A DNA stretch of 64,000 nucleotides, from IMG/VR virus record IMGVR_UViG_3300046170_000302; one strand, given 5' to 3'. The stretch's first letter is position 1. Every line of letters starts with the position of its first letter. The position numbers and the translations under genes are program-made. The notes under the pieces are model-generated. The model saw nothing but the letters and a program-made list of their open reading frames with translations. It did not search any database and was not told where the DNA came from. Positions 1 to 64,000 of this stretch are shown piece by piece. This DNA comes from a virus. Taxonomy: Duplodnaviria > Caudoviricetes.

Positions 1-1
1 G

Positions 2-247
2 ACAGAAACTTCAAACTTTACCAGTTATTCGACAGACGGATTTACATATACACAACAAGAAAAACTTGTTGAAATTGCAGAGAGATTGTCATCACAAAAT
101 GTGAGAGTGATTATATCAAATCATGATACAGATGTTAGTCGTGAGTTGTATAAGAATGCCAAGATTCATACAATTGAAGTGAGAAGAAATATATCTGCAA
201 AAGGAACGTCAAGAAACAAAGTTAAGGAACTGATTGCGGTCTATTAA
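2..247 (+). CDS. dam: DNA adenine methyltransferase (Dam family), C-terminal part; gene begins before the window
   Basis: Frame 2 reads TETSNFTSYSTDGFTYTQQEKLVEIAERLSSQNVRVIISNHDTDVSRELYKNAKIHTIEVRRNISAKGTSRNKVKELIAVY*, matching the C-terminus of E. coli-type Dam (NFT.Y...F...Q..L, ISNHDT, VRR.IS, KV.EL.A.Y). Confidence 0.85.
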   Translation, partial: TETSNFTSYSTDGFTYTQQEKLVEIAERLSSQNVRVIISNHDTDVSRELYKNAKIHTIEVRRNISAKGTSRNKVKELIAVY

Positions 248-296
248 TATTACTCACCTCTAAATTGCTCCACTACTGTAAGACACTTCAACCACT

Positions 297-1190
297 ATGG
301 CAAACACACATCTCCCACATCCAGAAGATACCATCCTCACGGGTGATCTGAGAGCATTCAGAGATCTTTATGGACCCGGACATGTGTCCCTTAAGATTGA
401 CGGTGCTCCCCTCTATTGTGTGGGGTAAACATCCAGAAACTGGTCGGTTCTTTGTGTGTACCTAAAGCGGCATTCAACAAGAAAAAGAATCGTATCTGTT
501 ACAACAACGAGGATGTTCATACTCACTTCGGTCATCAGCAAGATGTAGCAGACATGCTATTCTTGATGTTGAAGTATATTCCCCGTGACATCTTCACTGG
601 TGTTTATCAGGGTGACTTCATGGGTTTCGGTCGTACCGATGCTTTCATGAACAACACTCTAACTTATGTGTTTCCTGAAGTTATTCAACAAAAACTTGTC
701 ATCGCACCTCACACAATCTATGATGTAGTTGGTAAGTTGTCTGACGCAGTTGCTGAACCTCTTCGTGAGGTATTTGCTGACACTCCACACATCAAGTGGG
801 TTCAACCTTCTGTCGATTTCATTCATCAGAATGTCAAACCTCCTGTGTTCGATCTCAGTAAGGTTCAGTTTATGTCTGACAAAGAGTCATTCGTAGCTCA
901 ACAACAGGTCAACGCTCTTATCAAGTCAGGTCAAACACCCTGAAGATTGTGATCTTAACTGGATTCTAGGTGACAACTTCCTCACCAATCTGTATCAGTT
1001 GTTGATTGACATCAAAGAAGATCTCATGAAGTCTATGATTGTTCATGACTCTCCTAAGTGTTATCTTCCTGATGGTACTGAGGTTGTGGGTGAGGGTTTC
1101 GTATTCTATTCTGAGTCTGGTCGTTCCTACAAACTCGTTGATCGTCCTGTGTTCGCATATACTAACTTCACCACTGGTAAGTTCAACTAA
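297..1190 (+). CDS. Conserved cyanophage early protein (~297 aa) with ligase/nucleotidyltransferase-like motifs; three apparent 1-nt indels
   Basis: Reconstructed by joining MANTHLPHPEDTILTGDL...LKIDGAP (297-), ORF 416-943 and ORF 999-1190 (..EGFVF..YKLVDRPVFAYTNF). Shifts near 409, 463 and 940. Confidence 0.7.
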
Positions 1191-1252
1191 CTAGAAGGGG
1201 TGATAATATTACTCACCCCCTAAATTGCTCCATCTATGTAAGGTTACACACC

Positions 1253-1462
1253 ATGGATCCAATCACAATTTCAAGATCACACTATGACACTATTGTTGAG
1301 AGTGTAGAGGAAGTTCTCAAAGTTCTCAACAAAGTGAACTATGATTGTGATTCTTTAGATCCCAAAAACGTTTGTTACACAGCACCATATGCTGTTGGAT
1401 ATTCACAAGGTGTAGTATCCCAAATTCTCTCTAACCTCAAAACAATCAAGGAGAACAACTAA
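1253..1462 (+). CDS. Hypothetical early protein
   Basis: ORF starts 11 nt after motif copy 2. Confidence 0.7.
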   Translation: MDPITISRSHYDTIVESVEEVLKVLNKVNYDCDSLDPKNVCYTAPYAVGYSQGVVSQILSNLKTIKENN

Positions 1463-1638
1463 TGAATTCCACCATGGAAAATGTGATCGATGTGATGGGT
1501 GAAACCTATTTCAGTAGGTTCATGGACTTTGTAGATAATGAGGATTTAGAAACATCAAAGGCACTCATGGATGAGTGGATTGTTGATGGTCAAGATCCTC
1601 AAGATGGTGGAGTCGAGTTCATCTGGTTAGAAGAATGA
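1462..1638 (+). CDS. Hypothetical acidic protein (58 aa)
   Basis: MNSTMENVIDVMGETYFSRFMDFVDNEDLETSKALMDEWIVDGQDPQDGGVEFIWLEE*; start overlaps the upstream stop (TAATG), with GGAG upstream. Confidence 0.65.
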   Translation: MNSTMENVIDVMGETYFSRFMDFVDNEDLETSKALMDEWIVDGQDPQDGGVEFIWLEE

Positions 1639-2174
1639 TGAGGTTACTTCAAAAGATCACATCAAGTGCTATTGGTCTATCACTCCTTACAATTCCAGGT
1701 GTGAGTGCAAAGATGAACTCAAGTCATGATGAACTAAAAAGAGCTCTGAATGATGTAGGTGTTGAAGTTTTCTTGAATGAAACAAAGTTATGTAATGGTA
1801 GTAAATCTGGTATGTATTCTCCTGACTATGATGCAATTCTCATATGTCAGGATGATAGAATTGAAACATCAGATCAAGAGGTTGAATGGACAGAAAATGA
1901 TTATGATACTTTGAGACATGAATCACAACATGTTGTTCAGGATTGTATGGAAGGAATTGATAATAATAAGATGTCACTATTTTTTAGTGACGAAATAGAA
2001 TATCTGGAGTTTGTGATCATGGGTTTGACAAAATCAGAATTCTTTCAGATTGTCGAGGCATATCGACCACTTGGTGATGATGTTCTCTTGAATGAATTGG
2101 AGGCATTTGCTGTAGCTAAAGGTGTAAAACCTGACACTATTGCTAAAGCTATTCGTGGTATATGTAGGAATTAA
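1635..2174 (+). CDS. Putative exported zinc metallopeptidase (zincin HExxH)
   Basis: N-terminal signal-like segment (MRLLQKITSSAIGLSLLTIPGVSA), TLRHESQHVVQDC motif and a downstream ELEAF glutamate. Confidence 0.6.
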   Translation: MMRLLQKITSSAIGLSLLTIPGVSAKMNSSHDELKRALNDVGVEVFLNETKLCNGSKSGMYSPDYDAILICQDDRIETSDQEVEWTENDYDTLRHESQHVVQDCMEGIDNNKMSLFFSDEIEYLEFVIMGLTKSEFFQIVEAYRPLGDDVLLNELEAFAVAKGVKPDTIAKAIRGICRN

Positions 2175-2228
2175 AGTTACTCACCACTAAATTGCTCCAG
2201 TAGTGTAACCACACACCAAACACACATC

Positions 2229-2712
2229 ATGGGAACTAGAGGCAGAATCGGAATCAAACTCATCGATGGTTCTATTCTTTCGGCATATCACCACTGGGAT
2301 TCATATCCTCAGTGGTTGGGTGTTAAACTCGTCAAGAACTTTAATTCACAAGAACTAGCATCTGATCTGATTGATGGAGGTGACATGTCCGCATGTTATT
2401 CTACTCACACTTGGGGTTCAGAACCTCTCAGACAGGAAGTGATTCAACCTGACGGATCTGTCACCAAAGAGTTGGTTCATGAACAAAGATGGTGAGACTG
2501 TTTACACTAAAGTCAAGGCAGAAGCATCACCTCAGTATTACTCAGAACGGGGTGAGAACACTCCTCCACGTTTAGATAAGGATCTCTTTGAGTTCCTCGA
2601 TAAAGGTGAAGAATACGCATATATCTGGGAAGAAGGTTTCTGGACTTGTTATGATCTTCATCAGTTTGATGATCAAGAACCTGAAATCGTAGAAATCCCT
2701 CAAGTTCTCTGA
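2229..2712 (+). CDS. Conserved phage hypothetical protein (Y.HWD.YP..LG..L family); one indel near 2478
   Basis: ORFs 2229-2495 and 2479-2712 join on removing one base; follows motif copy 3. Confidence 0.7.
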
Positions 2713-2766
2713 TAGATTGTTACTCACCTCTAAATTGCCCCACTTACATAACCACACATTCAAACT

Positions 2767-2949
2767 ATGATTAACTACCTCGTCAAATGTCCATCCGATC
2801 CTTATGAGAATACCGATTGTTTCGGTGATCTTGATAGGGCATGGGATCTCTGTTACAACCTCTCTGAAGAGTATGGATACGCAGAGGTTGGATATTACAA
2901 TGTCAAAGGACATTATCAACTCGTAGGTGACTACACTAACGGTCGTTAA
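2767..2949 (+). CDS. Hypothetical early protein
   Basis: ATG 15 nt after motif copy 4. Confidence 0.7.
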   Translation: MINYLVKCPSDPYENTDCFGDLDRAWDLCYNLSEEYGYAEVGYYNVKGHYQLVGDYTNGR

Positions 2950-2950
2950 T

Positions 2951-3151
2951 ATGAACTACACTAAAGAACAACTTGTGGATGCACTTGTTCATGAGTGGGA
3001 ATATCTCTGTCATGACGATTATGATCCACAAGATCCAACACCAGAACAATATCGCAAAGAGATGGAAGAACTCACAATTGAACAATTGATTGAAGAGACT
3101 GACACAGGTGAGGGATTTACATTAGAAGATTTCATGGATGTTCACAGTTAA
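2951..3151 (+). CDS. Hypothetical acidic protein
   Basis: MNYTKEQLVDALVHEWEYLCHDD...; ATG directly after the previous stop; its stop abuts motif copy 5. Confidence 0.7.
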   Translation: MNYTKEQLVDALVHEWEYLCHDDYDPQDPTPEQYRKEMEELTIEQLIEETDTGEGFTLEDFMDVHS

Positions 3152-3203
3152 TAAAGTTACTCACCTCTAAACTGCCCCACTATTGTAATCACTCATTCAA
3201 CTT

Positions 3204-3556
3204 ATGACCTTCACAGCACCTCAATACAAAACCGAATATCTCACCGAATGTCTCATCGAACAGGTTAATGATCGTTGGAAGGTTAACTCAATCGAGTCCG
3301 GTCGTTCTTTCTATTCTCGTCTGTCTTATAAGGTAGCTAAGAAATACATCAAAGTTCTTCAAGGTCGTGTTAACTCCGATGGTTCATATGAGACTGAGGG
3401 TGTATTCATGTTCATCGACAAAGAGACTGAAGCATGTTACAAACCCGCATCATATAAGGCACCTGCTAAGGGTATCCGGTTCTTTCTTGAGTCTCTAGTT
3501 GATAGGATAGTCCCGATCTGGTAGATCCTTATGGTAGTTTTCTTTACGTTCGTTGA
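3204..3556 (+). CDS. Conserved phage hypothetical protein (KKYIKV..FIDK....YKPAS..APAKG.RF..DPYGSFLY); indel near 3515
   Basis: ORF 3204-3524 continues in another frame as DLVDPYGSFLYVR* to 3556; follows motif copy 5. Confidence 0.65.
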
Positions 3557-3620
3557 ACTTATGGGGTGAGATTGTTACTCACCTCTAAAGTGCATCATCT
3601 ATGTAATTCTGTTTTATCTC

Positions 3621-3818
3621 ATGACATTTCTCAACTGGGTTCAAGAAGCAATTGGATGTAAAGTAGAGGACGAAAGAACCGGTATGATTCATACTATTAC
3701 CGGTGGTAAGTTCCTCGCTGATTCACCTCTTTGGCCCATGATTGAACTCACCGATGATACTGGTGTTGTCAGATTCGCAACTCTTGATAGATTTGAGGAA
3801 ATGATTTCAGTGGGATAA
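3621..3818 (+). CDS. Hypothetical early protein
   Basis: ATG 14 nt after motif copy 6. Confidence 0.7.
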   Translation: MTFLNWVQEAIGCKVEDERTGMIHTITGGKFLADSPLWPMIELTDDTGVVRFATLDRFEEMISVG

Positions 3819-3984
3819 CATTCCCCACTTTTTCCATAATTTCGTCTGAGATGACCTATGACACCCTCACCCCAATGAAACCACCTAGAAATCGATTTAT
3901 GACACCTTACAGAGGATGTATGATTAATATTGTTACTCACCTCTAAAACGCTCCATTACTGTAAATCACTTTTCTTTTCTAATC

Positions 3985-4125
3985 ATGTTTGAATACGAAG
4001 TTACTCTCTCCAAAGGTGGTCGTCACATTCACATCACCGTCTTCGCAGAATCCACACAACGAGCTTACAAACAGGCTGAACGGTTGTATCCTGGAACACG
4101 TGCACTTAACGCTAGTCAGGTTTGA
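3985..4125 (+). CDS. Hypothetical protein (46 aa)
   Basis: MFEYEVTLSKGGRHIHITVFAESTQRAYKQAERLYPGTRALNASQV*, 20 nt after motif copy 7. Confidence 0.65.
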   Translation: MFEYEVTLSKGGRHIHITVFAESTQRAYKQAERLYPGTRALNASQV

Positions 4126-4403
4126 TGAACCATCACATTTATCACCTTCGTGAGGCTGAATTACCAGCCTCACTTTTTTATCAGTTAGCACCATTCATCT
4201 CTGCATATCGTCCACATGATAAGCCTCCGACCAAGAAAGATATGGATCAAGATGATTACATACCAAAGGAATCGCCTTTATCTAAAGAGAACATCATTGA
4301 CACATATAAAGCGCTTAAGTATTCACAAGACCTTGAATGGTTAAAGTTAAAGAGAGAGTATAATAAGAAGTGGAGTGGATATCGAACATATTACAATCTA
4401 TGA
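4122..4403 (+). CDS. Hypothetical protein
   Basis: ORF overlaps the upstream stop; ends just before motif copy 8. Confidence 0.55.
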   Translation: MMNHHIYHLREAELPASLFYQLAPFISAYRPHDKPPTKKDMDQDDYIPKESPLSKENIIDTYKALKYSQDLEWLKLKREYNKKWSGYRTYYNL

Positions 4404-4459
4404 GTATTAAAGTTACTCACCACTAAATTGCCCCATTGATGTAACCACTGATTTCAACC

Positions 4460-4722
4460 ATGACTAACACAACTTTCCAAACCACAATCGAAGACACCAC
4501 GTATAATGGATGGACAAATTATGAGACCTGGAATGTAGCACTCTGGATTGGTAATGATCGAAGATTTATATACCGAAGCACGTCGTCTTCGTCATCGTGG
4601 ATATAATGATCTAGTTGAACTTATCCTTGATTGTGGATCTAAAGAAACACCCGATGGAGTAAAGTGGGAATGATGTTAATCTTAATGTTATTGAACTTGA
4701 TGAAATGATGGAGGAACTTTGA
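4460..4722 (+). CDS. Conserved phage protein of the YNGWTNYETWNVALWI.ND family; two apparent indels
   Basis: MTNTTFQTTIEDTTYNGWTNYETWNVALWIGND/EDLYTEARRL...ETPDGVKW/NDVNLNVIELDEMMEEL*; ATG 15 nt after motif copy 8. Confidence 0.7.
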
Positions 4723-4724
4723 TC

Positions 4725-4896
4725 ATGTCACTAATCAAAACACACCTTGAAATGTTATCACAAAGAGAAACACTAATGGAGGACATTGAACTCTATTATC
4801 GAATCAAACTTTGGAGATAAAATTAATGAAGATGATATGGAAGATTTAATTCGCGTCCTATGTGATGCAGTCTGTAAGAACTTCCCCACTAACTAA
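4725..4896 (+). CDS. Hypothetical protein (~56 aa); one indel
   Basis: MSLIKTHLEMLSQRETLMEDIE/SIIESNFGDKINEDDMEDLIRVLCDAVCKNFPTN* after removing one base near 4790. Confidence 0.5.
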
Positions 4897-4906
4897 CACA
4901 AACTCA

Positions 4907-5084
4907 TGACTGACTTTCCAATCTACAAGAAACAACTCCCACAAATCTGGATGGAGGATGATAAGTTTATTATTCGAATCATCATCATTCCGATATGTAA
5001 TAGAAGACGACTTAAAACTATTGTTTAAGTTATGTCGTCGTTTTAAATCTCAAGCAATTAAACAAACATACAATCATGAGTAAC
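4907..5084 (+). CDS. Hypothetical protein (~58 aa); one indel
   Basis: MTDFPIYKKQLPQIWMEDDKFII/ESSSFRYVIEDDLKLLFKLCRRFKSQAIKQTYNHE* after removing one base near 4975. Confidence 0.5.
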
Positions 5085-5270
5085 ATTCACATCAATCAAC
5101 ACTATGTTAAGTTCAATACAAAAGAACTAAAAAGGTTAATTGAAATCATTACAATTAATAAGGAAGAAGATATGTTAGTAGTAAAGGATAGGATAGAACA
5201 AGTATTAGGTATGAAGGAAGATCCAATCGATAAGTTTCATAAAACAATAAGGTATTATGACAAGAAGTGA
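5076..5270 (+). CDS. Hypothetical protein
   Basis: ORF overlapping neighbours at both ends. Confidence 0.6.
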   Translation: MSNIHINQHYVKFNTKELKRLIEIITINKEEDMLVVKDRIEQVLGMKEDPIDKFHKTIRYYDKK

Positions 5271-5394
5271 TTACATTACAGTAGAGACTTGGAATACTAA
5301 GTTACAGAAGGTAGAGTATCATTATGTCCATAAAAGTATCAAGAATCCGAAACAATATGTCCTAAGTTTATACCCAGAAGAACGTCTATTGTAG
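5257..5394 (+). CDS. Hypothetical protein (45 aa)
   Basis: MTRSDYITVETWNTKLQKVEYHYVHKSIKNPKQYVLSLYPEERLL*; overlaps the upstream ORF, preceded by AAGG. Confidence 0.55.
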   Translation: MTRSDYITVETWNTKLQKVEYHYVHKSIKNPKQYVLSLYPEERLL

Positions 5395-5760
5395 TCACTT
5401 AGTAACCCCAGATATACCGAGTAGTGTCTATACAGTAACCACGGAGTAACTGTCACTATTCGGTAACAATTTATACCAAATATCATTAAAAAACATTAAT
5501 AAAGGTTTATTTAAATGTATTAGTGCGTTTTTACTAGTTCAAATAAGGTCTTAGAAAAGTGTTATAAATACCCGATTTTATGGTCTCAGTTATTGTTATC
5601 TAAGGCCGTAACCTACCGATTGTCAAGCACACAACGCCCAGAAATCTCACTGGCACAAAATATTACACAGAACCCCTATTTTCGAATATAATAAAGATAT
5701 AAACACAGAAAACATTTGAGAGTTATTGTTACTCACCTCTGAAGTGCCCCTATAGTGTAA

Positions 5761-5875
5761 GGGGTTGATTCCTTCCCTCTCATTGTTTCTCCCTTCGGGA
5801 CTTCTCTGAGAGTGTTGACTATCTCCCCAGAGGCATGACACACAAGTCAGTAAGGACACCTCTCCCAAATCCTTA
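5761..5875 (+). ncRNA. Candidate small structured RNA between motif copies 9 and 10
   Basis: The only motif copy with no ATG 11-20 nt downstream. Relatively GC-rich, with stems CTCTCA/TGAGAG, GAGAGTGT/ACACCTCTC, TGACT/AGTCA and TCCC-TTC-GGGA. Confidence 0.35.
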
Positions 5876-5931
5876 AGAGTTATTGTTACTCACCACCAAA
5901 CTGCACCATTGATATGAACAACACTTCAACC

Positions 5932-6087
5932 ATGACCTTCTCACAAGTCCTCGATCAAGTCCCTACATTCTACGAAGAGATGGAGGGAGACCTTGAAATG
6001 GTAATCGACTTCGTTGAGAGTCAGTTAGGTAGAGATGTAACAGATACAGAGATCGACCAAATTGACACTGTTATGGAGACAGTTTGA
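5932..6087 (+). CDS. Hypothetical acidic protein (51 aa)
   Basis: MTFSQVLDQVPTFYEEMEGDLEMVIDFVESQLGRDVTDTEIDQIDTVMETV*, 14 nt after motif copy 10. Confidence 0.65.
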   Translation: MTFSQVLDQVPTFYEEMEGDLEMVIDFVESQLGRDVTDTEIDQIDTVMETV

Positions 6088-6283
6088 TGACACTTACAGA
6101 ACGTAACAACATCCTCCATGATTTACGTGAGAGAATGATATATCACAGACGACAGGAAGAGTTCTACAGAGAGAGGATTCAATGGACTAATCAACAGTAT
6201 AAGAGACAAGAGATAGACAGACCTTATATGATGAGCTCTTCGAATCATACGGTGAGCCAGATGAATCGACAGGGTGGAACTAA
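6087..6283 (+). CDS. Hypothetical protein; probable indel near 6220
   Basis: MTLTERNNILHDLRERMIYHRRQEEF... continuing in another frame as ..LYDELFESYGEPDESTGWN*, whose TAA overlaps the next ATG. Confidence 0.45.
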
Positions 6284-6396
6284 TGAGTACTTTATTACTA
6301 TTTCTCTTCATCGGTTATGTGTGTTGGACTAACATGAAGGTCCGAGCATTCATCAGTAACAAACTACTCAAACTCTCCAACTTCTTCGCACCATGA
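6283..6396 (+). CDS. Small membrane peptide (37 aa)
   Basis: MSTLLLFLFIGYVCWTNMKVRAFISNKLLKLSNFFAP*; TAATG and ATGA couplings to neighbours. Confidence 0.5.
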   Translation: MSTLLLFLFIGYVCWTNMKVRAFISNKLLKLSNFFAP

Positions 6397-6539
6397 GAAT
6401 CATTCTACTAGGTTTCTTCACTCTCATGGGTGTTAACATGTTCATTACAGTTATGAACTCAGACATGGCAAATAAGATGGAAGAGAGGAACGCAGCAATC
6501 GAACGGTTGATGTCACCACCCTCCACAGAGATACGGTAA
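6393..6539 (+). CDS. Small membrane-anchored protein (48 aa)
   Basis: MRIILLGFFTLMGVNMFITVMNSDMANKMEERNAAIERLMSPPSTEIR*; ATGA overlap with the previous ORF. Confidence 0.55.
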   Translation: MRIILLGFFTLMGVNMFITVMNSDMANKMEERNAAIERLMSPPSTEIR

Positions 6540-6630
6540 TAATATACACGACCATACGTGAGGTCGATAAACTCAGACGAGGCAATAGCATGGTGGTTCG
6601 TGTTATTGTGGCACAGTGAAGTGGTAAACG

Positions 6631-6680
6631 AACTCTGAGATGTGTGGGGGTGGTTCCTTACACATATCCTCAGAGTTTTT
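6631..6680 (+). terminator. Long hairpin followed by a T-run; probable terminator of the early array
   Basis: AACTCTGAG/CTCAGAGTT, ATGTGT/ACACAT and GGGGG/TCCTT pairings with loop TGGT, followed by TTT. Confidence 0.55.
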
Positions 6681-6759
6681 CTCTGCAAAGTAATACTTAG
6701 TGACACAGTGGACAGGTACACATAGTGGAACAGACTGTATAGGCAAAATGACTGTTATA

Positions 6760-6768
6760 TGGTAAAAT
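6760..6768 (+). promoter_or_regulatory. Extended -10 promoter element, possibly driving the tRNA
   Basis: TGGTAAAAT fits TGnTAnnnT; the -35 is weak (TAGGCA). Confidence 0.35.
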
Positions 6769-6947
6769 GTATTATGGTTGATGTTATGTTATGGCGTAAG
6801 AACGAAGGGGGGGGGGTATGAATATTTTCGAACTTTCCTAACCTACAAAGGTGACAAAGAGCGAGAGAAATATCACCGTATATTATTTTCGAAATCTATG
6901 CCGAGCCCTCAGAAAAAATTCCTCCCATAAAAAATACCCCCCTATAA

Positions 6948-7020
6948 GCTTCCTTAGCAATCTGGTGAATGCAGCAAACTCATAATTTGCCTAAGGTGAG
7001 TTCGATCCTCACAGGAAGCA
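6948..7020 (+). tRNA. tRNA with CAT anticodon (probably tRNA-Ile2; automated tools would call it Met); CCA not encoded
   Basis: Cloverleaf: acceptor GCTTCCT/AGGAAGC plus discriminator A; D-arm GCA..TGC with TGG; anticodon arm GCAAA-CTCATAA-TTTGC; T-arm GTGAG-TTCGATC-CTCAC. Confidence 0.93.
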
Positions 7021-7021
7021 C

Positions 7022-7051
7022 TTGACAGAAACCCCCCACAGAGGTTATAAT
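7022..7051 (+). promoter_or_regulatory. Host sigma70-type promoter for the dam gene
   Basis: Consensus TTGACA (7022-7027), 18-nt spacer, TATAAT (7046-7051), 35 nt before the ATG at 7086. Confidence 0.8.
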
Positions 7052-7085
7052 AAGGCTGTTCCCAAGTGTATCAGAGAGAACACCC

Positions 7086-8003
7086 ATGCCTGCTATTAAA
7101 GAGAGGAAGAAGTATCCAAATTGTCTGAGGTATCCTGGAGGTAAGTCAAGGATTATCCATTATCTCTTCAGACAGAATATGATACCTTCACAGATCAAGG
7201 AGTATCGGGAAGGGTTCTTAGGTGGTGGTAGTTGTGCACTTGCATTCTCTACGATGTATCCAGGGACTCCTGTATGGGTGAATGATCTTTATTATAATCT
7301 GTATTGTTTCTGGACACAGTTACAGAATAACTCAGATAGTCTCACAAATCGTATATTAGAATTAAAAGATAAAGCTTGTGTTGCTACTGATGTTACTGAG
7401 TTAGAACAGAAACACAGAGATCTCTATGGAGAGATGAGAGAGTTAATCAATACTTCTACAGATCCACATGATCTTGCAACCGCCTTTTATGTTCTGAACC
7501 GGTCGTCCTTTGGGGGATTTACAGAACAGAATAAGAATGCGTTTATTCGTGACTCTTATAAGAATACAATCTTCAATCAGGTTAAGATTAAAAAATTACC
7601 GGAGATTTCATCTCTTATACAACCATGGAGGATTACGAATGGGGACTATCGGGATTTGATGACGGCTCCTGGTGAGGATGTCTTTGTATTCTTGGACCCA
7701 CCATATCTGATTAAGGATATGTTATATGGTAAGAACAAGGAGATGCATACGGGTTTTATACATGAAGACTTTGTTAAGGCTTGTAAGGATACCCCACATA
7801 ACTGGATGATCACCTATAATGAACATCCATGGTTACGTGAACAGTTTGCTGATTATCATATGGAAACATTTGAGTTTCGGTATTCACTTGCACATCGTAA
7901 AGAGAATGGCAACAAGAAAGAAGAGTTATTGGTAATGAACTATCAACTTCCGCGTCAGTTGGAAGAAAATAACATTCTTTCAGAACTACTAGATAACGTG
8001 TAA
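7086..8003 (+). CDS. dam: DNA adenine methyltransferase (D12 class, T4 Dam-like)
   Basis: LRYPGGKSR, EGFLGGGS (motif I), WVNDL, LNRSSFGG and catalytic DPPY. Confidence 0.9.
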   Translation: MPAIKERKKYPNCLRYPGGKSRIIHYLFRQNMIPSQIKEYREGFLGGGSCALAFSTMYPGTPVWVNDLYYNLYCFWTQLQNNSDSLTNRILELKDKACVATDVTELEQKHRDLYGEMRELINTSTDPHDLATAFYVLNRSSFGGFTEQNKNAFIRDSYKNTIFNQVKIKKLPEISSLIQPWRITNGDYRDLMTAPGEDVFVFLDPPYLIKDMLYGKNKEMHTGFIHEDFVKACKDTPHNWMITYNEHPWLREQFADYHMETFEFRYSLAHRKENGNKKEELLVMNYQLPRQLEENNILSELLDNV

Positions 8004-8018
8004 CCTTAGGAGGTTTCT

Positions 8019-8180
8019 ATGTTGAACAAAGTGTATCACATCTACTCAGATGACAAGTGTCTACATCACAATCTGAACGAGGATAGTTTCAACGGTCTAT
8101 GGGAGTATTACTTTATGGAAGGAGTGAAGTGTACTTATGAAGTGTGTGACGCTAAGGTATTAGAGGAGTCTAGTTACTAA
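8019..8180 (+). CDS. Hypothetical protein (53 aa)
   Basis: MLNKVYHIYSDDKCLHHNL...EESSY* with a strong AGGAGG Shine-Dalgarno at 8008-8013. Confidence 0.7.
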   Translation: MLNKVYHIYSDDKCLHHNLNEDSFNGLWEYYFMEGVKCTYEVCDAKVLEESSY

Positions 8181-8371
8181 TGAAGATGAGTACACAGAAT
8201 ATGAGTGTAGAGGGTGAAGGTCTCTCATTCGTAAAGAAGAACACTGGAGGGGATCCTGGACCCCTTCCAGTCCGTCCTAACAATGTATTCACACCCAAGG
8301 AAAGAGAAGAACTAAAAGAGATCTTTCATGAAGTTCTATCTGAATATGGACTTGTGAAACGGATTGACTAA
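8180..8371 (+). CDS. Hypothetical protein
   Basis: ORF coupled to the upstream stop (TAATG). Confidence 0.6.
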   Translation: MKMSTQNMSVEGEGLSFVKKNTGGDPGPLPVRPNNVFTPKEREELKEIFHEVLSEYGLVKRID

Positions 8372-8392
8372 CAACTAAATATCGTATACAAT
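8364..8392 (+). promoter_or_regulatory. sigma70-type promoter with an embedded late-like CTAAATA
   Basis: TTGACT (8364-8369), 17-nt spacer, TACAAT (8387-8392); CTAAATA lies within the spacer. Confidence 0.6.
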
Positions 8393-8422
8393 AATGAATG
8401 AAATGGAGTGATTAATTAACTC

Positions 8423-9211
8423 ATGGCCAAAGGATTTACAGTAAAAGCAGCAAAGCCCAATACTACTAAGAAAGCTAGTTCAGAACCTGAATGGGATATT
8501 GACGCAATCAAAGAACGAATGCGTGGTAAGACAATTGTCTTCTGTCTTCCAGGTCGTGGATGTTCATTCACCTTCCTGAAGAACTTTGTACAATTGTGTT
8601 TTGATATGGTTCAAAACCAAATGAGTATTCAGATCTCACAAGACTATAGTTCCATGGTGAACTTTGCTCGTTGTAAGTGTCTGGGTGCTAATGTACTTCG
8701 TGGACCAGATCAGATTCCCTGGGATGGTAAACTAGAGTATGATTATCAGTTGTGGATTGATAGTGATATTGTCTTCAATACAGAGAAGTTCTGGCAACTC
8801 TGTGATATGGCAATCCCAGCTGAAGGTGAAGAGAAACAAATTGTCAGTGGTTGGTATGCTACTGAAGATGGACGTACTACATCAGTTGCTCACTGGTTGG
8901 ATGAAGATGACTTCCGTAATAACGGTGGTGTCATGAATCATGAGATGGTTGATGGTATTCAGAAACGTAAGAAGCCTTTCACTGTTGATTATGCAGGGTT
9001 TGGTTGGTTGATGATTAAGAAGGGTGTATTCGAACATCCTGAGATTAAGTATCCATGGTTCGCTCCTAAGATGCAAGTCTTTGAATCTGGAGCAGTACAA
9101 GATATGTGTGGTGAAGATGTATCCTTCTGTTTGGATGCTATCGAAGCTGGTATTGAGATCTGGTGTGATCCTCGTATCCGTGTTGGACATGAGAAGATGA
9201 GAGTCATTTGA
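8423..9211 (+). CDS. GT-A fold glycosyltransferase-like protein, conserved in cyanomyoviruses
   Basis: LWIDSDIVF (DxD), GFGWLMIKKGVFE and GEDVSFC motifs; GGAG upstream. Confidence 0.7.
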   Translation: MAKGFTVKAAKPNTTKKASSEPEWDIDAIKERMRGKTIVFCLPGRGCSFTFLKNFVQLCFDMVQNQMSIQISQDYSSMVNFARCKCLGANVLRGPDQIPWDGKLEYDYQLWIDSDIVFNTEKFWQLCDMAIPAEGEEKQIVSGWYATEDGRTTSVAHWLDEDDFRNNGGVMNHEMVDGIQKRKKPFTVDYAGFGWLMIKKGVFEHPEIKYPWFAPKMQVFESGAVQDMCGEDVSFCLDAIEAGIEIWCDPRIRVGHEKMRVI

Positions 9212-9280
9212 TAAACTGTCACAGAGGGTCCTAGGATCCTCTCTAACCCCTTTATAATATACAAGTAGACACAACACACT

Positions 9281-9428
9281 ATGGCAAAGTTCAAACGTTC
9301 ATTGATGGGTGGAACCTTCATTGAAACCAAGCCCAAGAAAACACGACAGGGTTCAGGACAACATACCAAGTACGCATCTAGTTCTAGTAATAACAAACCC
9401 TAAACGTTACCGAGGACAAGGACGTTAA
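9281..9428 (+). CDS. Small basic conserved cyanophage protein (KKTRQG...RYRGQG); one indel near 9400
   Basis: MAKFKRSLMGGTFIETKPKKTRQGSGQHTKYASSSSNNKP/KRYRGQGR*; upstream TATAAT (9253-9258) and hairpin AGAGGGTC-CTAG-GATCCTCT. Confidence 0.65.
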
Positions 9429-9432
9429 TATT

Positions 9433-9461
9433 AAAGACCCTACATACTAGGGTCTTTTTTT
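9433..9461 (+). terminator. Rho-independent terminator
   Basis: AAAGACCCTA-CATAC-TAGGGTCTTT followed by TTTT. Confidence 0.85.
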
Positions 9462-9468
9462 ATTGCGT

Positions 9469-10157
9469 ATGGCTTCTTTGATTTGTAATCTTCCTGCAGT
9501 AGAAGTGTGGGTAAGAAAAGAATATCTAACAGATCATCAATCTGGTCACGGAGAGTTCGTAAAGGGTGTCTGGGTGTCTTGTAAGAGTATGCCAGGACGT
9601 GCATTCTACTTTGAGACATATCTCCCAGAGTATGCAGCAATGTATGATAAACTTCCTATCAGTGCGTTTGTATCAGAACCAGAAGACACCAACACCTGAT
9701 ATGAATCTACCTAACTTACAGTTCTGGAACTGTATGGATTATGGTGTAGTAAGTATTGCAAAACAGTTCATTGGATCGATGGATTTTGAACTATATACAA
9801 GAGATCATGATATCATGAAGGGTACTTACATCTGTACCATTGACAACTATCATGCAGATCCAGATGTGATTGATTATGCAACATCTGAGAATCCTGCAGA
9901 ACATAAGTCTCATAATCTGATTGAGCTGGATAATGGTCAGTATGCCTTGTATCCAAACAATCGTATGAGAATCTTTGATAATAGTCTTACACCTGTAGAT
10001 CCTAAGATGCCTGACTTTAAGGTATCAACTGAATACTATTCTGTAGAGAATGGATTCGAACGATTGGGTATGGGGACGTGAAGACGAGTACTTTTGGAAA
10101 ACCGCTAAGGAGAGAGAAAATGAGCAACCAGGAATTCCTAAGGGAGATTGCGAATGA
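9469..10157 (+). CDS. Conserved cyanophage hypothetical protein; indels near 9684 and 10076
   Basis: MASLICNLPAVEVWVRKEYL... joins ...PDMNLPNLQFWNCMDY...ALYPNNRMRIFDNS... and ends ...GREDEYFWKT...GDCE*. Confidence 0.7.
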
Positions 10158-10281
10158 TGAGAAAAATCCTCGACAAATGAAAAAGGTGAATACAGATGGA
10201 CTCTTTGAAACAACTGATTGTTCTGACCCTGATCATATCTGTACTTGTGACTCTGAACAGGTAACACTAACTGAGGATTAG
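10120..10281 (+). CDS. Hypothetical protein
   Basis: MSNQEFLREIANDEKNPRQMKK...; AAGGAG upstream. Confidence 0.6.
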   Translation: MSNQEFLREIANDEKNPRQMKKVNTDGLFETTDCSDPDHICTCDSEQVTLTED

Positions 10282-10284
10282 TGC

Positions 10285-10292
10285 TCTAAATA
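10285..10292 (+). promoter_or_regulatory. Late (gp55-type) promoter variant
   Basis: TCTAAATA 24 nt before the gp25 start. Confidence 0.5.
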
Positions 10293-10316
10293 AGGTAGAT
10301 TTGTTGTATCAAATAC

Positions 10317-10718
10317 GTGCCTGCTGAAAGAATTAGCAAAGGGTTTAAAGACATCAGTGCAATCTTTGAAGTTAATCCGTTAAACGATGACTTGATTGTA
10401 CTGAAGAACGCTAATGCCATTGCTCGTTCTATTCGTAACTTAATCTTCACCAACCGCGGTGATAAACCCTTCAATCCATTTCTTGGTAGTAGGGTAAATG
10501 AAATGTTGTTTGATCCTATGGATCAAATTAGTTCAGTATCAGTCAGGTCAGAAATTGAAAGAACTATTAATAGTTTTGAACCAAGAGTCGATCTTGACAA
10601 AGTGACAGTTACTGCTAATCATGATGAAAATCAATATGACATTGTAATTAAATACCAAATCATTGGTATTGACCTTGATACACAACAACTCTCATTCGCC
10701 TTAGAGCTTACCAGATAA
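10317..10718 (+). CDS. gp25: Baseplate wedge protein gp25
   Basis: GTG start; AIARSIRNLIFTNRGDKPFNPFLGS...IERTINSFEPRV signature. Confidence 0.9.
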   Translation: MPAERISKGFKDISAIFEVNPLNDDLIVLKNANAIARSIRNLIFTNRGDKPFNPFLGSRVNEMLFDPMDQISSVSVRSEIERTINSFEPRVDLDKVTVTANHDENQYDIVIKYQIIGIDLDTQQLSFALELTR

Positions 10719-12805
10719 ATGCCTCTAGTAAATTTTAGTAATCTAGATTTCGATCAGATCAAGGCATCCATTAAAGATTATCTTCGTGCAAATTCAAACT
10801 TCACGGATTATGATTTTGAAGGATCAAACTTATCTACGATAATTGATACTCTAGCATATAACACCTATATTACTTCATACAACGCCAATATGGTGACGAA
10901 TGAAGTATTCATTGATAGTGCAACATTGAGAGAGAATGTTGTATCACTATCTCGAAACATTGGATATCTTCCAAGGTCAAGAAAAGCATCTGTAGCTAAT
11001 ATTTCTTTCTTAGTAGATGTGTCTAACACTACTGCAACCTCTGTTACTTTGAAATCTGGTATTGTAGCTCTTGCTTCATCTAGTAATAAAAAAAATATCA
11101 CATTCTCAATTTCAAATGATGTAACAGTTCCAGTTGATTCTGATGGAATTGCAAACTTTACCAACGTTGATATATTTCAAGGAACATATCTAAAACAAAC
11201 CTATACAGTATCTTCACGCAATAAGACACAGAAATTTATTTTACCTAATTCTGGTGTTGATACTTCACTAATTCGTGTGAGTGTGAAGGAATCAGAAGCT
11301 TCTACTGTTACTAGAGTATTCAAACAGTTTGACAGTTTGTTTGAGGTAGGGCCATCTTCTCCTGTATACTTCCTTCAAGAAATTGGATCTGAAAGATATG
11401 AAATAATGTTTGGTGATGGAACATTTGGTGTATCACTAGAAGAACCAAACTATATTGAAATTGATTATATTCAATGTGATGGTGAAGCAGGTAACGGAGT
11501 ATCAAGACTAAGATACGCTGGGAACACTTAGAGATAATAATAATAACGCAATCACAGGTGGAGTATCACTAAGTTACTGTTAACGAACCATCTTATGGTG
11601 GTAGTAGTATTGAAAGTGTTGAATCAATCAAGAAGTATTCAACACAGATCTATTCATCACAGAATCGCGCAGTTACCGCTGGTGACTTTGAAGCGATCGT
11701 TCCTACAATCTATCCTGAAACTGAATCTATCTCAGCCTTTGGTGGTGAAGAACTTACACCTCCACAATATGGAAAGGTATTTGTAAGTATCAAACCAACT
11801 AATGGTGTATTCCTTTCAAGTACGATCAAAGAAAATATTAAGAGACAGATCAATAAGTATTCTGTAGCAGGTATTGTTACTGAGATTATTGATCTTAAGT
11901 ATCTGTATGTTGAAACAAACTCTAATGTTTATTACAACTCGAATCAATCACCTAATGCAAGTTTTGTTTCGAGTTTGGTAACACAGAACTCAGAATTATA
12001 CGCTAATTCTACTGAGTTAAATAAGTTTGGGGCAAGGTTCAAATATAGTCAATTCCAAAAAATTGTTGATGAAAGTCATGAGTCTATTACTTCTAATATC
12101 ACAACTGTAGATATCAGAAGAGACCTACAGGCTACAATGAATAATTTTGTTGAGTATGAAATTTGTTTTGGTAATCGTTTTCAGATTGTAAATCACGGAC
12201 ACGGTATTCATCAAGGACAAATTGGATATAATATTCGTTCTTCAGGATTTAAGATTAGTGGTATCTCAGATACTGTTTATCTTGGTGACACTCCTTCTGG
12301 TGATTTGAAAACAGGAACTGTTTTCTTATTTAAACTCAACTCTCCAACTGAACCAGTGATCCTGAGAAGATCAATTGGAACTATTGATTACTTAAAAGGT
12401 GAGATTAAACTCAACCCAATCAATATTATTTCTACTGATGTATATCGTGGAACTAACCTGGTTGAAATCTCAGCAACACCTTATTCAAATGATGTTATTG
12501 GATTACAAGATCTGTATCTCCAATTAGACCCCTTTAATATGAAGGTAAATATGGTAACAGATAGAATTGCATCAGGAAGTGATGTCTCTGGAACAAACTA
12601 TCTCGTATCCTCAAGCTACGCAAATAACTTGGTAAGAAGAACTCCAATAGTTTCTTCTTCTACATCTACATCCTCATCTACTAACTCTGGAGCAACATCG
12701 ATTTCTTCTAGAGTTGATGTAACACCAAATTACACATCACCAACTAGTTCAACTTCATCGTCAACTAGTTCATCATCTAGTTCAACCTCATCATATTCCT
12801 ACTAA
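10719..12805 (+). CDS. gp6: Baseplate wedge protein gp6; two indels near 11520-11570
   Basis: LDFDQIK..LKDY..DYDFEGSNLS..LAYNTY..NEVFIDSATLRENVVS; the intervening frame reads QNRAVTAGDFE..GGEELTPPQYGKVFVSIKP and runs into ORF 11975-12805. Confidence 0.9.
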
Positions 12806-12814
12806 TATCAGAAA

Positions 12815-15800
12815 ATGGCAGTAGATAGAGTTCAGTTCCAGGATATTGTTGAGAGTCAATTTCCTAGATATGTTTTGGAAGACTTCCCTCTTCTTCCAGA
12901 ATTCATAAAGCAATATTATAAGTCACAGGAGTATCAAGGTGGTACTCTTGATTTAGTTCAAAACATTGACAAGTATGTTAAGGTTGATGAATTATTTACC
13001 CTTAAGACTTCTACTCAACTAAATGGTGAACTGGATTATACTGCCACAACAATCCCTACATCATCTCTTACAAACTTTACTGAAGGATTTCCTGAGACTA
13101 ATGGTCTTATCAAGATTGATCAGGAAATCATTCACTACGAATCGATTAGCAATAATTCCTTTATCAACTGTACCAGAGGGTTCAGTGGTATCACAACATA
13201 TATCTCTGGCAATCAACCAGATCAACTAACGTTCAACCAAACAGAAGCTGCAGAACATACAGATAATTCAGTTATCCAAAATCTGAATGTTATTTTCCTT
13301 CAGGAGTTTTTTAGTAAGTTAAAGAATCAGATCGCACCTGGTTTCAATGACAGACAACTCTTTTCTGACTTGGATCAGAGAAATTTTTTATACAATATAG
13401 ACAGTTTCTATAAATCAAAAGGAACAGATCAATCATTCAAGATTCTCTTCAGAGCTTTATATGGTGAAGAAGTAGAGATCATCAAACCAAGTGAGTCTCT
13501 GTTCAGACCTTCCAATGCAGACTACAAAGTAGAGAAAGACTTTGTTGTAGAACAAGTTGCAGGTGATCCATTAGAACTTAAAAATCTCACTCTCTTCCAG
13601 GACTCTACAAACTCTAGAGGTTCCATATCTGATGTTAAACCAATCAATTATGGTGACAAACAATATTATCAGATAAGTATTGACTCTGGATATGCTAGAG
13701 ATATCAGTGTTACTGGTTCTATCTTTGGTGAGTTTAAAGTTAATCCTAAAACAAAACTTCTGAATAATGTAAGTGTTGGCGCAACTATCCTTGATGTTGA
13801 TTCAACTATTGGTTTTCCAGATACTGGCAACTTGATCATCAAAGACAATGTAGGTGACATAGTTTCTATATCATATGCTGGAAAAAGCATTAACCAATTT
13901 TTCAATGTTAGTGGTGTTTTTGATACTTTCTCATCAAAAGAGGATATTCGTTTAGATGATTATTCATATGCGTATGTTGGATTTGATACTAGTAATCAAA
14001 TTCAGGTTCGTATTACTTCTACTCTTAAAGAATTCAAACTAAATCAAGATTCATACTTCTACAATGAAGGTGATACTATCAACGTCCAAACTCTTGGTAT
14101 TGAGAGAGGAGATGAAAGATCCCAGAACTGGTATTCTAATGTCAAAACAGAATGGAATATTGAGAATATTGAACTAGTTGATGAACTGGAAAAATCATAT
14201 TCAATCACTCTATTTGATTCTCATTTCTTGAGACCAGGATATCAGATCACACTGACAAGCAATAGTGGACTACAACTTCCAGGTATTGTAATTAGATCTT
14301 CTTCTAAGAACTCAGTGTTGACAAAGCTTGCTGCAAATGTTGGTAGCATTTCATATATTAAACTAGAGAATCAACTCCTCAAAGGAAACTCTGGTAAATA
14401 CTCTACTCTGAACAACTTTGTTGCTAATATTCAGAATGTATACCAGAAATTTAATGGTGATGTAGTAGTTGCATCGAACTCACTTCCCAACTATTCAAAC
14501 ATTTTCACTGATCCTTATGATAAGAAGATAACATTCTCTGGTTCTTCTTCTGATCTTGAAACTCTTGTTCTGAGTACAAATCAAGATCATGGGTTCTTGA
14601 CTGGTGATGCCATCTTCTACAAACCAGGTATTATAAAGACCACAACAATTGCTCCTGATGGTATTACAGTAGTAACTGAAGACGAAAGTAAGTTTGAGAA
14701 TATTGATACTAATGTTTATTATGTAAAGAGAGTTAACTCAACAAGTATCAAACTTGCAAGATCTAGAGCAGATATTTTCTCTGAAAAGTTTGTAACTCTG
14801 GTTGGTACTGTATCGGATAATGAGTTTATCTACTATGATTTCTACAATAAGATACTTTCTCCACAGAATATTGTAAGAGAAATTCTCGCACCTAATAACA
14901 AATCTGGTAACTATCTAACTGAACCTGGTTATAGTGGTATTTTGATTAATGGTGTTGAGATTCTTAACTACAAATCTGGTGAAAGTTTGAAGTATGGTGA
15001 TCTTAGATCTCTCGAAATCACTAATCCTGGTGAAGACTACGATATCATCAATCCTCCTGTATTGAATATCGTTGATGACTACGGTAGTGGTGCAGAAGGG
15101 ACTGCATCAATAGAAGGAGAGTTAGTAGGTATAAACCTAATCGACCGCGGTTTTGACTATCTAGATGTTCCTACTGTAACTATCACTGGTGGCAACCCTA
15201 CAGAAGAGGCTGTCGCTGAAGTGAATATGACGAGTATCGTTCACTCACTTAATTTCAACTCAGAGCTTTCTGCAAGAAAGATTGATCTTGGAAATAATAC
15301 TATTGGATTCTCAACATTCCATAAACTCAATGTTGCAGATAAGGTATTCTATGATGCTAAAGATGGTAATCCAATCGCTGGTCTCTCCACCAATGCTTTC
15401 TACTATGTTGAACTAGTAGATACTTCTACTATCAAACTTCATACTTCAGAGGATAATGCAAGAGTTGGAATCAATACTGTTGATATTACTAACTTCGGAA
15501 CAGGTTTTCAAGCTATCACATCAGTTGATAGTAAAAGTATTGTAGCAGATATCTATATTATAAATTCTGGCAAAGGTTATAAAAATAATCAAAGAAAGAT
15601 CCCAGTAATTGGAATCAATACAGCGAGCAATAGTTTCAACATTCCCAACCACGGTTACAACTCTGGTGAGACTATTAAGTACTCTACCACAACTACTGGT
15701 ATTGTTGGACTTTCTACCGTAGAGAATTACTATGTTAATAAGTTAGATGATAATAACTTCTCACTATCTTTAGTAGGAACTGGTGTAACTGATAAAAAAT

Positions 15801-18800
15801 ATTTTTATGATAGAAATATATTGGTTGATATCTCTACGATTGGGAATGGTAGTTTTAACTATCTTCCTATTGAAGTTAAACTTAATGGAATTGTTGGTGT
15901 CAATACAGTTGCAGGTCAGGACTTTCAGTGCAAAGTTCAACCTCTCTTTAGGGGATCAATTCAATCTGTTGATCTTACAGACAATGGTGTGGCCTATGGA
16001 TCATCAGAGATTATCAACTTTAATAGACAACCAAATATCTCATTCAATAGTGGTAAAGATGCACAACTAACACCTATTGTAAGCAATTCTAAGAATTGTT
16101 GATATCATTGTAAACAAAGGTGGTAGTGGTTACAACTCTCCACCAAATCTTATTGTTACAGGTGAGGGTAGATTTGCAAAACTTACACCAATCATTGAGG
16201 GTGGTGTAATCACTTCTGTCAAGATTATGAGTAGTGGTATTGGTTATGTTAGTGGATCGACCAATATTCAAGTAGAACCTGCAGGTAAGTATGGTGAAAC
16301 ACAAGCTGTAATTAGAAACTGGAATATTAATCTATTTGAAAGAGATTTTGATAATATTGGTGTTGATGATGGTTTTGTGAGTGAGAGTATTGATGACAAC
16401 TCACTTGAGTATTGTCATCTCTATGCACCAAGACCTCTTAGATCTAACACTTATGTTATCTCTGGTAGTGACGAAACACAGTATGGTATCTCTGACCTTA
16501 CATTAGCTGGTGGTATAGAGAAAACAAGTTCTTATCACTCACCTATTCTTGGTTGGGCATATGATGGTAACCCCATCTATGGTCCTTATGGATTTACTGA
16601 TCCACAGGGTGGTAATATTTCTCAGATGATTTCTGGGTATGAACTAAGAACTAATCCTACCAATAGACCACCAACATCATTGTTCCCTCTTGGATATTTT
16701 ATTGAGGATTATATTTTCACAGATAGAGGTGATCTTGATATCCATAATGGTCGTTTCTGTGTAACTCCTGATTATCCAACTGGTAGATATTGTTATTTCT
16801 CAACTCTGAATACTTTCAGTGTTGATTCCACTGGTCCTTTTAAAAACTATAGAAGACCTGTATTCCCATACTTGATTGGTGACACATTCTACTCTAAACC
16901 AAATGTCACTAACTTTGGTGTGTTGAGTAATCAAAATGATTACAATCTGGAGAATGGTGAGTGGTTTAGAAACACGATTGCATATCATACTAATGATGAC
17001 AATAGTGGTTATGATTATGTGTTCAATTCTGATAAAGAAAGAAATCAATCATTAGATATTGTAAGTGCATCTAAAGGATCTGTTGAGAGTATTGGTATTA
17101 TCACTGGTGGTAACTTCTATAAAGTCAATGATAGAATTTTAATTAATAATGAAGGAACTAGTGGAACTGATGCGCAAGGTCGTGTAGAGAGAGTATCTGG
17201 TGCTGATGTAAATTACATCAACTTTGAGACTACAGGTTTAGATAATATTGAGTTTGGAAACATTTCCAATTTGAATCAATTTATTGGATTCTCTACTCAG
17301 TCTATTCCGTTCAACACTGGCGAAATTGTAACTATCTCTGGTCTATCTACAACCTTCAGTGGTTACTCTGGAGTTACAAATACCAGACTTGGTATCAGAA
17401 CAGATAACTTTGTATTAACTCTTGGAGTGGGTTCTACGGGTGTTACGGGTCTTACCACATACTTCTATGTGTCTGGTGATCTCAACTATCCAACTATTCG
17501 TGAGAACGACATTCTTGGTATTGGAACAGAAAACATAAGAGTTCTGAATATCGATAACAAAGCAAAGAGAATTCGTGTTAGAAGAGAATATGATGGTATC
17601 TCCTGTGGTTTGGCACATACTAATAGTTCTGTTCTGTTCGAAGATCCTCGTAAGTTCCGTGTAAATGTTGATACTCTGAAAACAACCAATGCTCTTGAGA
17701 TCAATAAGGAATATTATTTCTATCCACAAGAAGTTGTAGGTGTTGGTACTGTTGGTGCTGGTTCTACAATAACCTTCTCTAATCCTGGAGTAGGGTGTCA
17801 CCCAGATGTTTGTTCCTACTAAACAGATCTATCTTCCAGATCATGGTTTGAGTGTAAATGATAGACTTTACTACAATAGGCAAGGTGGAACTGCTATTGG
17901 TGTTTGGAATGGAATCACTACTACCTTCAAGAACTTAGACACATATGATTTCTATTATACAGCTCCTGTAAGTAGAGACTTTATTGGTCTTTCTACCAAT
18001 AAGATTGGTATGGGAACTGAGGCACAATTTGTTGGAGTTGGAACAACTTCTGGGCTTCTTTACTTTACATCTGTTCCTACTGATGACTATCCATAGTTTC
18101 CTTACAGATAAAGATAATGTACTAACTGGTAGAATATCCAGAACAACAGTTAATGTCGCAACTTCTGGAACACACGGTCTTTCAGTTAATGACACTGTAT
18201 ACGTTCTCTGTCAAACCAACTGACACTAAGACAGTAAATGTTACTTATGATGATTTTTCTAGAAGAATCTTATTTGATCCAAAGAGTATTACTGCGACCA
18301 ATACTATCAAAAACACTGTGGCTGTCACAAATCATAATTTTGTTAAAGGTGATAAAGTTCTTTATAGAGAAGGTTCTTCATCTATCGGTGGTTTGAATGA
18401 CGGTCAATTGTATTACATCTATCCATATGATAACAACTCTATTCAATTTGTTAGTGAGAGATTCCAACTATCAAAAGATAGACCACCAGTAATTGATATC
18501 ACATCAACCGGTAATGGTACTCTTTTCAAGATTAATCCACCACTATATGTAAAGAGAAACAATAAACTTAAATTTGATCTTTCTGATCCATCACTTTCCT
18601 TTGTTGTTAGTGGTGTTCGTTATTCTGCTTTTGAATTAAGACTTTATAGTGATAGTGAGTATAGCAATGTGTATGACACGTCTGGAACTAAAACTACCTT
18701 CGAAGTTACAACTTCTGGAAGACCTGGTATCGATGCAGATGCAAATCTAACTCTATTGGTATCTGATGAAGTTCCAACAAACTTGTGGTATAAATTTGTT

Positions 18801-21800
18801 CCCATTAACAATGATATCATTACTAATGTCAAGAAAGAAATCTTTATTGATACTGATGTAAATTCTCATCAAGAAATCAGTGTAGAGAAAACTAGGTATA
18901 ACGGTGTTTACAATATTAGTGGTATTGGATCGACCACCTTCAGTTACAATGTTTCTTTAGAACCTGATGTTTCAACGTACAATGTTGAGAATTCAGTGAC
19001 CACATATGAGACCACATCATCTACGGCTCTTGGTCCAATTAGTCGTATCTCGATGTTAGATAATGGTAGTAACTATGATATTATTCCTGGTATCAATACA
19101 GGTAACCACAACACATGGTAGTGGTTGTATTCTTAAACCACAGAGCACTTCTATTGGTAAGATTAAAAGAGTAACTTTCAATTCACAGAACATTGGATTT
19201 GATTATCCAACTGATGAAACTCTAAGACCTATTGCTAACCCACCTGAAATTCTTGAATTAGAATCTCTAACATCATTTGAGTCTATTGGTATTAGTTCTG
19301 GTGGTAGAAATTATCTGAGAGCACCAAGCTTGGTTGTTCTTGATGGATTTACAAGAGAAGTTGTTGGAGATTTAGCTCTTACTTACAGTCTTGGAGATAA
19401 TCAAGTTACTATTCTCCAAAACTCTACAGGAATGTATAATGTATCACCAGAAATAATTCCTGTTGACAATACAAATGGTATTGGTATCGCGTCTCTGACA
19501 TACACCCCATCAACTAGGACTGTCAGACTTTATCTGAACAGTACATTTAGTGATGCTAGTGCATTCCCATATGATGTTGGTAGTAAGATCTTTGTTGAAA
19601 ATTTGAATGTCGGTGTCAATTCTACAGCTAAAGGATATAACTCTGAAAACTATAGTTACCAGTTCTTCACTGTAACTGCTTCAGACTCCAATCTTGGTGG
19701 TGGTCCTGGAGCATATGTTGATTATAGTCTTAAAGAATATCTGAGTGATAGTGATGTTCCCTGGTAATGTGGATTTACCAAATTCATCTGGTAGAGTTAT
19801 TCCTGTCGATCATTTCCCAATCTTCAGTTCTACACTCACAACAAATGATTTCTTTGAAAATGAAGTAATCATGTATAGAGGGAGAAAAACTGGTAGGGTT
19901 GAATCCTGGAATCCAGTTACTGAAATTCCTTAAGGTTGATACTCCTAAAGAGTATGAAGTTGGTCAAATTGTAAAAGGTTTGTCTTCTGACACTCAAGCT
20001 GTTATTAAAACAAAAGTTGATTTTGATGCTGAAATCACTACAGGGTGCTGGTGCAACTATAACTTATGGTTGGCAGAAGAACACAGGTTTCTTGAATGAT
20101 TCCTTACAAAGAATACCCAACAATGAGTATTATCAAACATTCTCATATTCTATCAAATCTAGAGTTCCTTATGACACCTGGGAAGATCCAGTATCTGCAC
20201 TCAATCATATCTCTGGATATAAAGAGTTCTCCGATCTTCAAGTCATTAGTATTGAAGATCAACCGTTGGCTATTGCACAACCTTTTGATTCTGATGTTGA
20301 CACTACTACCGATATTGTTGGTAGAGCGAGTCTCCACTGTTTCTATGATTTTGATTATGTAACTGAGAGTAACAATATTATAAATGGTGTTCTGTCCTCT
20401 GATGAAATTTTCTTTGAGAATAGAATTCTCTCAGATTACTTCCAATCTGTTGGTAACAGAGTTCTTGATATTGATGACTTTAGTGGTGAGTTCTTCAGTA
20501 ATGAAAGACCTACTAAGTATAGTGATATTGATGCATTTGAGTTCAATGACATCTATAACAAAATATTCACATTTGTAAGAGATAGAATCTTTACAGATGA
20601 GAGACAGTTCTCTATTGTTTCACTGATTCAAAGTGAAAGTATTGGATATATGCAACAATATGCAACAATAGAAACATATCCAGAACTTGGATACTTTGAT
20701 TACTTCTCAACTGCTGATGGTTGGAATCTTCAGTTCCACCCTGTAAAGTTTGCGAACAACACATATGACACATCTACTATTTCTATCAGTATCAAGGACA
20801 ATATAACCTCTATTGGTAGTAGTAATATTGGTAGTGTTGCTCTTGTAGATACTAATAGAGAAACAACACCTAATAATACATTAGAAACTATTGTATCTGT
20901 ATCATCTACTTTCAGATCCGTTAAAGCTCTTGTACTTCAAGAAGACGAGAACGGCGAATATGCATCTAATGAGTTTAACCTGATCCACGATGGAACTGAT
21001 GTTCATATGGTGGAATATGGTGAGATGCAAACCAAACCTGGTTCATACTCATCTACTGGATTTGGCACTTTTGGATCCAAATTGTCTGGTGGTAATATTA
21101 TTCTCGAATATACACCAAATGTCGGAACAGCAGTTACAACAAATACTTCTATTGTAGCTATATCTGACTCTGCAACTGGTATCTCTTCACTAACATTCCA
21201 AGAATCCAGATTGAACTCTGGATTTAAGAATATTGCATCTTCTGGATCACCATCAGCTAATACAATCCTTCAGTTTGAGGAGCCATACTCGACTGGTTAT
21301 TATGTTGTATCTGTTAAAGATACAACTAACTCTCAGTATGAGATGTTTGAAGTTTGTGTTATCGCTTCTGAATCGAATCACGGTTTTGTAGAGTTTGCAA
21401 ACATCCGTACTGGTAATAGTATTGGTCAGATCGGATTCACAACAACTGGTAAGTATAGAAACTTAACTTATACACCCAATGCAAGTACAGCTGTTCAAGT
21501 CAGAACATTTGGTATTGAACAAAAAATCTATGACGCTGATATAAGTGCTCCAACCAATTTAGATCTGAACAATGTTGATATTAAATCAGATACAGGATTG
21601 TATAGGGGTACTAAGCTTGATCTAAGAACTGCATTTGATCTAAAACACGATGGTCTTCCAATCTTCCAGAGACAATTTGCTGGCAATAACTCGACCACAT
21701 TTGATTTTGATCAGAATACACTGTTCCTCAAAGAACACTTCTTTGTCACTGGTGAAAATGTTACCTACTCTTATGCTGGCAATGAAACAGAACAGGCTAT

Positions 21801-24800
21801 TGGAATTGCTGCAACTAGTGTAGCTGGTATTGGTGTTACTAACAAACTTCCTAGAGATTTGTTTGTTGTTAAGATTGGAGATGGTAGTGTCAGATTTGCA
21901 GAAAGTGCAGAGAAGGCACTAAGATTGAATCCAGAGGTATTCCAGTTTACCTCAGTTGGTATCGGAACCTCTCATAACATCACAGCTAAGAAACAGAACT
22001 CCAAGGCTCTGATAGCTGTTGATAATATGATTCAGGCTCCTCTATCTGAAACAAAAATCGTAACATCTCTCAATGATAATATTGTATTTGATTCTATATT
22101 CCCAACCACTGGTATAACGTCTATTGCTGCAGCTGATCTGATCAAGATTGGCAATGAAGTGATGCGTGTTGTCTCTGTTGGTGTTGCTGGAGCCGGAAAT
22201 CTGACTGTTCAGAGAGGACAACTTGGAACAAACTTACAACCTCATGGTGTTGGATCTACTATCACTAAAATGAGTGGTACTTATAATATTGTTGGAAGTA
22301 CTCTGAACTTCGTCTCTCCACCATATGGAGCTATCCCACTCTCCACTACATCAGGTTCACCTTCTGAGAGAGACTATACTGGTTTGACTACACATTCTAC
22401 TTTCCAAGGTAGAACCTTTATGAGAACCTGCTCCTGTCAATACTGACAAAGAGACATATTTCGCTAACCACTGTATTTGATGATGTATCAAATAATTTCA
22501 CTGGTCTTAGAAGTGAGTTTAGACTTACTAGTGAAGGTCAGAATACCACAGGTTTCTCAACAGATAACGCTATTATTCTAATCAACAATATCTTCCAGGA
22601 ACCACAAGGTGCTCAGGCAAATCAAGGAACCTATGATCTTTCTGAAACTGCTTCTGGCATTTCTTCAATCAGATTTGAAGAGAGTGGAGCAGCTTTTGGT
22701 TATGATCCTAATAGAAGTAATCTTCCTATTGGTGGTTTTATTGTTTCTATTGGATCCACAGAAGGTGGTGGATATCAACCTTTGATTGGAGCTGGTGGTA
22801 CAGTTACTGTATCTACAGCTGGAACAATTACCTCTGTAAGTATTGGTAACTCTGGATCTGGTTATAGATCAGGACTGGGAACAGTATTTGTTGGTGTTCA
22901 AACTTCTAGTATCGGAACTCCCAATATTCAAATTATTGGTAAAGCTACTGTATCTGGTGGTAATGTTACTAGTGTAACAATTACTAACCCTGGATCTGGT
23001 TATACCTCAACAAACTTACCTGAACTTGTAATTGATGATCCTGCTTCATATACAAACATCCCTCTGGTCTACAGTGGAAGTTCTGTACAAGGTGTTCGGT
23101 CAATCCGCGACTATCGATATTCAAGTTGGAGCTGGTGGTAGTGTTGTTGATTATCAACTGAAACAGGAAGGTTTCGCTTATGGTAATGGTGAGATTCTAA
23201 CTGTTCCTGTTGGTGGAGCAACTGGTATTCCTACAAGTGGAACACTTAAGTGAGTTCCAGATTACTGTTGATGAAATCTATCAAGATGATTTTAATGGTT
23301 TCTCTATTGGACAACTTCAGGTTCTCGATAACTTTGATTCACAGTTTGATGGTTTAAGTAGAAGTTTTAGATTATCAGTTAATGATGTTGCACTTTCAAT
23401 TCAATCAGCACCTGGATCACCTATTGAAGTTGACAAAACACTATTGATCTTTCATTAATGATGTTCTTCAACAACCAGAAGTTGCATATAACTTTACTGG
23501 TGGTGGTACAGTTCAGTTCGTTGAACCACCAGAACCTGGTGATAGTTCAAAGTACTATTCTACAAGGGTAGTGGAGATGTTGATGTTGTATTCACTGATA
23601 TTCTGGAAACAGTTAAAACTGGTGATACATTAGATATCAACAATAATCCAGAACAGGGACAGGGAACTGGATTGGATGAAGATGTGAGAACTGTTGTTGG
23701 TATTAATACTATTGATAGTGTTCAAACCACTACCTATAGTGGTCCTGGTGTTACTAATGATACAACTCTCAGTAGACCTCTGACATGGTGTAAGCAACAG
23801 ATTGATAAGATCATTAATGGACAGGAAATAGGTAAGGATAGAGTTGAATACGAACCTCTGATTTATCCAACTTCTTATCTAATTCAACCAATCAGTTTGG
23901 CTTCAACAATTGCTTATGTTGATAGCGTAAGACCTCTCTTCAATACTTATACTGAGTCAGGTGATAGAGATTTCCAGAACAATATCAAGATTTTATCTCA
24001 GGATACTTCAGTTCAGCAGTTGCTACAGCTAGTGTTTCTGGACTTGGAACTGTCTCTATTAATATAACCAACGTTGGTTCTGGATACACTGTGGCTCCAA
24101 CACTGAGTATCGCTAATCCTTCTGACGGAACAAGGGCAACAGGAACACTCACATTATCAGGTGGTAGTGTTGGTGTTGTAACTATTACCAATCCTGGAAC
24201 TGGTTATACAAATACCAATCCACCTTTGGTCCTTGTTTCTGAACCAATTCTTACAAGAGAAGAAATTGAAGTTGATAGTTACACAGGTGATTATGGAAAT
24301 ATCGTTGGTTTGGGAACTACTTCCACTGGTTCTCAACATCAACTTTACTTCGATCTCTATATTCCGGTTCAATCATTCATGAGAGACGCTGAGTATGTTG
24401 GATCAAGTGTCACTATTAGTTCTATCTCAACTAATGATTACTTAACTATCTTTAATACGAATGTTTCTATCGCTGATACATTTGCTTCACAGGATGGATC
24501 AGGATCTACCATTGGTATTGGAACTACTTCTGTTGATAATGTTTACAAGGTCATCTCTTCACAAAGAAGAGATCAGAATGTCGGTGGTATCGGTGTTACG
24601 GCTATTCAAAGAATTACCGTGAATGTTGATAAACCTGGAACATTCGGTTTTGAATCCCAATCTGAGATGGGCAATTACAGTTGGGGTAAGATTCAATTCG
24701 GTGGTAGATCTAAACCACTTACTTTTAACTTCTACGGAAATAATGGAGTTAGTGGAATTTCTACTGGTGGATTGGTGTCCAGATTTGAACCTCTGAAATT

Positions 24801-24819
24801 CAGAGATTATACAGCATAA
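12815..24819 (+). CDS. gp7: Giant baseplate wedge initiator gp7-like protein (~4000 aa), split by about 14 single-base indels
   Basis: N-terminal ..QDIVESQFP..FIKQYYKSQEYQGG..FYKSKGTDQSFKILFRALYG, then a contiguous chain of ORFs 12815-16102, 16227-17822, 17806-18096, 18153-19121, 19063-19767, 20017-22446, 22782-23141 etc. to 24091-24819. Contains HSPILGWAYDGNPIYGPYG and NEYYQTFSYSIKS motifs; lies between gp6 and gp8. Confidence 0.8.
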
Positions 24820-24824
24820 ACCAC

Positions 24825-24832
24825 TATAAATA
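24825..24832 (+). promoter_or_regulatory. T4-type late promoter
   Basis: TATAAATA 18 nt before the gp8 ATG. Confidence 0.8.
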
Positions 24833-24850
24833 ACAAAAAGTCCTCCCAAA

Positions 24851-26409
24851 ATGGCTGCAATAATTACTGATCAACTTCGTATCTTAAATGCGAAGAATTT
24901 TGTGGCTGGTGTTCAGACCAGCTCTAATTCTTACTATGCATTTATTGGACTTCCTAACCCAGAAGATTATCAATCTGATTGGGATACTAGTCCCCCTGCT
25001 CCGAAGGATAGTTTGGATCAGGCTAATGATTATTGGGATACAATGTTGGCGATGAAGAAGATTAACTCTTCTGATGTCAGTCAGGTTGTAAGAAAAACTC
25101 AGTGGGCTTCAGGTATCACTTATGATATGTGGAGAAATGATATCACTCGTAATAACCCATCACAACCATCGGGTTCATTTGATATCTATTCCGCAAACTA
25201 CTATGTTATGAACTCTGACTTCAGAGTTTATATCTGTTTGTATAATAACGCCACTCCAGAAAATAACTTTGTGGGTGGACCTTCATTGGATGAACCAACA
25301 TTCACCGATCTGGAACCTAGGGAGGCAGGTAACAGTGGTGATGGTTATATTTGGAAGTATTTGTATACAATCAAACCAAGTCAAGCTATTAAGTTTGATT
25401 CAACTAATTACATTCCTGTTCCTAATAACTGGGAAACAAGTACAGATGATGCACCTGTAAGACAGAACGCACCATCAAGTGGTCAACTCAAAGTTGTAAC
25501 CATTAAAAATCGTGGTGTTGGTATGGGAACTGCTAACTCAACATATACAAGAGTTCCTATTCTTGGTGATGGATTTGGTGCAGAAGCAACTATCGTTATT
25601 AACAATGATTCTAAAGTTGAAACTATCACCGTATCAAAAGGTGGAGAAGGATATTCATATGGAACTGTTGATCTGATAGCAGGCAATGTTCCTACTGGAA
25701 CAACTTCACCAATATTCAATGTAATTGTTCCACCAGCAGGTGGTCATGGATCTGACATCTATCGTGAGTTAGGTGCATATAATGTACTCACATATGCTAG
25801 ATTTGAGAATGATACTGAGAACCCTGATTTCATCACAGGTAACCAGTTTGCTCGTGTTGGAATGATTGAGAATCCAACATCATATAACTCATCTTCAATC
25901 CTAACACTTGATAAGGCTAGTGCACTTTATGCACTGAGACTTACTGGTATTGGTTATAGTTCAGCAGTATTTACAGCTGACTCGACTATCACACAAACTG
26001 TTGGACTTGGTTCTACAGCTGTTGGTAGGGTTGTGTCATATGATCAAGTCACAGGTGTTCTGAAGTATTGGCAGGATAGAACAAACTCAGGTTTTAGTTC
26101 TGATGGTACTCTTGATGCATCTCCAGTCTATGGATTTAGATCAAACAAATTTACCTCAAATATTACTGGTGGTGGTAGTCTCACCTATTACGTGGTGGTT
26201 CAGTCAGTTTGGGTATTAACACCGCATTCCAAGGTGTCTCAACGGTTCTAAATAGTCGTACCTACTATCTGGGTCAGAATTTCGTAAATGGGTTAGCAAA
26301 TCCAGAGAGTCAAAAGTTCTCGGGTGATATCATTTACGTTGATAACAGACCTTCAGTTACGAGGTCTTCATCACAGAAAGAAGACGTTAAAATTATCTTG
26401 CAGTTCTAA
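24851..26409 (+). CDS. gp8: Baseplate wedge protein gp8; indels near 26185
   Basis: MAAIITDQLRILNAKNFV..YYVMNSDFRVYICL..DGYIWKYLYTI..; C-terminus SGDIIYVDNRPSVTRSSSQKEDVKIILQF. Confidence 0.9.
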
Positions 26410-26415
26410 GAAATC

Positions 26416-29400
26416 ATGCCCCAGGAAACTAATCTTAATGTAGCTCCTTATTTTGACGACTTTGATCCGCAAAGTAACTACTATAAGGTTCTATTCAAAC
26501 CAGCATACCCAGTTCAAGCTAGAGAACTGAACAATCTTCAATCGATTCTTCAGAATCAGGTTGAGGATATGGGTCAGCACTTCTTTAAGGAAGGTGCTAA
26601 AGTTATTCCAGGACAATTGTCATACTTGAGTAGTTATTATGCTATTCAGATTGAACCTGAGTATTTGGGAATTCCTGTTTCTTTATATCTAGATCAACTT
26701 GTTGGTAAGTTGGTTGTTGGACAACAGTCTGGTGTGACTGGAAGAGTAAGTTCATATATTACAAACGAAGAATCGGAGAGAGGAAACTATACTCTCTACG
26801 TTGACTACTTTGAATCGTCAACAACTGATGCTGCAACACAAACATTCTTTGATGATGAAGTTCTCGTAACCACAGAGAATATCACTTTTGCAACTACCTT
26901 CATTGGAGCTAATGAGGGTTTTGCTAAGGCATTGACTGTAAATGCTAATGCTATTGGTAGTGCATTTGCACTGAGTAATGGTGTATATTTCTTAAGAGGG
27001 CACTTTGTAGATGTATTTGATCAGATTCTGATTCTTGATCAATATAATAACAAACCAACTTATAGAATTGGTTTGAATGTTGCTGAAAGTATTGTATCTT
27101 CTGATGAGGATCCTACACTCACAGATAACGCACAAGGATTTAATAACTATACAGCACCTGGTGCTGATAGATTTAAGATTTCTGCCACACTTTTCAAAAA
27201 AGGATCTGATGATTTTGATGATCAGAACTTTGTTCAGTTGGCTGAAGTTCAGAATGGTATTCTAAGAGAAATCAATAGTGGAACAGATTACAATATCCTA
27301 GGTGATGAGTTAGCTAGAAGAACATTTGATGAATCTGGTCATTATTACGTTCGTGACTTCCTTACTACCGTTCACGACAGTTTGAATAATGGATATGGAA
27401 ATAGAGGTATTTACAACTCTAATCAGGTAACACTTCAGGGAAATACTCCTAGTGATGATCTTGGCATCTACAAGATCTCTCCAGGTAAAGCTTATGTTAG
27501 AGGATATGAGGTAGAAGTTAGAGGACCAACTTTCCTTGATTTTGAAAAACCCAGAACTACTAAGCTCAGAGAAGGTAGTTCGATTCAATTTTCCTTTGGT
27601 CCATCATTCCAAGTCAATAGAGCCTTTGGTTCTCCTGTTCTTGGGTTTGATACCAGTAATGTTATCAGTCTCAGAGATACTAGAGTTGGGGATGATCCTA
27701 CAGTTACTCCTGGTAAAGAAATTGGTGTCGCTAGATTCTACGATGCAGCTCTAGAATCTGGTTCATATGACAATGTATATCCTAATACCAATAGATGGGA
27801 TGTTTCCCTGTTTGATTTGCAAGTCTACACTGAATTAGAACTCAATGAGGCTGCAACTTTAACCACTCCAACCTTTCATTGAAGGTAAGTCTAGTGGTGC
27901 AACAGCTTATTTGAGACATCCCTATCAGTGCTGGAACAGCTCTTACCGCATATTGTGTTCAGGGTGACTTCTTCACTGGCGAAAAACTAGAATTTAATGG
28001 TGTTTCTGATAATTCCAGAAGTACAGTAGATGTTCATAACTTTGAAATCTCTGATGTTCAGTCACTTTATACACTTGTAGGTGCTGCTGGTACATATACA
28101 GCTGATATTATTCCTCAGGTAAGCTGAAGTAATTGGTATTGCATCAATCACAGCTCACCATAGTGGTATTTCGACCTATAAATTCACCAGGAACAGCATG
28201 GCCTGGTATTGTTACTACTGGAAATCTTGTTCAGTTCTCTATTCCAACTAATGATTTCCCAAGTTTTGCTAGAGTTACACAGGTAAATACCAATTCTATC
28301 CAAGTTAGTGGTGTTACTACTATTACAGCCTTATCGTGAGGGTGGTCTTCCTACTACTTTGACTACAGTCAGTGACTTTCTCAGTTGTTAAGAGTAGTCT
28401 TCAGAGAACAAGTGGAGGCAATTCAGCTGATAATGAGTCACTTTTCAGTTTGATGCCTCATTTGAACATGAATCCACTAATCTGGATAACTGCGAACCTC
28501 GTATTAGAAAGGGATTTAGTGTAAATATTACAAATAACTCAACTGGAGCTATTGCGGCTGGTGCAAATGAAGTATTCTTACCTTTCGATGAAGAAAGATA
28601 TACTTTAGTTCGTTCTGATGGTTCTATTGAAGTATTGACTCAAGATAGGTTTGTATTCTCCTCTGGTTTAACTCAACTTACGATTAATGGTCTGGGTTCT
28701 AACAATACTGGAGCTCAACTAACAGCTACTTTGAGAAAATCGAAAGTAAAGGCTAAAGTAAAAACCAAAAAAGTAGCAGAATCTGTTATTATCTCAAAAT
28801 CCAGACAAGTTGGTTCTGGAACTAACGTCAATACTCTTAATGATGGGCTAACTTATGGTAATTTTCCGTTTGGAACTAGAGTTCAGGACTCTATCATCTC
28901 TTTAGGTACTCCTGGTGTTGTCATTCTCTATGGTGTATTTGAATCACTGGACGGAAACGATCCAGAAGCACCAAGTATGACAACTGCGTCACTTGATGGT
29001 CCAAATAATACAACAAATGATCTAATTATTGGTGAAGAGGTTGTTGGTACTATCAGTGGAACTAGAGCTAAGTATATTAACAAGAAATCTGATACAAGTA
29101 TCAACTTTGTTTACGAAACTGGTTCAAAGTTTGAAACTGGTGAAATTATTAACTTTATTGATTCTGGTGTAAGTGCAATTGTATCTAATTTGGCGCTCAA
29201 TAGTACAAATGTGTCCATAAACTATTCACTTCAGGGTGGACAGAGAAAAACCATTTATGATTTCTCAAGACTTGTAAGAAAAGGAGGTTCAGTTCCAACA
29301 AGAAAATTGAGAGCATATTATCTTTCTGCTGAGTATGATGCATCAGATACTGGTGATATTACTTTGGTTGATTCATATAATGCTTTTAAATATGATTCTG

Positions 29401-32400
29401 AAGTTCCAATGTTTGGTGGAATTAGACTAACAGATATGATTGATGCTAGACCAATAGTATCTAAGTACTCTGGTGGTGCTGGTGATAGATCTCCTCTTGA
29501 ATTTTATGGTAGAAACTTTAATGGTGGACAACATAGTTCTAAGAACGTTATCGCATCTGACGAATCTATTTCTTTGGATTATAATTATTACTTACCCAGA
29601 GTTGATAGAATTTATCTGAATAAAGATGGTAAGTTGACCATCAAGAAAGGAGCTCCTGCTGATAACCCTTCTCCCCCAGATGAAGTATCAGGTGCAATGA
29701 ATCTGGCTAACGTATATCTTCCACCTTATCTCTATAGCCCCCCAAACACGCAAAAGTTACTTTCATTCAACATAAGAGATATCAGATGTCTGATATCGCG
29801 AAGATTGAACAAAGAGTTAAGAGTCTTGAATATTACACCTCATTGAATCAACTGGAGAGTGCGACTATTAACCAGTTTGTTCCAGACGCTAATGGTTTGA
29901 ATAGATTTAAGTCTGGTGTATTTGTTGACAACTTCACAAGTCTTGAAGCTCAAGATACTGCAGTTGGTATAAGAAATAGTGTTGACAGAAAGAATAAAGT
30001 TCTTAGACCTTCTCACTTTACTACATTTCTTAATCTAGAACTTGGTAATACTACAATTGCAGGTATAGGTACAACCAATGCACCCAATCAGGATGTAAGA
30101 TTTGCTGATGTTCTTGGAACTAATGTAAAGAGAGGTGGTCAGATGATCACTCTTGATTACACTGAAACGTCTTGGTTGAGACAACCCTTCGCTACAAGAG
30201 TTGAGAGTGTTACTCCTTTCCTTGTCAAATTTTGGGAAGGTTCATTGAGATTTGAACCTGATGTTGATGTTTGGATTGATGTTAATCAATTAGAACTTCG
30301 TGATGTTCTTCAAGAAGGATCATTCTTGGGTGTTGCTGAATCACTAGGAGCTGATATTACTACAGCTGCTGATGGATCACGATCTGGTATCACACCTATT
30401 ATTTGGCAGTCATGGGAAACTATGGGTGTTGATGTAAGTTTTGACCTGGGTTCTTCACAATCCACAGAAGATCATACTGCATTCCGAAAAGGAACTGCCA
30501 GTGAGTTCGTTACGATGTATGGAATGATGGACGGCAATAAGAAGGGCAGAACCTTACAGGATAATTTGAATACCATGCAGAAGCCAAGGCATGGAGGTCT
30601 TGTTCCAAAAGGTTTTGCTGTAGAAGAAGAATATCAAACAACCACAACCACAATCACCGGCACAGTTGGTGTCGATTTAAGTCAACAGAGAAAAGGTAAA
30701 CAACATACTGTCAACGAACAGATTGATACTGAATCACTTGGTGATCGTATCGTATCTCGTGAAGTTATTCAGTTCATGAGAGCTCGTAATATTGAATTCA
30801 CATCTACTAGATTGAAACCTTTCACTGAAGTGTATCCATTCTTTGATAATGTGGATGTTGAAAGGTTCTGTATGCCTAAGTTGGTAGAGATTGAAATGGT
30901 CTCTGGAACTTTCCAGGTTGAAGAAGCTATCGCTGGTATCATGCCATCTGAAGAGAATACTGAGAATGATCTCACATCTTCGAAAGCATCGATTGTAGCT
31001 AGAGTTGCTACTACAAACCACAAGTATGGTCCTTACAATAGACCAACAGATATCTTTGAGAGAAACCCATATAACAGAGAGGAGAGAATTCCCGAAACAT
31101 ACTCCGAAACTTCTACAGTTCTGAATATTGATACTTTTAGTTTGGCTGATGATAACTCTCCTGAGTTTCAAGGTTTTATTGCACCTAACATGATTCTCAG
31201 AGGTGTTAATAGTAACGCTGAGGCTAAAGTAACTGCAGTTAGATTGATTAGTGATCGTTTGGGAACATTGATTGGTTCTTTCAGAGTTCCAGCTTCTAGT
31301 GATCCAGCTAACCCAATCTTTGAAACTGGTAGATCCAGATTGAGACTGAGTAGTTCACCTATTGATAGTCGTGTTCCTGGTGTCATTACAACTGCAGCAG
31401 AAGAAATCTTCTACTCACAAGGTGATATGGACAATACTCAGGAAGTTACACTTTCTCTGAGAAATGCTAGAGTTGAAACTGATGATAGTTTCCTCGAAAC
31501 TAGAACTATTGGTGATTCTGCTACTGCATCTACATCATTTGAATCAGGTTCTACTCAAGGTAATGGTAGACTAACTGGTGAGTATAGTGACCCTCTTGCA
31601 CAGTCTTTTATTGTTGATGATCCAACTGGTATTTACTTGACCAGTATGGATATTTACTTTGAAAGAGTTCCTCAAGAGAATAGTGTTCCTGTTACTGTTC
31701 AAATTCGTGAAGTTGAACTTGGTACTCCTTCTCAAAAAATCTTGGCATACTCTGAAGTATCTAAAGGTCCAGAAGAAATTACAGTATCTGATAACGCTAG
31801 TGTTGCTACTAAATTCACATTTGAATCTCCTGTTTATCTGAATGGACAGAGAGAATATGCAATGATTATTCTTTCTAACTCCACAGAATACGCTGTATGG
31901 ATCTCTAGACTTGGTGAGTCTGATGTATCCACATTGGGTAGGGAAGAAGGACAAATTCTTGTTTCTACACAGAGACTTCTGGGTTCATTGTATAAGTCAC
32001 AGAACGCTTCTGTGTGGACACCTTCACAGTATGAAGATCTTACCTTCCAACTGTTTAGAGCTGACTTTGTTCCTAATGGTTCTGTTCAGTTCTTCAATCC
32101 AGCACCTCCCGCTGAATATGAGGTAATGAAACCTAACCCACTCTCGATGACTTCAAACACCGTCAGAGTCGGACTGGGAACTACTGTTGTAGATACTGGT
32201 ATTTCTGATGGTAACTTGATTACACAGGTTGGTAGTGAAGCTAGTGGTAGATTTGTTGGATTAGCTGGTTCAGTTACCAGTACACTAACACTTACGAATG
32301 TTGGTACTGGTTTTACACCCTCCTCTGGTAGTCACTATACCTTTACTGGTATAGCACTTACTAGTTTGACCGGTAATGGTATTAACGCAACCGCAGACAT

Positions 32401-34054
32401 TACGATTCAAAATGGTGTAGCTATTGGAGCTACTATTGTTAATGGTGGTAAAGGATATGCACTTGGTGATATTCTACAACCTATCAGTATTGGCAATCTT
32501 TCACTTGGTGAAGGTATGAAACTTTCTGTAAATGATATTTACGGAGAGAATGAGTTAGTTATCGAAGGTGTTCAGGGCACATTCTCTACTGGTGTAAATG
32601 ATGGTCTTCTCTATACCAACAATAGTGGTGTAACTACGGCTCTCAACTATCCTGGAGTTGTTGCTCCAGTATCACCTATTAGAGAAGTTAGTGATGGTCT
32701 TCACTTTAAAGTATTCCACAGAAATCACGGGATGCACGCAACTGGTAACGTTGTAACTCTTAGTGGATTGAATACTAAAACAAAACCAACTACACTAACT
32801 GCTGAGTATTCACTCACAGCTACTACGCCTATCTCAATTGCTAGTTCTATCTCACCAACCAACTTCGGTGAGTTTGAGGGTATTGGAGTTGGGGCAACTA
32901 ACCCTGGATATGTGAAGATTGGTAGTGAGGTTATCAAGTATACTGGAGTGGCTGGAAACACCCTCACAGGTATCACTAGAGGTATCGATACCACACAGGT
33001 TGGTAGACACACTGTAAACAACCTTGTTTATAAGTATGAACTCAATGGTGTGTCACTGAGAAGGATCAACAGAACTCACAACCTCAACGAAACTACCAAT
33101 AACGAAAGAATTACTCTTGATACTTATGATCTCAAACTTGATATGAGTGATACTGATATTGGAGTAAATCGTAGTGGATCTGGACTGAAAAAACTCTTCT
33201 TCAACGAAACCATCGAAGGTGGTGGTCCTACTGGCAAGGCAACATACAATATTCCTTTTGAGATGATCATTCCTAAAATCAACACCATGGAACCAACAGG
33301 TACTAATATCTCACCTTCTGTTAGGACAACTAGTGGCACATCTGTATCAGGAGATGAACCATCATTCGTTGATAAAGGATTTAATGAAGTTTCCTTGAGG
33401 CAGGAAAACTTCTTCTCCGAACCAAGAATTGTGGCTTCTGGTGTTAATGAAAATCTTTATCTGGATGAACTTCCTGGCAATAAGTCATTCACAATGAACT
33501 TGGATCTAATCACTGATGATACAAGAATTTCACCAGCTGTTGATATTAATCAAGCTTCTGTTGTCTTTACTACAAATAGAATTGATGAACCCATTACAGA
33601 TTACGCTACTGATCCTAGAGTAAATTCTACAACAAACGATCCTAATAGATTCTTCTATGTGACTAAGAATGTGGCTCTTGAGAATCCAGCATCTGCTCTA
33701 CAAGTGTTCTTAGATGGATATGTACCACTTGAATCGGATTTGAGATGTTTCTACGCACTCAATCAAGATGGACCTGTTGATAATGTAATCTTTGTTCCTT
33801 TCCCTGGTTTTGGAAACTTTAATCCAAATGGAACTATTCTAAGTCAAGGAAATAGTAATGGAAATCCTGATCTAAATGTACCCAAAGTTGATCTTGTTAC
33901 TCCCAAACCTAATATTAGTGCTTATAAAGAATACAAGTTTAGTGTAGATCAACTATCACCTTTCAAATCATTTAGGATTAAGGTAATTGGTACTTCTAGG
34001 AATCAAGCAACTGTTCCAATGATTAGAAACTTCAGAGCGATTTCACTAGCATAA
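26416..34054 (+). CDS. VrlC-like (DUF4815-type) large baseplate/tail structural protein (~2540 aa); several indels
   Basis: MPQETNLNVAPYFDDF..VLFKPAYPVQARELNNLQSILQNQ; LARRTFDESGHY; the frame upstream of 29786 reads FIQHKRYQMSDIAKIEQRVKSLEYYTSL, linking 28635-29846 to 29786-34054; DPLAQSF motif. Confidence 0.8.
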
Positions 34055-34275
34055 TGAGTAAGATTCCGGTCAAAGATCATAGAAATCTGTATCGCGATGG
34101 TTCTTCAACGGCCATCGTGAATACAGATAGTGTAGGATATCAAGCCTATGTTGCAAACAGAGAGAAACTTCTCACTGATAAACAGAGAATTGATAACTTA
34201 GAAACTAAAGTAGAAGAGATCAAAGGTGATCTCACAGATATTAAGAATCTACTGGTTCAACTAGTAGATAAATAG
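34054..34275 (+). CDS. Conserved cyanophage small protein upstream of gp13
   Basis: V..H.NLYRD..S.AIVNTD...Y..Y motif with a coiled-coil C-terminus; TAATG coupling. Confidence 0.75.
   Translation: MSKIPVKDHRNLYRDGSSTAIVNTDSVGYQAYVANREKLLTDKQRIDNLETKVEEIKGDLTDIKNLLVQLVDK
34267..34274 (+). promoter_or_regulatory. Late promoter
   Basis: GATAAATA 20 nt before the gp13 ATG. Confidence 0.6.
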
Positions 34276-34294
34276 AAAAAAAGTTGTTTAAATA

Positions 34295-35143
34295 ATGGCT
34301 CAACCTACTAATAGACAAGAATTAGTTGACTATTGTCTTAGACAACTTGGTGCTCCTGTATTGGAAGTCAACGTTGCCGAAGAACAAATTGACGATCTAG
34401 TTGATGATGCTATTCAATACTTTCAAGAAAGACACTTTGATGGTGTAGAGAAAGTATATCTGAAGTATCAGATCACACAAGACGATATTGATAGAGGAAA
34501 AGCAAGACCAGGTGATTCATCAGTAGGAATTGCTTCTACTAGTGCAACTACTAGTATTGTTGGAACTGCTACAACATTTACATACTATGAGAATAGTAAC
34601 TACCTACAAGTTCCTTCTAATATTATTGGAGTCAATAAAGTATTCCAATTTAATTCCACCGCAGCTGGATCTGGAATCTTCAATGTTAAATATCAGTATA
34701 TGTTGAGTGGTGTCAACCTATGGGGTGGTGCTGGATTCGACCTATTATCATATTCGATGACTATGAGTTATTTGGAGACAATGAACTTTCTCCTCAATAC
34801 TCATAAACAGATTAGATTTAATCAAAGATCTGACAGGATGTATCTAGATGTTGACTGGAGCAACTTGCAAGTGGACGAGTTTTTGATTATTGAGTGTTAC
34901 AGAGGACTTGATGGAGAAGATTACTCAAGACTCTGGAATGATTCTTTCTTAAAACCATATCTAACTTCACTCATTAAGAGACAGTGGGGTATGAACCTAA
35001 TCAAGTTCCAAGGTGTGAAGCTACCCGGTGGTATTGAGTTCAATGGTAGACAAATTTATGATGATGCTGAAAAGGAATTACAAATAATTCGTGAGAGAAT
35101 GACATTTAATTATGAACTTCCTCCTATGGATATGATTGGTTGA
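34295..35143 (+). CDS. gp13: Neck protein gp13
   Basis: RQELVDYCLRQLGAPVLEVNVAEEQIDDLVDDAIQYFQERHFDG; KRQWGMNLIKFQGVKLPGGI. Confidence 0.93.
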   Translation: MAQPTNRQELVDYCLRQLGAPVLEVNVAEEQIDDLVDDAIQYFQERHFDGVEKVYLKYQITQDDIDRGKARPGDSSVGIASTSATTSIVGTATTFTYYENSNYLQVPSNIIGVNKVFQFNSTAAGSGIFNVKYQYMLSGVNLWGGAGFDLLSYSMTMSYLETMNFLLNTHKQIRFNQRSDRMYLDVDWSNLQVDEFLIIECYRGLDGEDYSRLWNDSFLKPYLTSLIKRQWGMNLIKFQGVKLPGGIEFNGRQIYDDAEKELQIIRERMTFNYELPPMDMIG

Positions 35144-35144
35144 T

Positions 35145-36572
35145 ATGGCACTTAATCCTTTCTTTTTAAACGGTACAAAGTCGGAACAAGGACTTGTACA
35201 AAGTCTTATCAACGAGCAGTTGAGGATGTATGGTATCGAGTGCTATTACTTGCCTCGTAAATATATAACAACTAATACAATAATTAAGGAAGTTATCGAA
35301 TCTAAATTCGATTCTGCCTATCCTTTAGAAGCATATCTGGATTCTTATGAAGGATTTGGTGGTCAGGGAACACTTTTATCTAGATTTGGTATTGAAGATA
35401 AGGATGATTGCACTTTAATTATCTCTAGAGAGAGGTATGAGAACTATATTTCCCCTTTAATTGAAAATTTACCCAATATTGGGTTATCTTCACGTCCAAA
35501 AGAAGGAGATTTGATCTATTTTCCTCTTGGAGACCGTATTTTTGAGATAAAATTCGTAGAACATGAGCAACCTTTCTATCAATTAAAGAAAAACTACGTC
35601 TATACACTTACTTGCGAACTATTCCGTTACGAAGATGAGGTTGTAGACACTGGAGTTAGTAAAATTGATGATAATTTGGTCGATTTTGGTTATATTCAGA
35701 CTCTAAACATGATTGGAGCAGCTGTTACAGCGACTGCAACTGCTGGAATTTGTACTTTGGGTGCTGTAAATCTCATTAGTATGTCAAATATGGGTAAAAA
35801 ATACTCATATAGACCAGAAATTGGAATATCTTCCTCACCAGGAACGACTACAGTTGGTATTGCATCTATCACAAATGAGTATATTCAGTGCGATGGTATG
35901 TATGGTGGTATGATTGAGGCTATTGATCTAGTAAATGCTGGTTGTGGATACACTGTCAAACCTATGGTGAGTATCACTCCATCTGGAAATGATAATGGCA
36001 ATAGCGCTACAGCAACTAGTGGTATATCGACCAATGGTTCTATTCAGTTTGTAACCATTACAGGTGGTGGTTCAGGTTATACTACAAGTCCAAACTTTAC
36101 TTTTGTTGTTGGTGGTGGAAATACTACTGGTGTTAGTACTGGATTTGGTTATGGTGTCATCAATAACGCTGGTGTTGTCACCGCAGGTTATATTAGATAT
36201 GGTGGTGAAAACTACAATCTTACAGGAGTTACAACTATCACTAGTGTAACTATTGACAATCCTGTTGGACTTGGAGCTACTGTTGGCGTTGGGACTTATA
36301 TCTTCAATGAAGTTGTTACTGGAGGAACATCAGGAACCACAGCTAGGGTTAACTCTTGGGACGGAACAAGTCTCGAACTTACTATCAAAGTTGTTGACGG
36401 AACATTCTCAGGAAATGAACTTGTTATCGGACAAGAGTCCGGTGCTTGTTATGCACTCAGATCACAGATTGTTGATGACTTAGTTACACCATTCGCAGAC
36501 AATGATAATATTCAAACAGAATCAAATAAGATACTTGATTTCACTGATAGTAATCCTTTTGGGGATCCTTAA
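35145..36572 (+). CDS. gp14: Neck protein gp14 (head closure) with a Gly/Thr-rich insertion
   Basis: MALNPFFL..EQGLVQSLINEQLRMYG..YYLPR..RPKEGDLIYFPL..FEIKFVEHEQPFYQL. Confidence 0.9.
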   Translation: MALNPFFLNGTKSEQGLVQSLINEQLRMYGIECYYLPRKYITTNTIIKEVIESKFDSAYPLEAYLDSYEGFGGQGTLLSRFGIEDKDDCTLIISRERYENYISPLIENLPNIGLSSRPKEGDLIYFPLGDRIFEIKFVEHEQPFYQLKKNYVYTLTCELFRYEDEVVDTGVSKIDDNLVDFGYIQTLNMIGAAVTATATAGICTLGAVNLISMSNMGKKYSYRPEIGISSSPGTTTVGIASITNEYIQCDGMYGGMIEAIDLVNAGCGYTVKPMVSITPSGNDNGNSATATSGISTNGSIQFVTITGGGSGYTTSPNFTFVVGGGNTTGVSTGFGYGVINNAGVVTAGYIRYGGENYNLTGVTTITSVTIDNPVGLGATVGVGTYIFNEVVTGGTSGTTARVNSWDGTSLELTIKVVDGTFSGNELVIGQESGACYALRSQIVDDLVTPFADNDNIQTESNKILDFTDSNPFGDP

Positions 36573-36614
36573 ATATTATCTTGTTAAATAGTAGTATATC
36601 TAAACTATAGGACG

Positions 36615-37617
36615 ATGTTTGAGTATTTCTATAATGAGATTCTTAGATCCACAATTATTGGGTTTGGATCACTCTTCAACGGTATAGAAGTTCAACACCA
36701 GAACGACTCAGACCAAGCCGTGAGTGTGATTCAGGTTCCTATTGCTTATGGACCTACTCAAAAGTTTCTTGCTCGTATGCAACAAGAAGCTAATCTGAAT
36801 CGTCCTACTCAGATTACTCTTCCTCGAATGTCATTTGAGTTTAAATCACTCACTTATGACCCTTCAAGGAAAACAACAAAGAATCAAACATTTGTAACTA
36901 GGACACCTGACGGTAGTGAGATTAAGAGAGTGTATTCTCCTGTCCCTTATAATATGGGATTTGAACTCTCCGTCTATACGAAACTGAACGATGATATGTT
37001 ACAAATCGTCGAACAGATTCTTCCATACTTTCAACCACAATACAATCTCTCAATCAAGTTTCTTGGTAATTTGAATGAGATTAGGGATGTTCCCATTGTC
37101 CTTGATAGTGTGAGTATGGATGATGATTATGAGGGTAACTTTGAAACCCGAAGAGCTTTAGTATACACACTTCAATTCACAGCTAAGACCTATCTGTTTG
37201 GTCCTATTGCTGACGTTTCAGGAGACATTATCAGAAAGGTTACCGTTGGTTATCTTGCTGGTTCCAAGGGTGGTGGAGTTGCAACAAGAGACCTTACATA
37301 TCAGGTCACACCAAGAGCTACTAAAGGACTATGACAATAGTTTGATTAGTAACTTGGATGAGGATGTTGATATCTCACAAACAACTATCAAGATCACAAA
37401 TCCTGGTGGTGTCACTGAAAGTACTTATGTTTATGTTGGTACTGAAGAGATGTTCGTTGAAAAGGTTGTTGGTGACAGCATGAGAGTTAAGAGAGGTCAG
37501 GATAATACCAAGGCTTCTATTCATGTTCTTGGTACAGATGTTTACAGTATCACCAAGGAAGATAACAAGTTGATTGAATTCGGAGATGACTTCGGATTTA
37601 GTGGTAGTGTTTTTTGA
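36615..37617 (+). CDS. gp15: Tail sheath stabiliser/terminator gp15; indel near 37325
   Basis: YFYNEILRSTIIGFGSLFN..VPIAYGPTQKFLARM..TLPRMSFE..PVPYNMGFEL..EQILPYFQP. Confidence 0.92.
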
Positions 37618-37625
37618 GGTAACCC

Positions 37626-38033
37626 ATGACTAAGTATGAGAAACTTGATGAAGCTTTTGACGTTGAGCCAACAGAAGTAGAAGTAACGGAAAGGAAGATT
37701 GAAAAAATCAAATCCGGTTCAGAGGATATCAAGAGAGATTACGAATACACCAGGGGTAATCTCTATTCAATCATTGAGAAAGGGCAGGAAGCTATCGATG
37801 GTATCCTTGAACTGGCTCAAGAGAGTGAGATGCCTCGTGCGTATGAAGTCGCAGGTCAGTTGATTAAGAATGTGGCAGATGCCACAGATAAACTCCTAAC
37901 ACTCCAACAGAAGTTAAAAGATGTTCAGGAAGAGAAAGATACTAAAGGTCCGACAACTGTGAATAACGCATTGTTTGTTGGCTCTACAGCAGAGTTGCAG
38001 AAACTCTTGAAGAACAACACACCAGATAAATAA
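37626..38033 (+). CDS. gp16: Terminase small subunit gp16
   Basis: DYEYTRGNLYSIIEKGQEAIDGILELAQESEMPRAYEVAGQLIK..NNALFVGSTAELQKLL. Confidence 0.93.
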   Translation: MTKYEKLDEAFDVEPTEVEVTERKIEKIKSGSEDIKRDYEYTRGNLYSIIEKGQEAIDGILELAQESEMPRAYEVAGQLIKNVADATDKLLTLQQKLKDVQEEKDTKGPTTVNNALFVGSTAELQKLLKNNTPDK

Positions 38034-38049
38034 CTAAAAAGATAATAAA

Positions 38050-38383
38050 ATGGCTACCCCGTCAGTCAATATTGTTATACCACAAGCTTCTGATTTTAGT
38101 TTTACATATATCTCTAAAAATTCTGATGGAAGTCTGAAGAATTTGAATGGTTTTCACTGGAGAGTCAAAGTTGAAGAAACATTCAACTTCTTCAACATCC
38201 CATTCCTTTACTGTTGGTATTAATACCATCACATCTGTGGTATCTCTTGCCATGACTTCTGGTGTATCTGTAGATATCAAATCAGGAAGATATCTTTATG
38301 ATGTAAGAATCACATCATCTGGTGGTTCTGTAGAAAGAATTCTTGAAGGAACGGCAGAAGTCACAGCAGGAATCACTACTTAA
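38050..38383 (+). CDS. Small beta-sandwich virion-associated protein; indel near 38152
   Basis: NIVIPQASDFSFT...(G)RYLYDVRITSSGGSVERILEGTAEVTAGIT, a common cyanophage structural domain; late promoter GATAAATA at 38025. Confidence 0.65.
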
Positions 38384-38403
38384 TTTCATCAAGAAGTAGA
38401 GGA

Positions 38404-38411
38404 GATAAATA
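38404..38411 (+). promoter_or_regulatory. Late promoter
   Basis: GATAAATA upstream of the ATG at 38453. Confidence 0.6.
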
Positions 38412-38452
38412 GTATTTCAGGGAGAGAAATCCCAAAGTATTGCACTAATAGA

Positions 38453-41304
38453 ATGTCTAACGAAGACCTGCCGTCAATAAATGATATAGTAGAAGAGAGC
38501 AACCTTGCCCTCTTACAAAGATTTTATCGAAGTTAAACAGGAAGAGGAACTTCCTTCTGTTGAAGAATATATTGAAGAGAAAGTTGTAGAAGAGTCACTG
38601 ATAGAAGAAGAAGATATTGAAACTGTTTTATCAGAAACTGCTCCAGAGTGGTCAGGAATTAGTACGCCTTGTAAATGATGTAAGAAAGGATATACCGGAA
38701 ATACCGGAGATTAAGTATTATGATGAACAACTAAAAGAATTAAGTGATAAACTATCACAAATTCAAGATTTAAATGAAGACAAATTAACTGAAATTGAAT
38801 CAAAAATACCTGAGCTCCCGGAGGTCAAGTATTATGATGCAGATATTCAATTCATTTATGACAAAATTGGTCGTATAAAGGAAGAAATCAATTCTCTTCC
38901 AGAAGTAAAATATTACGAGAGTGATCTCAGTTCATTAAAATCAAGAATTGAAGAAGTAAATCAAAGTATTCCTACATTTCCTGATTGGATTCAGGAAGTT
39001 CAGGAGGTTCCTGATTTCTCTTGGATTGGTAAAACTTTTAGTATCATCGATGATGACTTTAATAAGGTTCAAGGACATCTTGATCTTATCAGAGAAAAGA
39101 TTGACTATCAGGTTAGTGAACTCAATGAGACTATTGGTAAGAAAGAATTTGAATTAAACATTGACATTAAGAATGTTGATAATAGTATCAATGATACAAA
39201 TATCTATCTTAATGAGACTAAAGATAAAATTTACAAAGAACTTAGAGATTCTTCTGTAAGAATTTGGGAGCATCACAAAGAGTTTAAGGATGATGATAGA
39301 AAATTAAAAAAATCTATCATAAGTGAGCAGAATAAACTAAAACAATCTCTCCAAGAACAAATAAAGGAGATTGATAGTCAGAGTGTAAAGGCTGACGAAG
39401 CTCTTTTAAAGTTTTTCAATGATCTTAATGAAGAAGTAAAATCACTTCCTGAAGTTAAGTATTATGATACTGAAGTATCTAATATTGTAGAAGATATTGA
39501 TTCTTTAAGAGTCAATATTGAAGATATTAGAAATATTGTTTCTTTAATCAAAAAAGATCAAAAAGAACTAAAAGAACTAAAAGAAAATTATTTACTAAAC
39601 GAACCACCAGACGAAAAAGAAAGTGTTGGTTCTGGTGTTGATCCACTCACTCCGATGGATCAAAAGTTTGCTACTTTGGATGATCTGTCTAATCACTATA
39701 GAATCTTCATCAGTCGCATTCAAACTCAACTTTCCACTATGGGTGGTGGTGGAGCAGGATTCATTAAGGATCTTGATGATGTAACATTTGATCAAACAAC
39801 AGGAAATAATAAACTTTTAATTTACAACTCAGAAATATCTAAGTGGGTTGGAATTGGTAGTGATGAATTCAATGCTGTTGGTGCTGCTGGAACTTGGGGT
39901 GTCGATTCTGTAGGAATTCATACTACAAAGGTTGTTGGTATCAATACAACATCCGCAAAGTCTGATGTTGCTCTTTTTGTTTTTGGTGACATTGAGGCTA
40001 CTGGAAATGTAACCGTTGGTGGAACTATCACATATGAAGATGTCAAAAATGTAGATTCCATCGGTATTGTTACTGCAAGAAGTGGAGTCAATGTTGGTAC
40101 AAGTGAAGAAATAGTATTATCACCAAATGGTAGTGCAGTATTCTCGGGATTTGTAACTGCTGGACAGTTCATAAGACCTGGTGGTACATCTTCTCAGTTC
40201 CTTAAAGCAGATGGTTCTGTAGATAGTAATACATACCTTACTTCTGAAGCACAAAGTCTTAATGGTGTTTTGGCACTTGGCAATACATCATCTCTTGGGA
40301 TGAGTGTTGGTGTTGTTACTGCTGCAGCATTCTTTGGAGATGGTTCTGGATTAAGTAATATTATTAGTGGTGTCGGTATTCAATCTGGCGGCGTTCGTAT
40401 TGGAACTGGATTTACTGATTTTAATTTTACCGGTGCTGGAATTTCCAGTATCGTTGGTGTAGGTGATACCATTACCATTGATATTCCCACTACCACAATT
40501 AGAAGACAGTTTGAAACTACATCGGGAGTAACAACTAATTTTACCATCACTGATGGATATACATCTGGATTTATTGATGTATTTTTGAATGGTGTAAAAC
40601 AAAGAAGTGGAACTGATTTTACTGCAACTTCAGGAACCGCAGTCACCATGACACCAGCTGTTGTTGGTGGAGACGTATTAGAATTCCAAGTATATGAGAC
40701 TACATCATTTGGGAGTTCTGGAGGTAGTGTAAATACAAGTGATGTAAGAGATGCGATTCAAGGTTATTATGGATATACCACTGACTACTATACCGTAGGA
40801 GTAGCAAATACCACTCAAGAAATTGGTGCGGGTGTTACTACAATGATTCAACCTAAGGTTGCTACGGTATATCAACATATGCCCACGGTCATGAGTAGTG
40901 TCAGTACTAACCCTTATGTTGGTACTGGTGCGACTATAGGCACTGGACAGACACAATTCTCATTAGCAGGATTAAGTTCAGGTGCTTCTTGTATTGTGAG
41001 AACTGCACTTGCATTCAACCCTGATGATGATAACTCTAACCTTGATGTTCAGTTGAAGTTCACTACTAATACTGCAACACAGGGAACTGGGTTAACTAAC
41101 TTTACAATCAAAAAAGAACAGGCACTCATCATGAACGAGGGTGCAGACCAACAATATATAAGTGAGAATCTATTTAACTTCTTTGTTGGAACAACATTAG
41201 AAGGGTCCACACAATCAAACGCTGGAAGTTTCAGCGTTGAAGTTGTTCCATCATCTGATGGAGAACTTGAAGTCCTCGCAGTAACCGTTAACATAGTAGC
41301 ATAA
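38453..41304 (+). CDS. Coiled-coil plus fibre-like structural protein (~950 aa); indels near 38505 and 38655
   Basis: MSNEDLPSINDIVEE.., four (I/L)PE(I/V)KYY repeats in a long heptad region, then GGGGAG hinge, GTWGVDSVGIHTT, VKNVDSIGIVTARSG and FLKADGSVD fibre-type motifs. Confidence 0.7.
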
Positions 41305-41305
41305 A

Positions 41306-44084
41306 ATGGCAAGAGCAGTAAAAATCTTTGGTGACGCATCACAAGGATCCCTTTTCTTTGAAGGAGTTTCAATTCCTCCTGCACCTTTGGGTGGTATTGT
41401 CGTAGCAATTGAAAATCCTAATCGTCCAGGAAAGATTCGAGTTACTAGAACGGATCAGTTCCAGAAAGATGGTGTTACTCCAAGGGTTCTTTTCAAAAGA
41501 ATGCTTCCTAGTAGAGTTAGAAATAAACAGAACCAGTCCCTTATTTCTGACCTTGGGTTTAGTCTGGCACAGGTTATAAGTTACATCAATGACGAAGCAA
41601 ACAGAAAAGCAAACGAGATTGACTTTCAAAAGAATGGTTCTGTAGTTGGTAGTGGTAACACAATAAACTTTACTGGAGCAGGAGTTTCTGCTGTCACTGT
41701 TAGTGGTGATGTTGCAACTGTAACTATTACTGGTGGAGGGGGATCTGGAAATCCTGTAGCCAGTGGTACTATAGTTGGAGCAGGATCCACAACACTCAGA
41801 CTTACTCTGGATGATGCAACTAATGTTGATGTTGATGTGACTTCTATGAGAAGTACAACAGCAATTGGTTCATCAACTGCTTATTTCTTCCTGAATAATG
41901 GTGCTCAACTTGCTAACAACCAACATGATAAGGATGGTGGTGTAGTTTTCTATGGAACCAAAGTAAGAAGAGGGGAAGAACTTGTTTTTGCTTTACCATC
42001 TGATAACCTTCACATTGGTATATGGGATGGTGGTAATGGAGTAACAGGTGTTACTAATGTAAATAACAAATCCAACTGGTCTACCAAGTGGGCGTATGAC
42101 GTTAGTAACACTAGATGGTCAGATCATAATGTTACTAGAGGACAAACAGGAACAGATCTATCATCTGATGTTGAGACAGATAGTAGCACTTATAGTATCA
42201 AATTTGATTATGATACACAGAAACTACAACTTTGGGAAGTTGATACTGCATATAATTGGAAGTTATCAAATGCAAATGTTGGAGTTGGATCAACTGACAC
42301 TTATATTTTCTTCTCATCTGAAGAGGGTTCGCAGGCATCAACACCAGGAAGTCTCCCATCAGTATCACAAATAAGAGCATCTGAGTGGACACTTCAATCT
42401 TTTGTCAATACTCAAGCTGGTCCTACTATTCATACTGGCGTACAAGATGATGACATCTGGAAATCTACCAGATCAATGAGACCTGGTATGAAGATGAAGA
42501 CAACACTGAGTGGTGATATTAAACTCCATCACTGGAGTGTAGGATATGGTGGTACAACTGGTCTAGGCAATGGACCAAGTAATCCATATGGTGATGCAAC
42601 TGGTTCCTGGAGATCTTCAAATTCTCAGGAGATTAGATCAGAGCAAAACTCTACTATTAACAATAACTATACTGCTGCTGTTGATACAAGCACAAATCTT
42701 ACCTTAGATTTAGAAGGAAGAAATATTTCTTGGAGATATAACTCAGACAATAGTTGGGATCTTTTTGATGAAGATACTGACGAGGTAATCCTCACTGGTG
42801 ATACCAATCTTGATGGTGGTGATATGTATCCATATCTCTTTGGTGCAGCAACCATCAATACCTATACAACAGAAGTTCCACAATGGGAATGGGAATGGAA
42901 TGCTTCTCAGTGGTTTACTGAGTATCGTGATTATAGTGGTGGTGGAACCACCTTCGTGGGTAAGGTTCCAATTGTGAAACCACTGAAGACATATACCAGC
43001 AGTGGATCTCTGTCTGGTGGTTACTACTATCTTAGTAATGCAAGGTATAGATATACTTGGGGTGAGAAGATGAGACCTGGACAAGAGTTCTCTTGGACTC
43101 AACTTTCAGATAACTCTAATGGTGCTACCAAGAACAATATGGTTATTGGTGTTTTGAATAGTGACTCTGATGAGTTCACACATGGTGTCAGATTCCACCA
43201 ATTTGGTTATCCAAAAGAACAGTCAGATCAAGATACTGGATTTACACTCTCTGCTGGTATTGGTACTGATACTGCATGTGCTGGTACAAGTATGAGATTG
43301 AAGTATGAGTATGGAACTAATAAACTTGTATGTGAAAGAGTTACTGCTGGTGTAAGAACTAAAATTGGTGAATCCTCATCTGCACTAGATGGTAATCCAA
43401 TCTTCATTAGTCTTGGTGGAGAATCAACTAGAGTTCCTACCACACAGGGAGTTTCTGTATATGGTTGGGAATGTGTTCATAAAGGAGTTGGACACTACAA
43501 TCCATGGGAAAACTGGAGAATTGGTGGATTCCCTGAGAACCAAAGTAGTCTTGCTGTTGGTATTCATAGCACTGGTGAGTCCTCTTGCCTTCAAGGCAGA
43601 CCAGGTATGGAGACATAAGGATGGTCTAGCACCAGGATATAAGATGCACTGGTTGCTGCCTACCACTCAAATCAATGGTCAGATTGGTCAGTGGTCATCT
43701 TCTAATGCTTCTTCTGGTCTCACTAATGTAGAGAATCTTGATACCTATTGGGATTGGAGTTGGCAGTCAAACACTAGTGAAGAGATTGATGCACTGAAAG
43801 GATTTACTTTTAATACCGGCAACTCCAACTACTCTTCTACTAAGTGGACAGACCCAAGTCCTGGTAACACTAAGTTCTCTATTAGATACCATTCTAATAA
43901 TAGTATTGATATCTTTGATGAATCAAATAGTGCTATCATTGCAACTAAGGATGCTGCTGGCGACGGTAACCCCATCTATATCAGTTGGGTAGCAGGTGGT
44001 AATACCAATAGTCAAGCACAAATGCAAGATGACTTCTTCGGTGGTGGTGATGTGGGTATTGCACTCACTACAACATCCGTCTAA
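41306..44084 (+). CDS. Large Trp/Gly/Ser-rich protein with four tandem beta-rich modules (~925 aa); indel near 43585
   Basis: ORF 41306-43618 continues into 43389-44084 (..AFKADQVWRHKDGLAPG..); internal repeats ..MRPG../..LAPG.. and ..DG(N/G).(I/M)(Y/F). Confidence 0.75.
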
Positions 44085-44104
44085 TAAATATTTAAAAACC
44101 TCTC

Positions 44105-44308
44105 ATGAGTAGAACTAGGCAAACCGCCGATATTGTTTCAAAAATAAACATTCCGCAACTAACAGAAGCTCAACGTGATGCAGGTTCTTTTGTTGCCGGT
44201 GCAATCATATACAATACGACATCAACAAAGTTAGAGTTTTATAATGGTTCTTCTTGGCAGTCACTACCTGGAATGTCTCTTGGTCTTACTGTAGCACTTG
44301 ATGGATAA
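44105..44308 (+). CDS. Small fibre-associated protein
   Basis: GAIIYNTTSTKLEFYNGSSW motif typical of phage fibre junction domains; AATAAATA late promoter at 44083-44090. Confidence 0.7.
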   Translation: MSRTRQTADIVSKINIPQLTEAQRDAGSFVAGAIIYNTTSTKLEFYNGSSWQSLPGMSLGLTVALDG

Positions 44309-44311
44309 GAT

Positions 44312-44319
44312 TATAAATA
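44312..44319 (+). promoter_or_regulatory. T4-type late promoter
   Basis: TATAAATA 24 nt before the ATG at 44344. Confidence 0.8.
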
Positions 44320-44343
44320 ACTCTTAGGAAACTCAAGAGTGAA

Positions 44344-46230
44344 ATGATTAACGAAGAGGGACTTAGAGATTGGTTTGGCAAATCCAAATCAAAAGATGGT
44401 AAACCCGGTTGGGTTCAATCTGATGGTTCCCCTTGTGCTAATGAACCTGGAGAAAAGGGAACACCTAAGTGTTACTCTTCGGCAAAGAAAGCCAGTATGT
44501 CGAAGAAAGAACTTCGATCGGCTGACACAAGAAAGTCAAGACAAGATCCCGGACAACAACAAAAGTCTGGAGCAGCCAAACCAACCTACGTTTCTACTGA
44601 TAAACCTAAAAAGAAAATGAAAGAAGAAACTTTTAACGAAGCAGAAGACAAGAAGACTAAAGGTAGTGGTACTAAAGACGCCTGTTATACTAAGGTAAAG
44701 TCTCGTTATTCTGTATGGCCTTCAGCTTATGCCTCCGGTGCATTGGTGAAGTGTCGTAAGGTTGGTGCAGCTAACTGGGGGCAACTCTACTAAGAAAGAA
44801 GAGTTTGAAGGTTTCTATGACCTTCCTGCTTTCACTGAAACTCAGATTGCAGCTATGAAGTATGCTGGTATTGAGGTAGAAGTTATTGATGAGGCATGTT
44901 GGAAGGGATATGAGAAGAAAGGTATGAAGACTATGTTTGGTAAGAAATATCCAAACTGTGTCAAGAAAGAAGAAGTAGAAACAGTTGATGAAGCCGCTGG
45001 AGGAATTATTGGTGGTGGAATGTTGGCCCTTAAAGCTTTAAAAACTGCCAAAGTAGCAAAGGGTCTTAGTACCGCCGCTAAACTTGGTTCTGCGGCATCT
45101 GCTTTAGCACCTGCAGTTAAAGTTGCAGGAGCAACAGGAGCAGCAAGTGGAGCAGGAATGGCAGCAGCTGGTGCGGTTGGTGCAGCAGGTGGATATGGTT
45201 TAGCTAAAGCTACTGAGAAGAAGAAACAACAACAAGAAGAAGTAGAAACAGTTGATGAAGCATGTTGGGATACTCACGAACAAAGGGGTATGAAAAAGAA
45301 GGGTGGCAAGATGGTACCCAACTGTGTTCCCAAAGGTTCTATGAAGAAAGAAGAAGTCACTGGTGGTATCCTTGTTCAGGATGCAGGAGATTTCAAACCC
45401 CGTGAGATTGAATCAGTTGATATCATCAAGGCTGACCCTATCAAAGGTGGACAACTTCAAGAAGTTGTAAGAACTAAGGTCCAAACCGGTAACATGTATC
45501 AAGTTATCTTTGGTTGGAGAGGTAAGATGATGATGGTGAAGTTGTTCTTCCCTGATGTATCTGTTCCAAACAGACAGAAGGTTGCTGATGCTTTGGATAA
45601 GATGTATCCTGGTTCTCAGTTGAGATCTTATTCACACTCAGTTGTTGATTATGATGATCCATATGTCAATGTAGGTGAGGAAACTATTCTTGAGAAAAAA
45701 GAAGAAGAGAAGTATTGTCGTCTCTGTGAGAAGAGAGAAACTCGTGGAACATGTGGTTATGGACCCAAAATGTTTGACAAGTTTAGTGTAGATAATGTTA
45801 GTGATACTGTAAAATCATCCGCAGCAGCTGAGTCTGATATTACAGAGGACATCAATAAAAAAGTTGAAGATAGAATGCAGTCTGATGAAAACAGAAAAAG
45901 ATCTCTGATTAGAAGTAAGATGAGAGCTTCTCGTTCGAAACAGAAAAGTGATCTACAATCTGAAGAGAATATCGAAGAAGATATGACTGGTATGTCCCAG
46001 AAGTCTGGTGACAAAAGAAGTACTGATAGTGGAGCTGGTATGACAGCTAAGGGTGTTGCTAAGTATAACAGGAGAACAGGTGGTAACCTGAAAAACTGCT
46101 GTCACAACTCCTCCTTCTAAACTGAAAACCTGGTTCAAAAGCCGCAGGACGTAGAAAGAGTTTCTGTGCAAGATCTAAGAGTTGGAAAGGTGAAAGAGGA
46201 TTAGCTGCACGTCGTCGTTGGAACTGTTAG
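44344..46230 (+). CDS. Modular late protein (~625 aa) of conserved small cyanophage modules joined by acidic linkers; indels near 44780 and 46090-46130
   Basis: 44344-44793 (GLRDWFGKSKSKDGKPGWVQ; DACYTKVKSRYSVWPSAYASGALVKCRK) joins 44762-46120 (EACWKGY..PNCVK; EACWDTH..PNCVP) and ends ..GRRKSFCARSKSWKGERGLAARRRWNC* at 46230. Confidence 0.75.
44967..45261 (+). repeat. Perfect 28-bp in-frame direct repeat AAGAAGAAGTAGAAACAGTTGATGAAGC (EEVETVDEA)
   Basis: Copies at 44967-44994 and 45234-45261, 267 nt (89 codons) apart. Confidence 0.95.
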
Positions 46231-46236
46231 TAATTT

Positions 46237-47905
46237 ATGAGTAATGATGTTTATCTTGGTAATCCCCTTTTAAAAAAGGCGAATACACCAATTGAGTTCA
46301 CACAAGAACAGATTGAGGAGTATATTAAGTGTAGGGAAGACCCTGTATACTTTGCTCAAAACTATGTGAAGATTGTGACCTTGGATCATGGTCTTCAACC
46401 GTTTAAAACTTATGACTTCCAAGAGAAGTTAATCAATAATTTTCACAATAACAGATTTAATATCTGTAAGATGCCTCGACAGACTGGTAAATCTACCACA
46501 TGTGTGTCGTATCTACTTCACTATGCTATTTTTAATAGTAGTGTAAATATTGGTATTCTGGCTAACAAAGCCACAACTGCTAGGGAACTATTAGCGAGGT
46601 TAGCTACTGCATATGAGAACTTACCTAAGTGGATGCAACAAGGCATTCTGGTCTGGAATAAAGGAAACATCGAACTGGAAAACGGATCAAAAATACTCGC
46701 TGCATCAACTTCCGCTTCAGCTGTCCGAGGAATGTCTTTTAACATTCTTTTTCTGGACGAGTTCGCCTTTGTTCCTAATCACGTTGCTGACGCATTCTTT
46801 GCCTCTGTATATCCTACTATCACTTCAGGTAAATCAACGAAAGTAATTATTGTATCCACCCCTCACGGGATGAACCACTTTTACAGATTGTGGATGGATG
46901 CAGAGAAACAGAGAAACGAATATATTCCAACCGATGTCCACTGGTCAGAAGTTCCTGGTAGAGATGTTGTATGGAAAGAACAGACTATTGCCAACACATC
47001 AGAACAACAATTTAAGATTGAGTTTGAGTGTGAGTTCCTTGGATCTGTTGACACACTGATTGCACCGAGTAAACTGAAGTCTCTGGTATTTGAAAAGTCC
47101 ATTCAAAATAATGCTGGTTTAGATGTATATGTTAAACCCGAGGACAAACATGATTACGCGATTACTGTTGACGTTGCACGTGGGGTTGGTAATGACTACA
47201 GTGCTTTTGTTGTTGTTGACATAACTACTTTCCCTCATAAAGTTGTAGCTAAGTATAGAGATAACACTATTAAACCAATGTTGTTTCCAAGTGTCATCTA
47301 TGAGGTGGCTAGGAGTTACAACCAAGCTTTTATTCTATGTGAAGTGAATGATGTTGGTGATCAGGTTGCTTCTATTCTCCAATATGATTTGGAATATCAG
47401 AACCTACTGATGTGTTCTATGAGAGGTAGAGCAGGTCAGATTGTAGGACAAGGTTTCTCTGGACAAAAGACACAATTGGGTGTTAAGATGTCTAAGACTG
47501 TAAAGAAGGTCGGATCACTGAACCTCAAGACAATGATTGAGGAAGATAAGTTACTCTTCTGTGACTATGATATAATCTCAGAACTTACAACCTTCATCTC
47601 TAAATCGAATTCTTTTGAAGCAGAAGAAGGATGTAATGATGACTTGGCTATGTGTCTTGTCATCTATGCTTGGTTAGTTGCTCAAGGACTACTTTAAAGA
47701 ACTTACAGACCAGGACATTCGCAAAAGACTGTATGACGAACAAAAAAATCAAATCGAACAGGACATGGCTCCATTTGGTTTTATCGATGATGGGTTGGAT
47801 TCTTCTAGCTTTGTAGATAGTGAAGGTGACAGATGGTCTGTTGCTAAAAACGATGAGTATGGAACAACTGCTGGTGGTATGGATTATATGTGGAATTCTT
47901 GGTAA
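46237..47905 (+). CDS. gp17: Terminase large subunit gp17; indel near 47685
   Basis: YLGNPLLKKANT, Walker A RQTGKSTT, Walker B ILFLDEFAF, nuclease ITVDVARG and DDLAMCL. Confidence 0.96.
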
Positions 47906-48129
47906 TGAATATTGATGATCAACTATCACTAGGTCCACTATTCCTTACAGATAGGAAGTGTAGAACTTGTGGTATAACGAAAAATTTGATTGATGGATTT
48001 TATAAGAAAGGAAGAGGAATAAATCCATCCTCATATTCTTATGAATGTAAATCTTGTTCTATAAAAAGAATTATAAAAAATAGAAGAAAGAGGAATACAT
48101 CTACAGATTGGTCATATCCTGACTGGTAG
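47905..48129 (+). CDS. Small CxxC-CxxC zinc-finger protein
   Basis: RKCRTCG...FYK...YECKSC; TAATG-coupled to gp17. Confidence 0.7.
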   Translation: MNIDDQLSLGPLFLTDRKCRTCGITKNLIDGFYKKGRGINPSSYSYECKSCSIKRIIKNRRKRNTSTDWSYPDW

Positions 48130-48170
48130 ACTTGTTTACCCATTGTTTTCCCACCTAAATGTCCAATTTT

Positions 48171-48178
48171 CATAAATA
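48171..48178 (+). promoter_or_regulatory. Late promoter
   Basis: CATAAATA upstream of gp18; AAGGAG Shine-Dalgarno follows. Confidence 0.7.
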
Positions 48179-48212
48179 TTTTCAGGTATAACTGAGAACT
48201 AAGGAGAAACAA

Positions 48213-50402
48213 ATGGCTACTCCTCAATTATCTCCTGGTATTCTAATCAGGGAAGTTGATCAAACAGTAGGAAGGTCAGAGAACGTTCTCGACAACATCG
48301 GAGCAATTGCAGGACCTTTTGCTATCGGTCCTGTCGATGAAGCGATTACGATCGAGACTGAGCAACAGCTTATCAATACATATGGTAAGCCAATGTCTAC
48401 TGACAGACAGTATGAGTATTGGATGTCTGCAAGCTCTTTCCTGAGCTATGGTGGTATTTTGAAAGTAGTAAGAACCGGTGGTGGTTCTTTGAATAACGCT
48501 AACGCTGCTGTTGGAGCAGCAAGCGCTACACTTAAGATTGACAACTATGATGATTATGAAGAAAATCATCTGAACGACAACTCTTTCGTATACGCTTCTA
48601 AGAATCCTGGTTCATGGGGAACCAATCTTAAAGTATGTACGATTGATAACGCAGCTGACCAAACAATTGGAATCAACACTATTAGTCCTTTATTGGCTGG
48701 AGCCATTGTTGGACATGGTGTTACTAGTGCACTTTCTGATGTTGTTATTCCTGGAGCAGGAACAACTACAACATTTACTGGTTATCTGAAGGGCATCATT
48801 ACTGGTGTTTCTACCGATACTGTCAATGGAAACTCCACAATCGATGTTAAGATTGTATCTCAGGTTTCTTCAGCTGGTACAGAAACCAAACTGAACTATC
48901 AACAATCCAACGCGGCTCGTTCGTTTGAAGCAGCTGATGGTATTAAGTTTGTAAACAACGTTGGTGTCAACACTGGTAATGGAAAAGTAACGGCTGCTGC
49001 TTCAGCAGTTGATTGGTACGAACAACAAACACTTGATTTAAATAACTCTGTTGTTTATTGGAAATCACTGGCACCTAAACCTGTTGATAGTAACTTCTCT
49101 GCTTCTAGAAGTGGAAAAAATGACAGTATTCATGTTGTAGTTGTTGATGATCAAGGCACAATAACAGGTTCACAGGGAACTATTCTTGAGAAATTCCTAA
49201 GTCTCTCCAAAGCAAAGGATGCAACAGCTGATGGAAGCAATCCTACTAGAACTTTCTATAAGGATTTTATTGCACTGAATTCCAATTATATCTACGCTGG
49301 ATATAATACTTCACAGGCAGTTGACGGATTCCACGGCACTTCGCCTCTAGCTAACGGATTCTCAACAGGATATACGGCAAATACAATTGGTGCAGGTCTT
49401 TGGGGACAAGATGCACAAGGTATTAACTTCTCCTCTATCGGCAATAAGTCTTACACTTTAGCTGGTGGTGTTGATTATCAAGCTGGTGGTGGTATGGCCG
49501 CTACACTTGGAGGATTGAATACTTCTTACAATCTCTTCAGCAATAAGGATGAGGTTGCAGTTGATTACATTATGATGGGTCCAGGACTCTCAGTGGAAAG
49601 TGAATCACAAGCCAAAGCAAATCTAGTCATCTCTCTTGCTGAGGGAAGAAAAGATTGTATGGCTGTTGTTTCTCCACATAGAGCTAATGTTGTTAATGTT
49701 AGCAACACAACAACACAAACTGATAACCTGTTGAGATACTACTCAGCATTAAGTTCTTCTTCTTACGCAGTATTTGACTCTGGTTACAAGTACACCTACG
49801 ATAGATTTAATAACGAATTCCGTTATCTTCCATGTAACCCAGATATCGCTGGTTTGATGGTTAGAACATCTATCCAATCTTTCCCTTGGTTCTCACCAGC
49901 TGGATTGACTAGAGGTGTTCTGAATAACGCTGTCAAGTTGGCTTACAACCCATCTAAATCACAAAGAGATCTTCTTTATGGAGCTAGGGTTAACTCTATC
50001 GTAAATCAGAGAGGATCTGGTATTGTCTTGTTTGGTGATAAGACAGCTCTGGCTTACGCTTCAGCGTTTGACAGAATCAACGTTAGAAGACTGTTCCTCA
50101 CAGTCGAACAAGCTCTTGAATCCGCGGCTAACGCACAACTCTTCCAACTCAACGACTCGATTACAAGGTCTAACTTTGTGAACATCGTTGAACCTTATTT
50201 GAGAGATGTTGAGGCTAAAAGAGGTATTTACGGTTTCGTGGTTGTTTGTGATGATGAAAATAACACTCCTGACATCATTGACAACAATGAGTTTAGAGCT
50301 GATATTTACCTGAAACCCACTAAGTCAATCAACTACATTACTCTTACATTCGTGGCAACCAGAACTGGTGTCTCGTTTGAAGAAATTGTTGGTACTGTTT
50401 GA
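48213..50402 (+). CDS. gp18: Tail sheath protein gp18
   Basis: LSPGILIREVD, GPFAIGPVDE, FPWFSPAGLTRG, GDKTAL..SAFDRINVRRLFL. Confidence 0.96.
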   Translation: MATPQLSPGILIREVDQTVGRSENVLDNIGAIAGPFAIGPVDEAITIETEQQLINTYGKPMSTDRQYEYWMSASSFLSYGGILKVVRTGGGSLNNANAAVGAASATLKIDNYDDYEENHLNDNSFVYASKNPGSWGTNLKVCTIDNAADQTIGINTISPLLAGAIVGHGVTSALSDVVIPGAGTTTTFTGYLKGIITGVSTDTVNGNSTIDVKIVSQVSSAGTETKLNYQQSNAARSFEAADGIKFVNNVGVNTGNGKVTAAASAVDWYEQQTLDLNNSVVYWKSLAPKPVDSNFSASRSGKNDSIHVVVVDDQGTITGSQGTILEKFLSLSKAKDATADGSNPTRTFYKDFIALNSNYIYAGYNTSQAVDGFHGTSPLANGFSTGYTANTIGAGLWGQDAQGINFSSIGNKSYTLAGGVDYQAGGGMAATLGGLNTSYNLFSNKDEVAVDYIMMGPGLSVESESQAKANLVISLAEGRKDCMAVVSPHRANVVNVSNTTTQTDNLLRYYSALSSSSYAVFDSGYKYTYDRFNNEFRYLPCNPDIAGLMVRTSIQSFPWFSPAGLTRGVLNNAVKLAYNPSKSQRDLLYGARVNSIVNQRGSGIVLFGDKTALAYASAFDRINVRRLFLTVEQALESAANAQLFQLNDSITRSNFVNIVEPYLRDVEAKRGIYGFVVVCDDENNTPDIIDNNEFRADIYLKPTKSINYITLTFVATRTGVSFEEIVGTV

Positions 50403-50435
50403 TCGATACTAACACATTAAAGAGGAACCCTAAAA

Positions 50436-51090
50436 ATGGCACAAACAAAAACACTATCTAATTTCAAATCCAGGTTAGCAGGGCGGTGGAGCCCGTCCTA
50501 ACCTGTTTGAGGTAACTCTTCCCTCATTTCCCGGAGCCGCTGAGGATTTCTGGGGTGAGGGTGAGAACGAATCAAACACCAAGATGGCCTTCTTGTGTAA
50601 GGCAGCTCAACTTCCAGCCTCTACTGTAGCAGAAGTACCTGTTGCTTTCAGAGGTAGAGAACTGAAGGTTGCTGGAGAAAGAACCTTCGATCCTTGGACT
50701 GTTACCATCATCAATGATGAGGACTTTAGTCTGAGAACAGCATTCGAAGCTTGGATGAACAAACTTTCGAAATTGGACGACGCAACTGGTGTCACTAACC
50801 CAACTTCTTATATGACTGACGCTTATGTTCATCAACTGGGTCGTGGCGCAGAAAAATTTGCTGCAACCAATACTGGTAAGGAATCATCTGTTCTTAGAAC
50901 TTATAAGTTTTACTCTATCTTCCCGACTAATGTATCAGCTATTGAACTTAGCTATGATACAACTAATACTGTTGAAGAATTTACTGTTGAATTCCAAGTT
51001 CAGTACTTCACTATCGGTGAAACTGAGGAAGTATCAGAATCAACTGACCCAACGGCAGAATCTTCGGATAATGCAAACTTAATCCGATAA
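50436..51090 (+). CDS. gp19: Tail tube protein gp19; indel near 50482
   Basis: MAQTKTLSNFKSRLAG/GGARPNLFEV; FRGRELKVAGERTFDPWTVTIINDEDF. Confidence 0.93.
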
Positions 51091-51100
51091 GTTTTAACCT

Positions 51101-51108
51101 GATAAATA
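51101..51108 (+). promoter_or_regulatory. Late promoter
   Basis: GATAAATA upstream of gp20. Confidence 0.65.
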
Positions 51109-51140
51109 ACTAGAACGGAAGTTACTAGTTACTCTATAAA

Positions 51141-52790
51141 ATGGCGAGACTATTTGGATTCTCAATTGAAGATAACGAGAAAAACCCGCCTGGTGTAATA
51201 TCTCCGGTCCCACCGAATAAAAACGATGGGCAAGAGAGTTATATCAGTAGCGGGTTTTTTGGTTCGTATGTAGATATTGAGGGCGTTTATCGTAACGAAA
51301 ACGAACTTATCAGAAGATACAGGTCTATGGCTTTGTATCCAGAATGTGATAGTGCGATTGAAGACATTGTAAATGAAGCAATTGTTTCTGATACGAACGA
51401 TAGTCCCGTATCAATCGAGCTATCAAACTTGAATGCCAGTGATGGTATTAAAAAGAAACTAAGAGAAGAATTTAAATATATCTTAGAACTTTTGGACTTC
51501 GATAAGAAGGCTCATGAGATCTTCCGTAACTGGTATATCGATGGAAGACTCTATTACAACAAAGTAATTGACCAGAAAAATCCTCAAGATGGTATTCAAG
51601 AACTGAGATATATTGATTCTGCAAAGATGAAGTATGTTCGTCAGGTCAAGAAGACCAGAAATGATGGATTGGCTAGAGCTGAACAAGATAATCCAGCAAC
51701 ATATAACTTCCCAGAACTAGAAGAGTATTTCATCTATACTCCTGGTGGAAGTAACCAATATGGTTCTTCTCCAGCTAAGGGAATTAAACTAACTAAGGAT
51801 TCAGTTACATATTGTACCTCTGGATTGGTAGATAGAAATAAGGGATCAACCCTTTCATGGCTACACAAATCAATCAAACCACTCAATCAATTGATGATGA
51901 TTGAGGATAGTTTGGTAATCTATCGTCTTTCGAGAGCACCAGAAAGAAGAATCTTCTACATTGACGTTGGTAATCTACCAAAACAAAAGGCAGAAGCATA
52001 CCTTCGTGATGTGATGCAACGTTATAGAAATAAACTTGTCTATGATGCTAACACTGGTGAAATCAGAGATGATAAGAAATTCATGTCAATGATGGAAGAT
52101 TTTTGGCTTCCTAGACGTGAAGGTGGTAGAGGAACTGAGATTACTACACTTCCTGGTGGTCAAAACCTTGGAGAAATCTCTGATATTAACTACTTTCAGA
52201 AGAAATTGTATAGGTCACTGAATGTGCCTGAGACAAGACTTCAGGGAGATAGTGGATTTTCGATGGGTCGTTCTTCTGAAATCCTCAGAGATGAAGTCAA
52301 GTTCTCCAAGTTTGTTGGAAGAATGAGAAAGAGATTCTCTGAAATGTTCAGTGATATGTTGAAGACTCAACTTATTCTGAAGAATATCATTACTCCTGAA
52401 GATTGGGAGTATATGAATGATCATATTCAGTATGATTTCCTCTATGATAATCACTTTGCAGAACTGAAAGATGCGGAACTTCTAAGAGAAAGACTGACTC
52501 TGGCAGAACAAACACAACAATATGTTGGTAAATACTATTCTAATGATTATGTAAGAAGATCTGTTCTTCGTCAAACTGATGAAGAAATCATTGAACAAGA
52601 TAAACTTATCGAGAAAGAGATTGAATCTGGAGCACTTCCAGATCCTGCAATGGCAGCTCTAGATCCTATGGCAGGTGGTGACTCCAGCTGCTTGGTGGAG
52701 CTTTACCTCCAGCAACTAGTGGTTCAGCTCCTCTTGATCCACCAACACCAGAAGCTCCTGAAACTCCCACTGGTGGGGAGATCTAAATAA
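51141..52790 (+). CDS. gp20: Portal protein gp20; C-terminal indel(s) near 52680
   Basis: YRLSRAPERRIFYIDVGNLPKQKAEAYLRDVM..MMEDFWLPRREGGRGTEITTLPGGQNLGE. Confidence 0.97.
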   Translation: MARLFGFSIEDNEKNPPGVISPVPPNKNDGQESYISSGFFGSYVDIEGVYRNENELIRRYRSMALYPECDSAIEDIVNEAIVSDTNDSPVSIELSNLNASDGIKKKLREEFKYILELLDFDKKAHEIFRNWYIDGRLYYNKVIDQKNPQDGIQELRYIDSAKMKYVRQVKKTRNDGLARAEQDNPATYNFPELEEYFIYTPGGSNQYGSSPAKGIKLTKDSVTYCTSGLVDRNKGSTLSWLHKSIKPLNQLMMIEDSLVIYRLSRAPERRIFYIDVGNLPKQKAEAYLRDVMQRYRNKLVYDANTGEIRDDKKFMSMMEDFWLPRREGGRGTEITTLPGGQNLGEISDINYFQKKLYRSLNVPETRLQGDSGFSMGRSSEILRDEVKFSKFVGRMRKRFSEMFSDMLKTQLILKNIITPEDWEYMNDHIQYDFLYDNHFAELKDAELLRERLTLAEQTQQYVGKYYSNDYVRRSVLRQTDEEIIEQDKLIEKEIESGALPDPAMAALDPMAGGDSSCLVELYLQQLVVQLLLIHQHQKLLKLPLVGRSK

Positions 52791-52805
52791 AGAAAAATTA
52801 CACCT

Positions 52806-53024
52806 ATGGACATGGATGAACTTATGGATTTGCTGGTGAAGGATGAATCACCTTCAGCAGTAAGTGATGCAATTAAAGATCAGTTGTTCTCACGAACTGC
52901 TGAAAAGATTCAAGGGATTAGACCCAACGTTGCTGCATCAATTTTTGATGATGACGTTAATCTAGATTCCGAAGAAGCACCCGAAGTTGATGGTGACATC
53001 GACTTGGATGCGGAAATTCAATAA
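52806..53024 (+). CDS. Small acidic protein after the portal gene (positional analogue of T4 gp67)
   Basis: Acidic 72-aa ORF flanked by late-type TCTAAATA (52782) and AATAAATA (53020). Confidence 0.65.
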   Translation: MDMDELMDLLVKDESPSAVSDAIKDQLFSRTAEKIQGIRPNVAASIFDDDVNLDSEEAPEVDGDIDLDAEIQ

Positions 53025-53049
53025 ATAACATCATACACTAGGTATATCA

Positions 53050-53318
53050 ATGGCCAGAACATTACTAGTCGGTGCAGAGATTGCATGTCCGACGACTGCA
53101 GGAGCCGCCACTAGTTTTACTGGAGCTAGTGTGGTTCGTTTGATTAATACTAACGCCGCTATCCAAAAAGTAACCGTATTGGAAACACAAAGTGGAGTCG
53201 GAGTCGGTTCTATGACTATTGCTCCCAATAGTGTTGAATTTTTGGAGAAAAATCAACTCAAGTTGTATTTGCAGCTAGTGCGGACGTTTTAGGAACTCAA
53301 GTAGGTTACACAGCTTAA
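53050..53318 (+). CDS. Conserved cyanophage small protein between gp20 and gp21; indel near 53250
   Basis: MARTLLVGAEIACPTTAGAATSF..VVRLINT..EFLEK/..TQVVFAASADVLGTQVGYTA*. Confidence 0.65.
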
Positions 53319-53322
53319 AACC

Positions 53323-53973
53323 ATGAAACTAATTAGAGAAGAAATTGAACAGGTAGAAGTTATCGTTGAAGAACGCAACGGTAAGAAAAACATGTTCATC
53401 GAAGGAATCTTCCTACAGGGAGACCTCAAGAATAGAAATGGTCGTATGTATCCAATGGAAACTCTGAGAAGAGAAGTCCAAAGATACAGTGAGAACCACA
53501 TTCATGCAGGTAGAGCTCTTGGAGAACTGGGACACCCAGATGGCCCAACAGTTAATCTGGATCGCGTCAGTCACAAAATTGTTTCTCTCAAAGAGAGCGG
53601 AAACAACTTTATCGGTAAGGCCAAAATCTTATCGACTCCGATGGGTAAGATTGCAGAGTCTCTCATTAGCGAAGGAGTTAAGTTGGGCGTTTCTTCTAGA
53701 GGAATCGGATCACTCAAACAAACAAGAGAAGGTGTAAATGTTGTTGGTGATGACTTTATGTTATCAACAGCAGCTGACATCGTTTCTGATCCTTCTGCAC
53801 CTGATGCTTTCGTTGAAGGCATTATGGAAGGTAAGGATTGGGTTTGGGATGGTGGCATCTTGAGAGAATCTCAAGTAGCTAAGACCTACAAGTATATCAA
53901 TACACTGGTCGATCAAAAACAACTTGATGAGAAAAAGTTGGATGTCTTCAACAGTTTCTTAAATAGTCTCTGA
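53323..53973 (+). CDS. gp21: Prohead protease gp21
   Basis: FIEGIFLQGDLKNRNGRMY, RALGELGHP, LDRVSHKI, LGVSSRGIGS, ADIVSDPSAPDAFV. Confidence 0.96.
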   Translation: MKLIREEIEQVEVIVEERNGKKNMFIEGIFLQGDLKNRNGRMYPMETLRREVQRYSENHIHAGRALGELGHPDGPTVNLDRVSHKIVSLKESGNNFIGKAKILSTPMGKIAESLISEGVKLGVSSRGIGSLKQTREGVNVVGDDFMLSTAADIVSDPSAPDAFVEGIMEGKDWVWDGGILRESQVAKTYKYINTLVDQKQLDEKKLDVFNSFLNSL

Positions 53974-53994
53974 TAATACAGAGATACTCAATAT

Positions 53995-54002
53995 TATAAA
54001 TA
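53995..54002 (+). promoter_or_regulatory. T4-type late promoter (clustered copies)
   Basis: TATAAATA with further overlapping TAAATA copies to about 54021, upstream of gp22. Confidence 0.75.
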
Positions 54003-54044
54003 AATATAGATTAAATAAATAAGGTTAATCGGAGTAAAGTTCAA

Positions 54045-55101
54045 ATGTCTCGTGGAGATCTACAAGAAATGGAGCAATCCAAAACTGCTGTGAATGCGAA
54101 CGCCAAAGGCCGGTGATCCCATTCAGAAACTGGCCCCTGGAGCTGTAGCTGGACAACCAGCTGTAGAAGACCTCGGTGGACCTACCCCTGAAAACTATAA
54201 ATCTGATGACGATTCAGCAAAGCTCAAAGAGCCTAAGATCGCCACCGTTAAAGATGTAGTTAATAAAGGAGCCAAGGCCGCTGATCCTATGAAGGGAATG
54301 AAAGAAGAGGAAGAAGTTTCCTCTGAAGAAGTTCTGGAAGAGGAGCCCGTCGCAACAGAAGCTACTGTCGAAGAAGAGATTGACATCGAAGAAGATGTTA
54401 ACGCTCTCCTCGGTGGTGAAGATTTGTCTGAAGAGTTTAGAGAGAAGGCCAAGATGGTCTTCGAATCAGCTCTCAACTCTAAAGTTTCTGAAATCCATGA
54501 GGCACTAGAAGCCCAGTATGAAATCAAACTGGAAGAAGCTAGAGAGGGCCTGAAAGAAGCCCTTACCGATAGAGTTGATTCGTATCTTGAGTACGTCGCT
54601 GAAGAGTGGATGACCGAGAACGAATTGGCCATCGAACATGGTCTCAAGACCGAAATGACCGAGTCCTTCCTTTCTGGAATGAAGGGACTCTTTGAAGAAC
54701 ATTATGTAACAATCCCTGAAGACAAATATGATGTACTTGAGAGTATGGTAGAAAAACTTGATGATATGGAAACCAAGCTCAATGAGCAAATTGACAAGAA
54801 CATTGGTCTGAATCAGCGTTTGTCTGAATCAGTATCTGACAATATTCTTGATCAAGTTTCTGAAGGACTTGCAGTCACTCAGAAAGAAAAGCTCGCCTCA
54901 CTTGCTGAAAGTGTTGAGTTTGAAAGTGAAGAAGAATATCGTGAAAAGCTGGAGACCCTGAAGGAGTCGTACTTCTCCAAGGCCCCAACTGCAAAATCGG
55001 AAGCCCCACAGACACTTTCTGAGGGTGTAGATACGACTGATGCTCCTGTAGCATCTAGTATGGAAGCCTATCTCAGAACTCTGAACGCTTTCAAAAAGTG
55101 A
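54045..55101 (+). CDS. gp22: Prohead core scaffold protein gp22; indel near 54105
   Basis: MSRGDLQEME..; very acidic coiled coil with LSEEFREKAKMVFE, VDSYLEYVAEEWM and KLETLKESYF. Confidence 0.92.
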
Positions 55102-55148
55102 ATTTTAGATTAATTCAAACAAAACACAAAATCAAAAGGTAAAAGCAA

Positions 55149-56588
55149 ATGTTCCAATCCGAGCATCTGCAGGAAAAGTGGAGTCCCCTCCTCGATTATG
55201 AGGGTCTCGATCCTATTAAGGATTCACATCGTAGAAGTGTGACCGCTGTCCTGCTTGAGAACCAAGAAAAGTTCCTCAAAGAAGAGCAAGCATTTAGTCA
55301 GGGTATCAACCTGATGGAATCACCCACCAACTCAGCTAACGCTGCTGGTGCTTCAGGTGGTTTCTCTGGATCCGCAACCGCAGCTGGTCCTGTTGCTGGT
55401 TTCGATCCCGTTCTGATCTCTTTGATCAGACGCGCAATGCCTAACCTGGTCGCTTATGACCTGGCTGGCGTTCAACCTATGAATGGACCTACTGGACTCA
55501 TCTTCGCGATGAGATCCCGTTATGAGAATCAGGCTGGAGCTGAGGCTCTATTCGACGAAGCTAACACTGTATTCTCTGGACAAAACAAGAACGGAGCCCT
55601 TAACGCTGGTTGGGAAGACCAGGCTGTTGGTCTGGGAACCGGAACACAGAGAGGAGACAATCCTGGTGTTCTTAACCCCGTTGGTGCTGCTTCTACTAAC
55701 GTAGCTGCCTACACCACTGGTCCTGGTATGGCTACAGGCGACGCTGAGAACCTTGATGGTACCGGCAACGAAGCCTTCAACCAAATGGCTTTCTCGATCG
55801 AGAAAGTTACTGTTACCGCTAAGTCTAGAGCACTGAAGGCTGAGTACAGTCTGGAACTGGCTCAAGACCTTAAGGCTATCCACGGTCTTAACGCTGAAGC
55901 CGAACTGGCTAACATCCTTTCTACTGAAATCTTGGCCGAGATTAACCGTGAGGTTATCCGTACCATCTATATGACAGCAGAACAGGGTGCAGCTCAGAAC
56001 GTTGCTACTCAGGGTGTATTTGACCTGGACATCGACTCCAATGGTCGTTGGTCTGTTGAGAAGTTCAAAGGACTTCTTTTCCAAATCGAGCGTGACGCTA
56101 ACGCGATCGCACAAAGAACTCGTAGAGGGAAAGGCAACATGGTTCTGTGTTCCGCAGACGTTGCTTCCGCACTTACGATGGCTGGTATCCTGGATTACAC
56201 TCCAGCACTCAACGCTAACTTGAACGTTGATGACACCGGTAACACATTCGCTGGTACGATTAACGGTAAGTTCCGTGTATACATCGACCCCTATTCGGCC
56301 AACCTGACTTCGGGTAATGGTCCTAATGGTAACCAGTATTACGTTGTTGGATATAAGGGTTCTTCCCCTTATGACGCTGGACTGTTCTATTGTCCTTACG
56401 TTCCCCTTCAAATGGTTCGTGCTGTTGGAGAGAACTCCTTCCAGCCTAAAATTGGCTTCAAGACCCGTTATGGTCTGGTTGCTAACCCATTCGCCGAAGG
56501 TTCAGCAGCTGATGGTCAGGGTCTTGGTAGACTCCGTGTTAACTCCAACCGTTACTACAGACGTGTTGCTGTTAAGAACCTCATGTGA
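55149..56588 (+). CDS. gp23: Major capsid protein gp23
   Basis: LQEKWSPLL, LENQE, DPVLISLIRRAMPNLVAYDLAGVQPMNGPTGLIFAMRSRY, GLFYCPYVPLQM, FQPKIGFKTRYG. Confidence 0.98.
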   Translation: MFQSEHLQEKWSPLLDYEGLDPIKDSHRRSVTAVLLENQEKFLKEEQAFSQGINLMESPTNSANAAGASGGFSGSATAAGPVAGFDPVLISLIRRAMPNLVAYDLAGVQPMNGPTGLIFAMRSRYENQAGAEALFDEANTVFSGQNKNGALNAGWEDQAVGLGTGTQRGDNPGVLNPVGAASTNVAAYTTGPGMATGDAENLDGTGNEAFNQMAFSIEKVTVTAKSRALKAEYSLELAQDLKAIHGLNAEAELANILSTEILAEINREVIRTIYMTAEQGAAQNVATQGVFDLDIDSNGRWSVEKFKGLLFQIERDANAIAQRTRRGKGNMVLCSADVASALTMAGILDYTPALNANLNVDDTGNTFAGTINGKFRVYIDPYSANLTSGNGPNGNQYYVVGYKGSSPYDAGLFYCPYVPLQMVRAVGENSFQPKIGFKTRYGLVANPFAEGSAADGQGLGRLRVNSNRYYRRVAVKNLM

Positions 56589-56589
56589 T

Positions 56590-56676
56590 ATGAGTGGATG
56601 TTGTGGGGCTGGATGTCCCACTTGTCCTTTCAGACCCCCATCTCGGGGGTCTTTTTTTATGCCGTTTTATAAATAG
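56590..56676 (+). CDS. Candidate 28-aa Cys-rich micro-ORF
   Basis: MSGCCGAGCPTCPFRPPSRGSFFMPFYK*; ATG 1 nt after the gp23 TGA; CCGxGCxxCP motif. Confidence 0.45.
   Translation: MSGCCGAGCPTCPFRPPSRGSFFMPFYK
56632..56658 (+). terminator. Rho-independent terminator after gp23
   Basis: AGACCCCC-ATCTC-GGGGGTCT followed by TTTTTT. Confidence 0.9.
56668..56675 (+). promoter_or_regulatory. T4-type late promoter
   Basis: TATAAATA 19 nt before the ATG at 56695. Confidence 0.75.
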
Positions 56677-56694
56677 GTCACTTACATTACTACT

Positions 56695-57237
56695 ATGAAG
56701 AATAACCAATTAGGAAAGAAAATTGTAGTAGGTTTAGCCATATTTGTTGGAGTTGCTAATGTTGGTGCTATTATTGGACATAACTTGAGAACACCAATAC
56801 AACCAGCACAAATTAATTATCCACCAGTTGGAGATTACTCATCATATACTGTAACTGTAAATCCTGATGGAAGTTATAGTGTAGATTATAAAGGACACGA
56901 TCCTAAGGTATTGGACAATGAATCATATGTAGACACATCTAATGGTTTATTCGGTATTGGTGGTAGATCAACTACTACAAGAAATACTCAAGAAATAGCT
57001 GGAGGACAGAATAAGATGGGAAAGAACGATGCGAGGTCCGAAGAGTGTATCAAGGCGGAAGGTGGAGGAGAGTCAAACGGTGCTCTGGTGGGAGCTAGTT
57101 TAGGCACAGCTGCTACACCATTCTTAGTTGGTATTCCTTATGTCGGATGGCTCGCATCAGGTTGGGCTGTTATGTTGGGTCAAGATATGGGTTCATCAAT
57201 TGGTGGTTCAGTAGCATCTTCAATCAAAGGTTGTTGA
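56695..57237 (+). CDS. Membrane protein with an N-terminal TM helix and C-terminal glycine zipper
   Basis: KIVVGLAIFVGVANVGAIIG; GALVGASLG..GWLASGWAVMLGQDMGSSIGGSVAS. Confidence 0.75.
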   Translation: MKNNQLGKKIVVGLAIFVGVANVGAIIGHNLRTPIQPAQINYPPVGDYSSYTVTVNPDGSYSVDYKGHDPKVLDNESYVDTSNGLFGIGGRSTTTRNTQEIAGGQNKMGKNDARSEECIKAEGGGESNGALVGASLGTAATPFLVGIPYVGWLASGWAVMLGQDMGSSIGGSVASSIKGC

Positions 57238-57282
57238 TAAATAGTTAATAATAAAATTTGTGATACCATTTAGAGGAGTAAT

Positions 57283-57486
57283 ATGGCATTCCACATCTCA
57301 AGAAAATCACCAGTTGATAGTTCAAAAACTGTTTACTATGTCAGAAAGTCTGGTGGAAACCAACACTGGTCTGATGATTATAGTGAAAGAAAAACCTGGT
57401 CAACAAACACATCACCTACTAGCTTGATGAATAATCCTGATGGTAAGAATGGTGGTTGGACTGGCGCATCTATTGTAGAAGAATGA
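57283..57486 (+). CDS. Conserved small hypothetical protein
   Basis: GAGGAG Shine-Dalgarno; GATAAATA late promoter at 57236-57243. Confidence 0.7.
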   Translation: MAFHISRKSPVDSSKTVYYVRKSGGNQHWSDDYSERKTWSTNTSPTSLMNNPDGKNGGWTGASIVEE

Positions 57487-58064
57487 GTCAGTCAAGAGTC
57501 CCAGATGCAAGTTTTTCCAGACAAATAGAGAACAGAAATTTTCTGGCACCAACAGGATTTCAGTTCTCTGTCGTCAGGGCACCTAAAGTATCCTTTTTTG
57601 GATATCAAGTTAACGTGCCTAGTTTGGATCTGGGTGTCGCGATACAACCAACTTACCTGACGGATATTCCTCGCGCAGGTGAGAAAATTGACTTTGGTGA
57701 TCTCACACTCACATTTTTAGTTGATGAAGATCTTACAAACTACCTTGAGATTCAAAACTGGATGAGAGGTCTTGGTTTTCCAGAATCTCTTCAAGAGATA
57801 TACAGTTGGCAAAATGATAAAGCACCATCACGTTATCCATCAAACTATAAGAATGAAAATGGACTGAATCTTTATTCAGATGGAACACTCTCTATCTACA
57901 ACTCAGCTGATAACCCAAACTTTAAAGTTAAATTTGAAAATATATTCCCATACTCACTATCAACACTTCAGTTTGATGCTCAATCCACCGATGTTCAATA
58001 CTTGACAGCAACAGTCAATTTCAAGTATACTGTATATAACATAGAAGGTGTAATCTGTTGTTAG
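57483..58064 (+). CDS. gp3: Tail completion/sheath stabiliser protein gp3
   Basis: NRNFLAPTGFQF..NVPSLDLG..GEKIDFGDLTLTFLVDEDLTNYLEIQNWMRGLGFP; ATG at 57483. Confidence 0.88.
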   Translation: MSQSRVPDASFSRQIENRNFLAPTGFQFSVVRAPKVSFFGYQVNVPSLDLGVAIQPTYLTDIPRAGEKIDFGDLTLTFLVDEDLTNYLEIQNWMRGLGFPESLQEIYSWQNDKAPSRYPSNYKNENGLNLYSDGTLSIYNSADNPNFKVKFENIFPYSLSTLQFDAQSTDVQYLTATVNFKYTVYNIEGVICC

Positions 58065-58065
58065 T

Positions 58066-58500
58066 ATGATCGACCTTGAAACGCTTCAAGGAATGTGGAA
58101 TGAAGACTCTAAGATTGATCCAGATAATTTACACACTGAGTCTCTTAATATACCTGTTCTACATTCCAAATATTATGACATATATAATACTCTGATGTTA
58201 CTTCGAAAGAAGGCAGAACAACAGAGAAAAAACATTAGACACGAACGTTATGAGTACTTCTCTGGTAAAGCAGACCCGGAAGTTTACATTAATGACCCGT
58301 TTCCTAAGAAGATTAGAGATAAGGAAACTATGCAAAAGTATCTGGATGCAGATACAAAGCTCTCAGGAGTTTCGTTAAAGATTGAATACTACGAAGTAAT
58401 GTTGAGGTTCATAGAAGAGATCCTCAAACAGATAACGAACAGAACATATCAGATCAAGAACGCAATCGAATTCATGAGGTTTAGTTCAGGATTAGGCTAA
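58066..58500 (+). CDS. uvsY: Recombination mediator UvsY
   Basis: DSKIDPDNLHTES..IPVLHSKYY..RYEYFSGKA..ITNRTYQIKNAIEF. Confidence 0.92.
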   Translation: MIDLETLQGMWNEDSKIDPDNLHTESLNIPVLHSKYYDIYNTLMLLRKKAEQQRKNIRHERYEYFSGKADPEVYINDPFPKKIRDKETMQKYLDADTKLSGVSLKIEYYEVMLRFIEEILKQITNRTYQIKNAIEFMRFSSGLG

Positions 58501-58682
58501 TGGACCCAGACGGTTACTATCACATAGAATTACCCATAGAAGGTATTCGTCTCATTCACACAGGATTATCTCAAGCAATTGAGAGGTGGCCTGGTGGAGA
58601 TCCTCGCGAACAAGAAGGTCTCATTCAAATGAGAGACAACTTCTACAGAATTATTTTAGAACATAGGTTTGCAAACACCTGA
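58500..58682 (+). CDS. Hypothetical protein
   Basis: TAATG-coupled 60-aa ORF between uvsY and uvsW. Confidence 0.6.
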   Translation: MDPDGYYHIELPIEGIRLIHTGLSQAIERWPGGDPREQEGLIQMRDNFYRIILEHRFANT

Positions 58683-58710
58683 TAAATATGTATAGGTGAA
58701 ACCTATATGA

Positions 58711-60181
58711 ATGGCTCATTTGATAATCGAGAAGGTAAATGAAGTTTACCTCAAGATTGATACAGAACCACATGTTGAACATGAACTAAGAGACCGATTT
58801 ACCTTTGAGGTAGAAGGTGCAAAGTTCATGCCTCAATATCGAAGACGACACTGGAACGGAGAGATTCATTTGTTCGATATGAGAACAAAGAGAATCTATG
58901 TTGGTCTGCTTGATAAGATTGTAACCTTCTGTGAGCAATCAAGTTATACCTATGAGTTCAAAGATAATAAGTTTTATGGTTTACCTTTTGAAGTCAATGA
59001 TATGATTTCAAAGGAAGGTGTCAAAGATTATATGGCATCTATCACCGGTCCTGACATCAAAGCCAGAGACTATCAGATTGATGCTGTATATGATGCCCTA
59101 AGATATAACAGAAAACTTCTCATCTCACCAACTGCATCTGGTAAGTCATTCATGATTTACTCTGTAGTAAGATTTCATGTTGGTCTGAAGAGAAAGGTTC
59201 TACTTGTAGTTCCTACTACATCACTTGTAGAACAAATGTATAAGGACTTTGAGTCATATGGTTGGGATGCTCAGAACCATTGTCATAGAATCTATGCAGG
59301 TCGTGAGAGAGTGAATACCAATGAGGTTACTATCACCACTTGGCAATCTGTCTATCAATTAGATCGCGCCTTTTTTGAGGAGTATGATGTTGTGATTGGT
59401 GATGAGGCTCATCTCTTTCAAGAGTAAATCTCTTGTAGGTATTATGGACAAGTTACATCATGCCAAATATAGATATGGGTTCACAGGAACTTTAGATGGA
59501 ACACAGACCCATAAGTGGGTGTTAGAGGGATTGTTTGGACCATCATACAAAGTAACTGGAACTAAAAAACTTATTGATGAAGGACATCTAGCAACTCTGG
59601 ATATCCAGTGTATTGTTCTGAAGTATAAACCACAGAAGTTTGATGTGTTTGAGGATGAGATTCAGTTCTTGATTGGTCATCCTACAAGGAATAAGTTTAT
59701 TAGAAATCTAGCTCTAGACCTGAAGGGTAATACTCTCATTCTCTATGCAAGAGTAGAGGCTCATGGTGCTATTCTATATGAAGAGATAAATAAGAGAGTG
59801 AAAGAAGATAGGAAAGTCTTCTTTATTCATGGTGGTGTAGATGCTGAAGATAGAGAGGAAGTTAGGCGTATCACTGAAGAAGAGAGTGATGCCATCATTG
59901 TAGCTTCATATGGGACATTCAGTACCGGTATTAACATCAAAAACCTACATAATGTAATATTTGCCTCTCCATCAAAGAGTAGGATTAGAAACCTACAATC
60001 TATTGGTCGAGTCCTTCGTAAAGGCAAAGATAAGGTGAAAGCAAAACTATACGATATTGCTGACGATACCACATTGAATAGTCGTAAAAACTACACACTC
60101 AACCATTTCATTGAACGCGTTAAGATTTACAATCAAGAACAATTTAACTATGAAATATCAACAATCGATATCAAGGAGTAA
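58711..60181 (+). CDS. uvsW: UvsW DNA/RNA helicase; indel near 59418
   Basis: RDYQIDAV, SPTASGKS (motif I), VIGDEAH (motif II), GFTGTL, SYGTFSTGINIK, LQSIGRVLRK; GATAAATA at 58681. Confidence 0.95.
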
Positions 60182-60184
60182 TCT

Positions 60185-60571
60185 ATGGAAGAAGAATTCT
60201 ATGCATCAATCAAACTAAAACACACAGGAGAAGAAATCTTTACTAAGGTATGTGCAAGTGAAGAAGAAGATAGAACAATGTTAGTTCTGTCAAATCCAAT
60301 CATAGTAGAAGAAATTAAGTTCAGAGGGAAACCTGCTGGATACAAGATGGAACCCTGGATGAAAACAACCACTCAGGATATGTTTGTTATTAACTTATCT
60401 GATGTATTAACTATGTCTGAATCTTGTGATATAGAAATGATTATGTACTATGAGGATTATATCTCTAAGGTTGATAAACCTAATCACTCAGAGTTGAATA
60501 GAAAGATGGGTTACTTAGGGACCGTAGAGGAAACTAAGAAGAACTTAGAGAAGCTCTTTAAAGCTAGCTAA
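60185..60571 (+). CDS. Conserved cyanophage hypothetical protein upstream of gp55
   Basis: FYASIKLKHTGEEIF..LSNPII..GYKMEPWMK; AAGGAG upstream. Confidence 0.75.
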   Translation: MEEEFYASIKLKHTGEEIFTKVCASEEEDRTMLVLSNPIIVEEIKFRGKPAGYKMEPWMKTTTQDMFVINLSDVLTMSESCDIEMIMYYEDYISKVDKPNHSELNRKMGYLGTVEETKKNLEKLFKAS

Positions 60572-60619
60572 GCCCAACCTTTATGGTTAACAAACCTATT
60601 GTAGTGAAATCTCATGAGT

Positions 60620-60648
60620 TTGTTAAGTCCAGTATTTTCAGGTATAAT
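60620..60648 (+). promoter_or_regulatory. sigma70-type promoter for gp55
   Basis: TTGTTA (60620-60625), 17-nt spacer, TATAAT (60643-60648). Confidence 0.55.
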
Positions 60649-60669
60649 ACTTGAAGATATTTCAATATT

Positions 60670-61173
60670 ATGACTACCGCCCATGCTTATGGAACAATGA
60701 GAAGAAAAGCAAAGCCCGAACACTACGTTAATAACAAAGAGTTCCTAGAGGCACTTGAGAACTACTTCGCAGAGATTGAACGAGCTAAGCTGAATGATAA
60801 GCCAAAGCCTCAGATTCCTCGTTACATCGGTGAGTGTTTCTTGAAGATTGCTAATCATCTCTCCTATAAGCCCAACTTTGTGAACTATATGTTCAAGGAT
60901 GATATGATCTGTGATGGTATTGAGAACTGTGTTCGATACATCCACAACTTTAGTCCTGAGAAGTCAAAGAATCCTTTTGCTTATTTCACTCAGATTATCT
61001 ACTTTGCTTTCCTCCGTCGTATCTCCATGGAGAAGAAGCAACTAGAGATTAAGAATAAGATTCTTGAGAAGTCAAACTTTGATGAAGTGTTTGATTCCAA
61101 TGACCTTGACAGTGACAACTATTCAGAATATAATAGCATTAAGGACAGTGTTCACTCTAAGCTAAGAAACTGA
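60670..61173 (+). CDS. gp55: Late transcription sigma factor gp55
   Basis: HYVNNKEFL..YIGECFLKIANHLSYKPNFVNY..DGIENC..NPFAYFTQIIYFAFLRRI. Confidence 0.96.
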   Translation: MTTAHAYGTMRRKAKPEHYVNNKEFLEALENYFAEIERAKLNDKPKPQIPRYIGECFLKIANHLSYKPNFVNYMFKDDMICDGIENCVRYIHNFSPEKSKNPFAYFTQIIYFAFLRRISMEKKQLEIKNKILEKSNFDEVFDSNDLDSDNYSEYNSIKDSVHSKLRN

Positions 61174-62216
61174 TGAGTAAGGTTGCTATCATTACAGACA
61201 CTCACTACGGAGCACGTAAAGGGTCTAAATTATTTCATGATTATTTTGAGAAGTTCTATAATGATATCTTCTTTCCTAGTCTAGATGAACATGGCATTGA
61301 TACTGTCATTCATATGGGTGACGCTTTCGATAGTCGAAAGGGTATTGATTTCAAAGCACTAGATTGGGCAAAACGAGTAGTATTCGAACCTCTCAAACAG
61401 AGAGGTATTACTATGCACCTTATGGTTGGTAACCATGATGCATACTATAAGAATACTAATAGTATCAATGCTGTTGAACTCCTACTACAGGAGTATGATA
61501 ATGTAATCACATACTCCAAAGCCCAAGAAGTTGAAATTGGTGGATTGGGTGTCCTGTTTATTCCTTGGATTAATGATGAAAATTCTGAAGATACTTTCAA
61601 GCTTATTAAAGATAGCAGTGTGCGATGCGCGATGGGGCATCTCGAACTCACGGGATTTAGAGCTCATCGTGGGTGCATCATGGAAAACGGTCTTGACAGC
61701 CAACTATTTGAGAACTACGAAGTGGTCTTCTCTGGACACTACCACACTCGATCATCCGATGGGAAGATCTTCTATCTGGGAAATCCCTACGAGATGTTCT
61801 GGAACGATGTCAACGACACAAGAGGATTCCACCTCTTCGACACAGAAACCCTAGAACATACTCCTATTGATAATCCCTATCAGTTGTTCCACAACTTATA
61901 CTATGAGGATACGGATCATCAGATGTTTGATGTGACATCTTATGAGAATAAGATTGTAAAAGTGATTGTGAAGAAGAAGACTGATAGTAAAAAGTTTGAG
62001 AAGTATATTGACAAACTTTACTCTGTTGGTGTAGCAGATTTGAAGATTGTTGAGAACTTTCAACTCACCGAGTCTGAGGACTTTGAGGTTGAGGAGTCAG
62101 AAGATACCCTCTCTATTCTTGATAGATATATTGGAGAATCAGAAACAGACCTGAGTAAAGAACGTATTCAGAATGTTATGAGATCAATCTATCAGGAAGC
62201 ATGTGAAACCGTCTAA
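61173..62216 (+). CDS. gp47: Recombination endonuclease subunit gp47 (Mre11/SbcD-like)
   Basis: IITDTHYG, HMGDAFDSR, VGNHD, GHLEL and FSGHYH phosphoesterase motifs. Confidence 0.96.
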   Translation: MSKVAIITDTHYGARKGSKLFHDYFEKFYNDIFFPSLDEHGIDTVIHMGDAFDSRKGIDFKALDWAKRVVFEPLKQRGITMHLMVGNHDAYYKNTNSINAVELLLQEYDNVITYSKAQEVEIGGLGVLFIPWINDENSEDTFKLIKDSSVRCAMGHLELTGFRAHRGCIMENGLDSQLFENYEVVFSGHYHTRSSDGKIFYLGNPYEMFWNDVNDTRGFHLFDTETLEHTPIDNPYQLFHNLYYEDTDHQMFDVTSYENKIVKVIVKKKTDSKKFEKYIDKLYSVGVADLKIVENFQLTESEDFEVEESEDTLSILDRYIGESETDLSKERIQNVMRSIYQEACETV

Positions 62217-62488
62217 TGTTTATTATTGCAGTTGAAGGTAAAGAAAAAGAAGGAGCATACTCAGTCATTGATGAGGATGGAGAACAAGTTCTCTACATCT
62301 TTGCTGATGGTGATGATGCAACCAGATACTGTATGCAACTTGAAGAACTGGACTATCCTAAGATGAAAGTTTTAGAGATAGATGATAAACTTATGATCAA
62401 AACCTGTGAACTGCATGAACACAGGTATACCATCATTACACCTAATGATATTGTGATTCCCCCCGACAACGCAGATGATTATCTTTGA
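62216..62488 (+). CDS. Conserved cyanophage hypothetical protein between gp47 and gp46
   Basis: EGAYSV..LYIF...DDA.RY..QLE..IITPNDIVIPP. Confidence 0.75.
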   Translation: MFIIAVEGKEKEGAYSVIDEDGEQVLYIFADGDDATRYCMQLEELDYPKMKVLEIDDKLMIKTCELHEHRYTIITPNDIVIPPDNADDYL

Positions 62489-64000
62489 GAAGGTTCGCTG
62501 GAAAAACTTTTTAAGTACAGGCAATCAATTCACTGAAATACAATTGAATGAGAGTCAATCCACAATGATTGTGGGTACAAATGGTGCTGGCAAATCCACG
62601 ATCCTGGATGCTCTATGTTTCTCTCTATATGGTAAGTCGTTTAGGAAGATCAAGAAGGATCAACTAATCAATACTACCAACGAGAAAGGTGCGGTAGTTG
62701 AGATTGAGTTCAATGTCAATAAAGTTGATTGGAAGATTGAAAGGGGAATTAAACCAAACACATTCAAGATCTGGCGTAATGGTGAAGAACTAGATCAGAA
62801 AGCATCTGCCATCGACCAACAGAAGTGGTTGGAACAGAACGTGTTGAAGATGAACTATAAGAGTTTCACACAGATCGTGATTCTAGGTAGTAGTTCATTT
62901 GTACCATTTATGCAACTCCCTGCTACCAGTAGGAGAGAAGTTGTAGAAGATTTGTTGGATATTAAGATCTTCTCTTCTATGAATGTGTTGATTAAAGATA
63001 AGATTCGTAGTCTGAAAGAAGGTATTAGAACTCTAGAACTAAAGAAAGAGTCACTTAATGATAAGGTTCGAATGCAAAAGAACTTTATTGATGAGCTAGA
63101 AACTCGTAGTCAAGATGATATTAAACAGAAAGAGTTTAAGATTGGGGAACTTCTAAATGAAGAGAATAGTTATATGGGTAGTAATGAGAACCTGAACCGG
63201 GAACTTGTTACACTACAGGATGAACTCAAAGATTACTCTGACACTGGTAAGAAACTTCGTGAGTTTGGTAACATCAAAGGTAAACTATCTCAACGTATCT
63301 CTACATTAGTTAAAGACCATAAATTTTTTAACGATAATACGGTTTGTCCCACCTGTGATCAGGACATTGAAGATTCGTTTAGGTTAAATAGAATTGAACG
63401 CTCTCAAACTAAAGCAAAAGAGTTGCAGAAGGGTTATGAAGAACTCTTAGTGGCAATTAAAGATGAAGAGAATAGAGAGTCTCACTTCAAGTCCTTATCA
63501 GGAGAAATCAGTAAAGTACTTAATGGCATTACTTCTAACAACTCTCAGATCACTAGTTGTCAACGGCAGGTTAAATCGATTGAATCAGAAATTCAAACAC
63601 TTACCAAACAACTTGAAGACCGAAATACTGAGCACGAAAAGCTCGAACAGTTTAGAGAAACACTCCAAACAACTTATGAAGAGTTAGCTGTTAAGAGAGA
63701 AGATATCTCCTACTATGACTTTACATATAACCTCCTGAAGGACGGTGGTGTAAAGACAAAGATTATCAAGAAGTATCTTCCACTGATTAACCAACAGGTG
63801 AATAAGTATCTCCAGAAGATGGAGTTCTACATTAACTTCACTTTGGATGAAGAATTTAACGAGACAGTACAGTCTCCCATTCATGAAGACTTTTCTTATT
63901 CTTCTTTCTCAGAAGGTGAGAAGATGAGGATTGACCTTGCTCTTCTGTTCACATGGAGAGAGGTTGCAAGGTATAAGAACTCAGTAAATACCAACCTCTT
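62475..64000 (+). CDS. gp46: Recombination endonuclease subunit gp46 (Rad50/SbcC-like ATPase), runs off the window
   Basis: MIIFEKVRWKNFLSTGN, Walker A GTNGAGKST, zinc hook CPTC, signature FSEGEKMRIDLALL. Missing from the ORF track because there is no stop in the window. Confidence 0.95.
   Translation, partial: MIIFEKVRWKNFLSTGNQFTEIQLNESQSTMIVGTNGAGKSTILDALCFSLYGKSFRKIKKDQLINTTNEKGAVVEIEFNVNKVDWKIERGIKPNTFKIWRNGEELDQKASAIDQQKWLEQNVLKMNYKSFTQIVILGSSSFVPFMQLPATSRREVVEDLLDIKIFSSMNVLIKDKIRSLKEGIRTLELKKESLNDKVRMQKNFIDELETRSQDDIKQKEFKIGELLNEENSYMGSNENLNRELVTLQDELKDYSDTGKKLREFGNIKGKLSQRISTLVKDHKFFNDNTVCPTCDQDIEDSFRLNRIERSQTKAKELQKGYEELLVAIKDEENRESHFKSLSGEISKVLNGITSNNSQITSCQRQVKSIESEIQTLTKQLEDRNTEHEKLEQFRETLQTTYEELAVKREDISYYDFTYNLLKDGGVKTKIIKKYLPLINQQVNKYLQKMEFYINFTLDEEFNETVQSPIHEDFSYSSFSEGEKMRIDLALLFTWREVARYKNSVNTNL

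Follow-up and report, generated by a model that had tools for sequence, protein, structure and literature searches.

Does a repeat that recurs before one small phage gene after another start transcription, mark the places where genes are exchanged, or do both? The question is raised by an array of direct repeats near one end of the window, the 64,000-nucleotide stretch of DNA from a marine T4-like cyanophage analysed here, which a preliminary description had read as a possible promoter-plus-recombination module.

Ten repeats and the units they head

The 9-mer TTACTCACC, referred to here as the box, occurs exactly ten times in the 64-kb window, on the plus strand only and within 250-5894 (starts at 250, 1209, 2177, 2720, 3157, 3575, 3933, 4413, 5729 and 5886), in agreement with the earlier count of ten same-strand copies. 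Shuffled windows hold 0.69 copies on average, and 0 of 100 shuffles reach ten. A 23-nt core pattern with three or fewer mismatches recovers nine copies against 0.01 expected, missing copy 2 because of an extra C alone. When both window strands are scored with a weight matrix derived from 266 related copies, nine copies reach 45-59 bits and no other site falls between 3 and 45 bits. The extra C (position 1221), described as the one exception to a fixed spacing, appears in no metatranscriptome contig spanning that position. The window contains about ten single-base insertions, this error among them, and the spacing is therefore fixed in all copies. The degenerate pattern proposed for the repeat holds exactly in six copies (1, 2, 3, 4, 5 and 8), but copies 6, 7, 9 and 10 deviate at one or two positions. 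The proposed length of 32 bp proves too short, as conservation spans about 40 bp: counted from the first T of the box, it begins near -8 and ends near +34. The array is laid out as follows.

243..5917, plus strand: whole array, ten same-strand repeats forming nine gene cassettes and one ORF-less unit
Array neighbours: upstream, the 3' end of a DNA methylase gene (2-247); downstream, small ORFs, a tRNA-Met and a second methylase
250..281, plus strand: repeat copy 1, heading the DUF6267 gene cassette (297-1190), with the gene interrupted in the window by three single-base insertions (408, 461 and 938)
1209..1241, plus strand: repeat copy 2, with the spurious C, heading ORFs 1253-1462, 1462-1638 and 1635-2174
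2177..2208, plus strand: repeat copy 3, heading ORF 2229-2712, which is broken by an insertion at 2478
2720..2751, plus strand: repeat copy 4, heading ORFs 2767-2949 and 2951-3151
3157..3188, plus strand: repeat copy 5, heading ORF 3204-3524 (DUF7717 family)
3575..3606, plus strand: repeat copy 6, heading ORF 3621-3818; the exact site of an additional cassette in relatives
3933..3964, plus strand: repeat copy 7, heading ORFs 3985-4125 and 4122/4216-4403
4413..4444, plus strand: repeat copy 8, heading about five small ORFs (4460-5394), one of the DUF7249 family
5729..5760, plus strand: repeat copy 9, the sole window copy to retain the family TATAGT (CCCTATAGTGTAAG), heading a 125-nt ORF-less unit
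5886..5917, plus strand: repeat copy 10, heading ORF 5932-6087 and the small ORFs after it

The cassettes encode DUFs and PHROGs of unknown function. Syn9 has homologues of array genes in the cluster of small ORFs that follows its DNA methylase: gp69, gp71 and the helicase gp75. The short distances between a stop codon and the next repeat that were quoted for the window (247/250, 2174/2177, 2712/2720, 3151/3157 and 4403/4413) match the ORF list, and a leader of 11-20 nt followed by an ATG is indeed present after every copy except copy 9.

A private box and a shared core

Relatives divide the repeat into two halves. The 3' half, CTAAAGTGTnCC-TATAGT-GTAA, is common to many uncultured cyanophages and occurs with other boxes in 89 further IMG/VR stretches, while the box varies: at least 22 versions exist, each private to one lineage, and TTACTCACC is one of them. 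Among 292 copies, 267 bear the majority box of their own contig, with 22 majority boxes counted. Mixed arrays exist: L143 combines one CAGGGAGCC with five GGGGGGACG, and L097 five copies of one box with one of another. Contigs L103, with TTACTCACC, and L143, with GGGGGGACG, are 91.7-96% identical, and their homology begins directly after the box. TTACTCACC is invariant at 9/9 positions even between genomes in which orthologous array proteins share only 34-48% identity.

SynMITS9220M01 and S-B05, both isolates, and window copy 9 have 13 nt after the box (positions 0-8) and then TATAGT at positions 22-27. The 13-nt spacer is itself conserved (tCTAAAnTGynCC), and in the window lineage the 3' element has decayed to AyTAnT, then GTAA. 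None of 318 copies across 64 loci lies on the minority strand. An ATG follows 43-53 nt from the start of the box in 239/273 copies (88%). The intervening leaders are poor in G (C 1353, A 1296, T 709 and G 188 among related copies), and only 3/245 contain a Shine-Dalgarno-like sequence, bearing out the reported lack of that signal. The box keeps largely to a single small-ORF region in complete genomes of isolates, with 10/10 copies within 40.4-50.0 kb in SynMITS9220M01 and 12/15 within 31.7-40.4 kb in S-B05.

The window repeat shares the features of this family: a 3' half at fixed register, a box that is uniform within a genome and specific to a lineage, restriction to one strand, and an ATG about 45 nt downstream. 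By these features it is a member of a two-part cyanophage family that joins a private box to a shared CTAAAGTGTnCC-TATAGT core.

The two-half structure was not visible to the preliminary description, which was made from the window alone.

Exchange of units among relatives

The units between repeats behave as cassettes, as had been proposed. More than 60 related contigs were compared, and complete repeat-to-repeat units differ among them by having been inserted, deleted, replaced or placed in another order; cassette order is not identical among these relatives, nor are the repeats free of breakpoints. When each family of repeat-to-repeat segments is given a cluster number, the window reads 0 6 2 7 1 10 238 239 240, L050 reads 26 16 0 6 2 7 1 179 10 180 239, and L057 reads 5 8 0 4 11 198 239. 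L020 has cluster 12 inserted between 7 and 1, and L036 has cluster 22 inserted between 2 and 7. Contig L045 is 98.6% identical to the window upstream of copy 7 and diverges at that copy. The repeat zone holds 22/52 unique homology breakpoints, against 14.8% expected (p = 1.6e-6); many other breakpoints coincide with repeat-free gene boundaries (about 2950, 4125, 4727 and 5086).

Single junctions place the exchange within the repeat. Window copy 6 joins the upstream flank of one related copy (L002-5358) to the 3' half and downstream sequence of another (L002-5599), and copy 5, compared with L020, likewise draws its upstream flank and its 3' half and downstream sequence from different sources. 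The 3' halves of repeats segregate together with the cassette that follows, not with the one before, and the crossovers lie spread along the invariant 5' half instead of meeting at one point. About 25 bp (-8 to +18) are nearly identical in all copies and therefore offer a homology patch for recombination. At this patch the phage's own recombination system would exchange units, each moving unit comprising the 3' half of a repeat, the leader and the genes. On the evidence of these comparisons, the repeats are seams of gene-unit gain, loss and swapping. Selection for intact, expressed genes would alone favour recombinants joined at promoters.

Candidate function of the repeat

The repeat is probably a PeSL-like, phage-specific promoter and recombination seam of T4-like cyanophages, a function that, as regards the start of transcription, we infer from sequence. 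The promoter role suggested earlier agrees with the position, strand and geometry of the repeat but not with a sigma70 consensus; consistent with the reported absence of TTGACA, 0/10 window copies pass a sigma70-consensus scan. The invariant 9-bp box would occupy the place of a -35 element or activator site, and the second part would be a -10-like element, preserved in copy 9 and the two isolates and decayed in the window lineage. The predicted transcription start lies about 34 nt from the box's first T, which would give a C/A-rich transcript leader of 9-19 nt without a Shine-Dalgarno before one to five small genes. Gene type and synteny with the Syn9 small-ORF cluster suggest early or delayed-early timing for the array. 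Counting against a promoter, TAnnnT stands at +24 in only 32% of window-lineage copies, and T(G/A)TAA, the 3' element with the strongest conservation, lacks the two key -10 positions.

Promoter-early and promoter-middle stem-loops (PeSLs and PmSLs) occur in the T4-type phages RB49/phi1, T4/PST and KVP40/nt-1 (Arbiol et al., 2010, PMC2839356; Comeau et al., 2014, PMC4122927). PeSLs have been considered for a cyanophage once in the searchable literature, in S-PM2, and were judged unlikely there (PMC4503421). Like PeSLs and PmSLs, the window repeats are dense, same-strand repeats, here of a putative promoter unit, between small ORFan genes of a hyperplastic region. Relatives in both cases differ by insertion, deletion and replacement of units with crossovers inside the repeat, and both imply homologous recombination over short patches. 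Unlike a PeSL, the window repeat has neither a sigma70-consensus promoter nor a Shine-Dalgarno, its stem-loop is optional and lacks a U-tract, and it is built of two parts, a lineage-private box and a cross-lineage core.

T4 middle promoters combine a MotA box with a sigma70 -10, sigma being appropriated by MotA and AsiA, and their 9-bp activator box stands in place of the -35, 11-13 bp upstream of the -10. The geometry of the repeat agrees, with a 9-bp box in the -35 position, 13 nt and a TAnnnT-type -10, and the phage-specificity of the box suggests a phage-specific reader. The Mot box of T4 middle promoters has been described (PMC4122927); the box of the repeat differs from TGCTT and varies between close relatives, whereas the MotA box does not.

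The repeat was also compared with two further classes of phage promoter signal. The early-gene regulatory element that Doron and colleagues reportedly described in 2016 for Syn9 and P-TIM40 is, like the repeat, a non-sigma70 signal before small-ORF clusters of T4-like cyanophages, and the preliminary description had pointed to it. Syn9 contains only one exact TTACTCACC, however, and its one-mismatch count is no better than control. Upstream regions in Syn9 instead carry a different box, aaGTGTCCACC (GTGTCCACC), about 27 nt rather than 13 nt before TATAGT/TACTAT. Judged by box and spacing, the window repeat and the Syn9 element are different element classes. The promoters of T7, T3 and SP6 are, like the repeat, long and highly conserved, and the shared half presumably matches the SP6 promoter at 13/23 positions, CTATAG included. 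The variable box, in contrast, lies outside the footprint of single-subunit RNA polymerase promoters, and PF00940 (T7-type polymerase) was not found in five motif-carrying genomes, with control genomes silent too.

A more tentative proposal, one that may well prove wrong, is that the box is the docking site of a fast-evolving phage protein that redirects host RNA polymerase to the cassettes, a MotA-like takeover without homology to MotA or AsiA. Such a putative protein could enter along with the DNA or be synthesised straight after infection. Its box specificity could be re-set array-wide at once, because arrays that are 92-96% identical bear entirely different boxes. If the proposal is true, the box would also be a compatibility label for cassettes swapped between co-infecting phages. 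Searches of motif-carrying genomes returned no candidate for a box-reading protein and no phage sigma region 4, MotA or AsiA; PF09158 and PF09010 (MotA C-terminal domain, AsiA) gave no match above cut-off in five motif-carrying genomes, and control genomes were silent too.

An ordinary promoter of the host RNA polymerase, with no dedicated factor and with the box as the lineage version of a weak -35 region, is unlikely but would agree with the absence of sigma region 4, MotA and AsiA from those searches. Gene conversion would then keep copies alike within a genome, and box classes would reflect drift and homogenisation. Homogenisation is plausible since recombination within repeats is demonstrated, and the mixed arrays L143 and L097 fit it, but drift and conversion would fix different variants and TTACTCACC is invariant despite array proteins at 34-48% identity. 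In the isolates, GTTACT-N17-TATAGT matches a sigma70-like early promoter (-35, N17, -10) at 8/12 positions and lies near the T4/PST early consensus TTTACW-N17-TAYWAT (PMC4122927). The boxes GGGGGGTCG and CTTGGATCC, on the other hand, are nothing like a -35 element, and a "spacer" conserved across lineages beside a "-35" that is not is the reverse of a sigma70 promoter. The exact motif is, moreover, absent from Synechococcus and Prochlorococcus genomes; the 185,579 species genomes scanned yielded 14 single occurrences, in unrelated organisms.

It is improbable that the repeat acts in RNA, as a processing site, 3'-end or attenuator hairpin, or translation leader within a long early transcript. 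Repeats do start 3-10 nt past the preceding stop codon, and TCACCTC is similar to the 16S rRNA 3' end. The upstream complements noted for copies 2, 6 and 8 fold as described, and 52% of 259 copies pair at six or more positions with an upstream complement, versus 27% with shuffled upstream sequence. Such a core hairpin is not universal, however, being missing in about half of copies, and it lacks a U-tract; the only terminator-like site in the array lies away from any repeat. Assembled metatranscriptome contigs break at the repeats, as assemblies do at repeated sequence, and some RNA-library contigs bridge them; the latter count for an RNA-level signal but could be read-through transcripts or DNA carry-over. 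The gene before copy 1 belongs to another class, relatives have a fixed -10-like TATAGT, and ORF-less units start directly after the element, all of which speak against a role in RNA. Swapping of private boxes between 92%-identical arrays would be hard to explain for a site of a host RNase or the ribosome.

Integron attC sites are imperfect palindromes with GTTRRRY. The earlier comparison with an integron survives as an analogy, in that small mobile gene units are bounded by a repeated site, but no attC structure is present, and window units do not rely on a single Pc but each carry a promoter-like signal. A dedicated site-specific recombinase acting on the repeat, as on attC or in other cassette systems, is very improbable: cassette-wise indels and reordering at repeats would suit it, as would a private box, but the annotations of S-B05 and SynMITS9220M01 list no integrase or recombinase within or next to the arrays, GTTACTC does not fit the attC motif, many breakpoints lie at repeat-free gene boundaries, crossovers scatter over the invariant 5' half, and short homology suffices for T4-type recombination (Arbiol et al., PMC2839356).

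The repeat is one of three separate signal classes in the window. A perfect TTGACA-N18-TATAAT occurs once, at 7022-7051, and the late-type ATAAATA occurs at 17 sites, on the plus strand only, all but one in the structural module.

Genome and setting of the array

Marine Synechococcus and Prochlorococcus lose a large share of their cells to T4-like cyanophages, and little is understood of how these phages turn on their earliest genes. In the window, T4-type genes encode baseplate, sheath, portal, capsid and terminase proteins, every one of them on the + strand, and the portal gene DNA is ~77% identical to that of Synechococcus phages RB11-B, S-B05 and RN05-S and Prochlorococcus phage P-TIM68. 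Together, the structural genes and the portal match assign the window, by sequence, to the Kyanoviridae, as an uncultured T4-like cyanomyovirus of marine origin. The array of repeats is flanked as follows.

Features bordering the array, and late-type sites of the window
2-247: 3' end of a DNA methylase gene, bordering the array on one side
Beyond the array on the other side: a small-ORF block, tRNA-Met (6948-7021) and a second methylase
24826-59786 (17 sites), plus 5564, + strand: ATAAATA sites, almost all within the structural module

A perfect sigma70 consensus, TTGACA-N18-TATAAT at 7022-7051, lies directly after the tRNA-Met gene and before a DNA methyltransferase gene (7086-8003), and is the sole 12/12 sigma70 match within the first 7.1 kb. 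The T4-late-like ATAAATA occurs at 17 + strand sites and at none on the - strand, and many of these sites stand some 25-40 nt ahead of structural-gene starts. Since the window has both a sigma70 consensus site and late-type sites, the repeat is a regulatory class of its own, apart from either signal.

Several other features of the region are noted here. Cassette 8 and copy 9 are separated by 330 bp of AT-rich sequence (5395-5728) that has no ORF; it includes GTAAC five times and a single late-like TATAAATA, and may serve as an origin or in packaging. On the array + strand, just one strong terminator-like hairpin occurs (4150-4173; a 9-bp stem followed by TTTTTT); it sits just past ORF 3985-4125, at a gene boundary whose upstream gene is swapped in relatives. 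In the S-B05 record, a repeat_region is annotated at 40399-40500 (L064:2861-2962 in our set of array-bearing contigs), at the array head, where transcription diverges from the structural genes.

Anatomy of the repeat: private box and shared core

The 9-mer box TTACTCACC occurs exactly 10 times in the 64-kb window, on the + strand and at 250-5894 only; shuffled windows hold a mean of 0.69 copies and never ten, and a longer pattern gives 9 copies against 0.01 expected. A weight matrix built from relatives scores the window copies at 45-59 bits and finds nothing at 3-45 bits in 128 kb (both strands). The pattern is present in 62 IMG/VR stretches, each with up to ten copies, and the consensus of 266 unique copies is atTAatG-TTACTCACC-TCTAAA-n-TGCCCCA-ttan-TGTAA. 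All 318 copies (64 loci) keep to one strand per contig. Counted from the first T of the box, identity between unrelated cassettes is 66% at -5 to -1, 89-97% at 0 to +14 and 50-70% out to +34, reaching background past about +45. An ORF-opening ATG lies 43-53 nt past the box start in 239/273 copies, and the leaders are C/A-rich and G-poor, with a Shine-Dalgarno-like sequence in just 3/245.

The preliminary description had several copies starting within about 10 nt of the previous stop codon and leaders of 11-20 nt, and both measurements were borne out. Its degenerate pattern fits the window copies except 6, 7, 9 and 10, which are off at 1-2 positions. The extra C of copy 2, read there as the one exception to fixed spacing, is an error: every covering metatranscriptome contig is one base shorter at 1221. 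Set against all the contigs of public runs that cover these sites, the window carries one inserted base at 408, 461, 938, 1221, 2478, 4560, 4669, 4973/4975 and 6666, and it is because of such insertions that ORFs of the array region are split, among them DUF6267 (297-1190), 2229-2712 and 4460-4673, all intact in relatives. The giant baseplate-type gene that appears as four ORFs (12815-22446) may have the same cause.

The geometry of the element is clearest in two complete genomes, SynMITS9220M01 and S-B05, where the box is limited to the coding strand of one ~10-kb small-ORF region. There the element is TTACTCACC-tCTAAAgTGTcCC-TATAGT-GTAA, with a -10-like TATAGT 13 nt past the box; the resulting GTTACT-N17-TATAGT is near the T4/PST early consensus, TTTACW-N17-TAYWAT (PMC4122927). 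In the window lineage the hexamer has decayed: TAnnnT is found at +24 in only 32% of copies, T(G/A)TAA at +27 is kept, and copy 9 alone among the window copies retains TATAGT. No window copy passes a sigma70-consensus scan, and by eye none of the NtcA, sigma54, extended -10 or T4 late (TATAAATA) readings fits the motif. There are good grounds to infer that the repeat is a promoter and that its timing is early. In literature searches, neither the motif string nor early promoter motifs of cyanophages gave anything specific.

RNA data were available for the array region as assembled contigs only, from four metatranscriptome runs of four studies. Contig ends cluster at the repeats, as repeats lead one to expect; some runs leave bins 1-237 and 5452-5688 uncovered, and repeats are linked by short-sided joints. 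These contig ends, gaps and joints were rejected as evidence of a transcription start or of a joined form. Some repeat-headed units have no ORF, including that of copy 9 (window 5761-5885) and a conserved tcagacccctctaaaatc unit in four related contigs, L092, L103 (3149-3412), L143 and L093; a gap of 36-37 nt (5826/5827-5864) appears in contigs of two RNA studies. The ORF-less units may encode small RNAs, and the start of transcription could then be read from their 5' ends. For annotation, the motif marks true gene starts and ORF-less units in regions full of unannotated small genes.

The box and the rest of the repeat behave as separate parts. When the isolates' 3' half was searched alone, 89 further viral stretches emerged, with CTTGGATCC, TTAGTAACC, GGGGGGTCG, TTATGATCG, TTAGGATCG, ACTGnnnCC, CAGGGAGCC and other 9-mers at the box position. 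Among 56 contigs with >=3 copies, 267/292 copies bear their contig's majority box, 22 majority boxes are represented, and no copy lies on the opposite strand. The orthologous DUF6267 gene has the same upstream architecture throughout, each lineage with its own box. Contigs L103 (TTACTCACC) and L143 (GGGGGGACG) have cassette bodies 91.7-96% identical, with homology starting at +12, directly past the box, and the same units bear a third box in L093. TTACTCACC, on the other hand, stays the same in genomes that share only 34-48% identity in their orthologous array proteins.

Isolates with the family are few: a 51-nt unit, compared by BLAST with 50,697 phage records, matched only SynMITS9220M01 and one other record. 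Syn9 and P-TIM68 were negative as motif carriers, near-matches in the latter falling within psaC and psaA coding sequence. The exact motif was sought in 185,579 prokaryote species genomes and is all but absent there (14 singletons, all from unrelated organisms; no array, and no match in a marine picocyanobacterium), and an origin in a host regulon was rejected on these counts.

Cassette shuffling at the repeats

Contigs were split at the repeats and the segments clustered, each cluster number denoting one segment family. Change occurs by whole repeat-to-repeat units, which are gained, lost and reordered one by one across >60 environmental contigs.

Unit orders in the window and related contigs
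Window: 0 6 2 7 1 10 238 239 240
L050: 26 16 0 6 2 7 1 179 10 180 239
L002: unit 33 added between 1 and 10
L020, L060: unit 12 added between 7 and 1
L036, L022: unit 22 added between 2 and 7
L019: 78 0 15 2 79 1 21 80 81 238
L057: 5 8 0 4 11 198 239

A given unit is found in differing neighbourhoods, and the length of shared units is constant. Homology also breaks at the repeats. Over 507-3956, contig L045 matches the window at 98.6% identity, and it diverges at copy 7. Between 200 and 6000 there are 52 unique homology breakpoints, of which 22 lie in the -25 to +60 zone of a repeat, where 14.8% would be expected (p = 1.6e-6). Copy 6 joins the upstream flank of the L002 repeat at 5358 to the 3' half and downstream sequence of the L002 repeat at 5599, the two bounding a 241-bp unit in that contig; copy 5 has the same pattern relative to L020. 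These close-ups bear the signature of exchange between direct repeats. In all junction pairs the variable 3' half goes with the unit downstream of it rather than the one upstream, which puts the crossovers within the invariant segment from -8 to +18. The preliminary proposal that cassettes shuffle at the repeats is thus upheld by unit maps, breakpoints and junctions in relatives.

Breakpoints at about 2950, 4125, 4727 and 5086 are plain gene boundaries, off the repeats. In L057-type contigs, the two cassette 4 ORFs show a circular permutation (window 2767-3151: repeat, A, B; L057:7978-8419: B, repeat, A), the outcome expected if the unit had circularised and re-opened or had passed through a tandem intermediate.

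Relation to known systems and the proposed reader of the box

Among known systems the nearest is the PeSL/PmSL cassette (promoter-early or promoter-middle stem-loop) of T4-type coliphages and vibriophages, which resembles the array in location, ORFan association and indels bounded by repeats (PMC2839356, PMC4122927). The array differs in that its promoter-like signal is not sigma70-consensus, its stem-loop is optional (52% vs 27% in controls) and has no U-tract, a Shine-Dalgarno is missing, and the box is private to each lineage. Among the papers searched, PeSLs are discussed for a cyanophage only for S-PM2, where they were judged unlikely (PMC4503421). The array is clearly a cyanophage counterpart of the PeSL mechanism, and the comparative evidence for it far exceeds that from coliphage PeSL pairs.

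An early-gene element of Syn9 was reportedly described by Doron et al. 2016. Three genes of the window array have homologues within the Syn9 small-ORF cluster that follows the DNA methylase. The suggested kinship of the repeat with the Syn9 element does not hold: Syn9, itself without the motif, shows GTGTCCACC ~27 nt upstream of its -10, a different signal. The comparison to an integron fails on integrase, attC structure and promoterless cassettes.

The "spacer" is conserved, and the "-35" varies between lineages but is uniform within each; a host sigma70 promoter would predict the reverse, and the pattern suggests that a phage-specific protein is the reader of the box. T4 middle promoters have the same geometry as the repeat (box, 13 nt, -10), yet neither MotA (searched as its C-terminal domain) nor AsiA was detected in five motif-carrying genomes, nor were a T7-type RNA polymerase or sigma70 region 4, controls being silent in three of these searches. 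A gp55-like late sigma was the only such factor detected in those genomes. A 65-133 aa membrane protein, the top family in an array-linked screen for covariation with the box, was rejected as its signal follows phylogeny. The private box and shared core point to a specificity factor that could be found through complete, near-identical phage genomes with different boxes. Two mixed arrays offer natural tests of foreign-box function: L143 has one CAGGGAGCC unit (539) among five GGGGGGACG units, and L097 has one ACTGAAGCC among five TTAGTTACC.
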